Shown: positions 1 through 64,000 of the stretch, piece after piece | How the letters are laid out: every line of letters starts with the position of its first letter | Numbering within the stretch: the stretch's first letter is position 1 | Source of the DNA: an uncultured Bacillota bacterium | Lineage (GTDB): Bacteria; Bacillota; Clostridia; Acetivibrionales; DTU013 | Direction: 5' to 3' | Length of the DNA stretch: 64,000 nucleotides | Assembly (NCBI GenBank): GCA_942493145.1 | Contig: OW818679.1 | Coordinates: 399,566-463,565, forward strand | Notes under the pieces: generated by a model | The model's input: the letters and a program-made list of their open reading frames with translations, nothing else | Database searches by the model: none | Told to the model about the DNA's origin: nothing | Program-made: the position numbers and the translations under genes

Positions 1-1127
1 TTGTAACCTTTTGAGGTGAGCAGCTCAACGGCTCTTGATGCGCTTTCTGCATCCGGCAGCGTTATCCTGATGCAGCCCATTTCCATTTCCCTGCTGTTTG
101 TTACATTGACATTCCTTATGTTAATTCCATCCATGCCAAGGACTGTTGCCAGTTCGCCGATGATTCCCGGTCTGTCCTCCACATCTATCAATATGTCGTA
201 TTCCGGCATGAGCAAGCCTTTGGAAACAACTGAAAGTGAGTCCCTGTATTCCTTTGCAGATTCGAAAAACGACCTGATCCAGGTTGTGTCTCCGTTCTCA
301 AGCCTGGAGCCGAATTTGGAAAGCATTTCGTCTATTTTCTCAAGAAGCCCCAATATATGATTTTTGTTGCTGAGAACAATGTTTTCCCACATCTCGGGGC
401 TGGATGAGGCTATCCTCGTTATGTCCCTGAAACCGCCCGCTGCAAGCAGCTGCATTTTATTGTCGTCTGTGTCCAGCGCCATGACCATGTTAACCAGCAG
501 GGAGGCTATGATATGCGGTATGTGGCTTATACCCCCTGTGACGAAGTCATGTTCATCGGCACTGATTATTATTGGAAAAGCTCCAATGGCCTTTGCAAGG
601 TCTGATAAGGCTTCAACTGCTGAGGACGGTGTATCGATGCCAGGAGTCAGTATATAGTATGCATTCTCGAACATATGAGAATATCCGGCATTGTAGCCTG
701 TTTTCTCAGAGCCTGCCATGGGATGACCACCGATGAAAAGTGGCGAATTGGGGAGCTTGCGTGCAAATTCCATTATCTCTCCCTTTGTGCTGGCGACATC
801 GGTCACCAGGCAGGAAGGCTTTACCTTACCGGCCAGGAGCTCAAGGTATTGCATTGTTTTTTTTACTGGAGTGCATATGAATATGATGTCTGAATCACTT
901 ATGTATTCCAGGGCATTGTCATCAAGGTCTGTGAACCCCCGAAGAATCACCCCGTCCGATAAGGCCTGGCTGAGTGCATCCGGGTTCCTGTTGACCGCCG
1001 TGATATCGGAGACGCCCGCCTTCATATATAATGCCCTGGCAAGCGAGCCTCCTATAAGGCCAAGTCCTAATATAGAAACTTTAAGGCCTGTTGTTTTAAT
1101 GTTTGAAAAAGCGGCATCATCCACCAT
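1..1127 (-). CDS. tyrA: Prephenate dehydrogenase (TyrA family); 3' end lies beyond the window start
   Basis: My reverse-strand translation from the ATG at 1127-1125 gives MVDDAAFSNIKTTGLKVSILGLGLIGGSLARALYMKAGV (GxGxxG NAD fold) and later LFIGGHPMAGSEKTGYNAGY (TyrA signature). The frame stays open to position 1, so it is absent from the ORF track. The + strand ORFs 16-1293 are its shadows. The start overlaps the aroF stop (ATGGTGGATGA). Confidence 0.8.
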   Translation of the reverse strand, partial: MVDDAAFSNIKTTGLKVSILGLGLIGGSLARALYMKAGVSDITAVNRNPDALSQALSDGVILRGFTDLDDNALEYISDSDIIFICTPVKKTMQYLELLAGKVKPSCLVTDVASTKGEIMEFARKLPNSPLFIGGHPMAGSEKTGYNAGYSHMFENAYYILTPGIDTPSSAVEALSDLAKAIGAFPIIISADEHDFVTGGISHIPHIIASLLVNMVMALDTDDNKMQLLAAGGFRDITRIASSSPEMWENIVLSNKNHILGLLEKIDEMLSKFGSRLENGDTTWIRSFFESAKEYRDSLSVVSKGLLMPEYDILIDVEDRPGIIGELATVLGMDGINIRNVNVTNSREMEMGCIRITLPDAESASRAVELLTSKGY

Positions 1128-2178
1128 ATTTGAACTCCCTGTCAGCAATGGGGGCAATCCTTTCAATATCCCTGCAGAGGATGTCGAAAGCTGCCGGCGT
1201 GATTTGTTGGGCGGCGTCCGAAAGAGCATGCCTGGGGTCGGGATGTACCTCTATGATAAGGCCGTCCGCACCTGCTGCAACAGCTGCCTTTGAGAGGGCG
1301 AGAATGTATTGGGTCTTGCCTGCTGCATGGCTGGGATCCACCATTATCGGAAGATGGCTGGTGTTTTTGATCACAGGTATGGCGCTGATGTCCAGGGTAT
1401 TCCTGGTTGCAGTTTCAAATGTACGGATACCCCTCTCGCAGAGGATGACGTTGTAATTGCCTTCGCTTATTATATATTCCGCTGCATTGAGCCATTCTTC
1501 TATGGTTGTGGAGGAGCCGCGCTTGAACAGAACTGGTTTCTTCGAGCGACCGACTTCTTTCAGCAACTCGAAGTTCTGGCTGTTACGGGCTCCGATCTGG
1601 AACATGTCCACATATTTATCCGATATCTCCAATGACCTTTCACTGATGACTTCCGTAACGATCTGAAGTCCGGTGGCTTCCTTGGCTTCCTTAAGTAGCC
1701 GGAGGCCCTCTTCCTCTAAACCCTGGAAAGAATATGGCGAGGTCCTGGGCTTGAAGGCGCCGCCCCTAAGGAATTTCGCCCCTGATTTCTTAACGGCTTC
1801 TGCAGCCGCCAATATCTGTTCCCTGCTTTCAACTGCGCAAGGGCCTGCCATCATGACAATTTCCTTCCCCCCGATCTTGACACCGTTTACATCAATGATG
1901 CTGGGTGTGGGCTTGAAGGTTTTTCCGGCCAGTTTGTATGTCTCCATTATGGGGACGAGCTTTTCCACGCCAGGCAACAGTTCAATGGGTATATCGCTGA
2001 GCAGTCTTTTATCGCCTATTACTCCGATTATCGTCCTTTCAGTACCCTTAGAGATGTGTACACCGAGTCCCATTGATTCAAGGACGGAGGAGACTTCTTT
2101 TATTTCACTTTCACTTGAATTTGTTTTCATTACTATTATCATGGAAGTAATACCTTTCTTTTTAATATCCAGTCGCAT
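1117..2178 (-). CDS. aroF: 3-deoxy-7-phosphoheptulonate (DAHP) synthase, type I-beta, with an N-terminal regulatory domain
   Basis: 353-aa ORF. The core has GPCAVES, FKPRTSPYSFQG and MVDPSH motifs typical of KDSA-like DAHP synthases. An extra ~90-aa N-terminal ACT/ferredoxin-like domain is present. It is translationally coupled to tyrA. Confidence 0.9.
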   Translation of the reverse strand: MRLDIKKKGITSMIIVMKTNSSESEIKEVSSVLESMGLGVHISKGTERTIIGVIGDKRLLSDIPIELLPGVEKLVPIMETYKLAGKTFKPTPSIIDVNGVKIGGKEIVMMAGPCAVESREQILAAAEAVKKSGAKFLRGGAFKPRTSPYSFQGLEEEGLRLLKEAKEATGLQIVTEVISERSLEISDKYVDMFQIGARNSQNFELLKEVGRSKKPVLFKRGSSTTIEEWLNAAEYIISEGNYNVILCERGIRTFETATRNTLDISAIPVIKNTSHLPIMVDPSHAAGKTQYILALSKAAVAAGADGLIIEVHPDPRHALSDAAQQITPAAFDILCRDIERIAPIADREFKYGG

Positions 2179-2239
2179 TTTATGGGATTTATTATATAGA
2201 ATTCATTCTGATCATGAATTTTATCCGGATTGTTTTTGA

Positions 2240-2287
2240 CTATCTCATATTAGATTTTAATTTACAATGAGATAGAACAAATGTCAA
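2240..2287 (-). promoter_or_regulatory. Putative sigma-A promoter of aroF-tyrA overlapped by a 9-bp inverted repeat (candidate operator)
   Basis: On the minus strand: TTGACA (2287-2282), 17 nt, TAAATT (2264-2259). The inverted repeat CTATCTCAT (2240-2248) / ATGAGATAG (2267-2275) brackets the -10 element. Confidence 0.35.
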
Positions 2288-2395
2288 GGAATCAGGGGAT
2301 TTATTACATATTGTTGATTGTTTGAACGAAAAGTCAGCGATGACTTGTTTGAGCTTATTTGGCGAAGATCTGCCAATAATTCTCTTGAAACAGGG

Positions 2396-2423
2396 GCAAT
2401 GTGTGTTATAATATAGATTGTGT
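2396..2423 (+). promoter_or_regulatory. Putative sigma-A promoter (extended -10) for the EF-G paralog
   Basis: TTGAAA (2396-2401), 16 nt, TGtTATAAT (2415-2423). Confidence 0.4.
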
Positions 2424-2589
2424 TATCCGGTCCCATAGATTTTTGAATTTCCTGGTAGTTTATTATGACTTCAATAAAAAAGTGCTGAATAAAGGTCAAA
2501 TTGGTATTTTTTTCTGAAGTATAGTTAAAATAATAAATGTCGGACTTAGCAAATTTAAACAAATCGATAGGTGACAAGGGGGAATTGTT

Positions 2590-4680
2590 ATGAAAGATTA
2601 TACCGTGGAGAAATTGCGCAACATCTGTCTTATGTCCCACGGAGGATCCGGCAAGACGACGCTTGCTGAAGCAATGCTTTTCAACACAGGAGTTCTTGAC
2701 AGATTGGGAAAGGTCCTCGATGGGACAACCACTACCGATTATGACCCGGAAGAGATCAAAAGGAAGATCTCCATCAACACAGCCATAGCGCCTTGCGAAT
2801 GGAGAGACTGCAAGATCAATGTCATTGACACCCCGGGATATTTTGACTTTGTAGGTGAAGTGAAGCAGGGGATCAGAGTTGCAGATTCTGCATTGATTCT
2901 GGTTTCTGGAAAAAGCGGAGTATCTGTAGGCACGGAAAAATCATGGGCCTTTGCGAATGAACAGGGTATCCCCAAAATGTTCTTTGTCAGTAAGATGGAC
3001 GAAGAAAATGCAGATTTCTTTAAAGTTCTCGATCAACTCACAACCACTTTCGGAAAAGGTGTAATTGCCTTCCAACTCCCAATAATTGAAAACGAAAAGT
3101 TTTTTGGAATAGTAGATGTACTCAGTATGACGGCGAAAAAGTTCGACACGGATAAGTTTGTTGATACGGCTGTCCCTGCCGGTTTAAACGATAGGATCTC
3201 TGCAATCAAGGAAGCATTGAATGAAGTTATTGCAGAGACAGATGAAGTCCTGATGGAAAAATTCTTCAGCGGAGAAGAATTCACACCGGAAGAGATCCAT
3301 AAAGGTCTGCGCCTTGGTATTGCTGATGGCTCCATAGTACCTGTTCTATGCGGTTCTGCACTTAACAACCTTGGAATAAAGGCTTTGATGGATGAGATAA
3401 TAGAGTACATGCCTGCTCCCAGCGACAGGCCGGTAGTAAAAGCGAAAAAGCCAGGTACCGACGATGTTGTCGAATTGAAGGTGGCTCCGACAGAACCATT
3501 GTCAGCCCTGGTTTTTAAGACAATAGCAGATCCATTTGTCGGAAAGATATCCATTTTCAGAGTTTATTCCGGAACACTGAAGTCAGACTCTACGGTATAT
3601 AATTCAACGTCTGAAAAATCAGAAAAGACAGCTCAAGTGTACATGCTCAGAGGTAAAAAGCAGGTGCCTGTTGACAAGTTGATTGCCGGCGATATCGGTG
3701 CTGTAGCCAAATTGCAATTTACCAATACGAACGATACCCTTTGCGATCAGGCCAAGGCTGTCGTGCTTGACAAGATAGAATTCCCTGAACCTGCGCTTTC
3801 ACTGGCTGTTGAGCCAAAATCCAAGGGCGACGAGGAAAAAATAGGATCCGGTCTGCACAAGCTTCAGGATGAAGATCCCACATTCAAGGTGGCACTTAAC
3901 ACCGAGACACACCAGACAATAATATCCGGTGTCGGCGAGCAGCATCTTGACGTTATCGTAAGCAAGCTGAAGGCCAAATTCGGTGTATCGGTCAACCTCA
4001 TAGACCCCAAGGTACCCTACAGGGAAACCATCAAGAAGAAGGTCAAGATTGAAGGCAAGCACAAGAAACAATCGGGCGGCCACGGCCAGTTCGGGCATGT
4101 CTGGATAGAATTCGAACACGGCGAGACAGAGGATCTCTTTTTTGAAGAAAAGATCTTCGGCGGCTCTGTTCCGAAGCAATATCATCCGGCTGTTGAAAAA
4201 GGCTTGAGGGAAGCTATAGTAAAAGGCATACTTGCAGGATATCCTGTAGTGAACCTTAAGGCTACTCTTGTGGACGGTTCCTACCATGATGTCGATTCAT
4301 CGGAAATGGCCTTCAAGATAGCGGCCAGGCTTGCATACAAAAAAGGTCTCCCGCTTGCTAATCCGGTACTTCTTGAGCCCATCAGCCGCGTTGATGTTTA
4401 TATCCCCGACCACTACATGGGTGATATCATAGGCGACCTCAACAAACGCAGAGGCAGAATCCTCGGAATGAATCCACAGGATGGAGGAATTCAGGAGGTA
4501 GTTGCGGATGTTCCGACAGCTGAGATGTTCAAGTATGCTAACGACCTGAGGTCCATGACCCAGGGCAGAGGCTGGTTCAAGCAGACCTTCGACCGATATG
4601 AGGAAGCACCTGCAAATGTCTCCCAGAAGGTCATTGAAGAGGCCAAGAAGCATATGGTTGAGGATGAGGAAGAGGATTAG
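2590..4680 (+). CDS. Elongation factor G family GTPase (second-copy EF-G-like paralog, not in a str operon context)
   Basis: 696 aa. The G1 motif is SHGGSGKTT and G3 is DTPGYFDF. The full five-domain EF-G length is present. The conserved C-terminus contains EPI..V.V..P....G.I.GDLN.RRG.I.GM. Confidence 0.9.
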   Translation: MKDYTVEKLRNICLMSHGGSGKTTLAEAMLFNTGVLDRLGKVLDGTTTTDYDPEEIKRKISINTAIAPCEWRDCKINVIDTPGYFDFVGEVKQGIRVADSALILVSGKSGVSVGTEKSWAFANEQGIPKMFFVSKMDEENADFFKVLDQLTTTFGKGVIAFQLPIIENEKFFGIVDVLSMTAKKFDTDKFVDTAVPAGLNDRISAIKEALNEVIAETDEVLMEKFFSGEEFTPEEIHKGLRLGIADGSIVPVLCGSALNNLGIKALMDEIIEYMPAPSDRPVVKAKKPGTDDVVELKVAPTEPLSALVFKTIADPFVGKISIFRVYSGTLKSDSTVYNSTSEKSEKTAQVYMLRGKKQVPVDKLIAGDIGAVAKLQFTNTNDTLCDQAKAVVLDKIEFPEPALSLAVEPKSKGDEEKIGSGLHKLQDEDPTFKVALNTETHQTIISGVGEQHLDVIVSKLKAKFGVSVNLIDPKVPYRETIKKKVKIEGKHKKQSGGHGQFGHVWIEFEHGETEDLFFEEKIFGGSVPKQYHPAVEKGLREAIVKGILAGYPVVNLKATLVDGSYHDVDSSEMAFKIAARLAYKKGLPLANPVLLEPISRVDVYIPDHYMGDIIGDLNKRRGRILGMNPQDGGIQEVVADVPTAEMFKYANDLRSMTQGRGWFKQTFDRYEEAPANVSQKVIEEAKKHMVEDEEED

Positions 4681-4725
4681 GAACTATTACTTTCGAATCG
4701 CAATAAAGGCGAAGAGCCACAGCCA

Positions 4726-4762
4726 AAAGCCTCAGGGGTTTGATGCCCCTGAGGCTTTTCTT
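4726..4762 (+). terminator. Rho-independent terminator after the EF-G paralog
   Basis: GCCTCAGGGG (4729-4738) pairs with CCCCTGAGGC (4746-4755), followed by TTTTCTT. Confidence 0.7.
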
Positions 4763-4902
4763 AAATCAATGACATATTAGTATTGAAGCATATGGAACTT
4801 TAATCAACGGATGACGTCATAAATAACAGGAATAACAAGTAGAACTGGTTAATAGAGATAGCTTGGAAAAAGCAACCCGAAATAGTTAAAGGAGGGCTTG
4901 AA

Positions 4903-5985
4903 ATGAATAGGAACAAAAAATTCGCCAGAACAACCGGGATACTCGCTACACTGCTTATATCAATACTTATGGTATCATTGCTTGCCGGATGCGGATCTTC
5001 CGGAACGGCAACGTCTGATGAGGCAGCAACCCAGGCGATGGATATGAATGGTGTGGCACCTGCGGCAGAAGCTCCGGCAATGGCAGGGGGCGTAACGTAT
5101 ACCAGCTCTGATAAGGGCAAATCAGATAGTGGGTTTGCTGACGCTGCCGGGTATGCCGGACCGGACAGAGCTTCGGAAGAAGGGGCTGTAACGGTCACCT
5201 CGATTGGTGGCGGGGTGGATGTGTCTCAGGATGTGTCCAATGCAATCCTGGCCGAGAGGAAAGTCATACGCAGCGCCAATGTATCCCTTGAGGTGGAGAA
5301 TTTTGATGAGGCTTATGGACAGATCAGCAATTTCATCCTCGGTATCGGTTATATCCAGAGTACCAGTATTGATACTGACAAGGTATATATCAGCAAAGAA
5401 GAAACGAAGCTGGTCCGCAATGGAATGATGGTAATCAGGATTGACAAGGATCGTTTCGATAAAGTGCTCAACAGCCTGAAAGGCATTGGAACCGTACTTA
5501 GCTGGAACCTTAACAGCGAGGACGTCACGAAAAACTTCATAGATACGGAATCAAGGCTCAGACTTCTGAAAATAGAGGAGAGCAAGATTGAAGAATACAT
5601 GAAGAAACTCACAGACCTTGACCAGATATACAAGACCGAGAGTAAACTCACCGAGCTCAGGTACCAGATTGAGGCACTTACAGGAAATCTGAGACAGATG
5701 TCCGACCTTGTGGACCTTTCAACAATTACTATAAATATCAGCGAGAAATACCCAGATGCGCTGAATAAACCTGAAGAGCCAAAGACATACGGACAGAGGC
5801 TTTTGCAAAATCTCTCAGATAGCTTCAAAGGAGTGATAAACTTTGTCGGCGAGCTGATAATCATTCTTGTCGCTGCACTCCCGGTGCTGATTCTTTTAGG
5901 ACTTGTCGCAATAGCGGCAATAGTGTTGTACAGACGCACTTCCAAAAGGTACAGGAATAAGGACGATAACGAAATCAAAAAATAA
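4903..5985 (+). CDS. DUF4349-like lipoprotein with coiled-coil region and C-terminal membrane anchor
   Basis: 360 aa. The signal peptide has the lipobox LLAGC. The central region V(I/R)SANVSLEVENFDEAYGQISNFI is typical of DUF4349. The C-terminal hydrophobic helix is LIIILVAALPVLILLGLVAIAAIVL. Confidence 0.7.
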   Translation: MNRNKKFARTTGILATLLISILMVSLLAGCGSSGTATSDEAATQAMDMNGVAPAAEAPAMAGGVTYTSSDKGKSDSGFADAAGYAGPDRASEEGAVTVTSIGGGVDVSQDVSNAILAERKVIRSANVSLEVENFDEAYGQISNFILGIGYIQSTSIDTDKVYISKEETKLVRNGMMVIRIDKDRFDKVLNSLKGIGTVLSWNLNSEDVTKNFIDTESRLRLLKIEESKIEEYMKKLTDLDQIYKTESKLTELRYQIEALTGNLRQMSDLVDLSTITINISEKYPDALNKPEEPKTYGQRLLQNLSDSFKGVINFVGELIIILVAALPVLILLGLVAIAAIVLYRRTSKRYRNKDDNEIKK

Positions 5986-6007
5986 ACATATGAATGTACC
6001 GTAAGTA

Positions 6008-6052
6008 AAAGGACAGGGGCGTATCAAGCACGATAAACCCCTGTCTTTTTAT
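6008..6052 (+). terminator. Rho-independent terminator
   Basis: GACAGGGG (6012-6019) pairs with CCCCTGTC (6038-6045), followed by a T5 run. Confidence 0.7.
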
Positions 6053-6087
6053 GTTGTGATTATTATCCATACAGGATGAATTCATAC

Positions 6088-6116
6088 TTGAATTAATAAT
6101 CGACTTGTTTTATAAT
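6088..6116 (+). promoter_or_regulatory. Sigma-A promoter of the ctsR operon
   Basis: TTGAAT (6088-6093), 17 nt, TATAAT (6111-6116). Confidence 0.65.
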
Positions 6117-6124
6117 AAAGTTAA

Positions 6125-6141
6125 AGTCAAAGATAGTCAAA
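6125..6141 (+). promoter_or_regulatory. CtsR operator (heptad direct repeat)
   Basis: AGTCAAAGATAGTCAAA matches the CtsR box consensus RGTCAAA-NAN-RGTCAAA. It lies immediately downstream of the -10 element, as in autoregulated ctsR operons. Confidence 0.8.
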
Positions 6142-6238
6142 ATCAAACAGGCCAATATCAAACAGGTCAATATTGATAAGAACAGACCGATATTGATAAG
6201 AAACGTACTTAAAGAGAAATGAGAACGAGGTGAAGCAA

Positions 6239-6703
6239 ATGGCAAGGATGAGTGACATTATTGAAGCATTCTTAAAGCAGTTGATTGATGATACCGACGG
6301 TACCATTGAAATACAAAGGAATGAGCTGGCAACCCATTTTAAATGTGTACCCTCACAGATCAATTATGTGATAGGCACAAGGTTCACAACGGAGAGAGGC
6401 TACTATGTTGAGAGCAGAAGGGGTGGCGGGGGCAATATCAAGATCAGGCGGGTCAACATCAATCGCCCCGGCAACTATCTCATGCATATAATATCATCCA
6501 TGGGGAGCAGCATCACTCAGCAGTCGGCGGATATCTTCATAAACAATTTCATAGATTATGAAGTGATATCCCTCAGGGAAGGTCTGCTGCTGAAAGCCGC
6601 AACCAGCGACAAGGTGATTGGCGTTGTCAGGATGCCCGAAAGAGATATCATCAGAGCGGCGATACTTAAAAATATGCTTGCCAGCCTGCTGGTTGATTTT
6701 TAA
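6239..6703 (+). CDS. ctsR: CtsR, class III stress-gene repressor
   Basis: MARMSDIIEAFLKQLI... with the glycine-rich loop ESRRGGGGNIKI characteristic of CtsR. The RBS GAGGTG precedes the ATG at 6239. The ORF track starts at an upstream GTG at 6230. Confidence 0.92.
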   Translation: MARMSDIIEAFLKQLIDDTDGTIEIQRNELATHFKCVPSQINYVIGTRFTTERGYYVESRRGGGGNIKIRRVNINRPGNYLMHIISSMGSSITQQSADIFINNFIDYEVISLREGLLLKAATSDKVIGVVRMPERDIIRAAILKNMLASLLVDF

Positions 6704-6752
6704 TATTTACGTTTGCATAGAAATTTTGGGGTAAGAATAATTATAAGGGGTG

Positions 6753-7265
6753 ATGGAAATGTTATGCCAGCTATGTAAAAAGAGAACTGCCAATGTCCAG
6801 ATTACCCAAATTGTAAATAATAACAAATCAGTTATGTATATTTGTCACCAATGTGCAAAGGAAAAGGGGCAACTGGATATTGGGGCGGCTTTGAACCTTG
6901 CAAATTTTGTGTCTGGCATAATAGGAAACGCTTCTAATGCCCAGACCCAGGTGGAAGAAGGAGAAAAATGCGAAGTGTGCGGCATGTCCTTCGGAGATGT
7001 GAAAAAGACCGGAAAACTTGGATGCAGTAACTGCTATACAATATATGGAGAAAGGCTTTTGCCGATACTTAAAAGAATCCATGGGAATACAATACACAGA
7101 GGCCGTTACCCTGAAAGGGTGGCGGGTGAGATAATGGCATCAAGGGAACTGGAGAATCTTAAGGACTCTCTTTCCAAAGCTATTGAGCTTGAGGAGTATG
7201 AAAAGGCCGCTGTCTTGAGGGACAGGATAAAATTAACGGAAAGCGGGATGGAAATGCATGGCTGA
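6753..7265 (+). CDS. mcsA: McsA (UvrB/UvrC-motif and zinc-finger protein, activator of McsB)
   Basis: The N-terminus has CxxC pairs (CQLC, CHQC, CEVC, CSNC). The C-terminus has the UVR motif LEEYEKAAVLRDRI. It overlaps mcsB by 8 nt. Confidence 0.9.
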   Translation: MEMLCQLCKKRTANVQITQIVNNNKSVMYICHQCAKEKGQLDIGAALNLANFVSGIIGNASNAQTQVEEGEKCEVCGMSFGDVKKTGKLGCSNCYTIYGERLLPILKRIHGNTIHRGRYPERVAGEIMASRELENLKDSLSKAIELEEYEKAAVLRDRIKLTESGMEMHG

Positions 7266-8304
7266 CAATTCAGAAATAAGGAATATATATTCAGACATTG
7301 CCATAAGCAGTCGGGTAAGGCTTGCCCGTAATATTTCACATCTCCCCTTTCCCAACAGGATGAAACCCGGGCAGGGTGAGGATGTCGTAAAAAAGGTTAA
7401 AGAGGCGTTGCTGGAAAGCAGCGAGTCTTTCGGTCAGAGCCTCCAATTCATGGATATCGACAAGCTTGGTTCGGTAGATTGCCAGACGCTTGTTGAAAAG
7501 CATCTGATAAGCCCTGAATTGTGTGATGGAAGGATGAATGCGGCTGTTATTATCGGTTATAATGAGAAAATCAGCATTATGATAAACGAAGAAGACCATT
7601 TAAGGATACAAAGTATTTATCCGGGGATGGAGCTGGAGGAAGCATGGAAATTGTGCAATAAGCTGGACTGCCTTATACAGGAAAAGATCGATCTTGCTTA
7701 TGACGCAAAACTTGGTTACCTTACATGTTGCCCCACAAATGTCGGAACCGGTATCCGGGCTTCCGTGATGATGCATCTGCCATCCTTGAGTATAACGGGA
7801 TATTTGAAGAACATTTTTGAAGCCTGTGGAAAACTGGGAGTTGCGATAAGGGGAATGTACGGGGAAAACAGCGAAGCATCAGGCAACATCTATCAGATAT
7901 CAAACCAGGTAACACTTGGATTGACAGAAGAAGAGATAATTGCAAGCATTAAAAGCATTGCACTTCAGATAATGGATCAGGAGAGGACACTCAGACAGGA
8001 GCTTTACAAAAAAAATTCATACAGGTTCGAGGATATGATTTTCCGATCACTGGGGACACTGGGCAATGCCAGGATACTGACCTCGGAGGAAAGCCTCAAA
8101 CTACTTTCCGATGTAAGGCTCGGTGTTGATATGGGATTGATTAAAGGCTTGAAGCCTGAGGATTTGAATGAAATAACTGTAAGTATACAGCCTGCAAACC
8201 TTCAAAAAATGGCCGGAAGGAACCTGAGCCATGAAGAAAGGGATGTCAGGAGGGCTGAGTACGTAAGGAATATAGTAAACGGAACACAACAGAGATTGGA
8301 GTGA
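7258..8304 (+). CDS. mcsB: Protein arginine kinase McsB (ATP:guanido phosphotransferase family)
   Basis: 348 aa with EEDHLRIQ and CPTNVGTG(I/L)RAS motifs of the phosphagen-kinase fold. Confidence 0.92.
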   Translation: MADNSEIRNIYSDIAISSRVRLARNISHLPFPNRMKPGQGEDVVKKVKEALLESSESFGQSLQFMDIDKLGSVDCQTLVEKHLISPELCDGRMNAAVIIGYNEKISIMINEEDHLRIQSIYPGMELEEAWKLCNKLDCLIQEKIDLAYDAKLGYLTCCPTNVGTGIRASVMMHLPSLSITGYLKNIFEACGKLGVAIRGMYGENSEASGNIYQISNQVTLGLTEEEIIASIKSIALQIMDQERTLRQELYKKNSYRFEDMIFRSLGTLGNARILTSEESLKLLSDVRLGVDMGLIKGLKPEDLNEITVSIQPANLQKMAGRNLSHEERDVRRAEYVRNIVNGTQQRLE

Positions 8305-8308
8305 TATT

Positions 8309-10750
8309 ATGAACGGAAGATTTACAGAAAAAGCCGAAAAGGCCATAAGTCTGGCACAGGAAGGCGCAATGCAGATGGGCCATAATTATGTGGGGACCGA
8401 GCATCTGCTTCTGGGACTTGTGCGCGAAGGTACCGGGATAGCTTCAAGGGTGCTGATGTCACAGGGAGTTACCGAAGAGAAGATACTTAAGGAAATAGAG
8501 GACCTTATTGGGATGGGGCAGTCTGAAGGACAGCAACCCCTCGGCTATACGCCGAGAACAAAAAAGGTTCTGGAGCTCAGCTTCAAGGAAGCCCGAAGGA
8601 TGAACCAAAATTTCATCGGTACCGAGCATCTTCTGCTTGGGGTTATGAAGGAAGGAGAAAGCGTTGCAGTAAGGATGCTTATCGATCTTGGAACGGATCC
8701 TCAGAAGCTTCTGGCTGAAATCGTCAAGATGCTCAGTGATGATGCCCCATCATCTACGGGGGAACCAAAGAGCGCAGCAGCATATTCCAACACCCCGACA
8801 CTGAACCAGTTCGGACGGGACCTTACAGAAATGGCGCGGGAAGGTAAATTCGACCCTGTCATAGGCCGTGAAAATGAAATAGAGAGGGTTGTTCAGATTC
8901 TGAGTAGGAGGACAAAAAACAACCCCTGCCTGATAGGTGAACCTGGTGTAGGTAAAACAGCCATAGCTGAGGGGCTGGCGCAGAGGATCGTTGAGGGCAA
9001 TATCCCTGAGACCTTGAAAGGTAAAAGGGTTGTGACCCTCGACCTCTCATCGATGATTGCAGGGGCAAAATACAGAGGTGAATTTGAAGAAAGGCTCAAG
9101 AAAGCCATTGAAGAAATACGCAAGGTTGGGAACGTCGTTCTCTTCATTGATGAAATGCATACGATAATAGGTGCGGGTGCCGCAGAAGGAGCCATAGACG
9201 CATCCAACATATTAAAGCCATCACTGGCAAGAGGCGAAATACAGGTCATCGGGGCGACCACACTCAATGAATACAGGAAGCATGTTGAAAAGGATGCAGC
9301 TCTCGAGAGAAGATTCCAACCCATAACTGTGGGAGAACCTTCAAAGGAAGAGGCCATCGATATACTAAAAGGCATCAGGGATAAATATGAAGCCCATCAT
9401 AGCGTAAAAATAACCGATGATGCCGTCGAAGCGGCAGTGAATCTTTCGGACAGATATATCACCGACAGATATCTTCCAGACAAGGCAATCGACCTCATTG
9501 ATGAGGCAGCATCAAGGGTAAGGCTGAAATCATATACAGCCCCTCCAAATCTCAAAAAGCTCGAAGACCAGGTTGACAAACTGGCCAAGGAAAAAGAGGA
9601 TGCCATACGCAGTCAGGAGTTCGAAAAAGCGGCTTCAATAAGGGATCAGGAACAAAAAGCTAAAAATGAGCTGGAATTGCTGAAGGATGAATGGAATCAG
9701 AAGAACCAGACCAGAACGGATACCGTAACCGAGGACGATATTGCCGATATAATTGCGAGCTGGACGGGTATTCCGGTGAAACGTCTTGCCGAAGAGGAGA
9801 CCGAAAGGCTTATGAAGATGGAGGACGTTCTCCATCAAAGGGTCATAGGGCAGGATGAAGCTGTCAAGGCCATAGCAAAAGCAATCAGAAGGGGCAGGGT
9901 CGGTTTGAAGGATCCCAAGCGTCCCATCGGATCATTCATATTCCTGGGCCCGACAGGCGTGGGAAAAACTGAACTAAGTAAGGCTTTGGCCGAAGCAATG
10001 TTTGGTGAAGAAAAGGCCATGATACGTATCGATATGTCGGAATATATGGAAAAATTCAATGTTTCCAGACTTGTTGGATCGCCACCCGGCTATGTCGGCT
10101 ATGAAGAAGGTGGACAGCTTACTGAGAAGGTAAGAAGAAAGCCATATTCGGTACTTCTGTTCGATGAGATAGAAAAGGCGCATCCCGATGTATTCAACAT
10201 CCTGCTTCAGATACTCGAAGACGGAAGGCTTACGGATTCTCAGGGCAGGGTTGTGGATTTCAGGAACACGGTAATAATTATGACGTCAAATGTTGGAGGA
10301 AGGCTTATTACAGAGCCCAAACGCCTTGGATTCGCAGTATCGGATGCAAAGTCAGCAAATTATGAAGATATGAAGAGCGATGTCACAGGTGAGTTGAAAA
10401 AGACCTTCAGACCGGAATTCCTCAACAGGATAGACGACATAATAGTATTCCATCCCCTTGATGAGGAGAATATCAGGAGTATTGTCGGGATAATGGCAAA
10501 GACTCTTTCCGACAGGCTGAAGCAGAAGGAAATCAATATTGAAATTTCGGATGAAGCAAAGAAATTCATAGCCAAAAAGGGATACGACCCTGTATTCGGG
10601 GCACGACCGCTGAAAAGGGCTATTCAGACAATGATAGAAGACAGGATGGCAGAGCTCCTGCTTGAAGGGAAAATCAAGCAGGGTGATAGTGTCCGGGTGG
10701 AACTAAAGGACGAGGAGCTGTCATTTACAATTAATGAAGAGCATTCGTAA
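8309..10750 (+). CDS. clpC: ATP-dependent Clp protease ATP-binding subunit ClpC
   Basis: 813 aa. It has N-terminal Clp_N repeats, two AAA+ modules (GEPGVGKT and GPTGVGKT Walker A motifs) and a UVR linker (EFEKAASIRDQE). Confidence 0.95.
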   Translation: MNGRFTEKAEKAISLAQEGAMQMGHNYVGTEHLLLGLVREGTGIASRVLMSQGVTEEKILKEIEDLIGMGQSEGQQPLGYTPRTKKVLELSFKEARRMNQNFIGTEHLLLGVMKEGESVAVRMLIDLGTDPQKLLAEIVKMLSDDAPSSTGEPKSAAAYSNTPTLNQFGRDLTEMAREGKFDPVIGRENEIERVVQILSRRTKNNPCLIGEPGVGKTAIAEGLAQRIVEGNIPETLKGKRVVTLDLSSMIAGAKYRGEFEERLKKAIEEIRKVGNVVLFIDEMHTIIGAGAAEGAIDASNILKPSLARGEIQVIGATTLNEYRKHVEKDAALERRFQPITVGEPSKEEAIDILKGIRDKYEAHHSVKITDDAVEAAVNLSDRYITDRYLPDKAIDLIDEAASRVRLKSYTAPPNLKKLEDQVDKLAKEKEDAIRSQEFEKAASIRDQEQKAKNELELLKDEWNQKNQTRTDTVTEDDIADIIASWTGIPVKRLAEEETERLMKMEDVLHQRVIGQDEAVKAIAKAIRRGRVGLKDPKRPIGSFIFLGPTGVGKTELSKALAEAMFGEEKAMIRIDMSEYMEKFNVSRLVGSPPGYVGYEEGGQLTEKVRRKPYSVLLFDEIEKAHPDVFNILLQILEDGRLTDSQGRVVDFRNTVIIMTSNVGGRLITEPKRLGFAVSDAKSANYEDMKSDVTGELKKTFRPEFLNRIDDIIVFHPLDEENIRSIVGIMAKTLSDRLKQKEINIEISDEAKKFIAKKGYDPVFGARPLKRAIQTMIEDRMAELLLEGKIKQGDSVRVELKDEELSFTINEEHS

Positions 10751-10790
10751 CCAGGTTTTGAGCCACTGCAGCTGCTTCAGGCATCAGTTC

Positions 10791-12086
10791 TCACGGATAC
10801 CTTGGAGCTTGTGAAGGATTCAGGGCAGGAGTGGTCTCTTCAATTTCATCGATAGTGATTTCACGGGTGTGGGACGTATGGTTCCACACCTTGTTTTCTC
10901 TGTTCATGAAGCCTTGTATTGAAATGGGCACCCATGTCAGGCAGTAAAAAGGATATATGATAAAGGCAAGAAAGATTTTTGGACTGAAGCCCTTTTCTGA
11001 TACCACAATGGTTGGCCCATAGAAGAACTGTATGATGACAAAGAAAAGCCAGACCCAGGCGGGAAAGAAGTATCTGAGACTGTAGAATGGCGATTCCGGG
11101 AAAATAGTCTGGATCCACAGCATAATATTGATCAATCCGATGAGTATGAATCTGATTGGCTGGAAAAGGTAGATCGCACAATCAAAGCAGGCAAGATTTC
11201 CTTCCCTGAAAGCTTTTGAAAAGAGCGGCTTAAGATATCTTGCGGCGCAGTCGGAATGGCCCTGCATCCACCTGACGCGTTGTTTCCAGGATTGGGCGAG
11301 TGTTATTGGCTTTTCGTCATAAACAATCGCGTTATGTGCCCAGGCCACCTTCATATCATTTAGGACGAGCTTCATTGTAAATTCCAGGTCTTCTGTAAGG
11401 CAGGTGGCTCCCCATCCGATTTCACGGAGCACACTCGTATCGATGCTGAAACCGGTACCGCACAGACCGCAGCTGAGGCCCATGTAATATCTCGGCAGCT
11501 GGAAAAGTCTGTTTGACATCCAGAATGCAATGGAATAGGAAGCGGTTATCCATGAGTCGTAGGGATTTTTGCTGTCAATATAGCCCTGGACAATTTTATG
11601 ACCTCTGCAATGCTGCCTGTTCATTTCACGCAGGAAACTTGAAGATACAACATTATCAGCATCGAAGACTGTTATTGCATCGTACTGGATATCCAAACCA
11701 AACAGTATGTTGAACATCCACTCCAGGGCATAGCCTTTCCCCCTTTTTTTCAGGTCGGATCTTGAATAAACCAGGGCGCCGTGCTCCCTGGCGATTACTG
11801 CCGTTCTGTCGGTGCAGTTGTCGGCTGCGACATATATGTCAAACAGATTGCGTGGGTATTTTTGATTTATCAGGCTGTCAATCACATGACCGATGACGAG
11901 TTCTTCATTATGGGCTGCGATGACAACGGCAAATCTCTTGCTGGCGGGGTATTGCCATGGATCGTCTTCCTTTCTTTTTATCCAGCCGAAGATTGAAATA
12001 CCAAAAAAGTAGCAGCCTGCCGTAAAGACAAGCACCTGCATCAATTGTGTGGCATAAAGAACCAGATACCCGGAAGATGTGTGCAT
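10791..12086 (-). CDS. Membrane-embedded processive family-2 glycosyltransferase (BcsA/PgaC/IcaA-like beta-glycan synthase)
   Basis: 431 aa with one N-terminal TM helix and 3-4 C-terminal TM helices. The GT2 motifs are AADNCTD, FDADN, LTEDLEF (TED) and QRVRW (QxxRW). Confidence 0.8.
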   Translation of the reverse strand: MHTSSGYLVLYATQLMQVLVFTAGCYFFGISIFGWIKRKEDDPWQYPASKRFAVVIAAHNEELVIGHVIDSLINQKYPRNLFDIYVAADNCTDRTAVIAREHGALVYSRSDLKKRGKGYALEWMFNILFGLDIQYDAITVFDADNVVSSSFLREMNRQHCRGHKIVQGYIDSKNPYDSWITASYSIAFWMSNRLFQLPRYYMGLSCGLCGTGFSIDTSVLREIGWGATCLTEDLEFTMKLVLNDMKVAWAHNAIVYDEKPITLAQSWKQRVRWMQGHSDCAARYLKPLFSKAFREGNLACFDCAIYLFQPIRFILIGLINIMLWIQTIFPESPFYSLRYFFPAWVWLFFVIIQFFYGPTIVVSEKGFSPKIFLAFIIYPFYCLTWVPISIQGFMNRENKVWNHTSHTREITIDEIEETTPALNPSQAPRYP

Positions 12087-12240
12087 GCGGAGCCTCCCAA
12101 ATCTTTTTATACAGGAAATCGAGTAATGCTATCATTATTTTGTACTTTTTCTGTAAAAATATTTATAATGGTTTTATAGACAATGAGATTGACAACTAAA
12201 AAATAATATTATCTATAAATTTGAGGGGGAGAATGCCGGA

Positions 12241-14163
12241 ATGCCGAAAACATATTTCAATGACGCGGTAATTGGGAATTCAAGCATGCTGGGGTGCATA
12301 ACACGCAGAGGCGAGCTGGTAAGGCTCTATTGGCCGCATATTGACCACCCGCAGCATATCGAAAGGCTTGCGGAAGGCATTTTCATCAAGGGCAACCCGG
12401 GTGGCACCATCTGGCTGGATTCAGATTACTGGGAATGTCGTCAGGAATATATTAAAGACACAAACATACTTGAGACGGTATATTCGGGGCCAATCAACAT
12501 ATGCAGGACAGATTTCGTCCTCCCTGAGGAAAATGTTCTTGTCAGGAGATACGACTTTGAAAACACAGGCAGTAAAGTAATTGACCTTACCTTTGTTTCA
12601 TACTCATCCTTCGTATCAACATATGCACATCCTTCATCATCGCTCTTCGATTTTGGGCTGGATTCACTAACCCACTACAGACATGGATATTATTCCGTGA
12701 TTGCTTCGGACGTGGAAGTTTCCGGATTCCAGCTTGGCAACAATGCCATGGAAGCAGCACAGACTTTGAATTTCAGGAGCAATGACCAGATAGGTATGAT
12801 GCGGGAGGGGGCGGTTGCCTGGAATCTTGGAGAGCTGACACCTGGTGGGAAAAAAAGCCTTACGTTGTATTTCTGTACTTCCGGAACGTTGAAAGGTGTC
12901 AGACTACTGGCCCATTCCATGAAGAGGACGAGCTACAGTGATGAGTATCTAAAAACGCATGGTTACTGGATTGAAGTATTGAAAATGGCCAGGAGCAAGG
13001 TAACTGAAAATGAAGAGGCCAATGAACTGTATCGCAGATCGGTGCTGCTTTTCAAGCTTATGTCCGACAAAAGCGGCGGACTCCTGGCTTCACCGGAGAT
13101 TGACGAGGAATTCACCAAATGCGGCAGATATGCATATTGCTGGGCAAGAGACGCAGCTTTTATCACCGGAGCCCTGGATGTCTGCGGGCTTAAGGAGGAA
13201 GTGGACAGGTTCTACCGGTGGGCGGCTGATATCCAGGAGGAAGACGGGTCCTGGCAGCAACGCTACCATCTGGACGGAAATCTCGCGCCATCCTGGGGGC
13301 TCCAGATTGATGAGACGGGAACGATATTATGGGGAATGTTTCAGCATTATAAGGCTACCGGGGATAAAGTTTTCCTGGAGGAAATGTGGGAGTGCATGAA
13401 AAGGGGAGTATCTTTCCTGACGGAATTCATAGATGAAGAAACAGGGCTGCCTGCGCTCAGTTTCGACCTGTGGGAGGAAAGGTTCGGAGAGCATGCGTAT
13501 TCTTCGGCTGCGGTATATGGAGGAATTAAAGCGTGCATCGAAGCGGCGGAAGTACTCAGGGATGCCGATGCGCCCTGTGCACAATGGGAGAAGGTAGCCG
13601 CGGATATATTGGAAGCCATCGACAGGAACTTCTGGAAGGCTGATTGGCACAGATTCATCAGGAGTGTGCGGGTGAAACTGAACCCATGGGGCGAAGAATG
13701 CAGTTGCGACACGGTTATGGCTAGAATTAATCCCAAGGGTTATTCAAGGGATTTCACCCGGGAGGATTGGAAAGTCGACGCCAGCTTGCTTGGGCTGTCA
13801 GTTCCCTTTGGCGTATATCCGCCGGGAGATGAGAAAATGGAAGGAACCCTCGAGGTTGTGGAAAAGGTTCTGACAGCTCCTGTCTCAGGCGGGATTATGC
13901 GGTATGAGGATGATGGGTATATCGGCGGCAATCCATGGATAATTACAACATTGTGGGCTGCACTTTACCATATTGGTAAGGGTGATTATAAAAAAGCCCT
14001 TGAATACTTTGAGTGGTCAATAAAAACCAGAACCAGTCTCGGAATGCTCCCCGAACAGGCAGACAAGGAAACCGGTGAGGCTGCATGGGTGATACCGCTG
14101 ACATGGTCCCATGCCATGTTTGTCCTTGTGATGGATGGCTTGGAAGGAGCGGGCATGATATGA
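12241..14163 (+). CDS. Glycoside hydrolase family 15 (glucoamylase/glucodextranase/trehalase-like); no signal peptide
   Basis: 640 aa. The N-terminal beta-sandwich has GNSSMLGCITRRGELVRLYWP. The (alpha/alpha)6 catalytic region has YAYCWARDAAF and WEER(F)GEHAYS motifs typical of GH15. Confidence 0.85.
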   Translation: MPKTYFNDAVIGNSSMLGCITRRGELVRLYWPHIDHPQHIERLAEGIFIKGNPGGTIWLDSDYWECRQEYIKDTNILETVYSGPINICRTDFVLPEENVLVRRYDFENTGSKVIDLTFVSYSSFVSTYAHPSSSLFDFGLDSLTHYRHGYYSVIASDVEVSGFQLGNNAMEAAQTLNFRSNDQIGMMREGAVAWNLGELTPGGKKSLTLYFCTSGTLKGVRLLAHSMKRTSYSDEYLKTHGYWIEVLKMARSKVTENEEANELYRRSVLLFKLMSDKSGGLLASPEIDEEFTKCGRYAYCWARDAAFITGALDVCGLKEEVDRFYRWAADIQEEDGSWQQRYHLDGNLAPSWGLQIDETGTILWGMFQHYKATGDKVFLEEMWECMKRGVSFLTEFIDEETGLPALSFDLWEERFGEHAYSSAAVYGGIKACIEAAEVLRDADAPCAQWEKVAADILEAIDRNFWKADWHRFIRSVRVKLNPWGEECSCDTVMARINPKGYSRDFTREDWKVDASLLGLSVPFGVYPPGDEKMEGTLEVVEKVLTAPVSGGIMRYEDDGYIGGNPWIITTLWAALYHIGKGDYKKALEYFEWSIKTRTSLGMLPEQADKETGEAAWVIPLTWSHAMFVLVMDGLEGAGMI

Positions 14164-14250
14164 TATAATCAATAAGATGTGAAAAAATGGAATTAGCTTG
14201 AGGAATAACATAAGACCACAGAAGAATATTATCGACATACAGGAGAAGAT

Positions 14251-15612
14251 ATGGCGAAAAACAGGACATTATTCATCTGCCAGGAATGTGGCTACGAATC
14301 TTCGGGATGGCTTGGAAAGTGCCCCTCCTGCTCGCAATGGAATACCTTTGTAGAAGAGGTGCACGAGGCATCGCCAAAGACACATGCATCCGTCCGGACA
14401 GCTCTTAAACCTGTAAGCATTGCTGATATAAAGTTTGACGGCGAGGAACGTATATCTACGGGCATCGGAGAAATGGACAGGGTTCTGGGCGGAGGTATGG
14501 TTAAAGGATCACTTATTCTTGTTGGTGGGGATCCCGGGATAGGCAAGTCAACATTACTCCTGCAGATTTGCGAAACCCTGCATTCAAAGGCGAAAATCCT
14601 TTATGTATCAGGGGAGGAATCCGTACGGCAGATAAAGCTCAGGGCGGAAAGATTGGGCGTAAAAAGACGCGAACTACTTATGGTTTCAGCAACGGGGCTG
14701 GAAGAGATTTCAGGACATATTGAAACTGAAAAGCCAGGTTTGGTTATAATAGACTCCATACAGACCATGAATTCCGAAAACCTGTCATCGGCTCCGGGGA
14801 GTGTCAGCCAGGTAAGGGAAGTCACGGCGGGCCTGGTCAGGATTGCGAAGAGCACGGGAATAACCATCGTAATCGTCGGACATGTGACAAAAGAGGGCGC
14901 TATAGCAGGCCCCAGGGTTTTGGAGCACATGGTTGACACTGTCCTCTATTTCGAAGGGGACAGGCATATGAGCTTCCGAATATTGAGGGCTGTCAAGAAC
15001 AGGTTTGGTTCCACAAACGAAATCGGGATTTTTGAGATGAGGGATTCCGGCCTGACTGAGGTTGAGAATCCATCTCTGATGATGATTGCCGGGAGACCTT
15101 CAAATGTACCGGGGTCAGTGATCGTATCAAGTCTCGAGGGGACACGTCCCATGTTGATAGAGGTTCAGGCGCTGGTCTGCGCGACGAATTTCGGTGTGCC
15201 ACGCAGGATGGCAACGGGGGTGGATTACAACAGGATTACAATGCTTATGGCAGTTCTCGAAAAGCGCGCCGGAATGCAGCTTTACAACTATGATGCCTAT
15301 GTAAATGTGGTAGGGGGCATTAAAATCGATGAAACTGCTTGTGATCTGGGCGTAGTTGCTGCTATAGCCTCCAGCTTCAGGAATGCCCCTGTTGACCCGG
15401 GTTTGGTTATGGTGGGAGAAATAGGTCTGGCGGGCGAAATCAGGGCTGTGAGCAATATAGAGAAAAGAATCACTGAAGCAGGCAGGATAGGGTTCAAAGG
15501 GTGCATAATACCTGAAGAGAACATGAAGACGGTCAGCCGCATCAAGGGGCTGGAAGGCTTTGAAATAAAAGCTGCGGGAAATGTTGCAGAAGTGTTGGAA
15601 ATATTGTTTTGA
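14251..15612 (+). CDS. radA: DNA repair protein RadA/Sms
   Basis: 453 aa. It has an N-terminal C4 zinc finger (CQECGY...CPSC), a RecA-like Walker A motif GDPGIGKST, the KNRFG motif and a Lon-like C-terminal domain. Confidence 0.95.
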   Translation: MAKNRTLFICQECGYESSGWLGKCPSCSQWNTFVEEVHEASPKTHASVRTALKPVSIADIKFDGEERISTGIGEMDRVLGGGMVKGSLILVGGDPGIGKSTLLLQICETLHSKAKILYVSGEESVRQIKLRAERLGVKRRELLMVSATGLEEISGHIETEKPGLVIIDSIQTMNSENLSSAPGSVSQVREVTAGLVRIAKSTGITIVIVGHVTKEGAIAGPRVLEHMVDTVLYFEGDRHMSFRILRAVKNRFGSTNEIGIFEMRDSGLTEVENPSLMMIAGRPSNVPGSVIVSSLEGTRPMLIEVQALVCATNFGVPRRMATGVDYNRITMLMAVLEKRAGMQLYNYDAYVNVVGGIKIDETACDLGVVAAIASSFRNAPVDPGLVMVGEIGLAGEIRAVSNIEKRITEAGRIGFKGCIIPEENMKTVSRIKGLEGFEIKAAGNVAEVLEILF

Positions 15613-15664
15613 TGAATGGTTGGTTTCATGAACGTCTAGTTGGAAGGAATTTCGGGAGGGACAT

Positions 15665-16744
15665 ATGCGTATAGAAAAGCACAAGGACGAGCAGCTGCTT
15701 GATCTGCTCAGGATGGTAGCGCCGGGAACACCTTTGAGGGAAGGACTGGATAACATCCTCAAAGCCCGCACGGGAGCACTGATTGCCATAGGTGACGGTG
15801 AGAAGCTGTTGAATGCTGCAGAAGGCGGCTTCCAGATAGAGAAGGAATACTCTCCTGCCCGCATTTATGAACTTGCTAAGATGGACGGGGCTATTATCTT
15901 AAGCAAGGACCTCAAAATGATAAAATACGCCAATACCCTGCTCATTCCCGATCCTTCCATATATACCGAAGAGACGGGGACACGGCACAAAAGTGCAGAG
16001 CGCTTTGCGAAGCAGACCAATGAAACAGTGATCTGTATTTCACACAGAAGGAACATCATAACCATCTACAAAGGATCGCTTAAATATATCCTTAGAGATA
16101 CATCCGTAATACTAAACAGGGCGAACCAGGCTCTTCAGACACTTGAGAAATATTCAGCGGTTTTGGAAAATGCCGCAAAAAGCCTGAGCATAATGGAACT
16201 GGATGATGCAGTAACCCTATATGACGTAGCCAGAGTGATCCAGAGGACTGAAATGGTGATGAGGGTCGCCTTTGAAATAGAAAGATACATCTGCGAACTG
16301 GGCAATGAGGGGAGACTTGCCGGGATGCAGATGGATGAACTGCTTGCCGGAGTCGAAGAGGATGTAAGACTGGTTGTTGAGGACTACTTTTTGAGAACCG
16401 ACGAAATCAAAGTGGATGATATATTAAAAAGGATAAGTACGTTCCAATATGACGAGATGATGGATACGACCTATATCTGCAATGCGCTTGGTTATTACAA
16501 GGCTTCCGGAGTGGCAGAAATGAGTGTCTCACCAAAGGGATACAGGATAATGAGCAAGGTTCCGAGAGTCCCGATGGCCATTACGAGGAAACTGATAGAA
16601 GAATTTGGCAACCTTCAAGGCATCCTGAATGCATCCATTGAGGATCTTGATGCAGTCGAAGGTATTGCGGAGCTAAGGGCGCGCGCAATAAAGAATGGCC
16701 TGAGCAGGATCAGGGAACAGCTGGCGACTGATGGAAGAAAATAG
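15665..16744 (+). CDS. disA: DNA integrity scanning protein DisA (diadenylate cyclase)
   Basis: 359 aa. The DAC domain has DGAII and GTRH(K/R)SAERF motifs. A C-terminal helix-hairpin-helix region is present. Confidence 0.93.
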   Translation: MRIEKHKDEQLLDLLRMVAPGTPLREGLDNILKARTGALIAIGDGEKLLNAAEGGFQIEKEYSPARIYELAKMDGAIILSKDLKMIKYANTLLIPDPSIYTEETGTRHKSAERFAKQTNETVICISHRRNIITIYKGSLKYILRDTSVILNRANQALQTLEKYSAVLENAAKSLSIMELDDAVTLYDVARVIQRTEMVMRVAFEIERYICELGNEGRLAGMQMDELLAGVEEDVRLVVEDYFLRTDEIKVDDILKRISTFQYDEMMDTTYICNALGYYKASGVAEMSVSPKGYRIMSKVPRVPMAITRKLIEEFGNLQGILNASIEDLDAVEGIAELRARAIKNGLSRIREQLATDGRK

Positions 16745-16745
16745 A

Positions 16746-17141
16746 CTACCTTAGGTTATATTGGCCAAGCATCTTAACCCGTTCCTCTTCTTTGATGATA
16801 ATGTCATAAAGGTTCAAATCAAGCGTATTACAAAGTGATGCCAGATAAAAAAGGTTTCTTCCGACATCCTTTTCAATCAGGTCTCTGCAGTTTTCGCACA
16901 ATTTACCTTCGAGATGAGTATCCATTGCATTCTTGTATTCCTCAAAATCACCATCTTCAGGCATATCCTGCTTTTTGGCATTAATCTTCATACAACCGCA
17001 TTGGGTGACAGACTTGATGATAGTGCGATTAACCCGCGCATTGGAATCTTGAAATTTAGTAATAGAATCGAGGATGCTCTTGTTTCTTACCAGCAGCTCC
17101 TGCACCGTGTATTGAAATTCATCAACCATTATATCCTTCAA
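16746..17141 (-). CDS. Hypothetical cysteine-containing protein (CGC ... CxxC); family not recognised
   Basis: 131-aa ORF convergent with disA, 1 nt from its stop. It has no overlap with a better ORF. Cysteines occur at QCGC and CENC. The C-terminal helix LFYLASLCNTLDLNLYDII is vaguely MazG-like. Confidence 0.55.
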   Translation of the reverse strand: MKDIMVDEFQYTVQELLVRNKSILDSITKFQDSNARVNRTIIKSVTQCGCMKINAKKQDMPEDGDFEEYKNAMDTHLEGKLCENCRDLIEKDVGRNLFYLASLCNTLDLNLYDIIIKEEERVKMLGQYNLR

Positions 17142-17484
17142 GATTGTTCACTCCTCAAAACCGTTTGTGATGTATTAATTATACGTGTTTCATCAAGCTG
17201 TTGTCAATTGAGAATATGGAGGGATAATTTGCTAACTTGCTGGTCATGGAGGTTCCAGAAAAAGCAATTACTTTGACAATAAAATTCATTTGTAGTATAC
17301 TAATTAATACGAGCAATTGCCGGAATGCGCAAATGCCTCGGAGCCCATGAGGCTTTAAAATATCTTGCTAGCCAAATTCACCTTTGCCAAATATAACGTG
17401 TTGTTGCGTATGCCAGCGTTTTTTTGTTCCAAATGTTGTTGCAGGGTGACAGTCCGCTGACATACCGGTCATAAAGGAGTAAAC

Positions 17485-17964
17485 ATGTTTAATATAGGCG
17501 ATAAGATCGTATACCCTATGCATGGAGCAGGTGTCATTGAATCCATCGAAGAAAAAGAGATTCTCGGTCAAAAACAATGCTATTATATTATGAAAATGCC
17601 AGTTGGGGATATGAAGCTTATGATTCCTATACAGAGTGTAGATGGCATAGGTGTCAGAGAAGTAGTTGGCAGTGATGCTGTTAAGAGGGTTTTTCAGATT
17701 TTGAAGGACCAGAGGACCAATGTAAATAACAACTGGAATAAACGCTATAGAGAAAATATGATTAAAATAAAGAGCGGCGATATTTTTGAAGTTGCCGATG
17801 TTGTCAGGTCATTGATGATCCGTGAAAAGGAAAAAGGCCTGTCGACTGGTGAGAGAAAGATGCTCAACAGCGCCAGACAGATACTTATAAGTGAATTGGT
17901 CCTTGCACAGGATACCGATCAGTATGAGGTTGAAAACGCAATTAATGTTTTCCTCGAATTGTGA
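17485..17964 (+). CDS. carD: CarD/CdnL family RNA polymerase-binding transcription factor
   Basis: The N-terminus FNIGDKIVYPMHGAGVIESIEEKEILG is the CarD_CdnL_TRCF RNAP-interaction domain. The RBS AAGGAG precedes the ATG. Confidence 0.9.
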   Translation: MFNIGDKIVYPMHGAGVIESIEEKEILGQKQCYYIMKMPVGDMKLMIPIQSVDGIGVREVVGSDAVKRVFQILKDQRTNVNNNWNKRYRENMIKIKSGDIFEVADVVRSLMIREKEKGLSTGERKMLNSARQILISELVLAQDTDQYEVENAINVFLEL

Positions 17965-18013
17965 TATAAAAGTCTTTTCTTTAGTAATATCACTTGTATA
18001 GGAGTTTGAAAGC

Positions 18014-19084
18014 GTGATGAACAGGGTAATAAAATTCTCATTTGCAGCTGTTGGTGCTGTTACAGGGATTACACTGACGAGGATTTTCATGGTGCCGAAG
18101 CTCACCGAATCAAGCCTGATAACGGTGATTTACATTATTGCTGCAATTCTGGCTGGGCTGCTGTTCTATTTTTCCGGATTAAAAATAATAAATATAGTAA
18201 TGGATTTCTTTGACAGGGTCGAGCTCAGACTTCAGAGCATGACCCTTTATGAGCTTGCGATGAGTTCTGCGGGCCTTATCATTGGCCTTATCATAGCCAA
18301 TTTGGTTACCATACCTATAAATAAAATTGAAATAGTCGGCACACCCATATCGGTATTTGTCAATATACTTTTTGGAAGCCTTGGAATTGCAATTGCCCTT
18401 GTGAAAAAGAATGAGAGTATCATGGATGCTTTCAAAGGGAAATCTGCAAATTCCAAATCCGGACATGGCTATTCGCAGCCTAAGGTTTTCGATACCAGTG
18501 TTATTATTGACGGCAGGATTATTGATATTTGCAGAAGCGGGTTCCTGGAAGGTGAATTCGTAATCCCGAGTTTTGTTCTTGAAGAACTCAGGCATATTGC
18601 CGACTCGGCAGACGGGATTAAAAGGAACAGGGGCAGACGAGGGCTGGATGTGCTTAATGAATTGCAGACAGAGCTTAAGTTACCAATAAGGATAGAGAAT
18701 GTTGACATTTCACCAGATGCAGAAGTGGACAATGAACTGCTCAAGCTGACGGAGAAGCTGGGCGGAAAGGTACTCACTATTGATTACAATCTCAGCAAGG
18801 TTGCAGTCTTTCAAAAGGTACCGGTATTGAATATAAATGATCTTGCGAACGCACTGAAGCCCGTTGCATTACCGGGTGAAGACATGATGGTGCAGGTTAT
18901 TAAGGATGGTAAGGAAAACGGCCAGGGTATAGGCTACCTTGAAGATGGTACAATGATAGTTATAGAAGGTGGCAGGAGACACATCGGCGAAAGCGTTAAT
19001 GTAACAGTTACGAGTACGCTGCAGACTGCAGCCGGCAGGATGGTTTTTGCCAAACCCAAATATAACATAGAACGTGTAATATGA
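18014..19084 (+). CDS. yacL: PIN/TRAM domain membrane protein (YacL family)
   Basis: 356 aa. It has four N-terminal TM helices, a PIN domain (VFDTSVIIDGRI) and a C-terminal TRAM domain (GESVNVTVTSTLQTAAGRMVFAKP). Confidence 0.88.
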   Translation: MMNRVIKFSFAAVGAVTGITLTRIFMVPKLTESSLITVIYIIAAILAGLLFYFSGLKIINIVMDFFDRVELRLQSMTLYELAMSSAGLIIGLIIANLVTIPINKIEIVGTPISVFVNILFGSLGIAIALVKKNESIMDAFKGKSANSKSGHGYSQPKVFDTSVIIDGRIIDICRSGFLEGEFVIPSFVLEELRHIADSADGIKRNRGRRGLDVLNELQTELKLPIRIENVDISPDAEVDNELLKLTEKLGGKVLTIDYNLSKVAVFQKVPVLNINDLANALKPVALPGEDMMVQVIKDGKENGQGIGYLEDGTMIVIEGGRRHIGESVNVTVTSTLQTAAGRMVFAKPKYNIERVI

Positions 19085-19117
19085 CCGGGGGATCCGGCTT
19101 TGTAGAATAAAAATCGG

Positions 19118-19146
19118 GCAGGGTGCGCCAAGTACCCTGCTTTTGT
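19118..19146 (+). terminator. Rho-independent terminator after yacL
   Basis: GGCAGGGT pairs with ACCCTGC, followed by TTTTGTT. Confidence 0.65.
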
Positions 19147-19192
19147 TATAATTGGCGTTGTTCGCTAATGGGAAATAGGAGAGAATATTGAT

Positions 19193-19930
19193 ATGATGAC
19201 GAATAATATGATGTCAACTGACAGTATACGGGGGAAAAAGGTCTGTGCCTTGATAGTAGCTGCCGGCAGGGGCACAAGGATGAATATGGACCAAAACAAG
19301 CAATATGTAGACATTGCCGGAAAGCCGGTGCTGGCCAGGACGATACAGGCTTTTGAAGGATGCGGTGCTGTTGATGAAATAATAGTTGTGGTCAATGAAC
19401 AGGACTTATCCTACTGCAGGCGTGAAATCATCGAAAAGTACGCGTTCATTAAAGTAAAGTCATTGGTTGGGGGCGGCGCAGAAAGACAGGATTCGGTCTA
19501 TAACGGACTCCTTCAGCTGAACGATGAATATGGGCTGGTACTTGTTCACGATGGCGCCAGACCTTTTATTGATAATAATGGTATAATCAGGTGCATGGCG
19601 GAAGCTGAAAAATTCGGATCAGCCTGCATAGCTGTACGTGTAAAAGATACAGTAAAGAGGGCAGACGAAGAAGGCTTCATTGCTGAAACGCCTGACAGGA
19701 GCAGTCTGTGGCAGGTACAGACTCCTCAGGCATTTAAATATGAAATAATAATTAAGGCTTACCAAAGCGCTGCAAAAGATGGGTTCAGGGGAACGGACGA
19801 TGCTGTACTGGCTGAAAGGCTGGGGTACCGGACGAAACTTGTGCCGGGAAGCTATTATAACATCAAAATAACTACAAAAGAAGACCTACTGATTGCAGGA
19901 GCTATCGCCAGTATGGAACAGAATGGCTGA
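19193..19930 (+). CDS. ispD: 2-C-methyl-D-erythritol 4-phosphate cytidylyltransferase
   Basis: AAGRGTRM P-loop-like motif, VLVHDGARPF and VQTPQAF motifs. The true start may be one of the internal Met codons near 19196-19214. Confidence 0.92.
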   Translation: MMTNNMMSTDSIRGKKVCALIVAAGRGTRMNMDQNKQYVDIAGKPVLARTIQAFEGCGAVDEIIVVVNEQDLSYCRREIIEKYAFIKVKSLVGGGAERQDSVYNGLLQLNDEYGLVLVHDGARPFIDNNGIIRCMAEAEKFGSACIAVRVKDTVKRADEEGFIAETPDRSSLWQVQTPQAFKYEIIIKAYQSAAKDGFRGTDDAVLAERLGYRTKLVPGSYYNIKITTKEDLLIAGAIASMEQNG

Positions 19931-19957
19931 TGCCGGAAATAATGGAGGGGAATATAA

Positions 19958-20695
19958 ATGATATCAGTCGAAAACCTTACCAAGAGGTTTAATGGTTTTA
20001 CTGCAGTTGACAATATCAGCTTCAATGTAAATAAAGGTGAAATTTTCGGTCTTGTCGGTGAAAACGGAGCAGGGAAAACCACCACGCTCAGAATGCTGGC
20101 CACCATGCTAAAGCCGACTTCAGGAATTGCCAGTATGAAAGGGTATGATATTTTATCTGAACCGGAAAAGGTCCGGGCAAATATAGGCATACTCTTCGGA
20201 GGCGAGGCCGGATTGTATGACAGGCTTACGGCCGCGGAGAACATAGCATATTTTGGCGAGCTGAACGACATGGACAAGGATGAGATAAAAGGAAGAACGG
20301 CTTATCTCGCCAAATTCTTCAACATGGAAGAATATATCAACAAAACAGCGGGGAAGTTTTCCAAGGGAATGAAGCAGAAGGTCGCATTTGCACGATCCAT
20401 AATCCATGATCCGGACATAATGCTTTTTGACGAGCCTACCTCTGGCCTTGATGTCTCTGCAATTAAAAATGTGCACGATTTCATACTGGAGTGTAAAAGC
20501 GAATGCAAGACCGTTATCTTTTCAAGCCATTCCATGGTTGAGGTGGAAAAGCTCTGTGACAGATTAGGTATAATACATAAGGGGAAATTGGAATTCAGCG
20601 GTACTTTCGACGAGCTGAGAGAAAAATATGGGGAAGGGAACCTTGAGGAAATATTCCTTGAAATAGTAGAGGACAATGAAACGGTGGGGGGGTGA
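19958..20695 (+). CDS. ABC transporter ATP-binding protein (NatA-like, ABC-2 exporter)
   Basis: Walker A motif GENGAGKTT, signature FSKGMKQK and Walker B motif IMLFDEPTSGLD. It overlaps the permease gene by 4 nt. Confidence 0.9.
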   Translation: MISVENLTKRFNGFTAVDNISFNVNKGEIFGLVGENGAGKTTTLRMLATMLKPTSGIASMKGYDILSEPEKVRANIGILFGGEAGLYDRLTAAENIAYFGELNDMDKDEIKGRTAYLAKFFNMEEYINKTAGKFSKGMKQKVAFARSIIHDPDIMLFDEPTSGLDVSAIKNVHDFILECKSECKTVIFSSHSMVEVEKLCDRLGIIHKGKLEFSGTFDELREKYGEGNLEEIFLEIVEDNETVGG

Positions 20696-21924
20696 TGCGG
20701 ATGAAGGCAAAGTATGTGTGGATAGTGCTTAAGAAGGAAGTTAAGGACATAATTAGAGACAAGAAAACGGTCATCACCAGTATCGCAATACCCATGGTGA
20801 TCATTCCACTGTTAAATATCCTTGTAGGCGGCGGAATGCAGGACTTTCAGAAGGGCATCAATGAGAACGTAACCATAGCTCTCACGGAGAACTCTGATAA
20901 CGAAGCAACAAGAAAGCTTGTGTCCGAGAGGATCATCAAGGATTACGAAAATATCAGGCTGGTAGAAAATGACGGCACGAATGCTGCTGAATCAGTTCAG
21001 AGCGGTGCTGTCAGGGTGGTTATGGAATTTGAAGAGGGTTATGCTGAAAAGTTGAAGGATGGAAAACCATTCAGAATATCGCTGCTTTATGACAAATCCA
21101 AAACCAAATCGGAAGTTGGACTCGAGATACTTACAAGCGCCATTGACAGTTTTAACAATTCAGTCGTCAATGAAAGATTCACTGCCCTTGGATTGGATAA
21201 GGAGCTGCTGGAACCCACTATAATTGAGAATAAAAATGTCGCTGATGAAAAACAGGCGGGAAATAATACAATTGTAATGATGATACTGCCTCTCATGCTG
21301 GGCATGCTTGTTGTTGTAGGAGGGATACCGGCGGCAACCGATCTGGTTGCAGGCGAAAAGGAGAGGAACACCTTTGAGCCGCTGCTTTCGACAAAGCCGG
21401 ACAGGGGCTCGCTTTTGATGGGTAAATATCTTACTGTAACACTTTTTTCAATGGTAAGTGTAATTGCGATCGTAGCAGGTATGGTCATAGGATACCTTAT
21501 CAATCCCAATTCTCTTACAATGGGTACGAGTAATCAAATTTCAAGCTTTTCAATAGAACCTCTGGCGGCATTTTTATCAATTGTCATTGCGGTTGCACTC
21601 GGCATGACATTTTCCGGAATTCAGATAGCACTCAGCACATATGCAAAATCCTTCAAGGAAGCCCAGACATATATGTCTTTCCTGATATTCATAGCGATTA
21701 TCCCCGGATATGCAACGATGTTCATGCAGCCTGCAGATATCAGCCTGTATATGTATGCTGTACCTGTGCTCAACACTATAGCTGCCTTCAAAATGGTGCT
21801 TGGTGGGATGATCGACTACAGTGGTCTGCTGCTTGCACTGGTTACATCTGCGGTTTATGTGGTTCTGACACTCTGGCTGGCGGCACACCTGTTCAATAAG
21901 GAGAAGGTGCTGTTCAGGAGCTGA
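20692..21924 (+). CDS. ABC-2 type transporter permease (NatB-like)
   Basis: 410 aa. It has an N-terminal TM helix, a large extracytoplasmic loop and five C-terminal TM helices. It is translationally coupled to the ATPase. Confidence 0.85.
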   Translation: MMRMKAKYVWIVLKKEVKDIIRDKKTVITSIAIPMVIIPLLNILVGGGMQDFQKGINENVTIALTENSDNEATRKLVSERIIKDYENIRLVENDGTNAAESVQSGAVRVVMEFEEGYAEKLKDGKPFRISLLYDKSKTKSEVGLEILTSAIDSFNNSVVNERFTALGLDKELLEPTIIENKNVADEKQAGNNTIVMMILPLMLGMLVVVGGIPAATDLVAGEKERNTFEPLLSTKPDRGSLLMGKYLTVTLFSMVSVIAIVAGMVIGYLINPNSLTMGTSNQISSFSIEPLAAFLSIVIAVALGMTFSGIQIALSTYAKSFKEAQTYMSFLIFIAIIPGYATMFMQPADISLYMYAVPVLNTIAAFKMVLGGMIDYSGLLLALVTSAVYVVLTLWLAAHLFNKEKVLFRS

Positions 21925-21925
21925 T

Positions 21926-21990
21926 GGGGCAGGCGGGACGACGGGGCAGGCAGGACGACGGGCTAGGCAGGACGACGGGGCAGGCGGGTA
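21926..21990. repeat. GC-rich 17-bp tandem repeat, about 3.8 copies
   Basis: The units are GGGGCAGGCGGGACGAC / GGGGCAGGCAGGACGAC / GGGCTAGGCAGGACGAC / GGGGCAGGCGGGTA. The repeat starts 2 nt after the permease stop codon. Confidence 0.9.
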
Positions 21991-22121
21991 AAGGCACAGC
22001 AGGTTCAGTCACAGACATGCGATTTACATAGAAAAGTTGCCGCAGCCTCCCCCCGCCGCATAGCTGGCCGCGACCGCCTACTAGCGGCACTCGTTATATG
22101 ATCTAATGGTGAATCCTTGTC

Positions 22122-23075
22122 ATGAAAATAAAAAGTAGTATGATTGATAAGGAACTAAGAACTACTGGTAGAATAATGAAGATTATTACTAACAATTTTA
22201 CTGAATCAGGATTACGATTTTTAAATAAACTGCAGAATAAACGTAGGATTAAAATAAAAGATGAATCAATACAGTTCACCGAAGAGTGGATTCCCCGTAA
22301 AGATGGTTCCAAGCTTCGTATTTGTGTATTTAAACCGTTAAAATCCAAGGGAGATGTTCCTGGTTTTCTTTGGCTACATGGAGGAGGCTATGCACTCGGA
22401 GCACCAGAACAGGCAGAGATGATGGCAAAAAGGCTAATTGAAGCGAGCAATTGTGTTGTTGTAGCACCAGATTACCGTTTATCTGTTGAAGCTCCATATC
22501 CAGCAGCTCTGGAAGACAGCTATGAAGCCCTTTTATGGATGAAAAGCCATGCAAAAGAATTAGGAATCAGGGATAACCAGCTTATGGTAGGCGGCGACAG
22601 TGCAGGAGGTGGGTTAACTGCTGCACTTACACTTTATGCAAGGGACAAAGGAGAAGTAGCTATTGCATTTCAAATGCCATTATATCCAATGTTGGATGAT
22701 AGGATGACAAGTGAATCCGCTAAGGATAATAATGCTCCTGTTTGGAACTCGAAATCTAACTTTAGTTGCTGGAAACTATACCTTGGTGAGTTATTTAGTA
22801 CTATAAATGTGCCTTACTATGCTGCCCCTGCCAGGGCAGAAGATTACAGTAATCTTCCACCAACAGCCACTTTTGTTGGTGAATTAGAGCCTTTTAGGGA
22901 TGAAACTATTCAATATGTAGAAAATTTAAGAAAAGCTGGAGTTTCAGTTGATTTTAAAATATATAGGGGCTGTTATCATGCTTTTGAACAGATGTGCCCT
23001 AAAGCAGAGGTAAGCAAAAAAGCAATTTCATTCATTTTAAATTCATTTAAATATGCAGTAGAACATTATTTTTAA
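22122..23075 (+). CDS. Alpha/beta-hydrolase fold-3 esterase/lipase (hormone-sensitive-lipase family)
   Basis: 317 aa, intact. It has the oxyanion motif HGGGY and the nucleophile elbow GDSAGG. It is visibly more AT-rich than both flanks; the first 60 nt have 16 G+C. Confidence 0.85.
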   Translation: MKIKSSMIDKELRTTGRIMKIITNNFTESGLRFLNKLQNKRRIKIKDESIQFTEEWIPRKDGSKLRICVFKPLKSKGDVPGFLWLHGGGYALGAPEQAEMMAKRLIEASNCVVVAPDYRLSVEAPYPAALEDSYEALLWMKSHAKELGIRDNQLMVGGDSAGGGLTAALTLYARDKGEVAIAFQMPLYPMLDDRMTSESAKDNNAPVWNSKSNFSCWKLYLGELFSTINVPYYAAPARAEDYSNLPPTATFVGELEPFRDETIQYVENLRKAGVSVDFKIYRGCYHAFEQMCPKAEVSKKAISFILNSFKYAVEHYF

Positions 23076-23080
23076 CATTT

Positions 23081-24412
23081 ATGTTAAAACCTGCCGGGAA
23101 ATTAAAGGCCTTTATGCTAATAACACTTGCTGCAATATATTTAACTATGACAGCTTCGTGTTCTTCTAATTTAACGTCTCAGGACATCAGCAAGGTTACA
23201 GATAACAACAATAAAACCGAACAGGTCAAACTCAAGTTCATAAACAGTTGGGGCGGTGGAGATTCCAAGGCGGATACCCTGCAGATGGTCTTCGACAGGT
23301 TCATGAAGGATAACCCGGATATCGTAGTGGTGAATGAGTCGATGTTCGGGGATGATTTCCTGCCGAAATTAAAGACAGATTTTGCTTCCGGCAACAATCC
23401 CGACGTTTTTGGCCTTTGGCCAGGGTCGGATATAAAAACCCTTGTTAATGCCGGTAAGGTAGCCGATCTGACGGAAGTCCTGGATAAGGACAAGGAATGG
23501 AAAAGCAGCTTCGGAGATATGTGGGAGCTACACCACCTTTAACAACAGGATTTATGGGTTACCGGTCGAAATCATTTTTGAATGCTTGTTCATTAACACA
23601 GATTTGTTTGAAAGATATGGAGTCAGTGAGCCGAAATCATATGAGGACCTGAAAACAGCTGTTATCACCTTCCAGGAACATTATATCACTCCCATTGCGT
23701 ACAATTACTCTGCCGAAGGCACCTATATATACCAGAATATTCTGGCCAAGCTTGGGGGCAAGCAGGATGTAGAGAATCCGTTTTCAAACGGTGGAGTCGA
23801 CAGCTGCTACATTGATGCGATGAATTATATGAAGGATCTTTACCAGCTGGGGGCGTTTCCGGAGGATGCATACAAACTGACCAGCTATGACCGGAACAAC
23901 CTTTTCAAAAGCGGAAAAGCAGCTATGATAGTACAGGGCTCATGGTTCCTCGGAGAGGATGAGTTTATGAAGGCAGACAGCAAGGTTGATGTGATCAGGT
24001 TTCCATATATAAATGAAGGTAAATCAGACCGTTCATCAATAATATATGGCCTGGGTGCTGGAGTATTCTACATGAGCAGTGCCTCAGAGAGGATCCGGTT
24101 AAAAAGGAAGCATCGATAAGGCTGCTGAAGGCATTGACATCAAAGGAGACTGCAACTTTATTTGCGGAGAACACCGGCATGATAAGCAATGTAAAAATTG
24201 ATGACTCCCAGATAGGCTACAGCCGGCTTATAAAGATGGGCCAGAGCCTTCTTGGCGAGACCAGGGAATTGATAGGACCGCCCGACAGCTATATTGAGAG
24301 GTCTGTTTGGGAAGATGTGATAGTGGACCAGTTCCTCTATGTCCTGGAAGGCAGAAAGACAGCTGAAGAGGTCTGGAACGAAGCTTTGAAGGCAGGAGCC
24401 GCAGGACGTTAG
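23081..24412 (+). pseudogene. Family-1 extracellular solute-binding lipoprotein (sensor-associated SBP), frameshifted
   Basis: Three collinear fragments (23081-23542, 23586-24119, 24134-24412) together span one ~444-aa SBP. They run from the signal peptide with Cys (LTMTASCSS) to the C-terminal EVWNEALKAG. Frame changes occur near 23525 and 24090. Confidence 0.85.
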
Positions 24413-24428
24413 GAAGGCAGGGGGAGCT

Positions 24429-26274
24429 GTGGACTTCAGAAAGGTGTCGGAATACAACAGGAAGCTTGTAGCCAAAAGCCTGAAAAACATTTTCAGGTTC
24501 TATAAAGACCTGTCCATCAAGCGCAAGCTGCTGCTTGTGCTTAACCTGCAGATTCTGATCCCCTTGATTCTTATAAGCTATCTTAGCTACAAAAGCTCTG
24601 AAGAAATCTTAAAGAACAAATCCATGGATTATACCCAGGACATACTGGGCATGATCGAGCTCAGGTTGAAGGATTACGTAAATAACCTTACTGTCATTTC
24701 ACAGGACCTTCTGTCTGATAAAAGCATATATGACATATTGAGCACCGATAACGAGGATAATGACCTTCTTAAAAACTACGAGGATGAATACGTGATTAAC
24801 AACATATTCAGAAAGGTCATACTCTCGAGAAAAGAGATTCAATCCATCTGCATTATCTCCAACGGGCAGCAAAGCACATACTTGTCCGACAATACCTCAA
24901 GGAAAATCAACATCAAAGATGTCATAAACTATGAGGATATGCTATCCAAGGCGCGGGAAGGAGAGGGAAAGGTCGTATGGTACCTTGAAATAAAGGAAAG
25001 ACGTGCGAAAAATGTTTTTCTGATCAGGACAATTTATAATTTGAATACCTTCGAAGAGATCGGCCTGCTTGTAATCCTTACAAACATGGAGTTCCTGGAA
25101 AACGTGTACCAGGACATGATGAATGAGGATATGCAGGATATAGCGATCATCACGGGCAACAATGAACAAATAGTGAGTATGAACCCTGAGAACAGATACT
25201 TGTTTGACAGGGACCTTCAGCAGATCGTCAGCGGAGACAAGGGCTGGACCATAGATGAAGAGGGGGTGCCCTCATTTCATTTGTTTCCATGAAGAATCCC
25301 GACTGGGGGGTGGTTTCATATATCTCCCTTGACAGATTGTACCGGGAAATTGACATTCTGAAGCAGCGGATCATTCTCATAGGATTCATATGCATTCTCA
25401 TTCTGTCCATGCTGAGTATACTCATTTCCTTTGATTTCATCAATCCTGCATGAACAAGCTTGTAAAAGGCATGAGAAAGGTGAAGGGCGGGCATAACAAG
25501 CGTCCGCATAGATGTCGACAGGGGGGATGAGCTTGGGGTTTTTGAGCAGGACCTTCAATGAAATGGTTGAGGAGATAAACCATTTAGTCACATGGAAGTA
25601 CAGTGAACAGATAACACGCAAGGATGCAGAGCTCAAGGCTCTTCAATCGCAAATCAATCCGCATTTTCTGTTTAATACGCTGGAATCTATAAACTGGATG
25701 GCACTGTTTGAACAATGTCCCTGAAATATGTGATACCGTCACAGCGCTTTCATCTATAATGGAAGCCGGCATAGGGAGGGATGACAAACTAATAACAGTG
25801 GAAGAGGAGTTCTGCTATATTGACAATTATATACGTATACTTAAGAACAGATTTGAAGACAGGATAGAGCTCAGAAAAGATGTGCAGTATGATGTTCTGA
25901 AGATCCTGATCCCGCGGCTGTTGATCCAGCCTCTAGTTGAAAATGCCGTTTATCTTGGAGTCGAAAAGATAAGAGGGAAGGGTATTATCAATCTGAGGGC
26001 TTTTTCTGAGGGAGAAACCATGAAAATTGAAGTCGAGGATAATGGACAGGGAATTGAAAAAGATGACCTTGATGGTATCAATGAAAGGCTGTCGGTAGAT
26101 AACGAGACTTATTTCAATCACCTGCAGACGAAAAACAACAAGAGCATAGGCATAGATAAGTGAACCGCAGGATCAAGCTTTTTGACGGGGAGGATTACGC
26201 CCTCCGAAAATCGAAAGCCGACAGGCAGATGCTTTACGAAGGCTATTGTTACTATACCCGCTGAAGCAAAGTAA
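24429..26274 (+). pseudogene. YesM-type sensor histidine kinase (TM-sensor-HAMP-His_kinase-HATPase), multiply frameshifted
   Basis: Fragments are 24429-25292, 25512-25724 and 25708-26163, plus unlisted short pieces. The HAMP region (DELGFLSRTFNEMV), H-box (LKALQSQINPHFLFNTL) and N/G boxes (LIQPLVENAV, VEDNGQGI) all sit in different frames. The tail VNRRIKLF...IPAEAK ends at 26274. Confidence 0.85.
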
Positions 26275-26362
26275 TAGTGGGGGGAGGTTGAAATTAAGTT
26301 CGGAAAGAGGCACATTGGGAAACATTGGGTAAGTATATCGGCAAATAAACATGGAGTGTAAA

Positions 26363-27996
26363 ATGTTCAAGGTTTTAATAATCGATGATGAGCCTGTAAT
26401 ACGGAAGGGCTTGAAAAACATCATCAACTGGAACAGGTTTGACTGCGAAGTTTGTGGTGAAGCCGCTGATGGTATTGCGGGTGGAGAGCTTATAAAGCAG
26501 CAGCTCCCGGATATTGTATTCACCGATATCCGTATGCCTGAAGTGGACGGATTGTCGATGCTTCGAGATATAAAGGACCTGATACCCGACAGCAAGGTTA
26601 TAATCCTGACGGGCTATCGGGATTTTGACTATGCCCAGGAAGCGATAAAGCTTGGAGCCTTTGATTTTATTATGAAGCCTTCAAAAATCGAAGAACTCAC
26701 GGCTGTTGTAAAGAGAGCTGTCAGGGAACTTAAATTCCAAAGGGATAAAACCGAGGAAATCGATAAGCTCAAGAAGCTTTTTGAGCAGAACATACCCATA
26801 CTGAGGGAAAAGCTTTGCTGTGACATCATTTACGGCATAAATACCAATAGTGATGAGATACATGCAAAGATGGAGCTCTTCAATATCCATATAGAACGGT
26901 TCAGGCTGGTAGTCGTTGAGATTGAAGATGAAGATATGCAGAAAATGGAGAACGACCAGTATAACGAGCAGCTCTATCAGTTCGGCATCATCAACACCTT
27001 TGACGAGGTGTTTGCCGAAGATTTCAGGATCATGAGCATTTCCCTGAACAGTAAAAGGACTGCATTCGTTGTACAGCCATACGAAATGAAAGATGATTAC
27101 CTGGAAATCATAAATAACCGGTGCACTTATATGCAGGACATAATACAGAACTGCTTCGGATTTACAGTGACCATGGCCCTTAGTACCGAGGGCGATGGCG
27201 CGATGCAGCTTCCGGCAAAGCTTAAGGAATGTCAGGAAGTACTGGAACACAAATTTTACATCGGAAACAATTCAATCATTTCGTACATGGACATGAATTC
27301 ATTCTTTAAATTTACCGATTATTCCATTCTGGACGAGCACCAAACAGCACTTATGATTGGTATCAAGACCGGGAATGAGGCTGCAGTCAGGGAAAAAGCA
27401 GCTGAATTATACGGTTGCATCAACAGCCTGGGGGAATATGAACAATGAAAATCTGCGCAACTCTTATTGGAATGCCATATCTTCAATAAACGACATCAGA
27501 CTTTCGGTGGCGGAGGCAAATGATGAAAAGAGCGGCAAGTACAGGGATCTCGGCAGCCTGAAGAAGATGCTGGAAAAGACCTCGGACAGGAAGACGCTTC
27601 ATGATCTTCTTGAGGAGATAGCAGTAAGTGTGACTACTAAGGTAAACAACTATAACAACAAAAGCCTGAAGCTCATTTTGAGAAAGGCAATTGACTATTT
27701 GAACGCACATTACAATGAGCCGATAACGTTGAATGAGGTTGCCGAGCACACTTATGTCAGTACCTTTTATATAAGCAGGATGTTTAAAAAAAGAGCTGGG
27801 GAAGAATTTTGTGGACTATTTAAATGGAATCAGGGTGGAAAGAGCCAGGGAACTGCTTAAGGATGTGAAGTACAAGACCTACGAGGTGGCTGAGCAGGTT
27901 GGTATACCTGATGCCCATTATTTTTCAAAGATTTTCAGAAGATATACAGGTATGACTCCCACAGAATACAGGGAGCAAAAAAATACACTTCTATAA
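26363..27996 (+). pseudogene. YesN-type response regulator (CheY receiver + AraC HTH), frameshifted
   Basis: The receiver MFKVLIIDDEP...DIVFTDIRMPEVDG is intact. The body continues in a second frame from ~27440. The second AraC helix-turn-helix (IRVERARELL...GIPDAHYFSKIFRRYTGMTPTEYR) is in a third frame from ~27811. Confidence 0.85.
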
Positions 27997-28225
27997 GACA
28001 ACATATCGCAACATCAAACAATATAAAGCAATATGCTCTATTCATTTAACTTCAGAAAATTCTTAAACTGAATACAGGTACATATGTTGCATCAAACATT
28101 TTGGATGCAACATTATGAAAACAGATTTGGGACAAATAGGCCGGGGGGTGGGTTGCACTGTGGCTGCAATTGTTCAGGTCAGACCTGTATCAGGTTCAAA
28201 ATGTTCAAAAGATTTATTCAGAACC

Positions 28226-29135
28226 ATGAAAAAAAACTGGGCGTTTTTTGCCATGCTGCTGCCCGGTGTAATTGTTTTGATAGTCAACAATTACATACCC
28301 ATGTTCGGTGTAGTAACAGCTTTAAAAAGTACAGATTTCATGGCAACTCTTTTTAACAGCCTGATCCAAAGTGATTGGGTAGGTTCGAATAATTTCAGGT
28401 TCTTCTTCGAAACGCCGTATGCCTATCAGACAACCCGCAATACCATCCTGTATAACCTTGCATTCATCATACTTGATCTGATAGTGCCGATATTTCTTGC
28501 AGTATTACTTAATGAGCTGCAGGGGAAGAAAACTCTCAAGGGTTTATCAGAACCTTATGTTTCTCCCATTTTTTCTTTCCTGGATTGTCGTGGGTTATCT
28601 TGCATACTCATTCTTCAGCATTGATTTTGGGTTTATCAACAGAGGCGTATTGGATGCACTGGGGTTGGAACGGGTGCAATGGTACTTTGAACCTAAGTAC
28701 TGGCCGTTCATCATTACTTTCTTTCAGATGTGGAAGTACACGGGGTATAACATTGTGGTCTATATTGCCGCCATCTCCGGCATCAACAATGAGTACTATG
28801 AGGCGGCGGCTATTGACGGAGCAAAGAAACTGCAGCAGATACGGTATATCACCCTTCCCATGCTGCAGCCAATGATGATCATCCTCACGCTGTTTGCGGT
28901 AGGAAGGATATTCAATGCGGATTTCGGTCTCTTTTTCAATGTTACCCGTAACAGCGGCGCACTGTATCAGACGACCAACGTCATTGATACCTATGTATAC
29001 AACGCGCTGCGCAATTCAAGTGATATTGGGATGACGGCTGCGGCAGGATTGTATCAGGCAGTGGTCGGCTGTATTACCGTCAGTATAGCAAACCTTGTTG
29101 TAAGAAAAATTGACAGTGAAAAAGCGCTGTTTTGA
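28226..29135 (+). pseudogene. LplB-type ABC sugar permease, frameshifted
   Basis: Two overlapping fragments (28115-28624 and 28497-29135). The EAA loop EAAAIDGAKKLQQIRYITLP is in the second frame. The length of 910 nt is not a multiple of 3. Confidence 0.85.
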
Positions 29136-29155
29136 GGAGGGGCCATATGTTCAGC

Positions 29156-30066
29156 AAAAAGACATTGGGAAATCCCAATCAGATATCGGGAGCAAGCAAT
29201 ATTCTTTTAAATCTGTTTTTCATCACATGCTTCTATTGCCTGCATCGCACCGATACTATTGGTTATCATCATATCGTTTAGTGACGAGATGGAAATCCTC
29301 AAAAACGGGTACAGCTTCTTCCCGAGATATTTTTTCAATGAAAAGGCATATGACTATATTGCCGCATCAGGGGAGGCTATTTTGCGAGCTTACGGGGTTT
29401 CACTGCTTGTTACGGTTATCGGGTCAATCCTCAGTCTGCTGATCATCAGCATGTATGCATATCCATTGGCCAGGCAGAGTTTTAAATACAAAACACTTTT
29501 TTCCTTTATTGCATACTTCACGATGATCTTTGGCGGAGGGCTCATCCCCTGGTATATGGTCTATACACACATCTTTAAAATAAAGGACAGCATATGGATC
29601 CTCATCTTTCCGTACCTTTTAAACGCATGGTTCGTATTGATCATGAGGACATTTTATAAGACTACCATACACGAATCCATCCTGGAATCCGCCAGAATTG
29701 ACGGAGCGGGAGAGTTCAGGACATTCTTTCAGATTGTACTTCCGCTGTGCCGCGCAGGGCTGGCTACAATAGGCCTGTTCTGTACGCTGAACTACTGGAA
29801 CGACTGGTATCTTCCGCTGGTTTTTGTCAACAATCCGAAGATGTACAATATCCAATACCTGATGTACCAGATACTTGCTGAGCATTCAGTTTCTGTGCAG
29901 AGCTCCTCACTTTTTCAGCAATCAATCCCTGGCGTTTAAGGATCTTCCCAGTGAGAGTGCCCGTATGGCGGTTGCGGTTTTGTCCATTGGGCCTATCATA
30001 TTTGCCTATCCGTTCTTTCAAAAATATTTTGTAAAAGGCCTTACAATAGGGGCTGTTAAAGGATGA
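29156..30066 (+). pseudogene. LplC-type ABC sugar permease, frameshifted
   Basis: The N-terminal piece starts at the ATG at 29156 (MFSKKTLGNP...). The core is 29259-29939, containing ESARIDGAGEFRTFFQIVLP. The C-terminal piece is 29875-30066. Three frames are used. Confidence 0.85.
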
Positions 30067-30135
30067 TTCCGGTGCAGTTGCCCAGAGAGAGCGAACTGCC
30101 CGTATCATAAAGACAAATAAATAGGAGGTTTTTTT

Positions 30136-31659
30136 ATGAAAAAAATGTATTGTATCGTTCTGGCCGTGGTTCTGTCACTGGCTATGCTGATGACAGAGCT
30201 GTACGGTGCTGCCGGCGACGCCAGGCACACCCTGCACAGAGAATAATCCGGTACAGGAACCCGTTGTTTCAGAAAAGCCGGCTGACTTGGTTTGGTATTT
30301 GGTAGGCCCACAGCAGGAACCTGAAACAGAAAAGATTACACAGGCTGCGAACACTTATCTGAAGGACAAACTGAATGTTGAGGTTAACCTGACTGTTCTG
30401 GGTTATGGTGACCCCTACAACAACAAGGTAAACACAATGCTCGCTGCAGGTGAACGCATTCGATGATATTGCTTCACAGCCGGTTGGGCTGCAGACATCA
30501 AAGCGAATTCATCCGCAGGATATTTCAGAGAACTTGACAGCTACCTGGCGAAATCCGCCACCATCACAGACATCGTCGGGCAGGCCTTCATGGACGGTAT
30601 CAAGATCAACCGGAAAAACCTTTGCGGTTCCTTGCCGCAAGGAACAGGTTCATAACTGGGGCTTTATCATCCAGAAGGCTCTTGCAGATAAATATAATGT
30701 AGATCCTGCAAGCATCAAGACATTGGAAGATTTGGAACCGGTATTTGAAACTATAAAAGCAAAGGAAACGAATATCATACCCTCTGCTCGTCGTTGAAGG
30801 ATGGAAGCACCATTTAAGCTTCTGGACTGGGATCCGATGAGTGATGACTCAATACCCGGTGCATTGTATCCGGATAACAGGGACACAAAGATCATCAACC
30901 AGTTCCTTGCTCCCGAATCCATTGCAATGTACAAGAAAATGAGAGATTACATGCAAAAGGGTTATATCCCTGCTGACGCAGCTACAATGCAGAATTTCAA
31001 TGATCATCTGAAGACGGGAAATTATTTTGCCATTTGCCAGTCCATGAAGCCGGGAAAAGCTGCTGAAATGACATCAAGCACCAGCGTTGAATGGCTTGAC
31101 GTCAACATCACCGCACCGGTTATGGCTAACCGTGATGCATCCGGCGGAGCGCTGCTGGCCATTCCTACCTCTGCAAAATACCCGGATCAGGCATTTAAAT
31201 TCATCGAAATGCTGTATACCGATAAATATCTGAATAACCTTTTTGTATATGGCATTGAAAATGAACATTATGAAAAGGTATCCGAAAATGTTGTGAAGCT
31301 GGACCGATAACACCGGTTACAGAGCAGGCAATGGCTGGAGATTCGGAGATCAGTTCAAAGATTACCTTATGGACAATGAAGATCCTGATAAATGGAACAA
31401 GTTCCTGGAGTACAACAAGGCAGGATTGGTTATGAACAGCCTCGGCTTTGCATTTGACAAGACGAGTGTGGATACTGAAGTGGCAGCATGCAAGGCAGTT
31501 GTTCAGGCATATTACAAGCAGTTGTTCACGGGATCTGTCAATATTGACAAGACAGTTGCACAGATGGAAGCGGAACTCAAACAATCCGGGGTTGATAAGG
31601 TTATAGCCGAAATGCAGACCCAGTATGACGCATTTCGCGCAAAAAATGCAGGAAAGTAA
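30136..31659 (+). pseudogene. LplA-type large extracellular solute-binding lipoprotein, multiply frameshifted
   Basis: The signal peptide MKKMYCIVLAVVLSLAML starts at 30136. Fragments follow at 30206-30466, 30450-30797, 30801-31310 and 31369-31659. The total of ~507 codons matches LplA-type SBPs. Confidence 0.85.
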
Positions 31660-31831
31660 AAAAAAACAAAAATCCCCGATTTCAACTGCGGAAGGCCGTT
31701 TGACATGACGGTTTTCCAGGAGGGATCAGGGGGAAAGGACTACACTTCGAGGGAATGTCCCGGGAGGGTTTGGGATGTCCTGGTTATCGGGCTATGTTGA
31801 GGTTTTTCTTTAATGAGTGGAGGTACCCGCT

Positions 31832-34288
31832 ATGAGATATGGTTATTTTGATGATGCAAATAGGGAATATGTTATTTCCACGCCCAAAACCCCATATCCA
31901 TGGATCAATTATCTGCGGATTCGAGGATTTCTTTTCGCTGGTATCAAGCACCGCGGGCGGTTACTGCTTTTACAAGGATGCAAGACTCCGGCGCATGACA
32001 AGGTACCGATACAACAGTGTTCCTATTGACAACGGGTACAGGTACTTCTGCATTAACGATGACGGGGATTTCTGGTCCCCGGGCTGGATGCCTGTCAGGA
32101 AGGACCTGAATCATTACTGAATGCAGACATGGGATGGGATATACTAAGGATATCCGGTGAGAGAGGCAACGGGATCCAGGTTGACATCTTGTACTGCTGG
32201 TGCCTTTAGATACAACTGTGAATTTACAAAAGGTTATGATTACAAATACCTGTAACGATAATAAAAATTTAAGGTTTTTTCTTTTGTTGAATTTTGTCTC
32301 TGGAATGCATATGACGACATGACCAATTTTCAGAGGAATTTTAGTACAGACGAGTTAGAAATTGTAGGAGCTCGGTCATTTATCACAAAACTGAGTACTA
32401 GGAAGACGCAATCCCTTATTCATTTTATTCCGCTAAATACTGGGATTAGTGCGGTTTGATACGGATAGGGACAGCTTTGTCGGGATTGCATAACGGGTTT
32501 GACGCTCCGAAGGCGGTTGTCGAAGGAAGGGCATCCAACTCCGTAGCAGACGGTTGGTCTCCCATCGCGTCACATTACATTGAGCTTGAACTTAAAGCAG
32601 GAGAGTCAAAGGAATTAGTGTTCATTCTGGGATATGCCGAGAATCCGGAAGAAGAGAAATGGGAAGCCAAAGGGATAAATAAAAAAAGCAGGGCAAAAGC
32701 AACGATACAGAGGTTCAATTCAACTGAGGCCGTAGATAAAGCTTTTTCTGGGCTTGGGGCATATTGGGAGGCGCTGCTGTCAAAATATACTGTAGAAACC
32801 TCCGGACGAAAAGCTTGAACAGGATGGTAAACATATGGAACCAGTATCAATGCATGGTCACCTTCAACATATCACGCAGCGCCTCGTATTTCGAATCGGG
32901 CGTTGGACGCGGGATGGGGTTCAGGGATTCAAACCAGGACTTGCTCGGGTTTGTCCATCAGATACCAAAGAGGGCAAAGAGAGAATACTGGATCTCGCCG
33001 CCACACAACTGGAAGATGGAGGAACTTACCACCAGTATCAGCCTTTGACGAAGAAGGGGAATCACGAGATAGGTGGCGATTTCAACGATGACCCCCTATG
33101 GCTGGTGTTGGCCACGGCTGCATATATAAAGGAGACAGGGGACTTCAACATTTTGGAGGAATATGCCCCATTCAATAATGATATCAATAAATCCGACAGC
33201 ATTTATGAGCATCTCAGGAGGGCGTTCAAACATGTGACGGAAAACCTTGGGCCCCATGGTCTTCCCCTGATAGGCAGGGCAGACTGGAATGACTGCCTGA
33301 ACCTGAACTGCTATTCTCAACACGCCTGATGAATCCTTCCAGACAACCACGTCAAGGGACGGAAGAGTGGCTGAATCTGTGCTGATTGCAGGTATGTTCA
33401 CCTTCATCGGTCCTGAGTTTGTACGGATGTGCGAATATCTGGGGAACGATGATGAGGCTAAACAGGCTAAAATGGACATTAAAAGGATGAAGGAGGCCAT
33501 CCTCAAGCATGGGTATGAAGGAGAGTGGTTCCTGAGGGCATACGACGACGCTGGGAAAAGGATTGGAAGTGCTGATAACGAAGAAGGAAAGATTTATATA
33601 GAACCACAGGGCTTCTGTGTTATGGCAGGAATCGGGACTGAAGACGGAAAGGCTATTAAAGCTCTTGATTCAGTAAAGAAAAACCTTGATACGCCATATG
33701 GTATGGTCTTGCTCAACCCCGGGTATACAAAGTATCACCACAACTTGGGAGAGATATCAACTTACCCTCCGGGATACAAGGAAAATGCCGGAATATTCTG
33801 CCACGTCAATCCCTGGATAGTTGCTGCAGAGACAGTCCTCGGGACGTGGGGACAGAGCGTTCGAATGCTATACGAGGATCACCCCGGCATACCTTGAAGA
33901 TATAAGCGAGATCCACAGGACTGAACCATATGTGTATGCGCAGATGATAGCCGGGAAGGATGCCAAGGAGGCACGGCGAAGCAAAAACTCCTGGTTGACC
34001 GGAACTGCGGCACGGAACTTCGTTGCAGTATCACAGTGGATTCTGGGGATCAAGCCGGGGTATGAGGGCCTTATGGTAGACCCCTGCATTCCTTCGGATT
34101 GGGAGGGCTTCACAGTTAAGAGATACTTCCGGAATGCCATGTACAATATATCCGTAAAGAACCCGGATAAGGTTTCCAAGGGTATAAGGAAGCTCACGGT
34201 TGACGGGAAAGAATTCATTGGGAATGTCCTGCCTGTGTTCAGGAATGGCAGAGAGCATTCCGTCGAGGTAGTCACGGGTAATGACTGA
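31832..34288 (+). pseudogene. GH94 cellobiose (cellodextrin/chitobiose) phosphorylase, heavily degraded
   Basis: The peptides [158 protein letters not shown] and NSWLTGTAA are collinear with cellobiose phosphorylase. They are spread over all three frames. My manual frame tracing finds at least eight breaks. Confidence 0.9.
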
Positions 34289-34334
34289 TGTGAAAGGAAA
34301 CATTTTTTGCCGGAGAGACTGAGATGTGGCTTCA

Positions 34335-34805
34335 TCAAATGATTGTGACACAGCTGAAGACCTGCAATCCAACGCCCTGACCGAATTGCGTCAGACCCTC
34401 GCCCGTTGTGGCTGTAATTCCGATGCATTTTTCCGGCATGTCCAGAAGCTTTGACAGGCTGATCCTCATTTCAGGTATCCTGGGTGTTATTTTAGGCGTC
34501 AGGCCCTCTATAGATATTGAGAGGTGGACAATTTTGCTTTCGCCAAGGTATTTAAGCGCTTCTGCAAGATAAACCCTGCTGTCGGTTATCCCTTCCTCAA
34601 GACACATTTTGTCGCTGACAGGCCCCAGTATATTGACACAGGTTACACCGGACACCGCATTGGTAATGGAATGAAGCACCACGTCGGCATCGCTGTTGCC
34701 CAGAAGCGGAGGATGGTCTTCAAATACCACTCCTGCGAGAATGAGAGTTTTTTGCTTATCTTCAAAATCAAAGTTATGGCTGTCCTGCCCTATACCAACC
34801 TTCAT
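34335..34805 (-). CDS. IspF (YgbB) family protein, divergent: 2-C-methyl-D-erythritol 2,4-cyclodiphosphate synthase homolog
   Basis: 156 aa, intact, and alignable along its full length to IspF (GIGQDSHNF...GNSDADVVLH...TATTGEGL). The conserved GHSDADV histidine reads Asn. The DIGKxFPDTDP loop is unrecognisable. Confidence 0.75.
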   Translation of the reverse strand: MKVGIGQDSHNFDFEDKQKTLILAGVVFEDHPPLLGNSDADVVLHSITNAVSGVTCVNILGPVSDKMCLEEGITDSRVYLAEALKYLGESKIVHLSISIEGLTPKITPRIPEMRISLSKLLDMPEKCIGITATTGEGLTQFGQGVGLQVFSCVTII

Positions 34806-34991
34806 AATGGCGAAACTCCATTCACAGTGTATTTACAACATACAATATTATACATCATTATAGCACCGTATAACACCGGTGGAAATATCTTATATGCCTT
34901 AAAGTAATATTATTTGATATTTTGGGAGCTTATTTGCGTGGTATAATATAAAAGCAGTTTTGTTCATCTCTTCAAGCTGCAGAAGCGAAAT

Positions 34992-37091
34992 TTGGAGGAT
35001 AGCTTTGTGGCTGATGTGTTAGGTGGACGGCTGAAAAAAAGGAATCACAGAATAACCAACCCCGTATTCATAATTATTGTTACCCTCTTAGTTCTCATTG
35101 GAGCTGCTTTTGTAGCATACATGTGGAATATAAGCATAAGAGCAACGGAAGATAATGCGAAAAAGCTGGCCTGGGCAGCAGAGGCAAGTTTTCAGAAGTC
35201 TGTAATAGTAAGTCTCAAAGCAGATATAAGTGATATTGAACGTGAAGAATACAAGGAAATCAAGAGCAGCCTGATGAGGTTGGTGAAGATTGAGAATGAG
35301 GTTCGCTTCGCTTATATTTATGCTGAAAGAAACGAAAAGATCTATTTTCTAGCGGATTCCGAGCCGACTGATTCTATCGATTATTCGCCACCGGGTCAGG
35401 AATTCTGGGAGGCGGATGAAGTAATCCTTCAGCCTTTCAAAAGTGGACAGACAGTGGTTACCGAGCCGGTTACCGATCGATGGGGTACTTGGGTCAGCGT
35501 CCTTGTTCCAATGAGAAGTATGGAAACAGGAGATGTGGTAGCTGTTTTCGGAATGGATTATTCTGCCGGATCCTGGAATGATTATGCCGCCGAAAGATCT
35601 CTGATGTCAGGAATTGTTGGGTTTTGCCTGATTGCAATTATCATAGCTCTTTATGTCATGCTAATTCAAAACAAAGAATTGCGGGGAGAAAAGAAAAAAT
35701 TGATAGATATGGATTTAAGACTTAAAGAGCTGCTTGAAAGTCAACGGAACAAGGCAGTTTTGCTGGATAATCTGCCTGGTATGGCCTACCGGTGTGTTTG
35801 TGACCGGGACTGGACAATGCAGTTTCTGTCTGTCGGATGTTTTACATTGACCGGGTACAAACCTGAAAACCTTATCAATAACAAGGATATATCGTTCAAC
35901 CAGATAATAGCACCTGAATACCGGGAAACATTGTGGGGCGAATGGACCCGTGTGCTTGCCCTAAGAGAGCAGTTCAAGTTTGAATATGAAATAATTACTT
36001 CAGCGGGGCAACGAAAATGGGTGCTGGAGACAGGTCAGGGAGTTTTTTATGAAAATGAAAGGGTGGAGGCTCTGGAGGGTATAATCATAGATATCAACGA
36101 ATCAAAGCAGCGCCTCCTGCAGATTCAATACATGAAGGACTTTGATTTCATGACGGGACTAAACAACCGTAAATATTTCGAAGAGGAAAAAGTAAGACTG
36201 GATAAGGATGAATACCTTCCACTGTCTGTAATTATTGGTGATATCAACGGTGTCAGACTGATTAACGACACCTTTGGGCATGCGGAAGGAGATCGCATGA
36301 TTGCTGAGATATCAAAAATCATTCAGTGCTGCTGCCGCGAAGGGGATGTCCTGGCAAGAATCGGAGGGGATGAGTTCGGAATCCTTTTGCCGAAGACTAC
36401 ATTGGATGAAGTCAATGAAATTCTTCGAATGATGAAAAATGCGTTAGAAGAATACCATCTTTTTAAAGCTGACGAATCTCGTTGTATAAACATGTCTACC
36501 GGCTACGGAATAAGGGAGGATATGGGCCAAAGCATTCAGGAGGTATGCAGGGAAGCTGAAGAATTCATGAACAAGCATAAGCTGTTGGAACATGAGAGCT
36601 ATCATAGCGCTATTATTTCTACTATCATGGGTACCATGTATGCAAGAAGCCAGGAGACAGAGCAACATGCCGAGCGGCTAGCCACATTGTCAAAGATGAT
36701 CGGACAGAAATTGGACCTTCCACAAAAGAGTATTGATGAACTCGAACTGTTCGCCATGCTGCATGATATCGGTAAAGTGGGGATCGATGATCATATATTG
36801 AATAACCCAGGCAAACTTAACGACGAAGAATGGGTAATCATGAAGAAGCATCCGGAGATAGGCTACAGGATAATGATGTCGACCGAGGAATTGAAATACA
36901 TTGCTGATTATATTCTGTCACATCATGAGCGTTGGGATGGAAAGGGTTATCCTCGAGGGCTTAAAGGAGAGGATATTCCGCTGCTATCCCGAATTCTGGC
37001 AGTTGCAGATACTTATGATGCAATGACAGAAGACCGGGTTTATAGGAAAGCGCTATCCAGAGAACAGGCAATTGAAGGAAATCCGGAATAA
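34992..37091 (+). CDS. Membrane sensor protein with PAS, GGDEF (diguanylate cyclase) and HD-GYP (c-di-GMP phosphodiesterase) domains; 3' end frameshifted
   Basis: 699 aa with a TTG start and two TM helices flanking an extracytoplasmic domain. It contains RIGGDEFGILLP, LHDIGKVGI and HHERWDGKGYPRGL. The last ~18 conserved codons (IRNNAGTQFDPNIARLFIENI) continue in the +1 frame to 37145 after an extra G near 37077. Confidence 0.85.
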   Translation: MEDSFVADVLGGRLKKRNHRITNPVFIIIVTLLVLIGAAFVAYMWNISIRATEDNAKKLAWAAEASFQKSVIVSLKADISDIEREEYKEIKSSLMRLVKIENEVRFAYIYAERNEKIYFLADSEPTDSIDYSPPGQEFWEADEVILQPFKSGQTVVTEPVTDRWGTWVSVLVPMRSMETGDVVAVFGMDYSAGSWNDYAAERSLMSGIVGFCLIAIIIALYVMLIQNKELRGEKKKLIDMDLRLKELLESQRNKAVLLDNLPGMAYRCVCDRDWTMQFLSVGCFTLTGYKPENLINNKDISFNQIIAPEYRETLWGEWTRVLALREQFKFEYEIITSAGQRKWVLETGQGVFYENERVEALEGIIIDINESKQRLLQIQYMKDFDFMTGLNNRKYFEEEKVRLDKDEYLPLSVIIGDINGVRLINDTFGHAEGDRMIAEISKIIQCCCREGDVLARIGGDEFGILLPKTTLDEVNEILRMMKNALEEYHLFKADESRCINMSTGYGIREDMGQSIQEVCREAEEFMNKHKLLEHESYHSAIISTIMGTMYARSQETEQHAERLATLSKMIGQKLDLPQKSIDELELFAMLHDIGKVGIDDHILNNPGKLNDEEWVIMKKHPEIGYRIMMSTEELKYIADYILSHHERWDGKGYPRGLKGEDIPLLSRILAVADTYDAMTEDRVYRKALSREQAIEGNPE

Positions 37092-37171
37092 TGCCGGAAC
37101 ACAGTTTGATCCCAATATTGCCAGGTTGTTTATTGAAAACATATGAATTGATGAGTGAAAACTAATGAGCC

Positions 37172-37200
37172 TGAGCAGCTATTGACAGGGCTGTGATGAT
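37172..37200 (+). promoter_or_regulatory. Sigma-A promoter of the T-box leader
   Basis: TTGACA (37172-37177), 17 nt, TATATT (37195-37200). Confidence 0.6.
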
Positions 37201-37244
37201 GTATTATATTTAAGGTTAATATTAAGTATAATATATTTAATTAA

Positions 37245-37476
37245 TAGTTAGATCGATGACGGGAAGAAGAAACGGAAGCGTTCCCAAGAGAATGAGGTAA
37301 TATGGTGCAAGCCTCTGAGCAAGACTGTTTATACCCACCCCCGAGATGCAGCCGATGAGGTTGACGGATGAGCCCGATAAAGCTTTTTTTTTGAGTGGAA
37401 TATCGATTCAAATAGGGTGGTACCGCGGATAATGATCCGTCCCTTTGCATACATGCAATGGGACGTTTTTATTTTT
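37245..37476 (+). ncRNA. T-box riboswitch leader with intrinsic terminator
   Basis: It has the GA/K-turn element GATGA, an AGAGA bulge and the distal-loop GGTGCAA. The conserved T-box sequence AATAGGGTGGTACCGCG is at 37411-37427. The terminator hairpin CGTCCCTTTGCAT/ATGCAATGGGACG (37438-37465) is followed by a T-run. The C-rich specifier region ACCCACCCCC is compatible with a proline CCN codon, but I did not fold it. Confidence 0.8.
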
Positions 37477-37632
37477 GAAGAACCCATAAGCGGCGCATTA
37501 CGACGTTGCGTATCGGTCTCGGCGCATCATGGACATTGAAATAAAATTACGCTTCGCTCAATGTTCTACCTCACATATAACATATATGCTCCGGTTGCCT
37601 CGCCTCACGCGCCTTGTACTGCTTGCTTCTGA

Positions 37633-39227
<1,595 letters not shown>

Positions 39228-39366
39228 TACTATTTTTTTGTTCTATTAGCATATTCGTATAATTTATTTGAATTTTCTGTTAATACTATTAACATGATGA
39301 TGCTGCTGCGATTCAATTATGGTTTGCAGCAGGTCGCAGACCATATAGCAACAGTATTAATGGGGT

Positions 39367-40178
39367 ATGTTTAATTAAGAAGAAATTTATTATTCTTCTA
39401 TCTTTGGTGTTTTTAATTGCCGCATCAGGGGTGTCTGCCGCACTGCATCCTTTCGAGAAAAGGGCGTGTGCTGCATCGGATAAAGCTCCTGCTTCGAATG
39501 CGGATAACGTGCTCAGACAGCATTAGCCCTGGAGAAAGAAATGACAATGCGTCTTACACGGTCACGGCCAGCGCACTCAATCTGCGTCAGGGACCTGCCA
39601 CAAGCTTTCAAGTCGTAAGAGTATTAAAAAAGGGACATGCGGTGCAGATCCTCGGCAGGATTGGAGACTGGGCGGCAGTTTATGATCCGGTTAACAAGCT
39701 GGTAGGGGCTGTAGACAGCAAATACCTGACGGCGTCCACAAGTGAAGGCTCTGGTGATTCGACGGCTGCCAGCACTGTCCCTTCTGATGTTTCCGCAGAT
39801 GAGCAGGCACCTGCTCGATCTTGTAAAATAAAGCAGGGGTCGAAGCCGGTGTCGGGACTCTGAACTTTGACAAGACACTGCTTGACACCGCAAGGCTGAA
39901 AGCAAAGGATATGGCCTTGAGACAACAGCTATTTTTCACACCAGTCTCCGACCTATGGCTCGCCATTTGATATGATGAGGCAGTACGGACTTGAATTCAA
40001 GGCTGCCGGAGAAAATATAGCCGGAAATGAGACTGTTGAAGGCGCTTTTGAAGCATGGATGAGTTCAGACGGTCACAAGAAAAACATATTGAACAGTAAT
40101 TTCAATTATATCGGAATTGGTGTTGCTTCCAGTAAAACTTATGGCAAGGTTCTGGTGCAACAATTCATCGGCAGATAA
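39367..40178 (+). pseudogene. Secreted SH3b + CAP (SCP/PR1-like, YkwD-type) domain protein, multiply frameshifted
   Basis: The ATG at 39367 is followed by an extra T that displaces the signal peptide LIKKKFIILLSLVFLIAASGVSAA. The SH3-like region is YTVTASALNLRQGPATSFQVVRVLKKGHAVQILG. The CAP C-terminus GENIAGNETVEGAFEAWMSSDGHKKNILNSNFNYIGIGV is in further frames. Confidence 0.75.
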
Positions 40179-40242
40179 AAATGACAGCTCAGCTTCTGTC
40201 AGGCAGGAGCAGACATGAATAACAAATGATGATTCTGGAACT

Positions 40243-40272
40243 GAAGGGATGGTGAGGTCACCGTCCCTTTAG
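40243..40272. terminator. Bidirectional hairpin between convergent pseudogenes
   Basis: AAGGGATGGTGAGGTCACCGTCCCTT forms an imperfect palindrome. Confidence 0.5.
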
Positions 40273-40278
40273 TGCTTG

Positions 40279-41220
40279 CTATGTGGTCAGGAATCCGGGT
40301 TCCACCTCCGTAATGCCATGCCATTGAGATCATTGAATTTACCGGCATCCTTGCCCTTTAAAGACAAATTTCAGCCTGTATGCCCATGGTGCCTGATGCT
40401 TCAGTTTAAGTGGCCTGTTTATTGAGTTAAGTCCATATTTACCATCACCTATAACCGGGTGGCCAATGTCCGCAAAATGTGCTCTTATCTGATGTGTGTA
40501 CGTCCAGTGACAAGTTCAACCTCCAGTCTGCTTATATTGGCTTCAGCATCGTACTCTATGACAGTGTACTTTGTTATGATTTCAAGTGATCCACGGACTT
40601 TTTCTTCGCTGATGAATACCCTGCTTCTGTTTTCGTCCTTCGTCACCTGCCTTTATAGTATTTGCATTTTCCTTATCCATTTTGATTCTTTAATTTTCAG
40701 GCACCTAGGTAATATTTTCTGATTTCTCCTTTATCCATGCAATCAATATTCTTGAATTCTAGACTTTCCTTGTTTTTTGCAATCATTACCAGTCCACCTG
40801 TATTCCTATCAAGGCGATGGCACAATGAAGGTCGAAAACCCAGATATTCTCCGACCAGGTCAATTAGTGTATGTGAATCGCCATCCCTGTCGGCATGCAC
40901 CGATATCCCCTGGCTTTTATTCACTATTATGATGTTGTCATCTTCATAAGTCATCGAAAACATATCTTTGGGAGACATATCCTTCGGAGAATTTGCGCAG
41001 AGGATGGAACAAACCCCAGCAAATCATCCGTTAGAAAGATTTCCACGGTGTCCCCTTCTGAAAGAGTATGCTCCTGCCTGACCCTAATTCCGTTGACCTT
41101 TACATCCCTCTTGCGGAATGCTTTCTGAAGCACCTTGTAGGCGACGGAAGGATATAACTCCAGCAGATATTTATCTGTGCGTGTGCCGGTATTCTTTATT
41201 TTTACCACTGATTTCTGCAT
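40279..41220 (-). pseudogene. RluA-family pseudouridine synthase with N-terminal S4 domain, frameshifted
   Basis: The S4 region is in ORF 40951-41220. The catalytic-motif region HRLDRNTGGLVMIAKN is in ORF 40697-40978. The downstream LVTGRTH-QIRAHFADIGHPVIGDGKYG is interrupted by 2 extra nt in cttatctgatgtgtgt (40484-40499). Further shifts occur toward the stop at 40279. Confidence 0.8.
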
Positions 41221-41449
41221 TATTTATCCTCCAGAGTTGACAGTTTACTAGGATATTACCGCAATCAAGCGTGAAAATTCAATATTTTAAGAATAAGTTA
41301 TGGGAAATTGAACATACATTAGTTTTTTTAATAAACCATATATTTTGTATTTCTTTTTCCTTTTCTTTTTGGTATAATGGCAATGCAGGAAACCTTAGGC
41401 ATTTATTAGTTCAGTTGAGAATTATCCACAAACGATAAATGGCAACAGG

Positions 41450-41608
41450 TTACCAACACGCTGAATCCCCCAAAATCATAATGGGGGAGCGGGGGACTTA
41501 CATTTGGGGTGAATTTGTACTGGAGCAATGTATTTCTGGACAAGCATTGTGCCTTGCAAAAGGGAGACTCTTCGACCTAACCCGTCAACTAACCTCGTAA
41601 GTGCAGGC
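41450..41608 (+). ncRNA. c-di-AMP riboswitch (ydaO-yuaA motif)
   Basis: It contains CGCTGAATCCCC...GGGGGAGCGGGGGACTTA...GGGGTGAATTTG...CCTAACCCGTCAACTAACCTCGTAAGTGC. These match the conserved GAGCGGGGGACCCA / GGGGTGAATC / ACCCGACAGCTAACCTCGTAAGCG blocks of the ydaO class. The RBS GAGGAG follows directly. The extended -10 TGgTATAAT lies at 41370-41378. Confidence 0.8.
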
Positions 41609-41620
41609 AGAGGAGAAATA

Positions 41621-42738
41621 ATGGCAAAGAAATTTCAAGTTTTATCCGCAGTACTCGTTGCAGCAGTATTCTTAGTATTTTGTTCGGCACCCGTATCCGC
41701 AGCATCAACAGTTCTGAAAAAGAAAGTACAGGCAGTGCAGTTACAGCGCTTCAAAAAAGCCTTGTGAAACTGGGCTATCTTGATGTTGAACCAACCGGTT
41801 ATTACGGTGATGCCACCATTACAGCCGTTAAAAAGGTTCAAAAGGATTATGGGTGCGACGCGGACGGAATAGCAGGAAGTACCACTTTAAGCCTAATTGA
41901 CAGGCTTCTCGGGAAAAGTACAACTACTACCGCAAAAAGCAATTCAAGCAGCACCGGTGCCCTTAAGGAAGGAGTCGAAGGCAGTTCTGTCAGCGCACTC
42001 CAAAAAAATCTTGTAAAGCTGGGTTACCTTAATGCCGATCCTACAGGTTATTTTGGTACCTTAACAGTCAAAGCGGTTACAAAGCTCCAGAAGGCCAATG
42101 GTTACACCGCAGATGGTGTAGTGGGAAGTAATACTCTTGCGCTTATAAGCAAACTTGTTGTTGCGAAAACATCAACTACCGCTACCGCAAAGACAACTAC
42201 AACCACGGCAGTATCGGCTTCGAAAACCTCAGAAGCAAAGGATACTTCAGAAGATGTGAACTACAAGCTTCCCTGGTTCAACAACGCAGAGGATGTCCTT
42301 GCCAAGGGAACAACTGCAAATGTGTATGATATTGAATCAGGACTCAGCTTTAAAATCAAAAGAACATACGGACATAATCATGCAGATTGTGAAACGCTTA
42401 CCTCCAAAGACACTGCAACCATGAAAAAGATATATGGTGGAGAATGGAGTTGGGCTAGGCGCGCTGTCATAGTAACTGTAGGTGATACAAAGATTGCGGC
42501 TTCAATGGCCGGAATGCCGCATGCAGGAAGCGACAAATATTCCGCCAACAAGTATGTCAGTTCCAGAAGCGGCGGATATGGCAGGGGACAGAATCTGGAT
42601 GCGGTAAAAGGGAATGGTATGAGCGGCGTGTTCGACCTCCACTTTTACAAAAGCAAGACCCATAATTCAAACAAGGTTGACAGCAAGCACCAAAGCATGA
42701 TCAATACGGCTGTCGAATGGGCAAAGAAAAACCTGTAA
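41621..42738 (+). pseudogene. Secreted protein with two PG_binding_1 domains and an uncharacterised C-terminal domain; single frameshift after the signal peptide
   Basis: The signal peptide MAKKFQVLSAVLVAAVFLVFCSAPVSAAS is in frame 1. The body, from GSAVTALQKSLVKLGYL, is in ORF 41680-42738. Adding one A to the A5 run at 41717-41721 fuses them. Confidence 0.7.
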
Positions 42739-42774
42739 AATAATAATTATCAGTAAATAATTTGAATATAATCA

Positions 42775-42810
42775 TCCTCGCAGAGAATAATCTGTGGGGA
42801 TTTTTTTTTA
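42775..42810 (+). terminator. Rho-independent terminator
   Basis: CCTCGCAGA pairs with TCTGTGGGG (including G-U pairs), followed by a T9 run. Confidence 0.65.
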
Positions 42811-42896
42811 TTATTTACCTTAGCCAGAGACTTTAGGTGATAAATTGATAAATTGTGGAAACAATATTAACAAATAATTCAGGAAGGAGAAAAGCT

Positions 42897-43025
42897 ATGG
42901 GTGACAAAAACAAGAAGAAGGCACCAAAAGCGAAGAAGAACAAATTAGCGGTCTCTAACGATCAGCTTGGCGAGAACGCAGGAGAAGGCCGTATAATGAA
43001 TGAAAAGCCAAGGGGTTTAAAATAA
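42897..43025 (+). CDS. Small lysine-rich protein (42 aa), unknown function
   Basis: The strong RBS AGGAAGGAGA lies 6 nt upstream of the ATG. The sequence is MGDKNKKKAPKAKKNKLAVSNDQLGENAGEGRIMNEKPRGLK. The gene has its own terminator. It is below the ORF-track size cut-off. Confidence 0.5.
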   Translation: MGDKNKKKAPKAKKNKLAVSNDQLGENAGEGRIMNEKPRGLK

Positions 43026-43030
43026 GGCAG

Positions 43031-43062
43031 AGGGGCTGGGCATCAGCCCTTTACCTTTTTTT
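43031..43062 (+). terminator. Rho-independent terminator after the small ORF
   Basis: AGGGGCTG pairs with CAGCCCTT, followed by a T-run. Confidence 0.65.
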
Positions 43063-43110
43063 GTGTACGACTGTGGCAAGGTGTGATAAAGTAGGGTACA
43101 GGAGGATTTT

Positions 43111-45264
43111 ATGAGAGACATACTGCAAACACTTGCCAATGAATTGAAAATAAAACCCGTACAGGTTCAGAATACAGTCAGGCTTATAGATGAAGGCTGC
43201 ACCATACCTTTCATTGCACGTTATAGAAAAGAAATAACCGGTGAGCTGAACGATCAGGTTTTAAGGGACCTTCATGAACGCCTTATATACCTCAGGAACC
43301 TTGAGGAAAAGCTTGGAAATGTCAGAAAGTCCATAACAGAACAGGGAAAAATGACGGAAGGTATATCAGCTGCTCTTGAAAAAGCCCTAAGCATACAGGA
43401 AATTGAGGATATATACAGACCGTTCAAGCCTAAAAGGCGAACCCGGGCGTCCATTGCAAGGGAAAAGGGTTTGGAACCGCTTGCAGCGATTTTGTTTGAA
43501 CAGGATATATTAAAAGGGTCAATTGATGAAATCGCCGCTCCTTTCATCAATGGTGAAAAGGAAGTCAGGAATACAGCCGATGCAATTAACGGGGCAATGG
43601 ATATAATTGCTGAAGAAATCTCAGATAATGCAGTCTACAGAAAACAAATACGTGAGCTGTTCTTCAGGCACGGGATACTGGTGTCTAAAGGAACAAAAGA
43701 GGCTGATTCGGTCTACAGGATGTACTTTGACTTCAGGGAGCCGGTATCCAGGATCGCAGGACACAGGATACTTGCAGTGAACAGGGGAGAAAAGGAAGAA
43801 GCGCTGAAGGTATCCCTTGAGACTCCGGATGAGCTGATGGTTGAATTTCTGAAATCCTGCACTTTGAAGAGGAATGGCTCCATTACAACCATGTATGTTG
43901 AAAAGGCTGCCGAGGACTCATATTCTAGACTCATCAGGCCCTCCATTGAAAACGAGGTTCGGGGCGAACTGACCGAAGTGGCAGGTGAACAGGCAATGAA
44001 GGTATTTGCAGAAAACCTGCGGAACCTTTTACTACAGCCACCGGTAAAGGGCAGGGTGGTTCTCGGATTTGATCCTGCATACAGGACAGGCTGCAAGCTT
44101 GCTGTAGTCGATGACACGGGAATGGTTCTCACTGTGACTGTAATTTATCCAACTCCTCCCTTGAGCAAGGTGGAGGAAGCTGAAAAGACAGTGAAGCAGC
44201 TTATCGAAAAGCACAGGATAGACATTATATCCATAGGTAATGGCACCGCGTCCAGGGAATCGGAGGTATTTATAGCAAACCTGCTGAAAAAGATAGACAG
44301 AAAGGTTTATTATATGGTTGTCAGTGAAGCGGGTGCATCGGTATATTCTGCATCCAAACTGGCGTCAGAGGAATTCCCCGAATTTGATGTATCATTAAGG
44401 AGTGCTGTTTCCATTGCACGCAGACTGCAGGATCCGTTGGCCGAACTGGTCAAGATTGATCCCAAGGCAATAGGCGTAGGGCAGTATCAGCACGATATGA
44501 ATCAGAAAAAATTGGATGATACCCTCGGAGGTGTCGTTGAAGATTGTGTCAACAGTGTAGGCGTGGATTTGAACACAGCATCGCCAGCACTTCTTTCACA
44601 TATTTCAGGAATCAACTCCACAGTAGCCAGGAATATCGTTGAGTACAGGGAAAAAAACGGGCGCTTCAAGAGCAGGCGGGAGCTGAAGAAGGTCAGCAAG
44701 CTCGGAGACAAGGCGTTTGAGCAGTGCGCAGGTTTCCTGAGGATACCGGACAGTGTGAACATCCTCGACAACACTTCGGTGCATCCGGAATCCTACGATG
44801 CGGCAGAGAAACTGTTGACGCTCCTGGGCTATTCATTACAGGATGTAAGCGGCAGGAAACTGAGCAACCTGGGTCAGCAGGCAGAGCAGGCAGGTGTCAG
44901 AGAACTTGCTGAACTGGCAGGTGTTGGAGTGCCTACCCTGAAGGATATAGTTGATGAACTCCTCAAACCGGGCAGGGACCCCAGGGATCAACTTCCACAA
45001 CCGTTACTGCATACGGATGTCATGGGCATTGAGGATCTGAAACAGGGCATGGTGCTTACAGGTACAGTCAGGAATGTTGCCGATTTCGGCGCCTTTGTGG
45101 ATATAGGTGTCCATCAGGATGGACTTGTACACATCTCAGAAATGAGGGATAGATTCGTAAAAAACCCCATGGAAGTGGTCGCAGTCGGAGATATTGTCAA
45201 AGTCAGAGTGCTTGAGGTGGATGCAGTACGGAAAAGGATTAGCCTCAGCATGAAAGGCATATGA
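43111..45264 (+). CDS. tex: Tex-like transcription accessory protein (S1 RNA-binding domain protein)
   Basis: 717 aa, intact. The N-terminal Tex domain has FIARYRKE. YqgF/RuvC-like and HhH regions are present. The C-terminal S1 domain is GMVLTGTVRNVADFGAFVDIGVHQDGLVHISE. Confidence 0.93.
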   Translation: MRDILQTLANELKIKPVQVQNTVRLIDEGCTIPFIARYRKEITGELNDQVLRDLHERLIYLRNLEEKLGNVRKSITEQGKMTEGISAALEKALSIQEIEDIYRPFKPKRRTRASIAREKGLEPLAAILFEQDILKGSIDEIAAPFINGEKEVRNTADAINGAMDIIAEEISDNAVYRKQIRELFFRHGILVSKGTKEADSVYRMYFDFREPVSRIAGHRILAVNRGEKEEALKVSLETPDELMVEFLKSCTLKRNGSITTMYVEKAAEDSYSRLIRPSIENEVRGELTEVAGEQAMKVFAENLRNLLLQPPVKGRVVLGFDPAYRTGCKLAVVDDTGMVLTVTVIYPTPPLSKVEEAEKTVKQLIEKHRIDIISIGNGTASRESEVFIANLLKKIDRKVYYMVVSEAGASVYSASKLASEEFPEFDVSLRSAVSIARRLQDPLAELVKIDPKAIGVGQYQHDMNQKKLDDTLGGVVEDCVNSVGVDLNTASPALLSHISGINSTVARNIVEYREKNGRFKSRRELKKVSKLGDKAFEQCAGFLRIPDSVNILDNTSVHPESYDAAEKLLTLLGYSLQDVSGRKLSNLGQQAEQAGVRELAELAGVGVPTLKDIVDELLKPGRDPRDQLPQPLLHTDVMGIEDLKQGMVLTGTVRNVADFGAFVDIGVHQDGLVHISEMRDRFVKNPMEVVAVGDIVKVRVLEVDAVRKRISLSMKGI

Positions 45265-45439
45265 TTTATAACACAACTTTTCCACAGTGTTTTTGGGCTC
45301 CTCTTGGCCATTGGCGCCGGCGGTGCTAATAGCACCTCAGCTTGTCACAAGCGTCGCCTTAAAACACTAATAAATCAGTAGGGTGGGAAAGTTGAGTTTT
45401 TAAGTAATATAGTTTATTTTATACGAAAAGGGTGTCGAT

Positions 45440-46277
45440 ATGGGTATTCTGAGAGAAACAATAAAAGTCGTTTCCAGGCGGCCATCGGTGTTGATAATTC
45501 CTGGAATCATTATGTTCATAGTATCGGCCATGAATATATATATCCCCGTTTTGCCGCTGGTAGCAGGGCTGGGAGGCATGACCGGAGGAAGCATATCCGA
45601 GGGTGTCGTTTCGGTGCTTCAGTTGATCGCCAGTCCGGAGCTATTGCCAATAATTATATTGGTGTTCATCGGAATGTGCCTTCTGGTATCCCCTCTTTGC
45701 CGGGATAATCCTTCCGGGATACTTTTCTATTACTGATGGAGCACTCCAGAACAGGGAAAAAGTACAGGGTGAATTCATATCAAGCTTAAAAGAGAACTTC
45801 CTGAAATTCTTCCTGATGTCAATAAGGAGTCTGGCATTTTTGGCAGCATATTCTATATTCCTTCTGGTCGCATGTATACCGGCGATTATAGTAACGAGGG
45901 CAGCAGGTGCAGAAGGATCAGGTCTGTTGCTGCCTTCGATATTTCTGGATTTTATAACTGTCGCAGTTATGTTTTTCAGTATCATGTTTTCCAGCGCGTA
46001 TATAATTTACTGGTATCCATCCACTTTGAAAAAGCTGAACCGGCCGTTCACCGCAGGTAAACACCTGGCCGATGCCCACTTCTGGAATATATCAGCAAGG
46101 CTTCTGGTATTCGGTATCATTTTCCTTGCTTATGTTTATATTACACTCAGTACTGAGATACTCCTGCTTAAATTCCTCATTGGCTGGATTCCAGGGTCAT
46201 TATTCATTGCTGTCTTTGTTGTGTTCGTATTCAAGACCTATAACGGTTACCTTGCTGAAGTCATGCAACAGGACTGA
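45440..46277 (+). pseudogene. Multi-pass membrane protein of unknown family; one frameshift
   Basis: ORF 45440-45736 and ORF 45816-46277 are collinear hydrophobic fragments. The second frame is already open from ~45690 (LFAGIILPGYFSITDGALQNREK...). The break lies around the C4 run in tcccctctttgcc. Confidence 0.6.
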
Positions 46278-46292
46278 TAATATGGCGTTTTG

Positions 46293-46998
46293 CTATTTGG
46301 CGAAATTATGCTTTCCTATTTTGATTACTATCTGCCTTGACCAAATCCATGAGCTTGTTGCGGTTGCAGGGTTGAAATAATAAACGCAGCCATACGAGGG
46401 ATCCCAGCCATTAAGTGCGTCCCGCGCCGCATTAAAGGAGCTTTGGTCGGGCGCCAGGTTTATCTGGCCGTCATCCACAGCGGTAAACGCACGGGGTTCA
46501 TATATGACGCCGGCAATGGTCTTGGGGAAACGGCGAATCGGCAGTCCGGTTAAGAACTACGGCGGCCACTGCGACCTTTCCTTCATAAGGCTCACCCCGT
46601 GCTTCTCCATGAATCAATCGAGCCAGCAGGTTTACATCTCCTGAAGAGCTGGAGCCTCCGCTCCTGGAGGGTGTGCTGGCTTGAGCCGGTAAACCCAGGG
46701 CTGCTAGAGTCTTGGGTCCTGATACTCCATCAACTGCCAGACCGTTTTTGGATTGAAATTTTTTTACTGCGCTAAATGTCTGATATCCATAAATACCATC
46801 CACAGAGCCATTATAATAACCCCAATTGGTCAACCTTGACTGTATGTTTATTACTTCCTGACCTGTAGATCCGTAATTTGACAATACCGCCCTGCTGTAG
46901 CCCATGAAATCCTGTATCTGAGACCTGTGTTAAAAAGCAAGCATAAGAGATACCGATATTGCAGCAAGTGTTACCATTAGTATGATTTTCCTCTTCAA
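46293..46998 (-). pseudogene. sleB: Spore cortex-lytic enzyme SleB/CwlJ family (PG_binding_1 + Hydrolase_2), nonsense codon plus frameshift
   Basis: The TTG start at 46998 follows the RBS GGAG. The signal peptide is LKRKIILMVTLAAISVSLMLAF. An in-frame TAA lies at 46932-46930. The PG-binding region follows ([22 protein letters not shown]). The hydrolase core [24 protein letters not shown] and the tail NGWDPSYGCVYYFNPATATSSW are in different frames, with the break near 46500. Confidence 0.8.
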
Positions 46999-47140
46999 AG
47001 TATACTCCTTTTCTTAATGTACTTTATCTTTTTTAATGTACTTTTCCAAAGTATTTCAAGGCGCATTTGGATTGATCCTGTCTGCACCCGGATTGATCCT
47101 GTTTGTATTTTCTGTTATTGGACAAAAAATATTCCTGCCA

Positions 47141-47371
47141 TTAGAAAAGCAGGATATATATGAGCAGTATAATAAAGATATCCTGATCTACTGGTTCATC
47201 TATCAATAGTATGATAAGCGCAACCAGGATTATTTCTTCGATTGTTATGTGTTCCTTGAGGAATTTCAGCACAGATGAAAAAATCTCCGGAATATTGATG
47301 CTCCAGGGCTGTCTTTGTGTTGATTCCATTTCATTCGGCATGGGGATATCAAGATAATTTATATGTATCAC
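47141..47371 (-). CDS. Small hypothetical membrane protein (76 aa)
   Basis: The ORF has a C-terminal hydrophobic segment IILVALIILLIDEPVDQDIFIILLIYILLF. It lies 3 nt downstream of the preceding ORF. Confidence 0.4.
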   Translation of the reverse strand: MIHINYLDIPMPNEMESTQRQPWSINIPEIFSSVLKFLKEHITIEEIILVALIILLIDEPVDQDIFIILLIYILLF

Positions 47372-47374
47372 TCC

Positions 47375-47782
47375 CTATTTTTCCTGGTTGTTCAGCATCT
47401 TTGTGATGCTCGTGAACTGAAGGAGTTGAATGCAGTTGCTTATCTTTTTCTGGCGGTTGTTGTTCATGAAAGGTTTGACTGCCAATAACAGGTTGATTCT
47501 CGGATCATTTACATTGCCGATACCGTTGAGCGCTTTTTTCAACCTGGCCGACAGATCATCACTATTGTTATTTGAAGAGGAGACGGGTATGGCTTCTCTC
47601 ATTTCTTCCTGTACGGCTTCGCTGTCTTTTATCTCAGCCTGGCCGCCCTGGGCTCCTCCCATAGAGCCTGCGAGCATTGAGAGAAGGCTCTTTACGTTTT
47701 CCGGCAAATTGTCCTGACCAAGTAATTCGGCCACTTGCTGGATTTTGCTGTTGATATCCTCGCTCATGATAGACTCCTCCAA
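47375..47782 (-). CDS. Hypothetical protein (135 aa), acidic/glycine-rich centre; family not recognised
   Basis: Intact ORF with the RBS GGAGGAG upstream, on the same strand as sleB and the small ORFs. No motif was recognised. Confidence 0.5.
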   Translation of the reverse strand: MEESIMSEDINSKIQQVAELLGQDNLPENVKSLLSMLAGSMGGAQGGQAEIKDSEAVQEEMREAIPVSSSNNNSDDLSARLKKALNGIGNVNDPRINLLLAVKPFMNNNRQKKISNCIQLLQFTSITKMLNNQEK

Positions 47783-47823
47783 AGGGCTAACGATAATGCC
47801 CCTGTTATAATATATTCAGTAGC

Positions 47824-48153
47824 TACTTAATAATGTCTTTCAATTTTGCAATAATTTCAGGTCCATGTTCCCCCAGCATTTTTGGTGGAGGTTGTTCACG
47901 ATCCACGTCATCTTAATCTTACTTTTCAGTTCGTTTTTATCGATGCTCATTTCCTTCAGCTTGCTTTCATCAAAAAAACTCATTAAGCTTATCAAGCAGT
48001 TCTTCCTTGTTTATTTCTGCCAACCTTCTTTGCGATTTCCTCATCCTTGCCGTTCTTTAACATATCGAGGGCGCTTGTGGGGTTGGCCTCCAATACCTTT
48101 TCATCCATTTTTCCCAGGATATCTCCAAACATTTTATTAAACCCGTTTGCCAT
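47824..48153 (-). pseudogene. Small (~105 aa) helical protein gene, frameshifted
   Basis: The ATG at 48153 follows the RBS AAGGAAGGA. The sequence starts MANGFNKMFGDILGKMDEKVLEANPTSALDMLKNGKDEEIAKK. It continues LAEINKEELLDKLNEFF and DESKLKEMSIDKNELKSKIK in shifted frames. One break is at a T7/A7 run. All pieces are under 60 aa, so they are absent from the ORF track. Confidence 0.4.
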
Positions 48154-48289
48154 ATTATCCTTCCTTTTACAGCTGAAAATTCTTTATATTATATTCCTGG
48201 AAGGTTTTAATTGTTACACGTTTTTTTTGAAGGGTATTAATTTGATATAGTATTATTGTATGACAGTTTTTATTGAAAGGGTGAGTTCA

Positions 48290-49186
48290 ATGTATGATGT
48301 GATAATTATAGGAAGAGGGCCGGCAGGATTGTCGGCAGCATTATATACGGTAAGGTCCAACCTGAAGACACTTGTGATAGGGAAAAATGACAGCAGGTTG
48401 AGAAAAGCCGACAGGATAGACAACTACTATGCTTATTCAGAAACAGTCAGCGGAGAGACATTGCTGCTGGAAGGCGAAAAGCAGGTAAGGAGGCTTGGTT
48501 GCGAAATCGTTGAGGATGAAGTAATCGCCCTTGAAAAAGACGAAGTAATTAAAGTTGTTGCCTCAAAGCAGCAGTATCTTACGAAAGCTTTGCTGATTGC
48601 AACGGGTCAGTCTGTTAAGAAAATCAATGTTAGGAACATAACTGAATTTGAGGGCAGGGACATAAGCTACTGTAGTGCTTGTGACGGGTTTCTTCTATAA
48701 CAATCTGAAAGTGGGGCGTACTCGGACACAAGGACTATGCGGTGCATGAAGCTGTGGAGCTGCTGGCCAATACGAGGGATATGACCTATACGAGCGATAT
48801 ATACTAACGGAATGGCGCTGGATGGACCAAGGATGTATACAGCGATTTGGAGAAGAGGTTCAAAATCAATACGAAAGCTGTTGATAAGGTGGATGGCGGA
48901 GAAATTTTGCAGATGCAGAGGTTTTCAAGGATGGGACCAGGCGAGGAGCGGTGGACGGGCTGTTTTTGCCTGTGAAAGTGCCTCTGGATTGGATTTCGCC
49001 CGTAAGCTGGGGATCATTGCAGAAGGCAGCGATATAAAGGTGGATAAACGCCAACAGACCAACATCGAGGGGATATTTGCCGCAGGCGACTGCACAGGCG
49101 GACTCAGACAGGTATCGACCTCTGTAGGACAGGGAGCTGTGGCTGGAAAGGCGTTATCAGAATATATCAGGGAAATGGGAAACTGA
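48290..49186 (+). pseudogene. Thioredoxin-reductase-like FAD/NAD(P) oxidoreductase, multiply frameshifted
   Basis: MYDVIIIGRGPAGLSAALY (FAD GxGxxG) and the redox motif CSACDGF precede the first break at 48688-48695. The C-terminal GIFAAGDCTGGLRQVSTSVGQGAVAG is in ORF 48812-49186. The middle segment is in yet other frames. Confidence 0.8.
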
Positions 49187-49221
49187 AATATCCAGTTTCT
49201 CTGGGGAACTTTGATAAATTA

Positions 49222-49251
49222 TTGACAAGATGGTGAATATATCGTAATATT
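49222..49251 (+). promoter_or_regulatory. Sigma-A promoter with overlapping AT-rich inverted repeat (candidate ArsR-type operator)
   Basis: TTGACA (49222-49227), 17 nt, TAATAT (49245-49250). The inverted repeat AATAT-N6-ATATT (49236-49251) covers the -10 element. The direct repeat ATATAC-TG-ATATAC follows at 49255-49268. Confidence 0.45.
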
Positions 49252-49341
49252 TGAATATACTGATATACAACAGTTCGTTATAACATTAACAACTTGAATG
49301 AAAAATGTGTATTAAAATGTTTATTCGAAGGGGGAAAAATT

Positions 49342-51801
49342 ATGGGTATTAAAACTGTAATTGTGGGTGGAGTTGCCGGTGGCGCAAGTGCAGCTGCCAG
49401 ACTTCGCAGGCTCGATGAGAATGCGGAGATTGTCCTTTTTGAAAAGGGGGAATACATCTCCTTTGCCAATTGCGGCCTGCCCTATTATATAGGCGGGGTA
49501 ATCAAAGAAAAGGAAAAACTGGTGGTTCAGACCCCTGAAGCAATGAAGGAAAGATTCAACCTGGACGTCAGGATCAACAGTGAAGTACTTAGTATAAATA
49601 CAGCAGAAAAATATGTTGAGGTATATAACAGCAAGGAAAACAGGAAATACACTGAAACCTATGACAAGCTGGTCCTGTCTCCGGGAGCGGAACCGGTAAT
49701 ACCGGATATACCTGGAATAAGGTCAAAGAGGATATTCACACTGAGAAACATTCCCGACACCTACAGGATAAAGGAGTTTGTAGACGATAGAAAACCGGAA
49801 AGGGCGCTTGTTGTAGGAGCAGGATTTATCGGGCTGGAGGTTGCCGAGAATTTGCACCAAATCGGCGTGAAGGTTACAGTCGTTGAACTTGCCGATCATG
49901 TAATCGGTCCTCTTGATTATGAAATGGCAGCTATCGTACATCAGCACCTGAAAACCAAAAACATGGAGTTCTATTTGAAGGATTCCGTAAAGGCATTCAA
50001 TGATACCGGAGCGGGAGTCATTGTGGAATTGTCGAGCGGAAGGCTGATCAATACGGATATGGTGATCATGGGCATAGGTGTCAGGCCGGAAGCCAGAATT
50101 GCGGCCGAGGCGGGCATCAAACTAGGTACTACAGGCGGAATCCTTGTTGATGAATATATGAGGACATCGGATATAAATGTTTATGCTGTCGGCGACGCAG
50201 TGGAAATTAAGGATTTCATCAGCGGGAAGCCCGGCCTGATACCACTTGCCGGACCAGCCAACAAGCAGGGCAGGATTGCAGCCAACAACATCTGCGGACT
50301 GGAGGAGACATATCCCGGAACACAGGGAACTTCCATAGTCAAAGTTTTTGATATAACAGTTGCAGTCACGGGCAACAACGAAAGGATACTGAACAGAAAT
50401 GGTATAGAATATGAGAAATCCTTTACCCATTCGCCCTCCCATGCAGGGTATTATCCCGGGGCTATTCCCATGTCAATTAAACTGCTTTTCGGCAAAAACG
50501 ACGGTAAGGTGCTAGGGGCCCAGATAATTGGTTATGAGGGTGTTGACAAGAGGATAGATATCATATCAACCGCCATCAGAGCAGGCATGACCGTACATGA
50601 CCTTGAGAAGCTGGAGCTGGCCTATGCGCCTCCATACTCGTCTGCCAAGGACCCGGTCAATATTGCAGGCTTTACGGCTGCAAACATACTTAAAGGGGAT
50701 TGCAGGGTGTTTCAATGGCAGGATGTAGCCTCAGTGGATCCAGGTAAGTCCTTACTGCTGGATGTCCGTACCAGTATGGAATACGATCTTGGAAGCATAG
50801 AAGGCGCCTTGAATATTCCGATAGACGTACTCAGGGAGCGTATCGGTGAACTTCCCAAAGACAAGGAGATACTGGTATTCTGCCAGGTGGGCCTCCGCGG
50901 CTATGTTGCCTGTCGGTTGCTCATGCAGAAGGGCTTCGATGTCAGGAACCTGAGTGGAGGGTACAAGACCTACCAGCTGGCTGTTGAGAAGCAATCAAAC
51001 GAAGATATATACCAGACTGTCAGGATTATGAAGGATGACCTTATCAAGGCCGCCAGCGATGAGGATGAGGAGGGAAGGAAACACAGTATTTCTGTAGACG
51101 CCTGTGGACTGCAATGCCCCGGACCCATCCTTCAGACCTACAATGCCATAAAATCCATGGGGAATGGCGATGTGCTGGAGATAAAAGCTACTGATCCCGG
51201 TTTTCAGACAGATATCAAGGTGTGGTGTGAGAAGACCGGCAACAGGCTGTTGGATTTGAAATTCGAGAACAATACCTTTACCGCCTTGATTAAAAAGGCA
51301 GCAGCCAAAACCTCTGTGCCAGGTGAGATCAGGAATGGGAAAACAATGATTGTGTTCAGCGGAGATCTGGATAAGGCCATTGCATCCTTTATAATAGCTA
51401 ACGGCGCGGCGGCAATGGGCAGGAATATTACCATGTTCTTTACCTTCTGGGGCCTTAATATTCTTCGGAAGCCAGAAAAGGTCAAAGTGAGAAAGGATTT
51501 CCTTTCAAAGATGTTTGGGATGATGATGCCGAGAGGATCTGTAAAGCTGGGATTATCCCGGATGAATATGGGCGGTATGGGCGGCAAGCTTATAAGGTAT
51601 ATCATGAAGAAAAAGAACGTCTCATCATTGGAAGAGCTTATGAGTCAGGCAAAGGAAAATGGCGTCAGGCTGGTGGCATGCAATATGTCGATGGACATAA
51701 TGGGCATCAGGAAGGAGGAGCTTATTGACGGCGTTGAAATTGGTGGAGTCGCTTCAATGCTTGGTAGCGCCGAGGAGTCGGATATGAGCCTCTTCATTTA
51801 G
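49342..51801 (+). CDS. Four-domain fusion: CoA-disulfide/persulfide reductase (pyridine nucleotide-disulfide oxidoreductase) + rhodanese + TusA/SirA-like + DsrE/DrsE-like
   Basis: GGVAGGASAA (FAD) and the active-site SFANCGLPYY mark the CoADR domain. The rhodanese loop is FCQVGLRG. The TusA motif is CGLQCPGP. The C-terminal DsrE-like domain has MIVFSGDLDKAIASFIIANGAAAMG...VACNMSMD. The RBS GAAGGGGG precedes the ATG at 49342. The ORF track starts upstream at 49294. Confidence 0.85.
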   Translation: MGIKTVIVGGVAGGASAAARLRRLDENAEIVLFEKGEYISFANCGLPYYIGGVIKEKEKLVVQTPEAMKERFNLDVRINSEVLSINTAEKYVEVYNSKENRKYTETYDKLVLSPGAEPVIPDIPGIRSKRIFTLRNIPDTYRIKEFVDDRKPERALVVGAGFIGLEVAENLHQIGVKVTVVELADHVIGPLDYEMAAIVHQHLKTKNMEFYLKDSVKAFNDTGAGVIVELSSGRLINTDMVIMGIGVRPEARIAAEAGIKLGTTGGILVDEYMRTSDINVYAVGDAVEIKDFISGKPGLIPLAGPANKQGRIAANNICGLEETYPGTQGTSIVKVFDITVAVTGNNERILNRNGIEYEKSFTHSPSHAGYYPGAIPMSIKLLFGKNDGKVLGAQIIGYEGVDKRIDIISTAIRAGMTVHDLEKLELAYAPPYSSAKDPVNIAGFTAANILKGDCRVFQWQDVASVDPGKSLLLDVRTSMEYDLGSIEGALNIPIDVLRERIGELPKDKEILVFCQVGLRGYVACRLLMQKGFDVRNLSGGYKTYQLAVEKQSNEDIYQTVRIMKDDLIKAASDEDEEGRKHSISVDACGLQCPGPILQTYNAIKSMGNGDVLEIKATDPGFQTDIKVWCEKTGNRLLDLKFENNTFTALIKKAAAKTSVPGEIRNGKTMIVFSGDLDKAIASFIIANGAAAMGRNITMFFTFWGLNILRKPEKVKVRKDFLSKMFGMMMPRGSVKLGLSRMNMGGMGGKLIRYIMKKKNVSSLEELMSQAKENGVRLVACNMSMDIMGIRKEELIDGVEIGGVASMLGSAEESDMSLFI

Positions 51802-51850
51802 TAAAAAATCAATAAGAATATTGGGAGTGCTTGGTTTGAATGATATAAAT

Positions 51851-52123
51851 ATGAAGGAATATGATGCAAAGGCAGAAAAGCTCAAGGCAATTGCCCATCC
51901 TTACAGGCTTTGCATAATCAAAGGACTGATGGATAAGGCATGTAATGTGACAGGGATACAGGAATGCCTCAATATACCGCAGTCTACAGTGTCGCAGCAT
52001 CTTGCAAAGCTTAAGGCTGCCGGGATAATAGAGGGAAGGCGCTGTGGTCTTGAAATATGCTACAGTGTTATAGATGAAGAAATAAAAGATATAATCAGAT
52101 CATTATTCAGTGTCGTCGCCTGA
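51851..52123 (+). CDS. ArsR/SmtB-family HTH transcriptional regulator (Cys-rich)
   Basis: LKAIAHPYRLCIIKGL...STVSQHLAKLKAAGII is the ArsR winged-helix signature. There are five Cys residues. The start is uncertain: TTG at 51821 or 51836, or ATG at 51851. Confidence 0.8.
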   Translation: MKEYDAKAEKLKAIAHPYRLCIIKGLMDKACNVTGIQECLNIPQSTVSQHLAKLKAAGIIEGRRCGLEICYSVIDEEIKDIIRSLFSVVA

Positions 52124-52140
52124 TGTACAGGCAACGGTCA

Positions 52141-52176
52141 AAAGGCGTGAGGGCTAGTTACCTCACGCCTTTTCTA
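52141..52176 (+). terminator. Rho-independent terminator after the ArsR gene
   Basis: AAAGGCGTGAGG pairs with CCTCACGCCTTT, followed by TCT. Confidence 0.7.
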
Positions 52177-52290
52177 AAATTTTGATAAATTGCCTTAAAA
52201 AATAAAGCAATTTATCTAGAATACTGATGGGCATGCCGGCATAAAAATAATGTAGAAGAAATACCTGAATCTGAATGAGGTGGCCGGTTC

Positions 52291-53118
52291 ATGCGTAGAT
52301 GGATATCTATATTGACACTTTGCATATTTACCTTAGTGGTATTTGCGGGATGTGGTTTTTTACAGAAGCTGGGGCTACAGAAAGGTGCGGAGGATGAACT
52401 CAGGCCTGTCAGCAGCATTGTGATGGGTGAGGATGAGGCGGAGGTACTGAGCAATAAAGTGCCTGTGTATCTCTATTTTGCCAATGAAGACAATACAAAG
52501 CTCAAGCTGGAAGTAAGATATATTTCCATGGAAGATGCCAAAAAAGGCACAAGCCAGCTAGCGGGGATTATTGTAAATGAACTGATAAAAGGACCAACAG
52601 CAACAACCGGTTTCAAGGCAACCGTCCCGGAAGGCTCGGAGCTCAGGTCTGCCATAAAGATTAAAGATGGCGTTGCTGTGGTGGATATGTCCAAGGAATT
52701 CAAATCCGCGCATCCCGGAGGCAAGGATGCTGAAAAGATGACCATCTATTCCATTGTCAATTCACTTACTGAATTGAAGGATGTACAGAAAGTGAAGTTT
52801 ACAATTGCCGGAAAGGTTCAAAAGGAATACATGGGTAATTTCCAGTTTGATCAGCCATTCCCCAGGAGTGCCGGCCTTATAAGCAAGGAAGCGGTAACAC
52901 CAGGTTCAGGCAGCAAGACCGATACTAAGAAGAAGGAAGATGCAAAGGTGAAGGCTACACCTTCTCCGGATACAAAGACCAAAGCAACTGCAACACCTGG
53001 ACAGAAAAGTGACTCAGGCAGTGAACCGCTGGAAGGCGATTCACTGGATACTTCAGGTGACACCGGGGATTCACAGGAGACTTCGGGGGACGCAGATGAG
53101 TTCGAACTGCTGGAGTAG
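52291..53118 (+). CDS. GerMN-domain lipoprotein (GerM-like) with low-complexity acidic tail
   Basis: The lipobox is VVFAGCG. The GerMN-like core is VPVYLYFANEDNTKLKLEV...NELIKGP...GVAVVDMSKEF...SIVNSLTELKDVQKVKF. Confidence 0.75.
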   Translation: MRRWISILTLCIFTLVVFAGCGFLQKLGLQKGAEDELRPVSSIVMGEDEAEVLSNKVPVYLYFANEDNTKLKLEVRYISMEDAKKGTSQLAGIIVNELIKGPTATTGFKATVPEGSELRSAIKIKDGVAVVDMSKEFKSAHPGGKDAEKMTIYSIVNSLTELKDVQKVKFTIAGKVQKEYMGNFQFDQPFPRSAGLISKEAVTPGSGSKTDTKKKEDAKVKATPSPDTKTKATATPGQKSDSGSEPLEGDSLDTSGDTGDSQETSGDADEFELLE

Positions 53119-53236
53119 CGGGGCGGTCATGTGACTGGCTTTCAGGCTCCGTAACAAACAGGCTGTAGTGTCAGGTTCAGCTTAACACAAACAGCCTGTA
53201 TTTGTTGCTCCACATTCAAGTCTTCACCTGACCGCC

Positions 53237-53944
53237 TTAGCCGCTGCACTCATCATCCTGTGACATATCATAAATTCGATTGTCTACATCGGCCAGTCTC
53301 TTTATTCTCTTGAATGCAAAGACATACAGGACTATTACAAAGGGTATGAATAATATCATAATAATAGTTACTTCAGAAAAAAGGATAAAATCATAAATGC
53401 CATGCAGGGAAATGGGAACAAGAATACTTAGCCATGAATATTTCGTTCTTTCCTTCCCTTTTGGAAGGAATCTCGCCATTCCCATGAAATATCCCATAGC
53501 TACGGCAAAGATGGCATGTCCGGGTACAGCGGTAACGGCTCTGAGCACACCTGCAGAAAACCCGCTCTGAAGAACATACAAGACATTCTCCACTGTTGCA
53601 AAACCCAATGAAATAAAGACGGCATATACAATTGAATCATACTTTTGGTTGAAATATTTGCATTTTTTCCATGCAGACAATCTTAGAATGATATATTTTA
53701 GTCCTTCTTCTATCAATGCAACTACAAAAAAGGCATATATGAATTTTCCCGCCAGGGTCCCGACTCCGTCTATACCGAAGGCAGATGCCGCCAATTCAAG
53801 TATTACTGCAGGTATAACAGAGATACACCCAAGGAAGAAAAGAAAAAACAGAAATTTCTTGGGTTCTTTGTCGTACTTGTCCCTCATGTATATGTAAAAC
53901 ATTATTACAACAGAGGGGCCGATAGCCAGATACAATAAACTCAT
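53237..53944 (-). CDS. prsW: PrsW-family intramembrane glutamic/metalloprotease
   Basis: The motifs are EEGLKY, FATVEN, HAIFAVAMGY and HGIYDF, in a multi-TM protein. The RBS GGAGG precedes the ATG at 53944. The ORF track extends to 54019. Confidence 0.85.
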   Translation of the reverse strand: MSLLYLAIGPSVVIMFYIYMRDKYDKEPKKFLFFLFFLGCISVIPAVILELAASAFGIDGVGTLAGKFIYAFFVVALIEEGLKYIILRLSAWKKCKYFNQKYDSIVYAVFISLGFATVENVLYVLQSGFSAGVLRAVTAVPGHAIFAVAMGYFMGMARFLPKGKERTKYSWLSILVPISLHGIYDFILFSEVTIIMILFIPFVIVLYVFAFKRIKRLADVDNRIYDMSQDDECSG

Positions 53945-54149
53945 ATAGCCTCCGATTGATTGATACCTTCTATTATACCAATCTTTATCCTGTATACCAA
54001 TCCTTAATCTGTACATCAATCCTTAACCTGATGCTGCAAATATATCATGATACAGTGCACTTGAAGTTGCTGTACTTAAATAGTAGAATATGAAATATAT
54101 TTGAACTAAGATTTTACTGATTTAATTAATAAGTGGGGTATATAAGAAA

Positions 54150-55334
54150 ATGGGAAACAAAAAACGCATTGCAGTTATATTTGGGGGGCAATCGACTGAA
54201 CATGAGGTTTCAAGAGTATCTGCGCAGTCGGTTGTAAGCAACATCGACCCTGAAAAATATGATGTGGTCATGCTCGGGATCACAAAGGATGGCCGATGGC
54301 TATCTTACGACGGACCGGTGGAACTGCTGGGAACCGGCGAATGGCAGGAGTATGCTGAAACAAGGGCAATTGCAGCGAATGGGGATGAAGCCCGAAAGGA
54401 AGTTGTGATGCTGTCTGACGCTTCAGGAGCATCCATCATTTCAGACAATAGCAAGGATATTGCTTCAGCCAGCACTGCAAGAGGAATACTCAAAGTAGCG
54501 GGTGCAGAAAACAATGACAGCAAAATCGATGTCGTTTTTCCGGTGCTGCATGGCTGCAACGGAGAGGATGGAACCATACAGGGACTTTTTGAACTGGCCG
54601 GCATACCTTATGTCGGTTGTGGTGTCCTTGGCTCGGCGTTGGGTATGGATAAAGCCTATTCGAAGATTGTTTTTGAAAAGGAAGGAATACCTCAGGGTAA
54701 ATACCTTTGTTTTTCAAGGAAACAGATAGACAGGGATATTGAAGGAATAACAAAACAGGTCGAGAATATGCTGACTTATCCATGCTTTGTAAAACCTTCC
54801 AATGCAGGTTCTTCAGTAGGAGTAAGTAAAGCACGAAGCAGACAGGAATTGGTGACTGCCGTGAAGAAGGCCGCCCGTTATGACCGCAGAGTGCTTGTCG
54901 AAGAATTCATTGATGGAAGGGAAGCTGAGTGTGCTGTACTCGGCAATGATGATCCTGAGGCATCGGTGGTTGGAGAAGTCGTCCCATGTAATGAATTCTA
55001 TGATTATGAGGCAAAATACAGCAGCGGAGACGATTCTGAAGTCATTATCCCGGCAAGGCTCCCGCAAGATACTATGCAAAAAATCAGGGATTACGCCGTT
55101 AAGGCCTTTAAGGCCCTTGACTGTGCAGGCCTCGCGCGGGTTGATTTTTTTGTACACAAGACCACGGGGGAAATATATATCAATGAAATAAACACTATGC
55201 CAGGTTTCACAAAGATAAGTATGTATCCCAAACTGTGGGCTGCTACCGGGCTTCCATACGATAAGCTGATAGAAAGACTTGTGGAACTGGCAGCAGAAAG
55301 ATATGAAGACAGCTTGAGGGATCTTGGAAACTGA
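54150..55334 (+). CDS. ddl: D-alanine--D-alanine ligase
   Basis: IAVIFGGQSTEHEVS, PVLHGCNGEDGTIQGLFELAGIPYVG, the ATP-grasp core and the C-terminal NEINTMPGFT are present. An extra ~40-aa insertion follows the first domain. Confidence 0.92.
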   Translation: MGNKKRIAVIFGGQSTEHEVSRVSAQSVVSNIDPEKYDVVMLGITKDGRWLSYDGPVELLGTGEWQEYAETRAIAANGDEARKEVVMLSDASGASIISDNSKDIASASTARGILKVAGAENNDSKIDVVFPVLHGCNGEDGTIQGLFELAGIPYVGCGVLGSALGMDKAYSKIVFEKEGIPQGKYLCFSRKQIDRDIEGITKQVENMLTYPCFVKPSNAGSSVGVSKARSRQELVTAVKKAARYDRRVLVEEFIDGREAECAVLGNDDPEASVVGEVVPCNEFYDYEAKYSSGDDSEVIIPARLPQDTMQKIRDYAVKAFKALDCAGLARVDFFVHKTTGEIYINEINTMPGFTKISMYPKLWAATGLPYDKLIERLVELAAERYEDSLRDLGN

Positions 55335-55360
55335 CCGGCCCCGGGGTATTGGAAATGGGA

Positions 55361-55415
55361 TTCAAACTGGGTTTTGACTGGGTTCAAACTGGGTTTTAAC
55401 TGGGTTTAAACTGGC
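55361..55415. repeat. 11-bp tandem repeat, 5 copies (helical-phase periodicity)
   Basis: The units are TTCAAACTGGG / TTTTGACTGGG / TTCAAACTGGG / TTTTAACTGGG / TTTAAACTGGC. The repeat lies between ddl and the DUF1934-argS unit. Confidence 0.9.
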
Positions 55416-55514
55416 ATTTGATGAAATGATGCTTGAAAGTTATAATAGAGATGTGTTAGAATATGGATTTGCATTAGCGGTAATCAGGGGTATGTTTGAA
55501 AGGTGAGTGTATCG

Positions 55515-55993
55515 TGGATAAAGACGTAATAATATCGGTAAAGGGAACCCAGATGGATTTGGATAATGAGACTAATGAAATGGAGCTCGTTACCGAAGGA
55601 AAGTATTACAAGCAGGATGACGCATATTACGTTACCTACAATGAGAGTGAAGTCACCGGAATGGATGGCACGACCACAACATTGAAGGTTGCCGATGGTA
55701 TAGTAACACTGATGCGCTCGGGATCGGTCAACTCCCATTTCGTTTTCCAAAGGGGACACAGGCATTTGTCCCACTATGATACCGAATATGGGGCATTTAC
55801 CATAAGTGTGTATGCCGATGAAGTAGATGTAAGTATGAATGACAGTGGCGGAGAGATCCGGGTAGGATATCAGATGGAGATAGATAATAACAGGACAGGT
55901 ATGAATGATTTTTACATGTTCATCAGAGAGGCAGGTAGAACGGATGACAAACATAACAGAGGTCATAAGGCAACAGATAAGAGATATAGTTAG
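55515..55993 (+). CDS. DUF1934 (YwiB-like) beta-barrel protein
   Basis: The sequence DKDVIISVKGTQMD...ELVTEGKYY...YYVTYNESE...GMDGTTTTLKV...VTLMRSG is typical of DUF1934 proteins found upstream of argS in Firmicutes. A GTG start at 55515 follows AAGGTGA. It overlaps argS. Confidence 0.7.
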
Positions 55994-57638
55994 GAAAGCA
56001 CTTGAAAAATCAGCAGGCTCAGGCCAGCTTCCTGTTACTGAGTTTCCTGAGATATCTGTGGAATCGCCAAAAGAAAAGGATCACGGTGAATTTTCCACCA
56101 ATATTGCCATGCAGTTGACAAAGCTGGTAAAGATGCAACCAAGGAAGACAGCTGAAATAATAATAGACAATATGGAATTCGAAGGTACATATATCGCCAG
56201 GACTGAATGTGCCGGGCCGGGTTTCATCAACTTTTACCTGAAGGATAACTGGCTGTATGATTCACTATCCATCATAAGCGGTGAAAAGCAGGAATATGGG
56301 AAGCTGGATATAGGCAAGGGCAGGAAGGTCATGGTTGAGTTTGTAAGTGCAAACCCCACAGGCGCGCTTCATATGGGCAATGCCCGCGGAGGAGCCCTTG
56401 GAGATTGTATTGCCAGTGTCCTTGAGACAGCGGGCTATGATGTCACAAGAGAATTTTATGTGAATGATGCCGGAAATCAAATTGAGAAATTCGGTATTTC
56501 CCTTGAGGCAAGGTATATCCAGCTGCTAAAGGGTGAAGATGCCATAGAGTTTCCCGAGGATGGCTATCAGGGCGAGGACATCATCGAACATATGAGGGAA
56601 TTCATAAAAGAAAATGGGGACAAGCTCCTGGAGGCGGATCCCGAGATCAGAAGGAAGACACTGGTGGATTATGCACTTCCAAAGAATCTCGAAAGAATAA
56701 AAAAGGGTTTGGAAAGCTACGGCATTAATTATGATGTCTGGTTTTCAGAGCAATCTCTATATAATAGTGGAGAATTGCAGCAGACCCTCGACTATTTGAG
56801 GGAGAAAGGCTATACTGTCATGAATGAAGGGGCTGAATGGTTCAGGGCCACTGCATTTGGTGTGGACAAGGACGAAGTCCTGGTAAGGAACAACGGACTT
56901 GCGACCTATTTTGCCTCCGATATTGCATATCACAGGAACAAATTTTTTAAACGTGAATTCGACTGGGTTATAAACCTGCTTGGTGCTGATCATCATGGCC
57001 ATGTGGCAAGGATGAAGGCAGCGGTTGAATCATTGGGCGTAGACCCCATAAAACTTGACATAGTAATATTCCAGCTTGTGAGGCTTTACAGGAACGGTGA
57101 GGTTGCCAGGATGTCCAAGAGGACAGGCAGGGCGATATCTCTTACCGATCTGCTGGAGGAAGTCGGCCGGGATGCTGCAAGGTTCATATTCAACACCAAA
57201 GCTTCGGGCAGCCATCTTGACTTTGATCTTGACCTGGCAGTCCAGCAGTCCAACGAAAACCCGGTATATTATGTCCAGTATGCCCATGCCAGGATATGCA
57301 GCATGCTGAGGATACTGGACGGTGAAGGCGTACAGGTACCACAGGCAGATAAGGTGGACATGTCACTGCTTTCCACGAGGGAAGAGAAGGACCTGATCAG
57401 GAGGTTGGCGGAGTACCCGGATGAAATAAGATCAGCGGCACAGACCCTCGAACCGAGCAGGCTCACAAGGTATGTTACTGATATAGCCTCGCTTTTCCAT
57501 AGCTTTTACCATGAGTGCAGGGTAAAGGGCGAGGAGGAGCAGTTGATGAAGGCGAGGCTGTTGCTGGTGGACTGTACGAGGATAGTCATAAGGAACGTGC
57601 TTAAGCTCCTTAGTATATCCGCTCCGGAGAAGATGTAG
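55944..57638 (+). CDS. argS: Arginine--tRNA ligase
   Basis: It has the class I HIGH-type motif SANPTGALHMGNARG, the KMSKRTG-type motif RMSKRTGRA and the C-terminal DALR anticodon-binding domain. The start is taken at MTNITEVIRQQI. Confidence 0.93.
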   Translation: MTNITEVIRQQIRDIVRKALEKSAGSGQLPVTEFPEISVESPKEKDHGEFSTNIAMQLTKLVKMQPRKTAEIIIDNMEFEGTYIARTECAGPGFINFYLKDNWLYDSLSIISGEKQEYGKLDIGKGRKVMVEFVSANPTGALHMGNARGGALGDCIASVLETAGYDVTREFYVNDAGNQIEKFGISLEARYIQLLKGEDAIEFPEDGYQGEDIIEHMREFIKENGDKLLEADPEIRRKTLVDYALPKNLERIKKGLESYGINYDVWFSEQSLYNSGELQQTLDYLREKGYTVMNEGAEWFRATAFGVDKDEVLVRNNGLATYFASDIAYHRNKFFKREFDWVINLLGADHHGHVARMKAAVESLGVDPIKLDIVIFQLVRLYRNGEVARMSKRTGRAISLTDLLEEVGRDAARFIFNTKASGSHLDFDLDLAVQQSNENPVYYVQYAHARICSMLRILDGEGVQVPQADKVDMSLLSTREEKDLIRRLAEYPDEIRSAAQTLEPSRLTRYVTDIASLFHSFYHECRVKGEEEQLMKARLLLVDCTRIVIRNVLKLLSISAPEKM

Positions 57639-57653
57639 AGGAGGGATGGACGG

Positions 57654-58304
57654 ATGAAAATCAGATGGCTGGGGCATTCAAGCTTTCTGCTGACCGCTTC
57701 CAACGGCGGCAGGGTGGTCACAGACCCGTATGACGGCACCATAGGATATACATTGCCAGACGTAGAGGCTGATATAGTCACAACCAGCCACGGCCATTTC
57801 GACCATAACTATACCAAAGGGGTAAAGGGGTCATTTATCCATCTGGACAAACCAGGACGATATAACATAAAAGGCATTGATATCCATGGAATTCCAAGCT
57901 TTCATGATGAAAATCAGGGAAGAAAGAGAGGGACTAACATTCTTTTCACCTTCGCGATGGACGGGATCACAATCTGCCACTGTGGTGATTTTGGACATTT
58001 ACCTGATACAGGCATGCTCCGGGAGATGGGTAAAGTTGATATACTGCTCATACCTGTGGGAGGTACCTTCACTCTTGATGCGGAAGGTGCCGCCACAGTA
58101 GTCAAGGCAGTCAAGCCATCGGTCACCATTCCGATGCACTATAAAACAGAGGTGCTTACATTCTCTATTGACGGAGTCGATAAGTTTCTGAACGCTTCAG
58201 AAATCAAGGAAAAGAATAGTGTAATGGCTGGAAAGAATGAAATAGAGGTAAATACCGGAAATATCAACCGTTTCCCTCCAATAGTATTGCTGGAGTACCA
58301 GTGA
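57654..58304 (+). CDS. MBL-fold metal-dependent hydrolase (UPF0173 family)
   Basis: MKIRWLGHSSFLL...TTSHGHFDHN...HCGDFGH are beta-lactamase-fold metal ligand motifs. Confidence 0.85.
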   Translation: MKIRWLGHSSFLLTASNGGRVVTDPYDGTIGYTLPDVEADIVTTSHGHFDHNYTKGVKGSFIHLDKPGRYNIKGIDIHGIPSFHDENQGRKRGTNILFTFAMDGITICHCGDFGHLPDTGMLREMGKVDILLIPVGGTFTLDAEGAATVVKAVKPSVTIPMHYKTEVLTFSIDGVDKFLNASEIKEKNSVMAGKNEIEVNTGNINRFPPIVLLEYQ

Positions 58305-58513
58305 GACCACATTCCAGGATTGGCTGCAATATTATCTTTGTTTGGTGGGAATATTATCTTTGTAATATAAATTTAAAACATATTTCTCCCTTCAAAAGGT
58401 AAACTGAAGTGATAAAAAAGCCGATATAAAGACTGTATGATTCAAACAGTTGTGTATCGGCTTAATTTGTGTTGTGCCGATAAACCCGATATCCAGATGA
58501 AAGGGAGTCAGCC

Positions 58514-61500
58514 TTGAAAAAGATAACCAACCATTACATAGAAAATAAGACTGATAACAGATCGAAAAGAACCGGTCACCGCAAAAGGATAATTCCGGCG
58601 ATTATGGCTCTGATCCTTGCATTCGCAATGCTGCCATCAGGTCTGGCTGCGGCGGAGACGGTTGAAACGGTCTTCCCCGGTGATACAAGTGCCGGTGCAA
58701 TACTGAGAAATCTTGATTACTACGACGTAAGGAATTCGAATACCTGGGCAAAGGAAGCTATCTATGAAGCAGGCGCCCTTGAAATAATCAAAGGTCTCAG
58801 CAATATGAGCAAGCGGTTTGGGCGGACGGACAATCTTACCAAGGAAGAAGCCCTTGCCATTGTGTACAAGGCAGCAGGCAGGGAAGCTGAGGCACAGGCT
58901 CTTGGAGAGGCCATGAACAATGCACGGGCACAGGCAAACAGGAAGACCGATGCTCTTGAAGTTTGGTATGACGGCTATTTACAGCTGGCAGTAACTGAAG
59001 GACTAATTACCGCCCAGGATCTTGCTGATGCCATGAATGCAGACCAAACATCACTGGAAGCTGATTCCTTCAACAGGAAGTCGGCAGTTCAGAGGCAAGA
59101 GATGGCAAGGTGGCTGGCTGGTACATTGGGAATACAGCCGGTCAGGGGACAGCAGGACATATTCAACAATTATCTTGACTGGAGATCTGCTGATCCAGAT
59201 AAAATCCCCTACATAGAAGCAATTCTTGAGAACAGGATAATGAACGGTGATGGTACAGGCCGTTTCAGGCCGCTGCAGGCTGTAACCAGGGAACAGGCGG
59301 CACAGATATTGAAAAATGCTGAAAGCCAGGTACTTACAGCCCTGAAATACAACAAACAGACAGGCATTATTGAAAACATTTCTACAACGGCCGATTATTC
59401 GGGAGGGATGAACACCACAGGCAGGTATATAGATGTCAGAAATACTGACGGTAAGCTTTACAGGATTGAAACAAGCCTTTCCGTGCCTGCTGCGTTGAAT
59501 GAACAACAGGGCGGAAGTTCTGCGGCAACAGGAAAAGAGCTCGTGGCATACGATAAGGGTGCAATAGGGGGCAGCAGCATACTCAACGAAGGAGACAGGA
59601 TATCATATATCACCAGGTCTTCCGATAATGCGGTCAAATTTGTAAATGTCCTTTCCAATATCAATGATGTGAGATATGTGGCTGCACAGATCAACAACAA
59701 CGACAGCGCCAACCTGCTCATCAACGTCACACAGCTGTTCAGACTGGATTACCCGGACATTGAACTGGCACAGCAAAGCGTGTCATTTTCGTTGGGCAGC
59801 GAACAGCAGAATGTTTCATACCGGTACAGTAAAAATGTTGCCGTGACCGTTGACGGAAGGACGATGTCCATGGATGACATCTCTCCCGATATGGCTGTTA
59901 TCCTGACAATAGGCGCCAACAATACTGTAACAGCGATAACATCCACCGATCTTGACATAAATTCAGATGCGGGAAAAATAGTAAAGGGAATAGTTGAGGA
60001 AAACAACCCGCAGCTGGGATATATAACCCTCTACAATGAAGATGGCAGTGGGACCGCAAATTTCGGGGCATATGAAGTCTCAATGCTCAGGACCTACAAT
60101 TACGTGAATGAGAATACCCTTGAGATATATAAAAATCATGAGCAAGCGGACATTGAAAGCATTCAGGCCGGAGATACCGCATACCTCAAACTGGATGACG
60201 ACGGTGGCATCATATCTGTCAGTGCAGTAGACAATTATTCGGTCAAATATGGAAGGATAATTTCAAAGCTGGCCAGCAGCATGGCTGTTGAATACGAAAA
60301 TGGAACACAGCAGGTATTGGTGATTAGCGATGATGTATTGTTCATAAAGGATAAGAAGTTGGTCGCGTATTCATTTTTGAAGGAAGGTGACAGGGTCAGA
60401 TTGCTGGTGAATGCAAACCCAACATCGACTGAACTTAAGGAAGTAACAATTGAAGGTGATGAGCACTACATCACAAGCATATATAAAGGGCAACTCCTGA
60501 ACATTGATGAAATTTCCGACAAGGTGAAGCTCTGGAATCTACAGTTCTATAATAATGGGAAGTGGGAGAGGACCAGTACGAAAGGCATGACTGCAATTCC
60601 ACTGGCAGAAGGCTGTACCATTTATGCCAATGACACTCAAATGACCATCCGAAAGGTAAACTCTCTCCTTGTAGATAACGAGGCATATATTGCTGTGGAA
60701 AAAGATTATGGCGGAAATGAAAATGCAATTATGCTTTCTTTCAGAAATAGCAGTGATAAGGAAGTGCTGTACACCGACAATATTTCAAGCCTGTCTTCAG
60801 GTTCCGGGAAATTCAATCTGCAGAACGCAGCCAATTCCATAATGTTTGGGGCGGGCAGCATAGTAGTGAAATTTGGACGGCTTGTAACAGGAAGCAGCCT
60901 TTCGGCTCAGGACATGGCAATGGTGGTAGCCAACAGGGCTTATGACACAGGTTATTACAATGCCGGCATAATCAGGGTTGATGAGCAGAAGGCCAATACA
61001 TTTGCACAGGTATATCGTGCAAGAATATCAGTAATCAATGAAAACCAGGATTTCAAGGTTGAATCCTTCTCGATGCTTTCAGAAACCAACTGGAACTATT
61101 ACAACACGGAGAAGACATTTGTATTGTCTTCGGATACAAGGCTCCTGGGAGATGAAGGATTGTTGAACATCAGGGATTTCCTGGGGTATGGAGAGGATAG
61201 TTATATCGGCAGGGTGGTATATGTACTTGCTGATGGAGCGGATGCCATACTGCTGAGTACAGCACCTTACGGTGTAAATAATGTAAAAGGGACAGTCTAT
61301 GAGGTTTCAGGCGCAACATATGGTGAGGAGGAAGGCTTACTCATGGAAGAGCCTACTACCCTGAAACTAAGGAATACCTCGATATACAGCACCGCAAGCT
61401 ATAGCTGGACGGCATCTCAGGAAATGGAGATATCGCTGCTGCTCAACACCATAATCATTAAAAACGGTGCGGTTGCAAAGCCTTCGGACATTAAAAAAGG

Positions 61501-61570
61501 CGATGTCGTTAAGGTTGTCAAAAAGGATGCCACCGTTTCGGGTGATGCATATATCATAACGGTTGAATAG
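58514..61570 (+). CDS. Large secreted cell-surface protein: signal peptide + three N-terminal SLH domains + ~700-aa region of repeated small beta-domains (unknown function)
   Basis: 1018 aa with a TTG start after AAGGGAG. The signal peptide ends GLAAAETV. The SLH motifs are WAKEAIYEAGALEIIKG...LTKEEALAIVYKA, SAVQRQEMARWLA and GRFRPLQAVTREQAAQIL. The recurring motifs are (L/I)xxGDx(V/I)...V. Confidence 0.8.
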   Translation: MKKITNHYIENKTDNRSKRTGHRKRIIPAIMALILAFAMLPSGLAAAETVETVFPGDTSAGAILRNLDYYDVRNSNTWAKEAIYEAGALEIIKGLSNMSKRFGRTDNLTKEEALAIVYKAAGREAEAQALGEAMNNARAQANRKTDALEVWYDGYLQLAVTEGLITAQDLADAMNADQTSLEADSFNRKSAVQRQEMARWLAGTLGIQPVRGQQDIFNNYLDWRSADPDKIPYIEAILENRIMNGDGTGRFRPLQAVTREQAAQILKNAESQVLTALKYNKQTGIIENISTTADYSGGMNTTGRYIDVRNTDGKLYRIETSLSVPAALNEQQGGSSAATGKELVAYDKGAIGGSSILNEGDRISYITRSSDNAVKFVNVLSNINDVRYVAAQINNNDSANLLINVTQLFRLDYPDIELAQQSVSFSLGSEQQNVSYRYSKNVAVTVDGRTMSMDDISPDMAVILTIGANNTVTAITSTDLDINSDAGKIVKGIVEENNPQLGYITLYNEDGSGTANFGAYEVSMLRTYNYVNENTLEIYKNHEQADIESIQAGDTAYLKLDDDGGIISVSAVDNYSVKYGRIISKLASSMAVEYENGTQQVLVISDDVLFIKDKKLVAYSFLKEGDRVRLLVNANPTSTELKEVTIEGDEHYITSIYKGQLLNIDEISDKVKLWNLQFYNNGKWERTSTKGMTAIPLAEGCTIYANDTQMTIRKVNSLLVDNEAYIAVEKDYGGNENAIMLSFRNSSDKEVLYTDNISSLSSGSGKFNLQNAANSIMFGAGSIVVKFGRLVTGSSLSAQDMAMVVANRAYDTGYYNAGIIRVDEQKANTFAQVYRARISVINENQDFKVESFSMLSETNWNYYNTEKTFVLSSDTRLLGDEGLLNIRDFLGYGEDSYIGRVVYVLADGADAILLSTAPYGVNNVKGTVYEVSGATYGEEEGLLMEEPTTLKLRNTSIYSTASYSWTASQEMEISLLLNTIIIKNGAVAKPSDIKKGDVVKVVKKDATVSGDAYIITVE

Positions 61571-61615
61571 ATATAAGATGAAGTAAGTTTTCATACGATA
61601 CTGGGGGATTTGCAC

Positions 61616-63151
61616 ATGAAAAGGATTTTTAAAACAACAATATGTATTTTAATAGCGACGGTTATGCTTCTGACAGCTCCAGCCGGCATTGTGCTGGCGA
61701 GGGAGGGCGATTCGGGCTATGAAGGAGGCATATCGAGCGGTGAAACAGCCGGAAAGACCATTTTCGATTATCAGGAGGTTTGCTTCATTACGGGTGAGCC
61801 CATTGTATTGAAAGGGACACTGAAAATAACAAAACAGCTTAAATCGGACAAGATCACATCGACCTATACCTATACTCTGAAGAATATTGATAAAGGCGCG
61901 GCCCTCACAAGGATATTGTATTTTACGACAACACTAACAACCAAGGAAAACGGACAGATCGTTGAGACTACAGCCCTGACGAAAGCCGGTACCGAAACGA
62001 TAAAAATCGGAGACACCACATATACCCTTAAGAAGGATTATGACTTTACCAGAACATGTCTGGTCGATCCGCAGCCTGCCGTAAATTATTACGCAGGTAA
62101 CATATGGAGCAAAAAGGTATATACCACAGGGGCCACAGCCTCGGGAGGGACGGTCACCATAGAGGCAACGGGCAGCTTTTATGGATATGACCAGTACTGG
62201 GGTACTACTGAATTCGAAAGTATAAACTATATTATCGAAAGCGAGAAAAGGGAAAGCGGAGCGGCTGATAAATGGGGCGGTACCGCAAGGGTTAACCTGT
62301 CCTCCTCTACAACCAGGCAATTGAAGTATATTGAAAATGAGCCGGAGGAAATAAGCTTTGAAGGAGGTTACCTGCAGTCCCAATATAACCAGAACATTCT
62401 TGAATATTCCAGCAGGTTGCCAGAGTTTGATACAAAGGGCATTTCAACCGACAAGACGCAGAGCTACTCCGGAAGTCTCGAAATAGAGACATTCCCTGTT
62501 CAGACAAGGCTGCCGGCAACAGATCTCAGCAGCATACGTGGACATTGGGCGGAGGATGAGATAAAGCTGATGTTTGGCCTTGAAGTATACGGTGGAAGCG
62601 GGAGCAGCTTTAAACCTGACCAGTATATTACCAGAGCTGAGTTTGCAGCAGCTATTACAAAGGCGGCAAGGGAAGTGCCGGCAGACCCTGCCCTGGCATC
62701 CAGGGTCGCAACGACCAGAACAACGAAAAAAACTACCGTAATATCGCCTTTTGATGACGTATCCATAGATAACATGTATTTCGAACAGATTAACAGCGCT
62801 TTTAAAAGAGGATTGATCGCCGGAAAGGGCGAGTACACTTTCGGACCGAATGAAAGCATTACACTGGCTGATGCACTTACAATATTCATAAGGGCGTTGG
62901 GCCTTGAATCAATGGCACCTTCCCCTGTTGCCGTAACAAGCTTCAGGGATAACGGCTCAATTCCTGCAAGCGCCAGGAATGCAGCCTATGTTGCTGAAAA
63001 GATAGGTTTGATACAGGGGGATACAAAAGGATATCTGAAACCAAATGAAAGACTGACAAAAGCCAGGACTGCAGTTTTAATCAAACGTCTCATTAATTAT
63101 ATGCAGGATGGATTGCAGGAAGAGTATGGAAGTCGCATGGTGAATTACTGA
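61616..63151 (+). CDS. Secreted protein with unknown N-terminal domain and three C-terminal SLH domains
   Basis: The signal peptide is MKRIFKTTICILIATVMLLTAPAGIVLA. The C-terminal SLH motifs are IRGHWAEDEIKLMFGLEVYGG...ITRAEFAAAITKA, FDDVSIDNMYFEQINSAFKRGLIAG and LTKARTAVLIKRL. The RBS GGGGGA precedes the ATG at 61616. Confidence 0.8.
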   Translation: MKRIFKTTICILIATVMLLTAPAGIVLAREGDSGYEGGISSGETAGKTIFDYQEVCFITGEPIVLKGTLKITKQLKSDKITSTYTYTLKNIDKGAALTRILYFTTTLTTKENGQIVETTALTKAGTETIKIGDTTYTLKKDYDFTRTCLVDPQPAVNYYAGNIWSKKVYTTGATASGGTVTIEATGSFYGYDQYWGTTEFESINYIIESEKRESGAADKWGGTARVNLSSSTTRQLKYIENEPEEISFEGGYLQSQYNQNILEYSSRLPEFDTKGISTDKTQSYSGSLEIETFPVQTRLPATDLSSIRGHWAEDEIKLMFGLEVYGGSGSSFKPDQYITRAEFAAAITKAAREVPADPALASRVATTRTTKKTTVISPFDDVSIDNMYFEQINSAFKRGLIAGKGEYTFGPNESITLADALTIFIRALGLESMAPSPVAVTSFRDNGSIPASARNAAYVAEKIGLIQGDTKGYLKPNERLTKARTAVLIKRLINYMQDGLQEEYGSRMVNY

Positions 63152-63230
63152 TCTGACTCTTATGGTTGCATGGGATCAATTCCACAACTGCCCAAAAGTG
63201 TAACGTATTACAATATAAAAAAATGTTTTG

Positions 63231-63266
63231 AATAGGCGTAAAATTTACGCCTATTGTAATTTGTTT
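63231..63266 (+). terminator. Rho-independent terminator after the SLH gene pair
   Basis: AATAGGCGTA pairs with TACGCCTATT, followed by a T-rich tract. Confidence 0.65.
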
Positions 63267-63324
63267 GTGGTAGAATTATTTAGTCAGGGTTTAAAGCCTA
63301 ATTGAATTATAAAGGGGAATATTT

Positions 63325-64000
63325 GTGAGACATTTTAGAAAACAGTCAATTAAAAAAATCACTCTGTCCGTGATCCTGGTTTTCTGTATTATCTTTTCAC
63401 AAACTGCACTTATATACGCGGAGGCGGCTGTAGAAGCTGACACCGAGTATCTCAGAACAATTTTAGAATTTATTGATGATAAATATAAGGGAACACCGAT
63501 TGATGATCAGCTTATGGAAGGTGCCCTCAGGGGGTTGTTTAACTCTCTTGATCCTTACAGTACATATTTTTCACCAGAAGAAGCAGAGGATTATTATAGC
63601 GCAGTCGGTGGTACATACTCCGGTATCGGAATTGTAATGGAACTTAGTGGCGAATATGTCGAGGTATCGAAGGTTTATGAAGATTCGCCTGCAGAACTGG
63701 CTGGATTACTGCAGTTGGATAAGATAGTAGAGGTAGATGGCACAAGTATGATTGGTAAAACCATTGAAGAAGTCCACTCTGCAATCGTAGGGGAGACTGG
63801 ATCCAAGGTACAGATTGGTATTTCGAGAAAAGGCGCTGAAAGTACCATATATTTCGATTTGACCAGGGATGTCATAAAAGAAAACCCAATTACTTACATA
63901 ATCAAAGATGAAGTAGGCTACATCAAACTGGCTACGTTCAATTATCATACAGATACTTATCTGACTGAAGCGTTAAAAGCTATGGATGAAGCTGGGAAAA
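63325..64000 (+). CDS. S41 family C-terminal processing peptidase (PDZ-containing), 3' end beyond window
   Basis: The GTG start at 63325 follows AAAGGGGA. The signal peptide is KITLSVILVFCIIFSQTALIYA. The S41 N-terminal helix motif is ALRGLFNSLDPYSTYFSPEE. The PDZ region is GIGIVMEL...V.KVYEDSPAELAGLLQLDKIVEVDG. The frame is open to the window end, so it is not in the ORF track. Confidence 0.8.
   Translation, partial: MRHFRKQSIKKITLSVILVFCIIFSQTALIYAEAAVEADTEYLRTILEFIDDKYKGTPIDDQLMEGALRGLFNSLDPYSTYFSPEEAEDYYSAVGGTYSGIGIVMELSGEYVEVSKVYEDSPAELAGLLQLDKIVEVDGTSMIGKTIEEVHSAIVGETGSKVQIGISRKGAESTIYFDLTRDVIKENPITYIIKDEVGYIKLATFNYHTDTYLTEALKAMDEAGK

Follow-up and report, generated by a model that had tools for sequence, protein, structure and literature searches.

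Positions 23081 to 34288 of the window (the whole 64,000-nucleotide stretch of DNA from an uncultured Bacillota bacterium that was analysed) hold an ordinary member of a seven-gene cluster conserved among relatives of Anaerobacterium and Acetivibrio within the Clostridia, and every one of its genes is interrupted by frameshifts, 36 by strict and 45 by sensitive counting. These frameshifts are likely to be indel errors in the consensus of the deposited assembly, the locus being otherwise intact and ordinary. By ORF listing, stop-free segment maps and Pfam searches on the pieces, the interval, with about 30 plus-strand pieces in a window otherwise made up mostly of long ORFs, resolves into seven collinear genes:

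23081–24400, plus strand: gene 1, extracellular solute-binding protein (SBP) adjoining the two-component system, the sensor SBP with a CuaD-like role (SBP_bac_1/SBP_bac_8 on both fragments); 2 frameshifts, at about 23528 and 24087
24468–26290, plus strand: gene 2, YesM-type membrane histidine kinase (His_kinase, PF06580, and HATPase_c); 9–11 frameshifts, with clusters at 25263–25707 and 26158–26266
26363–27996, plus strand: gene 3, YesN-type response regulator with receiver and AraC HTH (Response_reg and HTH_AraC); 2 frameshifts, at 27431 (G run, 4 read as 5) and 27786 (A run, 6 read as 7)
28151–29135, plus strand: gene 4, LplB-like ABC permease (BPD_transp_1); frameshifts of -1 at 28316, +1 at 28348 and +1 at about 28529
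29132–30066, plus strand: gene 5, LplC-like ABC permease (BPD_transp_1); 2 frameshifts, at about 29234 and 29874
30127–31659, plus strand: gene 6, LplA-like lipoprotein SBP with C-terminal DUF3502, the transport SBP (SBP_bac_1 and DUF3502); 5–7 frameshifts
31832–34288, plus strand: gene 7, GH94 cellobiose phosphorylase (supersandwich and catalytic domains); 13 (strict) to 18–20 (sensitive) frameshifts, ten of them within 31916–32482

The gene identities and order proposed in the first-pass annotation are borne out by Pfam and by alignment to the intact locus of a Clostridia MAG (L081, GCA_026418695.1), as is its claim that every gene is interrupted. In tblastn and frame-aware alignment all seven genes are full length against L081 and their fragments are collinear with single ancestral genes, the conceptual and reference lengths in gene order being 436/440, 600/608, 541/542, ~303–322/322, 306–310/306, 506/508 and 814/813 aa. 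Lengths and synteny are retained as had been described, and the seven-gene locus showed no IS element, repeat or large deletion. The single break reported for the LplB-like permease needs correction, since three were found, two of which compensate each other 32 nt apart. Gene 1 is 56% identical to and collinear with residues 1–438 of the 440 of the L081 SBP, and the kinase is collinear with those of L081 (608 aa) and Anaerobacterium chartisolvens (L084, GCA_003337415.1; 609 aa), its C-terminal third having 76% identity to that of a second Clostridia MAG (L082, GCA_013336465.1). The regulator has 83% identity to P0002 of L082 over 541 aa, the first permease 74% to that of L082 and 67% to that of L081, the second 66–70% over its full length to those of L081 and L084, and the transport SBP 57–58% over 506 aa to those of L081 and L084. 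The lipobox 'LMTGC' of the transport SBP is restored once one non-templated A at 30197 is removed.

The PF06580/HATPase_c kinase and the receiver–AraC HTH regulator form a YesM/YesN-type two-component system, whose intact orthologues also carry dCache_1 and HAMP; homologues are named 'response regulator YesN' by JGI. Two BPD_transp_1 permeases followed by a ~500-aa lipoprotein SBP with DUF3502 make an LplABC-type importer, an assignment that stays at family level because no NCBIfam equivalog reaches its cut-off.

For the last gene, PF06165 and PF17167 (GH94_b-supersand and Glyco_hydro_94) were found on five fragments, at profile positions 9–251 and 63–420. In the deposited sequence it has no uninterrupted frame, and where at least eight breaks had been noted, 13–20 were counted. 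Compared with the cellobiose phosphorylases of Acetivibrio thermocellus (3QDE) and Cellulomonas/Cellvibrio gilvus (2CQS), the conceptual protein matches 3QDE end to end (1404 bits, 1–812 versus 1–811), but only after those 13–20 frame corrections. Among solved structures other cellobiose phosphorylases come next, and the scores are well below these for chitobiose phosphorylase (477 bits), for cyclic glucan synthase (285) and for a cellobionic-acid-type enzyme (167), placing the protein closer to cellobiose phosphorylase than to other GH94 specificities. Its identity to 120 homologues is 70–73%, and the motifs RADWND and FCHVNPW, which we take to have a catalytic role, are present.

The cellodextrin cluster of Ruminiclostridium cellulolyticum (cuaDSR, cuaABC and cbpA, Ccel_2115–2109; PMC5663094, PMC6720390), to which the locus had been likened, encodes a binding protein, sensor and regulator (cuaD-cuaS-cuaR) and an SBP, two permeases and a GH94 enzyme (cuaA-cuaB-cuaC-cbpA), with no ATPase (PMC5663094). 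The parallel stands by function, as the same seven functions occur in both; among the hits listed for the window proteins, none bore a name from Ccel_2109–2115. The genes of the three-component sensor lie together upstream, the two units are adjacent and in the same orientation, the importer has one binding protein, two permeases and no ATPase gene, and a GH94 cellobiose phosphorylase (a strict one in cua) ends the transporter unit. It fails for transporter order, which is SBP-permease-permease in cua but permease-permease-SBP in the window, where the SBP carries the DUF3502 tail of LplA-like proteins; the window copy is also frameshifted throughout, unlike the cua cluster. The sensor modules of the window and of cua fall within one broad family, since P0039, a 61% identical relative of the window regulator, adjoins an SBP-first transporter in locus L085. 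Gene order is identical to that of the window in L081, L082 and L084, with the same gene lengths, protein identities of 56–84% and genes that are all uninterrupted, all three loci being known from sequence. L081 has an extra downstream GH94 of 990 aa (cellodextrin-phosphorylase size), which the window lacks, and its GH94 and that of L084 share only 53% identity.

The indel spectrum bears most directly on how the breaks arose. The 45 events comprise 29 of +1, 8 of +2 and 8 of -1 nt, or 37 insertions to 8 deletions, and none of the 45 is an indel of 3 nt or more relative to the closest reference; as a control on the aligner, intact relatives aligned against each other gave 2 spurious events in 10.7 kb. 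Of the 62 homopolymers that reach 5 nt, just 2 are struck, and 4 or more of the insertions clearly have no template, a context unlike that of slippage. Neighbouring lesions lie within 35 nt of each other in 15 pairs against 5.9 expected (P=5e-5), and several pairs compensate. Because of this clustering the lesions are not independent, and density differs only weakly between genes (chi-square p=0.24 strict, p=0.03 sensitive); the natural clock that had been read into it is not supported.

Real and very recent decay, in which the locus and several dispensable neighbours have lost selection under an insertion-biased, lineage-specific process of 1–2-nt mutation while needed genes are kept by selection, appears unlikely on this spectrum. 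[quoted passage not shown] In those, deletions exceed insertions, sizes follow a power law, about half of the insertions are direct repeats and nonsynonymous change accumulates (PMC6054270), whereas in the window insertions dominate, all indels are of 1–2 nt and no nonsynonymous excess is seen where a sister is available. Across 151 real bacterial pseudogenes deletions to insertions are 396:300, with power-law sizes, and insertions to deletions are 0.76–0.94 in real pseudogenes and mutation-accumulation lines (PMC6054270); the probability of at least 37 insertions in 45 events against the published pseudogene ratio is 8e-8. Decay would thus need the 37:8 excess, the lack of longer indels and an avoidance of long homopolymers all at once.

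Substitutions tell the same way. No robust in-frame stop was found in the 3509 codons of the locus, whereas 3 substitutions per indel would predict 4.7–5.8 stops, and 5 would predict 7.8–9.7. Decay requires about 2 substitutions per indel or fewer, against a documented bacterial range of about 3 to 50 and several per indel in real bacterial pseudogenes; in mutation-accumulation data indels are 1.8–11.9% of mutations, with 26% in the bacterium at the upper extreme (PMC8717266; regression PMC4978911). A density of 4 indels/kb is too high for quick build-up at known rates, and slow build-up should bring many substitutions and stops. In a relative-rate test with outgroups, 89 amino-acid changes are unique to the window and 91 to the sister L082; lineage-unique single-nucleotide codon changes are 16 nonsynonymous to 148 synonymous in the window and 12 to 139 in the sister, the window-branch ratio of 0.11 being the same as that of the intact sister, and in the regulator conserved columns show 1 private change against 3 in the sister. 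With no robust stops, matching change counts and matching ratios, there is no sign of substitutional decay where a sister is available, and neither this nor the indel spectrum fits the fossil of a lost pathway that the first-pass annotation saw in the locus.

Substitutions in the GH94 gene may favour decay. It departs from 14–18 of 279 columns invariant in the 120 homologues, against 7 and 3 for homologues of similar isolation, and so appears from sequence comparison to carry a modest excess of substitutions at invariant columns, mostly transitions; the changes include W to R, G to D and H to P, and they count against assembly error. No genuine nonsense codon was found in GH94, the sole apparent in-frame TAG, at 32399, arising from flanking indels and not from substitution. 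HGEAKN at 33968–33981 is a stretch of few codons between compensating indels, readable only in the old frame.

The conservation of the conceptual proteins across every break would also suit functional genes whose frameshifts are corrected in expression, by programmed ribosomal frameshifting or transcriptional slippage. This is very improbable, as the events mix +1, +2 and -1, no common motif was found near the breaks, just one break falls on a slippery run (A7 at 27786), and mistranslation would persist in the short out-of-frame stretches that compensating pairs enclose. We know of no bacterium in which ordinary metabolic genes with dozens of mixed frameshifts are decoded.

The immediate neighbours of the locus are intact, and a second damaged patch of unrelated genes follows:

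22122–23075, plus strand: alpha/beta-hydrolase-fold esterase outside the locus, intact (317-aa ORF, Abhydrolase_3 at 1e-57 by Pfam)
34335–34805, minus strand: YgbB/IspF-family protein, intact (156-aa ORF, full-length YgbB by Pfam)
34992–37091, plus strand: PAS-GGDEF-HD protein, intact (699-aa ORF; PAS_3, GGDEF and HD_5 by Pfam)
37678–41720: second damaged patch, with clustered small indels, made up of the next five entries
37678–38865: T-box-led archaeal-type prolyl-tRNA synthetase (ProRS), damaged
38870–39224: truncated gene of a 251-aa family
39293–40178: SH3 and CAP secreted protein, damaged
40200–41223, minus strand: RluA pseudouridine synthase, damaged
From 41621: PG_binding protein, damaged, its 5' end in the patch

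Since 34335–34805 is an intact YgbB/IspF-family gene, there is no second GH94 remnant downstream. At the lesion density of the locus 8.4 lesions would be expected in the 2.1-kb GGDEF gene and 0 were seen; the probability that this gene, the esterase (6 nt upstream of the locus) and the ispF-like gene would all escape is 7e-7. Upstream of the locus, 20 kb of sequence is likewise intact, as are the window's essential genes (ArgRS, ClpC-like and DAHP synthase). Damage is not confined to the locus, and at least 7 further genes at 37.7–49.2 kb are frameshifted, among them SleB-like and TrxB-like genes. The second patch bears on the explanation because it shows the same phenomenon of clustered small indels: unrelated neighbours on both strands are broken alike, and the damage is regional, not functional.

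Decay would explain directly why lesions stop near the borders of the locus, with intact genes abutting it on both sides, and why the upstream 20 kb and essential genes are clean; an error model needs patch borders inside the first and last genes. Decay would also lead one to expect damage in every one of the seven genes of a functional unit once any essential member fails. ProRS lacks about 80 aa and the adjoining 251-aa-family gene about 86 aa and 48 aa; deletions of ~150–260 nt in these genes are a hallmark of true decay and are not explained by simple base-calling error. RluA shows 22 private changes against 15, a non-significant excess. The truncated regulator stands in the deposited assembly, its shortened 361-aa product, P0001, being present in the public protein collection. 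Insertion-dominated residual error is, moreover, not typical of every sequencing platform. Against decay, five adjacent unrelated genes would all need to be dispensable.

Errors in the assembly consensus are favoured by the insertion-dominated 1–2-nt spectrum, the lack of substitutional decay, the non-slippage context, the short-range clustering and the regional damage, and also by the conceptual GH94 still matching a crystallised enzyme end to end and by the apparent status of the source. Nine products of this genome that were looked up are all NCBI-only, have neither accession nor name and come from one 4,343,735-bp contig, which suggests an unannotated single-contig assembly. No conspecific sequence was found in the searched collections, every product looked up being a singleton at 90% identity. 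The errors would lie in kilobase-scale patches of low quality, such as may result where long-read coverage is thin or mixes strains.

In the organism the genes are thus probably intact and under purifying selection. By analogy with the cua system of R. cellulolyticum, the extracellular binding protein would report cellobiose to the YesM-type kinase, which would phosphorylate the YesN/AraC-type regulator, and this would activate the permease-permease-binding-protein-phosphorylase unit downstream. Having no ATPase gene of its own, the importer would borrow a shared ATPase, and the GH94 enzyme would use phosphate to cleave the imported cellobiose, giving glucose-1-phosphate and glucose. If the decay were real, the organism would no longer use cellobiose by this route.

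The plus strand from 23081 to 34288 carries about 30 short open segments with frame switching throughout, and most of the window holds long ORFs. Frame-aware counts come from a protein-to-DNA aligner that was written for this analysis and run with a strict frameshift penalty and with a more sensitive setting. The strict setting gives 36 frameshifts and one apparent stop across seven genes, whose Pfam domains on the fragments appear in the following order.

SBP1: SBP domain, 2 strict frameshifts
YesM-type kinase: His_kinase/HATPase_c, 9 strict frameshifts
YesN/AraC-type regulator: receiver and AraC-HTH, 2 strict frameshifts
Permease 1: BPD_transp_1, 3 strict frameshifts
Permease 2: BPD_transp_1, 2 strict frameshifts
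SBP2: SBP domain ending in DUF3502, 5 strict frameshifts
Cellobiose phosphorylase: GH94, 13 strict frameshifts

The sensitive setting, for which each gene was compared with two or three references, gives about 45 frameshifts. As a control, intact proteins of the related locus L081 (GCA_026418695.1) aligned to the intact DNA of L084 (Anaerobacterium chartisolvens, GCA_003337415.1) yield two spurious events in 10.7 kb. The aligner over-calls compensating pairs only in non-homologous stretches at low penalties (e.g., the ClpC N-terminus), and for this reason both strict and sensitive counts are given. The apparent stop, TAG at 32399, vanishes once two flanking indels are modelled, and the original codons around it (…RRN…) are legible in the neighbouring frame. 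Gene lengths are kept. Against the closest reference, the regulator and permease 1 are free of any indel of 3 nt or more, and the only difference in length of permease 2 is one extra codon.

The L081 contig has all seven genes in an identical arrangement with none interrupted, and A. chartisolvens shares this order. In tblastn searches with the L081 proteins, each window fragment is collinear with a single ancestral gene, the outcome that the first-pass annotation had expected of alignment to relatives. Its description of a seven-gene locus with order kept and every gene interrupted thus holds, while its lesion counts per gene differ from those of the aligner. A 4.3-kb contig from a closer MAG (L082, GCA_013336465.1, hereafter the sister) covers the locus from the C-terminal part of the kinase as far as permease 2, with a regulator 84% identical. 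A protein search with the longest fragment recovered intact 540-aa relatives of the regulator and also P0001, a truncated regulator product of 361 aa with 100% identity that lies on a 4,343,735-bp NCBI contig. Scanning genome contigs with the regulator fragment gave distant receiver-domain matches only and no syntenic loci. All nine window products that were looked up come from NCBI alone and bear neither accession nor name, and their source looks like a single-contig assembly without annotation. Clustering of about 15 billion proteins at 90% identity leaves each of them a singleton, and the closest relative, the digester-type MAG GCA_013336465.1, reaches protein identities of just 56–84%, which points to a poorly sampled lineage.

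The conceptual GH94, the frame-corrected translation, matches the crystallised Acetivibrio thermocellus cellobiose phosphorylase (3QDE) from end to end with 1404 bits, and chitobiose phosphorylase and other GH94 specificities score far below. It is 70–73% identical to 120 homologues, many of them named cellobiose phosphorylase, and the protein collection searched holds no GH94 sister closer than 73%. The six other locus proteins match no NCBIfam equivalog. In L081, a second GH94 of 990 aa (18595-21567) directly follows the cellobiose phosphorylase; it has the size of a cellodextrin phosphorylase and is absent from the window and from A. chartisolvens. At the syntenic position of L084 (15519-17711) the GH94, called at 730 aa, is 53% identical to the L081 enzyme, whereas the window enzyme is 72% identical to it, and enzymes encoded at the end of this cluster type may therefore vary in specificity from lineage to lineage.

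The set of functions is the same as that of the cua cluster of Ruminiclostridium cellulolyticum, a parallel that the first-pass annotation had drawn and that the literature confirms. There, cuaD-cuaS-cuaR encode a binding protein, sensor and regulator, and cuaA-cuaB-cuaC-cbpA a binding protein, two permeases and a strict cellobiose phosphorylase, with no ATPase gene; cuaDSR and cuaABC-cbpA are two adjacent units (PMC5663094). The transporter order differs, being permease-permease-SBP with an SBP of the DUF3502 type in the window and binding protein-permease-permease in cua. In L085, another relative's locus (6832-13677), a homologous SBP-kinase-regulator module, with 61% identity in the regulator, precedes a transporter of SBP-first order, so the sensor module is common to both transporter arrangements, one sensor family being coupled to two importer types. 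By analogy with cua, an intact locus would sense extracellular cellobiose and switch on the downstream unit, which would import cellobiose or cellodextrins, and cellobiose would then be split with phosphate.

The indels of the sensitive set are all of 1–2 nt and comprise 37 insertions and 8 deletions (29 of +1, 8 of +2 and 8 of −1). Among 696 curated indels in real bacterial pseudogenes, 396 are deletions and 300 insertions, with power-law sizes (PMC6054270), and at this ratio the probability of at least 37 insertions among 45 is 8e-8. Most indels lie in runs of one to three bases, and just 2 of the 62 homopolymers of at least 5 nt in the locus are struck (G5 at 27431 and A7 at 27786). At least four insertions are clearly non-templated, for example a C within a T run at 28349 and an A that breaks the lipobox codon at 30197. 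An apparent plus-strand bias toward inserted C was discarded, since near-optimal placements show that duplication of a neighbouring base explains most events equally well. The events cluster at short range: 15 pairs of neighbours lie no more than 35 nt apart, where 5.9 would be expected (P=5e-5). They include compensating pairs between which a few codons are readable solely in the old frame. Promoter and terminator scans gave the counts of shuffled sequence, and the window has no repeats of at least 40 nt. K-mers around the lesions, as from methylation or a slippery motif, show no enrichment after multiple testing. That the frameshifts are corrected at the level of expression is extremely improbable.

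Four independent tests speak against decay of the locus genes, and GH94 alone gives a deviating result. The sister comparison covers the kinase C-terminus, regulator, permease 1 and permease 2 N-terminus, with 12 frameshifts inside. Private amino-acid changes number 89 in the window (17+31+20+21) and 91 in the intact sister (27+27+17+20). Lineage-private single-nucleotide codon changes stand at 16:148 nonsynonymous to synonymous in the window and 12:139 in the sister, which argues for purifying selection along essentially the whole window branch. Among 115 regulators, the window departs privately from one conserved column and the sister from three. Finally, the 3509 codons contain no robust nonsense codon. 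With about 4.3% of random substitutions creating a stop, 4.7–5.8 stops are expected at three substitutions per indel and 7.8–9.7 at five. In mutation-accumulation studies, the share of indels among mutations lies at 1.8–11.9% for most organisms and reaches 26% in the bacterium with the highest value (PMC8717266; regression PMC4978911), which implies at least about three substitutions per indel, and the window data fit 0–2. Of 279 columns that do not vary across 120 homologues, the GH94 differs at 14–18, compared with 7 and 3 for the two most comparably isolated homologues, and this modest excess falls in the most indel-dense gene. Together with the abnormal indel spectrum, parity with the sister in private changes and in nonsynonymous to synonymous ratio and the lack of robust stops do not bear out the first-pass reading of a fossil of a lost pathway. 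Nor can lesion density, which is 1.2–5.3 per kb per gene at the strict setting and up to 7.3 per kb at the sensitive one, serve as a natural clock, even were the lesions real: heterogeneity between genes is not significant in the strict set (p=0.24) and marginal in the sensitive set (p=0.03), and the events are not independent.

Damage is also found on both strands in genes unrelated to sugar use. The features concerned are as follows.

37247-38865 region: T-box leader 5' of ProRS (81 bits, E=5e-18, thus below the Rfam gathering score of 93)
37678-38865: archaeal-type prolyl-tRNA synthetase (ProRS), several frame switches, in-frame stop codon at 37999-38001
38870-39224: orthologue of a 251-aa hypothetical protein of the related locus L083, which sets in at about residue 87 directly behind the stop of ProRS
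39293-40178: SH3+CAP secreted protein, split across frames (by eye and Pfam)
40200-41223, minus strand: RluA-family pseudouridine synthase, about eight frameshifts, six of +2
41449-42738: PG_binding_1 protein with an intact c-di-AMP riboswitch (68 bits) 5' of it
46293-46905, minus strand: SleB-like cortex hydrolase, split across frames (by eye and Pfam)
48260-49186: TrxB-like flavoprotein, split across frames (by eye and Pfam)

Compared with the Thermus enzyme, the ProRS is short of about 80 residues (Thermus numbering ~367-447), but some 360 well-conserved residues are left, as is the C-terminal ...WGKAY. On realignment, the L083 251-aa protein aligns to 38.7-39.2 kb and not to the SH3-CAP gene; its orthologue misses the first ~86 codons and 48 more residues, the latter loss together with a change of frame. 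These losses amount to three deletions of ~150–260 nt within ~600 nt. The +2 events of the RluA gene include a gain from (AC)2 to (AC)3 at 40498, and its private amino-acid changes number 22 versus 15 in the sister, which is not significant. In the PG_binding_1 protein, one −1 frameshift near 41717 cuts the signal peptide (from 41621) off from the remainder, so the listed 352-aa ORF with a TTG start is an artefact. Apparently clean stretches are 1-23 kb, 34.3-37.1 kb, 41.8-45.3 kb and 49.3-64 kb, which contain ArgRS, DAHP synthase and a ClpC-like protein. Frameshifts called at 7257, 8287 and 55949 were rejected, since a crude codon-usage HMM had merged overlapping genes; in Pfam, DUF1934 and ArgRS are separate and intact. 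A YgbB/IspF-family gene (34335-34805, minus strand) is intact between the GH94 and PAS-GGDEF-HD genes, with no other isoprenoid-pathway genes near it.

The frameshifts are probably errors of assembly or consensus, and the apparent death of all seven genes is most probably not biological. Such error would account for the near-pure spectrum of small insertions and for the absence of substitutions and stops. It would also explain why the events cluster at short range and form compensating pairs, and why every gene inside each patch is struck, whatever its function or strand. Against it, the patch borders lie just inside the first and last locus genes, and no lesion is seen in the adjoining esterase, ispF-like and GGDEF genes (P=7e-7 for this at the locus density); base-calling error does not produce the larger deletions around ProRS, and some extra GH94 substitutions are left over. 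Real and very recent decay of the locus accounts for all three, but it needs a substitution-to-indel ratio, insertion bias, sizes and sequence context that are all beyond the documented bacterial range, and 4 indels per kb gained without a shift in the nonsynonymous to synonymous ratio; it is rather unlikely. An unusual, insertion-biased mutational process yielding almost only indels would then have silenced the whole cellobiose sensing, uptake and phosphorolysis locus and scattered genes before substitutions built up. A 4.3 Mb, free-living-sized Clostridium, kin to cellulolytic lineages, at the very onset of genome decay is a similarly doubtful proposition.

If the breaks are errors, this assembly would lead to wrong pseudogene calls, to wrong reconstructions of an organism that cannot use cellobiose and to wrong molecular-clock ideas. 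Such regions can be flagged without reads by checking the kinds and sizes of indels, looking for nonsense codons, comparing rates with a sister in a relative-rate test and inspecting the genes nearby. If the breaks are real, the genome would capture a rarely seen stage, the very beginning of decay, under an abnormal mutation spectrum. The locus itself is an ordinary further member of a conserved, uncharacterised variant of the cua-type cellobiose system, in which the same kind of sensor module is joined to an LplABC-type importer.

Follow-up and report, generated by a model that had tools for sequence, protein, structure and literature searches.

What does a bacterium gain from joining a flavoprotein reductase to three sulfur-carrier modules in one polypeptide, and how are the small regulator gene behind it and the damaged reductase gene in front of it related to this enzyme? 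The locus studied here lies in a 64-kb window (the whole stretch of DNA that was analyzed) of a 4.34-Mb genome. All the features named in a preliminary description of the locus are present in the sequence, and its limits, 48290 and 52176, match the start codon of a thioredoxin reductase (TrxB)-like gene and the terminator of the operon that follows.

Domain content of the fusion enzyme and layout of the locus

The fusion gene (49342-51801, plus strand) is an intact open reading frame with GGGGG located 6 to 7 nt upstream of its ATG, although an alternative TTG start at 49294 would give a protein of 835 aa. The preliminary description was right about a single four-domain chain but gave its length as 820 aa, while translation from the ATG yields 819. 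The chain starts with a CoA-disulfide reductase (CoADR)-like flavoprotein domain (residues 4-443, nt 49351-50670, with Cys44), in which Pfam recognizes Pyr_redox_2 (residues 4-301, 3.4e-63) and Pyr_redox_dim (332-435). It is followed by a rhodanese domain (residues 468-545, nt 50743-50976, Cys514; Pfam Rhodanese, 1.7e-14), a TusA domain (residues 584-652, nt 51091-51297, Cys592; Pfam TusA, 5.3e-21), and a DsrE2 domain (residues 665-818, nt 51334-51795, Cys780; Pfam DrsE_2, 2.6e-65). All four passed the Pfam cut-offs, which confirms the CoADR-rhodanese-TusA-DsrE order proposed earlier, and the motifs SFANCGLPYY, CQVGLRG, and CGLQCPGP were found. The four catalytic cysteines (Cys44, 514, 592, and 780) were invariant in 95/95 sequences with 51 to 75% identity. 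Matches in the PDB were 3icr (3.9e-198), 3nta (1.2e-183), and 8a56 (2e-160) for the N terminus and the DsrE-type 3pnx (2.5e-35) and TusA 1pav (4.9e-9) for the C terminus. The score against the NCBIfam CoA-disulfide reductase equivalog (536.8) was below the cut-off of 578.8.

Upstream of the fusion gene there is a sigma-70-type promoter (49222-49250, plus strand), with a -35 box TTGACA (49222-49227), a 17-nt spacer, and a -10 box TAATAT (49245-49250), that matches the consensus at 10 of 12 positions. The 49-nt gap between the fusion gene and arsR was scanned and contained no terminator-like site. After arsR, the operon is closed by an intrinsic terminator (52140-52175, plus strand) whose hairpin (52140-52173) has a 13-bp stem (-23.1 kcal/mol, z = -7.0); none of 200 shuffles folded as well, and this hairpin was absent from the list produced by a pattern scan. 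The TrxB-like gene upstream is a separate transcription unit.

Known relatives

Proteins with this four-domain design are common and have been published before, so the view that no role had been assigned to it is outdated, with homologues described in B. fragilis (BF638R_0572; PMC6158253) and P. carbinolicus (Pcar_0429; PMC3543383). Likened by domain content, both have the same order as the fusion, TIGR03385, PF00581, PF01206, and PF13686 (PMC6158253 Table 3, PMC3543383). Pcar_0429 has been proposed to be a persulfide-relay S0 reductase (PMC3543383). BF638R_0572 is repressed by the MarR-type oxidative-stress regulator BmoR (PMC6158253), whereas the fusion in the window is accompanied by an ArsR protein. 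No report of enzyme activity was found in the excerpts of these two papers (PMC6158253, PMC3543383).

Residues 4-547 of the fusion align with the full length of three two-domain enzymes, B. anthracis CoADR-RHD (3ICR/3ICS), S. loihica Npsr (3NTA), and E. faecalis CoAPR (8A56), all of which have an active site, ISFANCGLPYYIGG, identical to that of the fusion and conserve the rhodanese cysteine. Compared with them, the fusion has ca. 270 extra residues that correspond to TusA plus DsrE2. A two-cysteine mechanism with a pantetheine arm has been described for CoAPR, which is derepressed by CstR (PMC9405070), while the fusion would be under an ArsR-type regulator. By module content the fusion also resembles S. 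aureus CstA, which has rhodanese, TusA, and DsrE in one chain and is reported to transfer persulfide from rhodanese to TusA (PMC9918477). However, CstA is devoid of the flavoprotein reductase found in the fusion. CstR, the regulator of CstA, is a CsoR-like protein.

The ArsR-family regulator and its candidate operator

The arsR gene (51851-52123, plus strand) encodes a 90-aa ArsR/SmtB-family winged-helix protein (Pfam HTH_5, 7.1e-11), although its start is uncertain, with TTG codons at 51836 (8 nt after GGGAG) and 51821 both in frame. As described before, it lies downstream of the fusion and has five cysteines (C21, C31, C39, C65, and C70 in the 90-aa numbering). The AF2 model (pLDDT 93.4) has helices at residues 2-14, 17-28, 33-40, 44-56, and 76-87, placing C21 in alpha2, C31 before alpha3, and C39 at the end of alpha3. 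Among 80 relatives these three were conserved in 79, 75, and 80 sequences, respectively.

The best PDB match was B. anthracis PagR (2zkz; 2.6e-15 with the single sequence and 9.1e-27 with the profile), a protein of similar length but with Lys, Leu, and Ile at the columns of the three conserved cysteines, and the NCBIfam PagR cut-off was not reached (75.1 versus 170). The second-closest solved group is that of SqrR, BigR, and HlyU (SSN cluster 4), with profile matches of 2.2e-20 for BigR, 1.2e-18 for SqrR, and 5.7e-17 for HlyU; its members share the fold and small size of the regulator and also neighbor sulfurtransferase genes. Nevertheless, this group is defined by a cysteine pair in alpha2 and alpha5, whereas the alpha2 cysteine of the regulator is located three residues earlier, its residue at the alpha2 Cys column is Lys, and neither an alpha5 nor a C-terminal Cys is present. 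The pair found in every proven persulfide-sensing ArsR is thus missing, and the NCBIfam BigR score (56.7) was below the cut-off of 155. Because the alpha2/alpha5 cysteines are absent, the regulator is not of the SqrR/BigR type, and the resemblance suggested at first does not hold; in the alignments, what is conserved is the triad C21/C31/C39 (75 to 80 of 80) instead of the SqrR/BigR pair. We found no paper on this regulator subfamily or its operator.

The candidate operator is a perfect palindrome of 28 bp, ATATCGTAATATTTGAATATACTGATAT (49239-49266, with no strand assigned), with the structure ATATC-N3-ATATT-N2-AATAT-N3-GATAT, which spans the -10 box together with the probable start of transcription. 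Allowing up to two mismatches, it was unique both in the 64-kb window (0/100 shuffles matched) and in the whole genome. Its left arm is found again ahead of another 64 distinct loci. With the same tolerance, the left arm ATATCGTAWTATT was found upstream of 51 of the 63 loci that combine the regulator with a CoADR-family gene, the other 12 having no operator match, against a background of 107/2094 for all 280-nt windows and 22/221 for the AT-richest decile. The consensus of the 65 distinct sites is TATATCGTAATATTa.aATATA..gATAta, and in most of them TTGACA and the -10 box appear in the same register. The AT-rich inverted repeat noticed over the promoter, which forms a perfect palindrome covering the -10 box, is retained in relatives.

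Co-occurrence of regulator and fusion, the check that had been suggested, was analyzed in both directions, with two sets of loci that have some contigs in common. In the set fetched with the enzyme, the regulator was adjacent and on the same strand at 19/55 four-domain loci, lying downstream in 7 and upstream in 12, while 36 had no adjacent ArsR. In the set fetched with the regulator profile, 63/80 loci had a CoADR-family gene on the same strand within 243 bp, and 59 of these 63 genes extended to the DsrE end. At one fusion-less locus (L163) the regulator relative is followed by two Sulf_transp genes. These data support a functional link between the ArsR-family regulator and the fusion.

Proposed function and alternatives

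We consider it reasonably probable, as a single combined explanation, that the locus is a two-gene autoregulated operon (promoter-operator, fusion gene, arsR, and terminator) of an anaerobic Clostridia-type bacterium, devoted to sulfane-sulfur reduction under a cysteine-modified ArsR repressor. By homology, the fusion would be an NAD(P)H- and FAD-dependent sulfane-sulfur reductase of the CoADR-RHD/Npsr/CoAPR kind, with a CstA-like carrier train (rhodanese, TusA, and DsrE2) attached to the C terminus of the reductase. Cys780 of DsrE2 and/or Cys592 of TusA may take up sulfane sulfur, supplied by polysulfide, thiosulfate, or persulfides of proteins or of low molecular weight, as a cysteine persulfide and pass it to Cys514 of the rhodanese. 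A tightly bound CoA, working like the "swinging pantetheine arm" put forward for CoAPR, would probably carry it on to Cys44 by the flavin, where NAD(P)H would supply the electrons for its reduction to H2S. We infer that an ArsR dimer bound to the 28-bp palindrome that covers the -10 box would keep the operon off and that modification of C21, C31, and C39, most likely by sulfane sulfur and less likely by disulfide or oxidative stress, would release it from DNA.

The enzyme might instead serve mainly in disulfide or oxidative-stress defense, maintaining CoA, or else protein-CoA and other disulfides, in the reduced state once the cell has met O2 or thiol oxidants, with the ArsR protein as a Cys-Cys oxidant sensor like RexT or CyeR. 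BF638R_0572 was 50-fold up in a bmoR mutant and its loss raised sensitivity to diamide, which, together with its oxidative-stress regulation, points to disulfide stress rather than to sulfane sulfur (PMC6158253). A peroxide-sensing ArsR cluster is located near NADH oxidoreductase genes (PMC10509353), and some of our loci have as neighbors rubrerythrin (L007 and L073), AhpC/thioredoxin (L044), or TRi-type reductases (L025, L031, L039, L044, and L049), TRi being O2-induced and linked to disulfide stress (PMC5627308). However, plain CoA-disulfide reduction does not require three domains that carry sulfur on invariant, persulfide-forming cysteines, the regulator has no vicinal Cys pair, and RexT (7txm; 1.1e-7, rank 29 of the 46 matches listed) is much more distant from it than BigR and SqrR, so that we regard this role as possible but rather doubtful. 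A catabolic (dissimilatory) elemental-sulfur or polysulfide reductase, working as an electron sink that re-oxidizes NAD(P)H in fermentation, appears very unlikely, even if this is the role proposed for Pcar_0429 (PMC3543383), the close two-domain relative Npsr has been proposed for sulfur respiration (PMC7969121), and homologues exist in Thermoanaerobacterium thermosulfurigenes (L036). A single-gene unit kept under tight repression by a thiol-based repressor of its own resembles rather a stress or detoxification module, the window encodes no membrane or energy-coupling partner beside the fusion, and the genome has a second CoADR-rhodanese gene (C1:932843-934504).

The ArsR protein might also be a metal or metalloid sensor, with its three cysteines forming an S3 site like that of As(III)-sensing ArsR, and the operon an answer to thiophilic metal(loid) stress. 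Three conserved cysteines in ArsR proteins suit trigonal thiolate coordination, and the regulator passed the NCBIfam HTH_metalloreg cut-off (80.8 versus 55 bits). Yet its alpha3 has no CXC motif, the hallmark by which the canonical As(III) cluster is defined (PMC10509353). The 101 immediate neighbors of four-domain loci included one ArsC-family protein (L044) and zero metal transporters, and the 60 neighbors of fusion-less regulator loci included one Nramp-family transporter (L146, second downstream and on the other strand), while 63/80 regulator relatives adjoin a sulfur enzyme. Metal sensing is thus highly improbable, and a sulfane-sulfur reductase operon continues to be our preferred reading.

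Damage in the upstream TrxB-like gene

The TrxB-like gene (48290-49186, plus strand) is of the TRi type (NAD(P)H-independent thioredoxin reductase-like) and has the CSACDGF motif. Frameshift-aware alignment to the intact homologues of loci L025 and L031 placed six frameshifts in it, +1 at 48687, 48715, and 48797 and -1 at 48824, 48919, and 48966. They are confined to 280 bp (48687-48966) and sum to zero, with undamaged flanks, and at least three fall in runs of G or T (read by eye). Both pieces of the gene match NCBIfam TRX_reduct below the cut-off. The corrected reading is free of stops, with 175/298 identities (59%) to the orthologue. Among solved structures, the L025 homologue is closest to 5nii (E 3.3e-66, 309 aa), which we take to be DvTRi of Desulfovibrio vulgaris, with a matching length of 309 residues. 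TRi proteins have TQ/NGK instead of HRRD (PMC5627308), and the corresponding residues are TNGM in the corrected reading and TNGK in L031; compared with DvTRi, the frame in the window is interrupted at six points in the pseudo-NADPH domain.

These frameshifts are likely an assembly or sequencing artifact and not gene death, because the same patch breaks the only prolyl-tRNA synthetase (ProRS) gene of the 97.8%-complete genome, which shows a TGA, at least four frameshifts, and ca. 90 missing codons and is intact in 5/6 relatives. Besides ProRS, Pfam detected a GH94 gene (4 pieces), ABC permeases, and a SleB-like hydrolase split across frames between 28 and 47 kb of the window, and 10 of the 30 5-kb bins with the lowest ORF coverage fall in 425-545 kb (2.8% of the genome). 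A genuine pseudogene, with the TRi copy lost and a paralogue relied on, seems unlikely. The deposited sequence does have the six frameshifts, and its function could be taken over by an intact paralogue (C1:977215-978126) that adjoins a thioredoxin gene (the pair spanning C1:976756-978126) and by a canonical TrxB-like gene (C1:1746799-1747698). The ProRS gap (ca. 270 bp) is not a typical homopolymer error and is hard to blame on base-calling alone, so part of the damage in the patch could be real. Against a pseudogene, three +1 followed by three -1 shifts restore the frame exactly, the corrected frame keeps its similarity to the orthologue, and no living cell could really carry its single ProRS gene in a broken form. 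Hence, of the frameshifted, dead gene of the preliminary description, the frameshifts are real features of the deposited sequence while the death is probably not. The idea that the fusion had replaced the TrxB-like gene is unsupported, since the breaks look like errors, the genome keeps the intact paralogue, and in L025 and L031 the two genes stand next to each other, both undamaged.

The four-domain fusion and its conserved cysteines

The gene at window positions 49342 to 51801 (+ strand; ATG at 49342 preceded by GGGGG, stop codon ending at 51801) encodes an 819-aa protein for which the preliminary description had proposed four parts, a CoA-disulfide reductase (CoADR), a rhodanese, a TusA, and a DsrE domain, on a single chain. 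The Pfam search confirmed all four in that order and above the gathering score: Pyr_redox_2 (residues 4 to 301, 3.4e-63) with Pyr_redox_dim (332 to 435, 4.4e-15), followed by Rhodanese (468 to 545, 1.7e-14), TusA (584 to 652, 5.3e-21), and DrsE_2 (665 to 818, 2.6e-65). Residues 4 to 547 aligned without large gaps to the CoADR-RHD of B. anthracis (3icr, 3.9e-198), to Npsr of S. loihica (3nta, 1.2e-183), and to the CoA-persulfide reductase of E. faecalis (8a56, 2e-160). The active-site motif ISFANCGLPYYIGG is the same in the fusion and in 3icr, with the single redox cysteine of the SFxNCxLPY motif at Cys44, and the rhodanese CQVGLRG aligned to CQLGMRG of 3icr, with Cys514 as the catalytic residue. 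The tail matched TusA-type proteins (1pav, 4.9e-9; 1dcj/3lvj, 1.5e-5) and the DsrE-type protein 3pnx (2.5e-35, AC on AC). The conserved cysteine motif of TusA sulfur carriers is named C-P-x-P, and CPGP at residues 592 to 595 aligned to CPGP of 1pav.

We then aligned the fusion with 94 distinct, stop-free four-domain homologues (51 to 75% identity), drawn from 99 loci where the match was unbroken, less five left out as duplicates or for stops. Cys44, Cys514, Cys592, and Cys780 were invariant (95/95 each), so that no module has lost its persulfide-forming or redox cysteine, a requirement for a working relay; two other cysteines of the TusA domain, Cys588 and Cys629, were kept in 89 and 86 of the 95. 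The score against the NCBIfam CoA-disulfide reductase equivalog TIGR03385 (536.8 bits) fell below its cut-off of 578.8, and we therefore file the protein under the CoADR-RHD/Npsr/CoAPR kind rather than with plain CoADR. The cut-offs of the other two CoADR models were not reached either, nor was that of the DsrE2 equivalog (100.1 versus 210). By its predicted fold, redox cysteine, and rhodanese domain, the fusion belongs to this CoADR-RHD/Npsr/CoAPR kind, and its predicted activity is the NAD(P)H-dependent reduction of CoA persulfide or polysulfide.

A widespread and already described architecture

At least 7,986 homologues of the enzyme were scored in the database search; each of the best 120 contained Rhodanese, TusA, and DrsE_2 by Pfam, the majority under the name "CoA-disulfide reductase." A relative is encoded in 414 stretches of species-representative genomes. 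Within the best 80 of these loci, 55 matches extend to the DsrE end and 25 end near residue 550, the latter being either two-domain forms or matches to the first two domains only.

The preliminary description knew of no physiological role assigned to the four-domain relay. This is only partly right: proposals have been made, and there is one phenotype. BF638R_0572 of B. fragilis has the same four domains and, according to passages of PMC6158253, is derepressed 50-fold without the MarR-type regulator BmoR, its mutant being more sensitive to diamide. For Pcar_0429 of P. carbinolicus, passages of PMC3543383 describe persulfide being relayed from the rhodanese to TusA and DsrE and reduced through FAD and NADH, and propose a possible S0 reductase. 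Both proteins share with the fusion the order of the four domains on one chain; the same passages hold no enzymology of the four-domain form. Related pieces are known as well: passages of PMC9405070 describe, for the two-domain CoAPR, a mechanism with two cysteines and a swinging pantetheine, and passages of PMC9918477 the rhodanese-TusA-DsrE fusion CstA of S. aureus. The architecture is widespread and of a known, already described kind, with the relay logic proposed in print in 2012 and nothing new in kind.

The same genome carries a second, two-domain CoADR-rhodanese gene (C1:932843-934504, contig coordinates) whose 553-aa product shows 59% identity to the fusion across residues 1 to 599. 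It is preceded by a response-regulator-like ORF and followed by a 155-aa ORF, with no adjacent ArsR gene of the subfamily treated below. In one metagenome-assembled relative (L031:4001-6469), the four-domain gene is split into ORFs of 327 and 474 aa, probably an assembly or frameshift issue too.

An ArsR-family regulator with a cysteine triad

After a gap of 49 nt, the fusion is followed on the same strand by arsR (51851 to 52123), whose 90-aa product matched HTH_5 (7.1e-11) and contains five cysteines, as had been noticed beforehand; in-frame TTG codons at 51836 or 51821 are alternative possible starts. The protein scored 80.8 against NCBIfam HTH_metalloreg (cut-off, 55), and its AF2 model (pLDDT 93.4) has five helices and a beta hairpin. 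Judged from sequence, it has the general features of an ArsR/SmtB protein, namely, a predicted winged HTH in the range of ca. 90 to 120 aa and a candidate inverted-repeat operator over its own promoter. The closest solved relative was PagR (2zkz; 2.6e-15 for the sequence by itself, 9.1e-27 for a profile built from 18 sequences), and the profile ranked next the ArsR protein 8qkf, BigR (2.2e-20), SqrR (1.2e-18), NolR, YgaV, and HlyU, with RexT (7txm) distant at 1.1e-7.

Passages of PMC10509353 define the persulfide-sensing ArsR proteins by a cysteine pair in alpha2 and alpha5, the RexT-type peroxide sensors by two proximal (vicinal) cysteines in alpha3, and the canonical As(III)-sensing ArsR by a C-(V/A)-C motif in alpha3. 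The resemblance to BigR/SqrR-type repressors suggested in the preliminary description did not hold, since the defining pair is absent: the alpha2 cysteine column is occupied by Lys24, and the chain ends at residue 90 with no cysteine beyond C70. The NCBIfam BigR model gave 56.7 versus a cut-off of 155. A RexT type was rejected for want of a vicinal alpha3 pair, C31 and C39 being eight residues apart at opposite ends of the helix, and a canonical As(III)-ArsR because CXC occurred in 0 of 18 aligned sequences.

Conserved instead were three other cysteines, counted in the window protein with 18 regulators beside four-domain genes and in the 80 loci that the regulator profile retrieved: C21 (17/19 and 79/80), C31 (16/19 and 75/80), and C39 (18/19 and 80/80). 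C70 was kept in 9/19 and 34/80, and C65 in 1/19 (the window only) and 1/80. The AF2 model places C21 in alpha2 (residues 17 to 28) and C31 at a beta-bridge right before alpha3 (33 to 40); C39 belongs to the final turn of alpha3, and the recognition helix (44 to 56) follows alpha3 directly. The idea of a thiol-based repressor survives the failure of the BigR/SqrR analogy. Our literature search, limited in scope, found no paper on an ArsR regulator of a four-domain gene.

Linkage of regulator and enzyme

The association of fusion and ArsR gene was seen from both sides. Starting from the enzyme, this ArsR gene adjoins the four-domain gene on the same strand in 19 of the 55 loci, downstream as in the window in 7 and upstream in 12. 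The other four-domain loci show instead a divergent gene of the Crp family (L058, L065), a divergent reductase of the TRi type, i.e., NAD(P)H-independent and thioredoxin reductase-like (L039, L049), or, as in the Anoxybacillus group, no regulator among the nearest neighbors. Starting from the regulator, a CoADR-family gene is found on the same strand and no more than 243 bp away in 63/80 loci; 59 of these genes extend to the DsrE end, three are two-domain, and one is cut by the contig end. The two sets are not independent because some contigs are shared (e.g., L025 = L094 and L033 = L097).

The remaining 17 regulator loci have no CoADR-family gene. Three belong to close relatives syntenic with the window (L100, L104, L110), where the enzyme gene is absent and a TrxB-like gene or match is found upstream; the order is RNaseH_like (PF04308), ArsR, and a Germane-domain gene in L104 and L110, and L100 has a DeoC gene before the Germane-domain gene. 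Five others (L131, L134, L135, L142, L147) have the cysteine-triad ArsR directly downstream of spo0A, and in L163 the regulator precedes two Sulf_transp (YeeE/YedE-like) genes, in all six cases without an enzyme gene. After the ArsR gene, L134, L142, and L147 show a 124- to 131-aa ORF of no known function and then veg.

Promoter, candidate operator, and terminator

Upstream of the fusion, the promoter reported to be overlapped by an inverted repeat was recovered at 49222 to 49250 (+; TTGACA-17-TAATAT). The repeat is a perfect palindrome at 49239 to 49266 (ATATC GTA ATATT TG AATAT ACT GATAT), located between the -35 box and the start and over the -10 box. A 12-2-12-like layout of this sort is usual for ArsR/SmtB operators. 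The pattern had no other match in the window at ≤2 mismatches (0 of 100 shuffles matched) nor any other with <3 mismatches in the 4.34-Mb genome. One site with three mismatches (C1:977111-977138), between a thioredoxin gene and an intact TRi paralogue, is probably due to chance, since it is without the CG core and lies in AT-rich DNA. A palindrome-like site at 49155 to 49170, inside the TrxB-like gene near its 3' end, was discarded as a second operator, having no pattern match at ≤2 mismatches.

The same palindromic element is present in both gene orders, whether the regulator stands upstream or downstream of the enzyme. When the 260 nt preceding the first gene were searched, the left arm ATATCGTAWTATT (≤2 mismatches) was found in 51 of the 63 loci with regulator and CoADR gene and in 8 of the 17 without enzyme, against a background of 107/2,094 for all 280-nt windows of those loci, true sites counted in, and of 22/221 in the AT-richest decile. 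The consensus of 65 distinct sites, TTGACaa-N-TATATCGTAATATTa.aATATA..gATAta, corresponds to ATATC-N3-ATATT-N2-AATAT-N3-GATAT, most positions of the arms carrying 1.4 to 1.9 bits. Different palindromes accompany the more divergent regulators (L012, L041/L046, L038). The palindrome at 49239 to 49266 is the candidate binding site of the regulator. The operon closes after arsR with a terminator hairpin (52140 to 52173, +; -23.1 kcal/mol, z = -7.0), which was confirmed by folding and had been missed by the pattern scan for terminators.

Possible function of the operon

On balance, we favor a repressor-controlled sulfane-sulfur reductase, with the regulator released from its operator when the cysteine triad is modified. 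Cys780/Cys592 would hand persulfide sulfur on to Cys514, which would deliver it to Cys44 next to the FAD; the sulfur would be released as H2S, with NAD(P)H consumed, and the ArsR dimer would come off the operator once C21, C31, and C39 had been modified. The main rival, a role of the operon in disulfide or oxidative stress, appears to us rather unlikely; it draws on the phenotype of the B. fragilis four-domain mutant, as given in passages of PMC6158253, and on the oxidative-stress neighbors of some loci. That the fusion is a dissimilatory S0 reductase, as proposed for Pcar_0429, is improbable, and it is slightly more improbable still that the regulator is a metal(loid) sensor.

The regulator may be, and this we put forward tentatively, of an uncharacterized thiol-based ArsR sensor class: PagR-like, of ca. 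90 aa, with the triad C21 (alpha2) and C31/C39 (alpha3), and dedicated to CoADR-rhodanese(-TusA-DsrE) reductases in Bacillota and beyond. In such a protein, sulfane sulfur (or CoA persulfide) would be sensed through an alpha2-alpha3 bridge next to the recognition helix, and the conserved 13-2-13 operator ATATCGTAATATT-N2-AATATANNGATAT would be released. If true, this would be a structural solution different both from the alpha2-alpha5 bridge of SqrR/BigR and from the vicinal alpha3 cysteines of RexT. Given the near-invariant triad, the linkage to the reductase in 63/80 loci, and the sharply conserved operator, the subfamily is a defined and testable candidate for reactive-sulfur or disulfide-stress sensing in anaerobes without CstR or SqrR. 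Together with its operator, it is the one mildly interesting item of the locus.

The broken TrxB-like gene and the quality of the assembly

The TrxB-like gene upstream of the operon (48290 to 49186, +) had been described as dead. As the sequence stands, its frame is indeed broken: the frameshift-aware alignment placed +1 shifts at 48687, 48715, and 48797 and -1 shifts at 48824, 48919, and 48966, all six in the pseudo-NADPH domain and summing to zero, at least three of them, by eye, in runs of G or T. After correction, the gene has no stop, is identical to the intact homologue L025 at 175 of 298 positions, and has the CxxC redox site as CSAC, together with TNGM. L025 and the other intact homologue, L031, had as best match 5nii (3.3e-66), probably DvTRi by its matching length of 309 residues. 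Neither has the GxGxxA signature that marks NAD(P)H-dependent reductases, and they show TNG(K/M) at the TRi motif position; in passages of PMC5627308, TRi proteins have TQ/NGK in place of HRRD.

The surroundings are broken as well. A class II aminoacyl-tRNA synthetase gene split across frames turned out to be the only ProRS of the genome (window 37714 to 38890, C1:437279-438455): the sole genome match to proS_fam_I lies here, in three pieces with one TGA, and proS_fam_II gave no match above 42 bits in the genome. Nearly identical to its relatives over the first ca. 363 residues, it shows a TGA at 37999, +1 shifts at ca. 38255, ca. 38495, 38803, and 38846, and ca. 90 codons missing compared with the relatives, in five of six of which ProRS is intact (>600 bits). 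Stop-free frames of ≥200 codons cover 82.6% of bases genome-wide versus 34 to 53% in window positions 24 to 48 kb, and 10 of the 30 5-kb bins with the lowest ORF coverage (of 868) lie in 425 to 545 kb of the contig. No living cell can do without ProRS, so the assembly is unreliable in this patch; the supposed death of the TrxB-like gene is most likely an assembly artifact, a conclusion that we hold with good confidence. Apparent pseudogenes in window positions 24 to 49 kb should not be read as biology before the sequence is verified. Pfam also showed a GH94 (cellobiose-phosphorylase-type) gene broken by frameshifts into four pieces whose profile coordinates follow one another and, likewise split across frames, two ABC permease genes and a SleB-like cell-wall hydrolase (split stretches at 28115 to 29939, 32456 to 34288, 45440 to 46277, and 46293 to 46905); a membrane protein may be split too. 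ORF coverage is low again at C1:475-495 kb and 530-545 kb.

The further suggestion that the fusion had replaced the TrxB-like gene as the electron entry point found no support. The genome has an intact TRi-type paralogue of 303 aa, divergent from a WCGPC thioredoxin gene (C1:976756-978126). L025 and L031 have both a TRi-type gene, intact in each, and the fusion, which is unbroken in L025 and split in the L031 assembly. Because the operator follows the TrxB-like gene, that gene and the fusion operon form separate units. In L025 and L031, an RNaseH_like gene, absent from the window, stands between the TrxB-like gene and the fusion.
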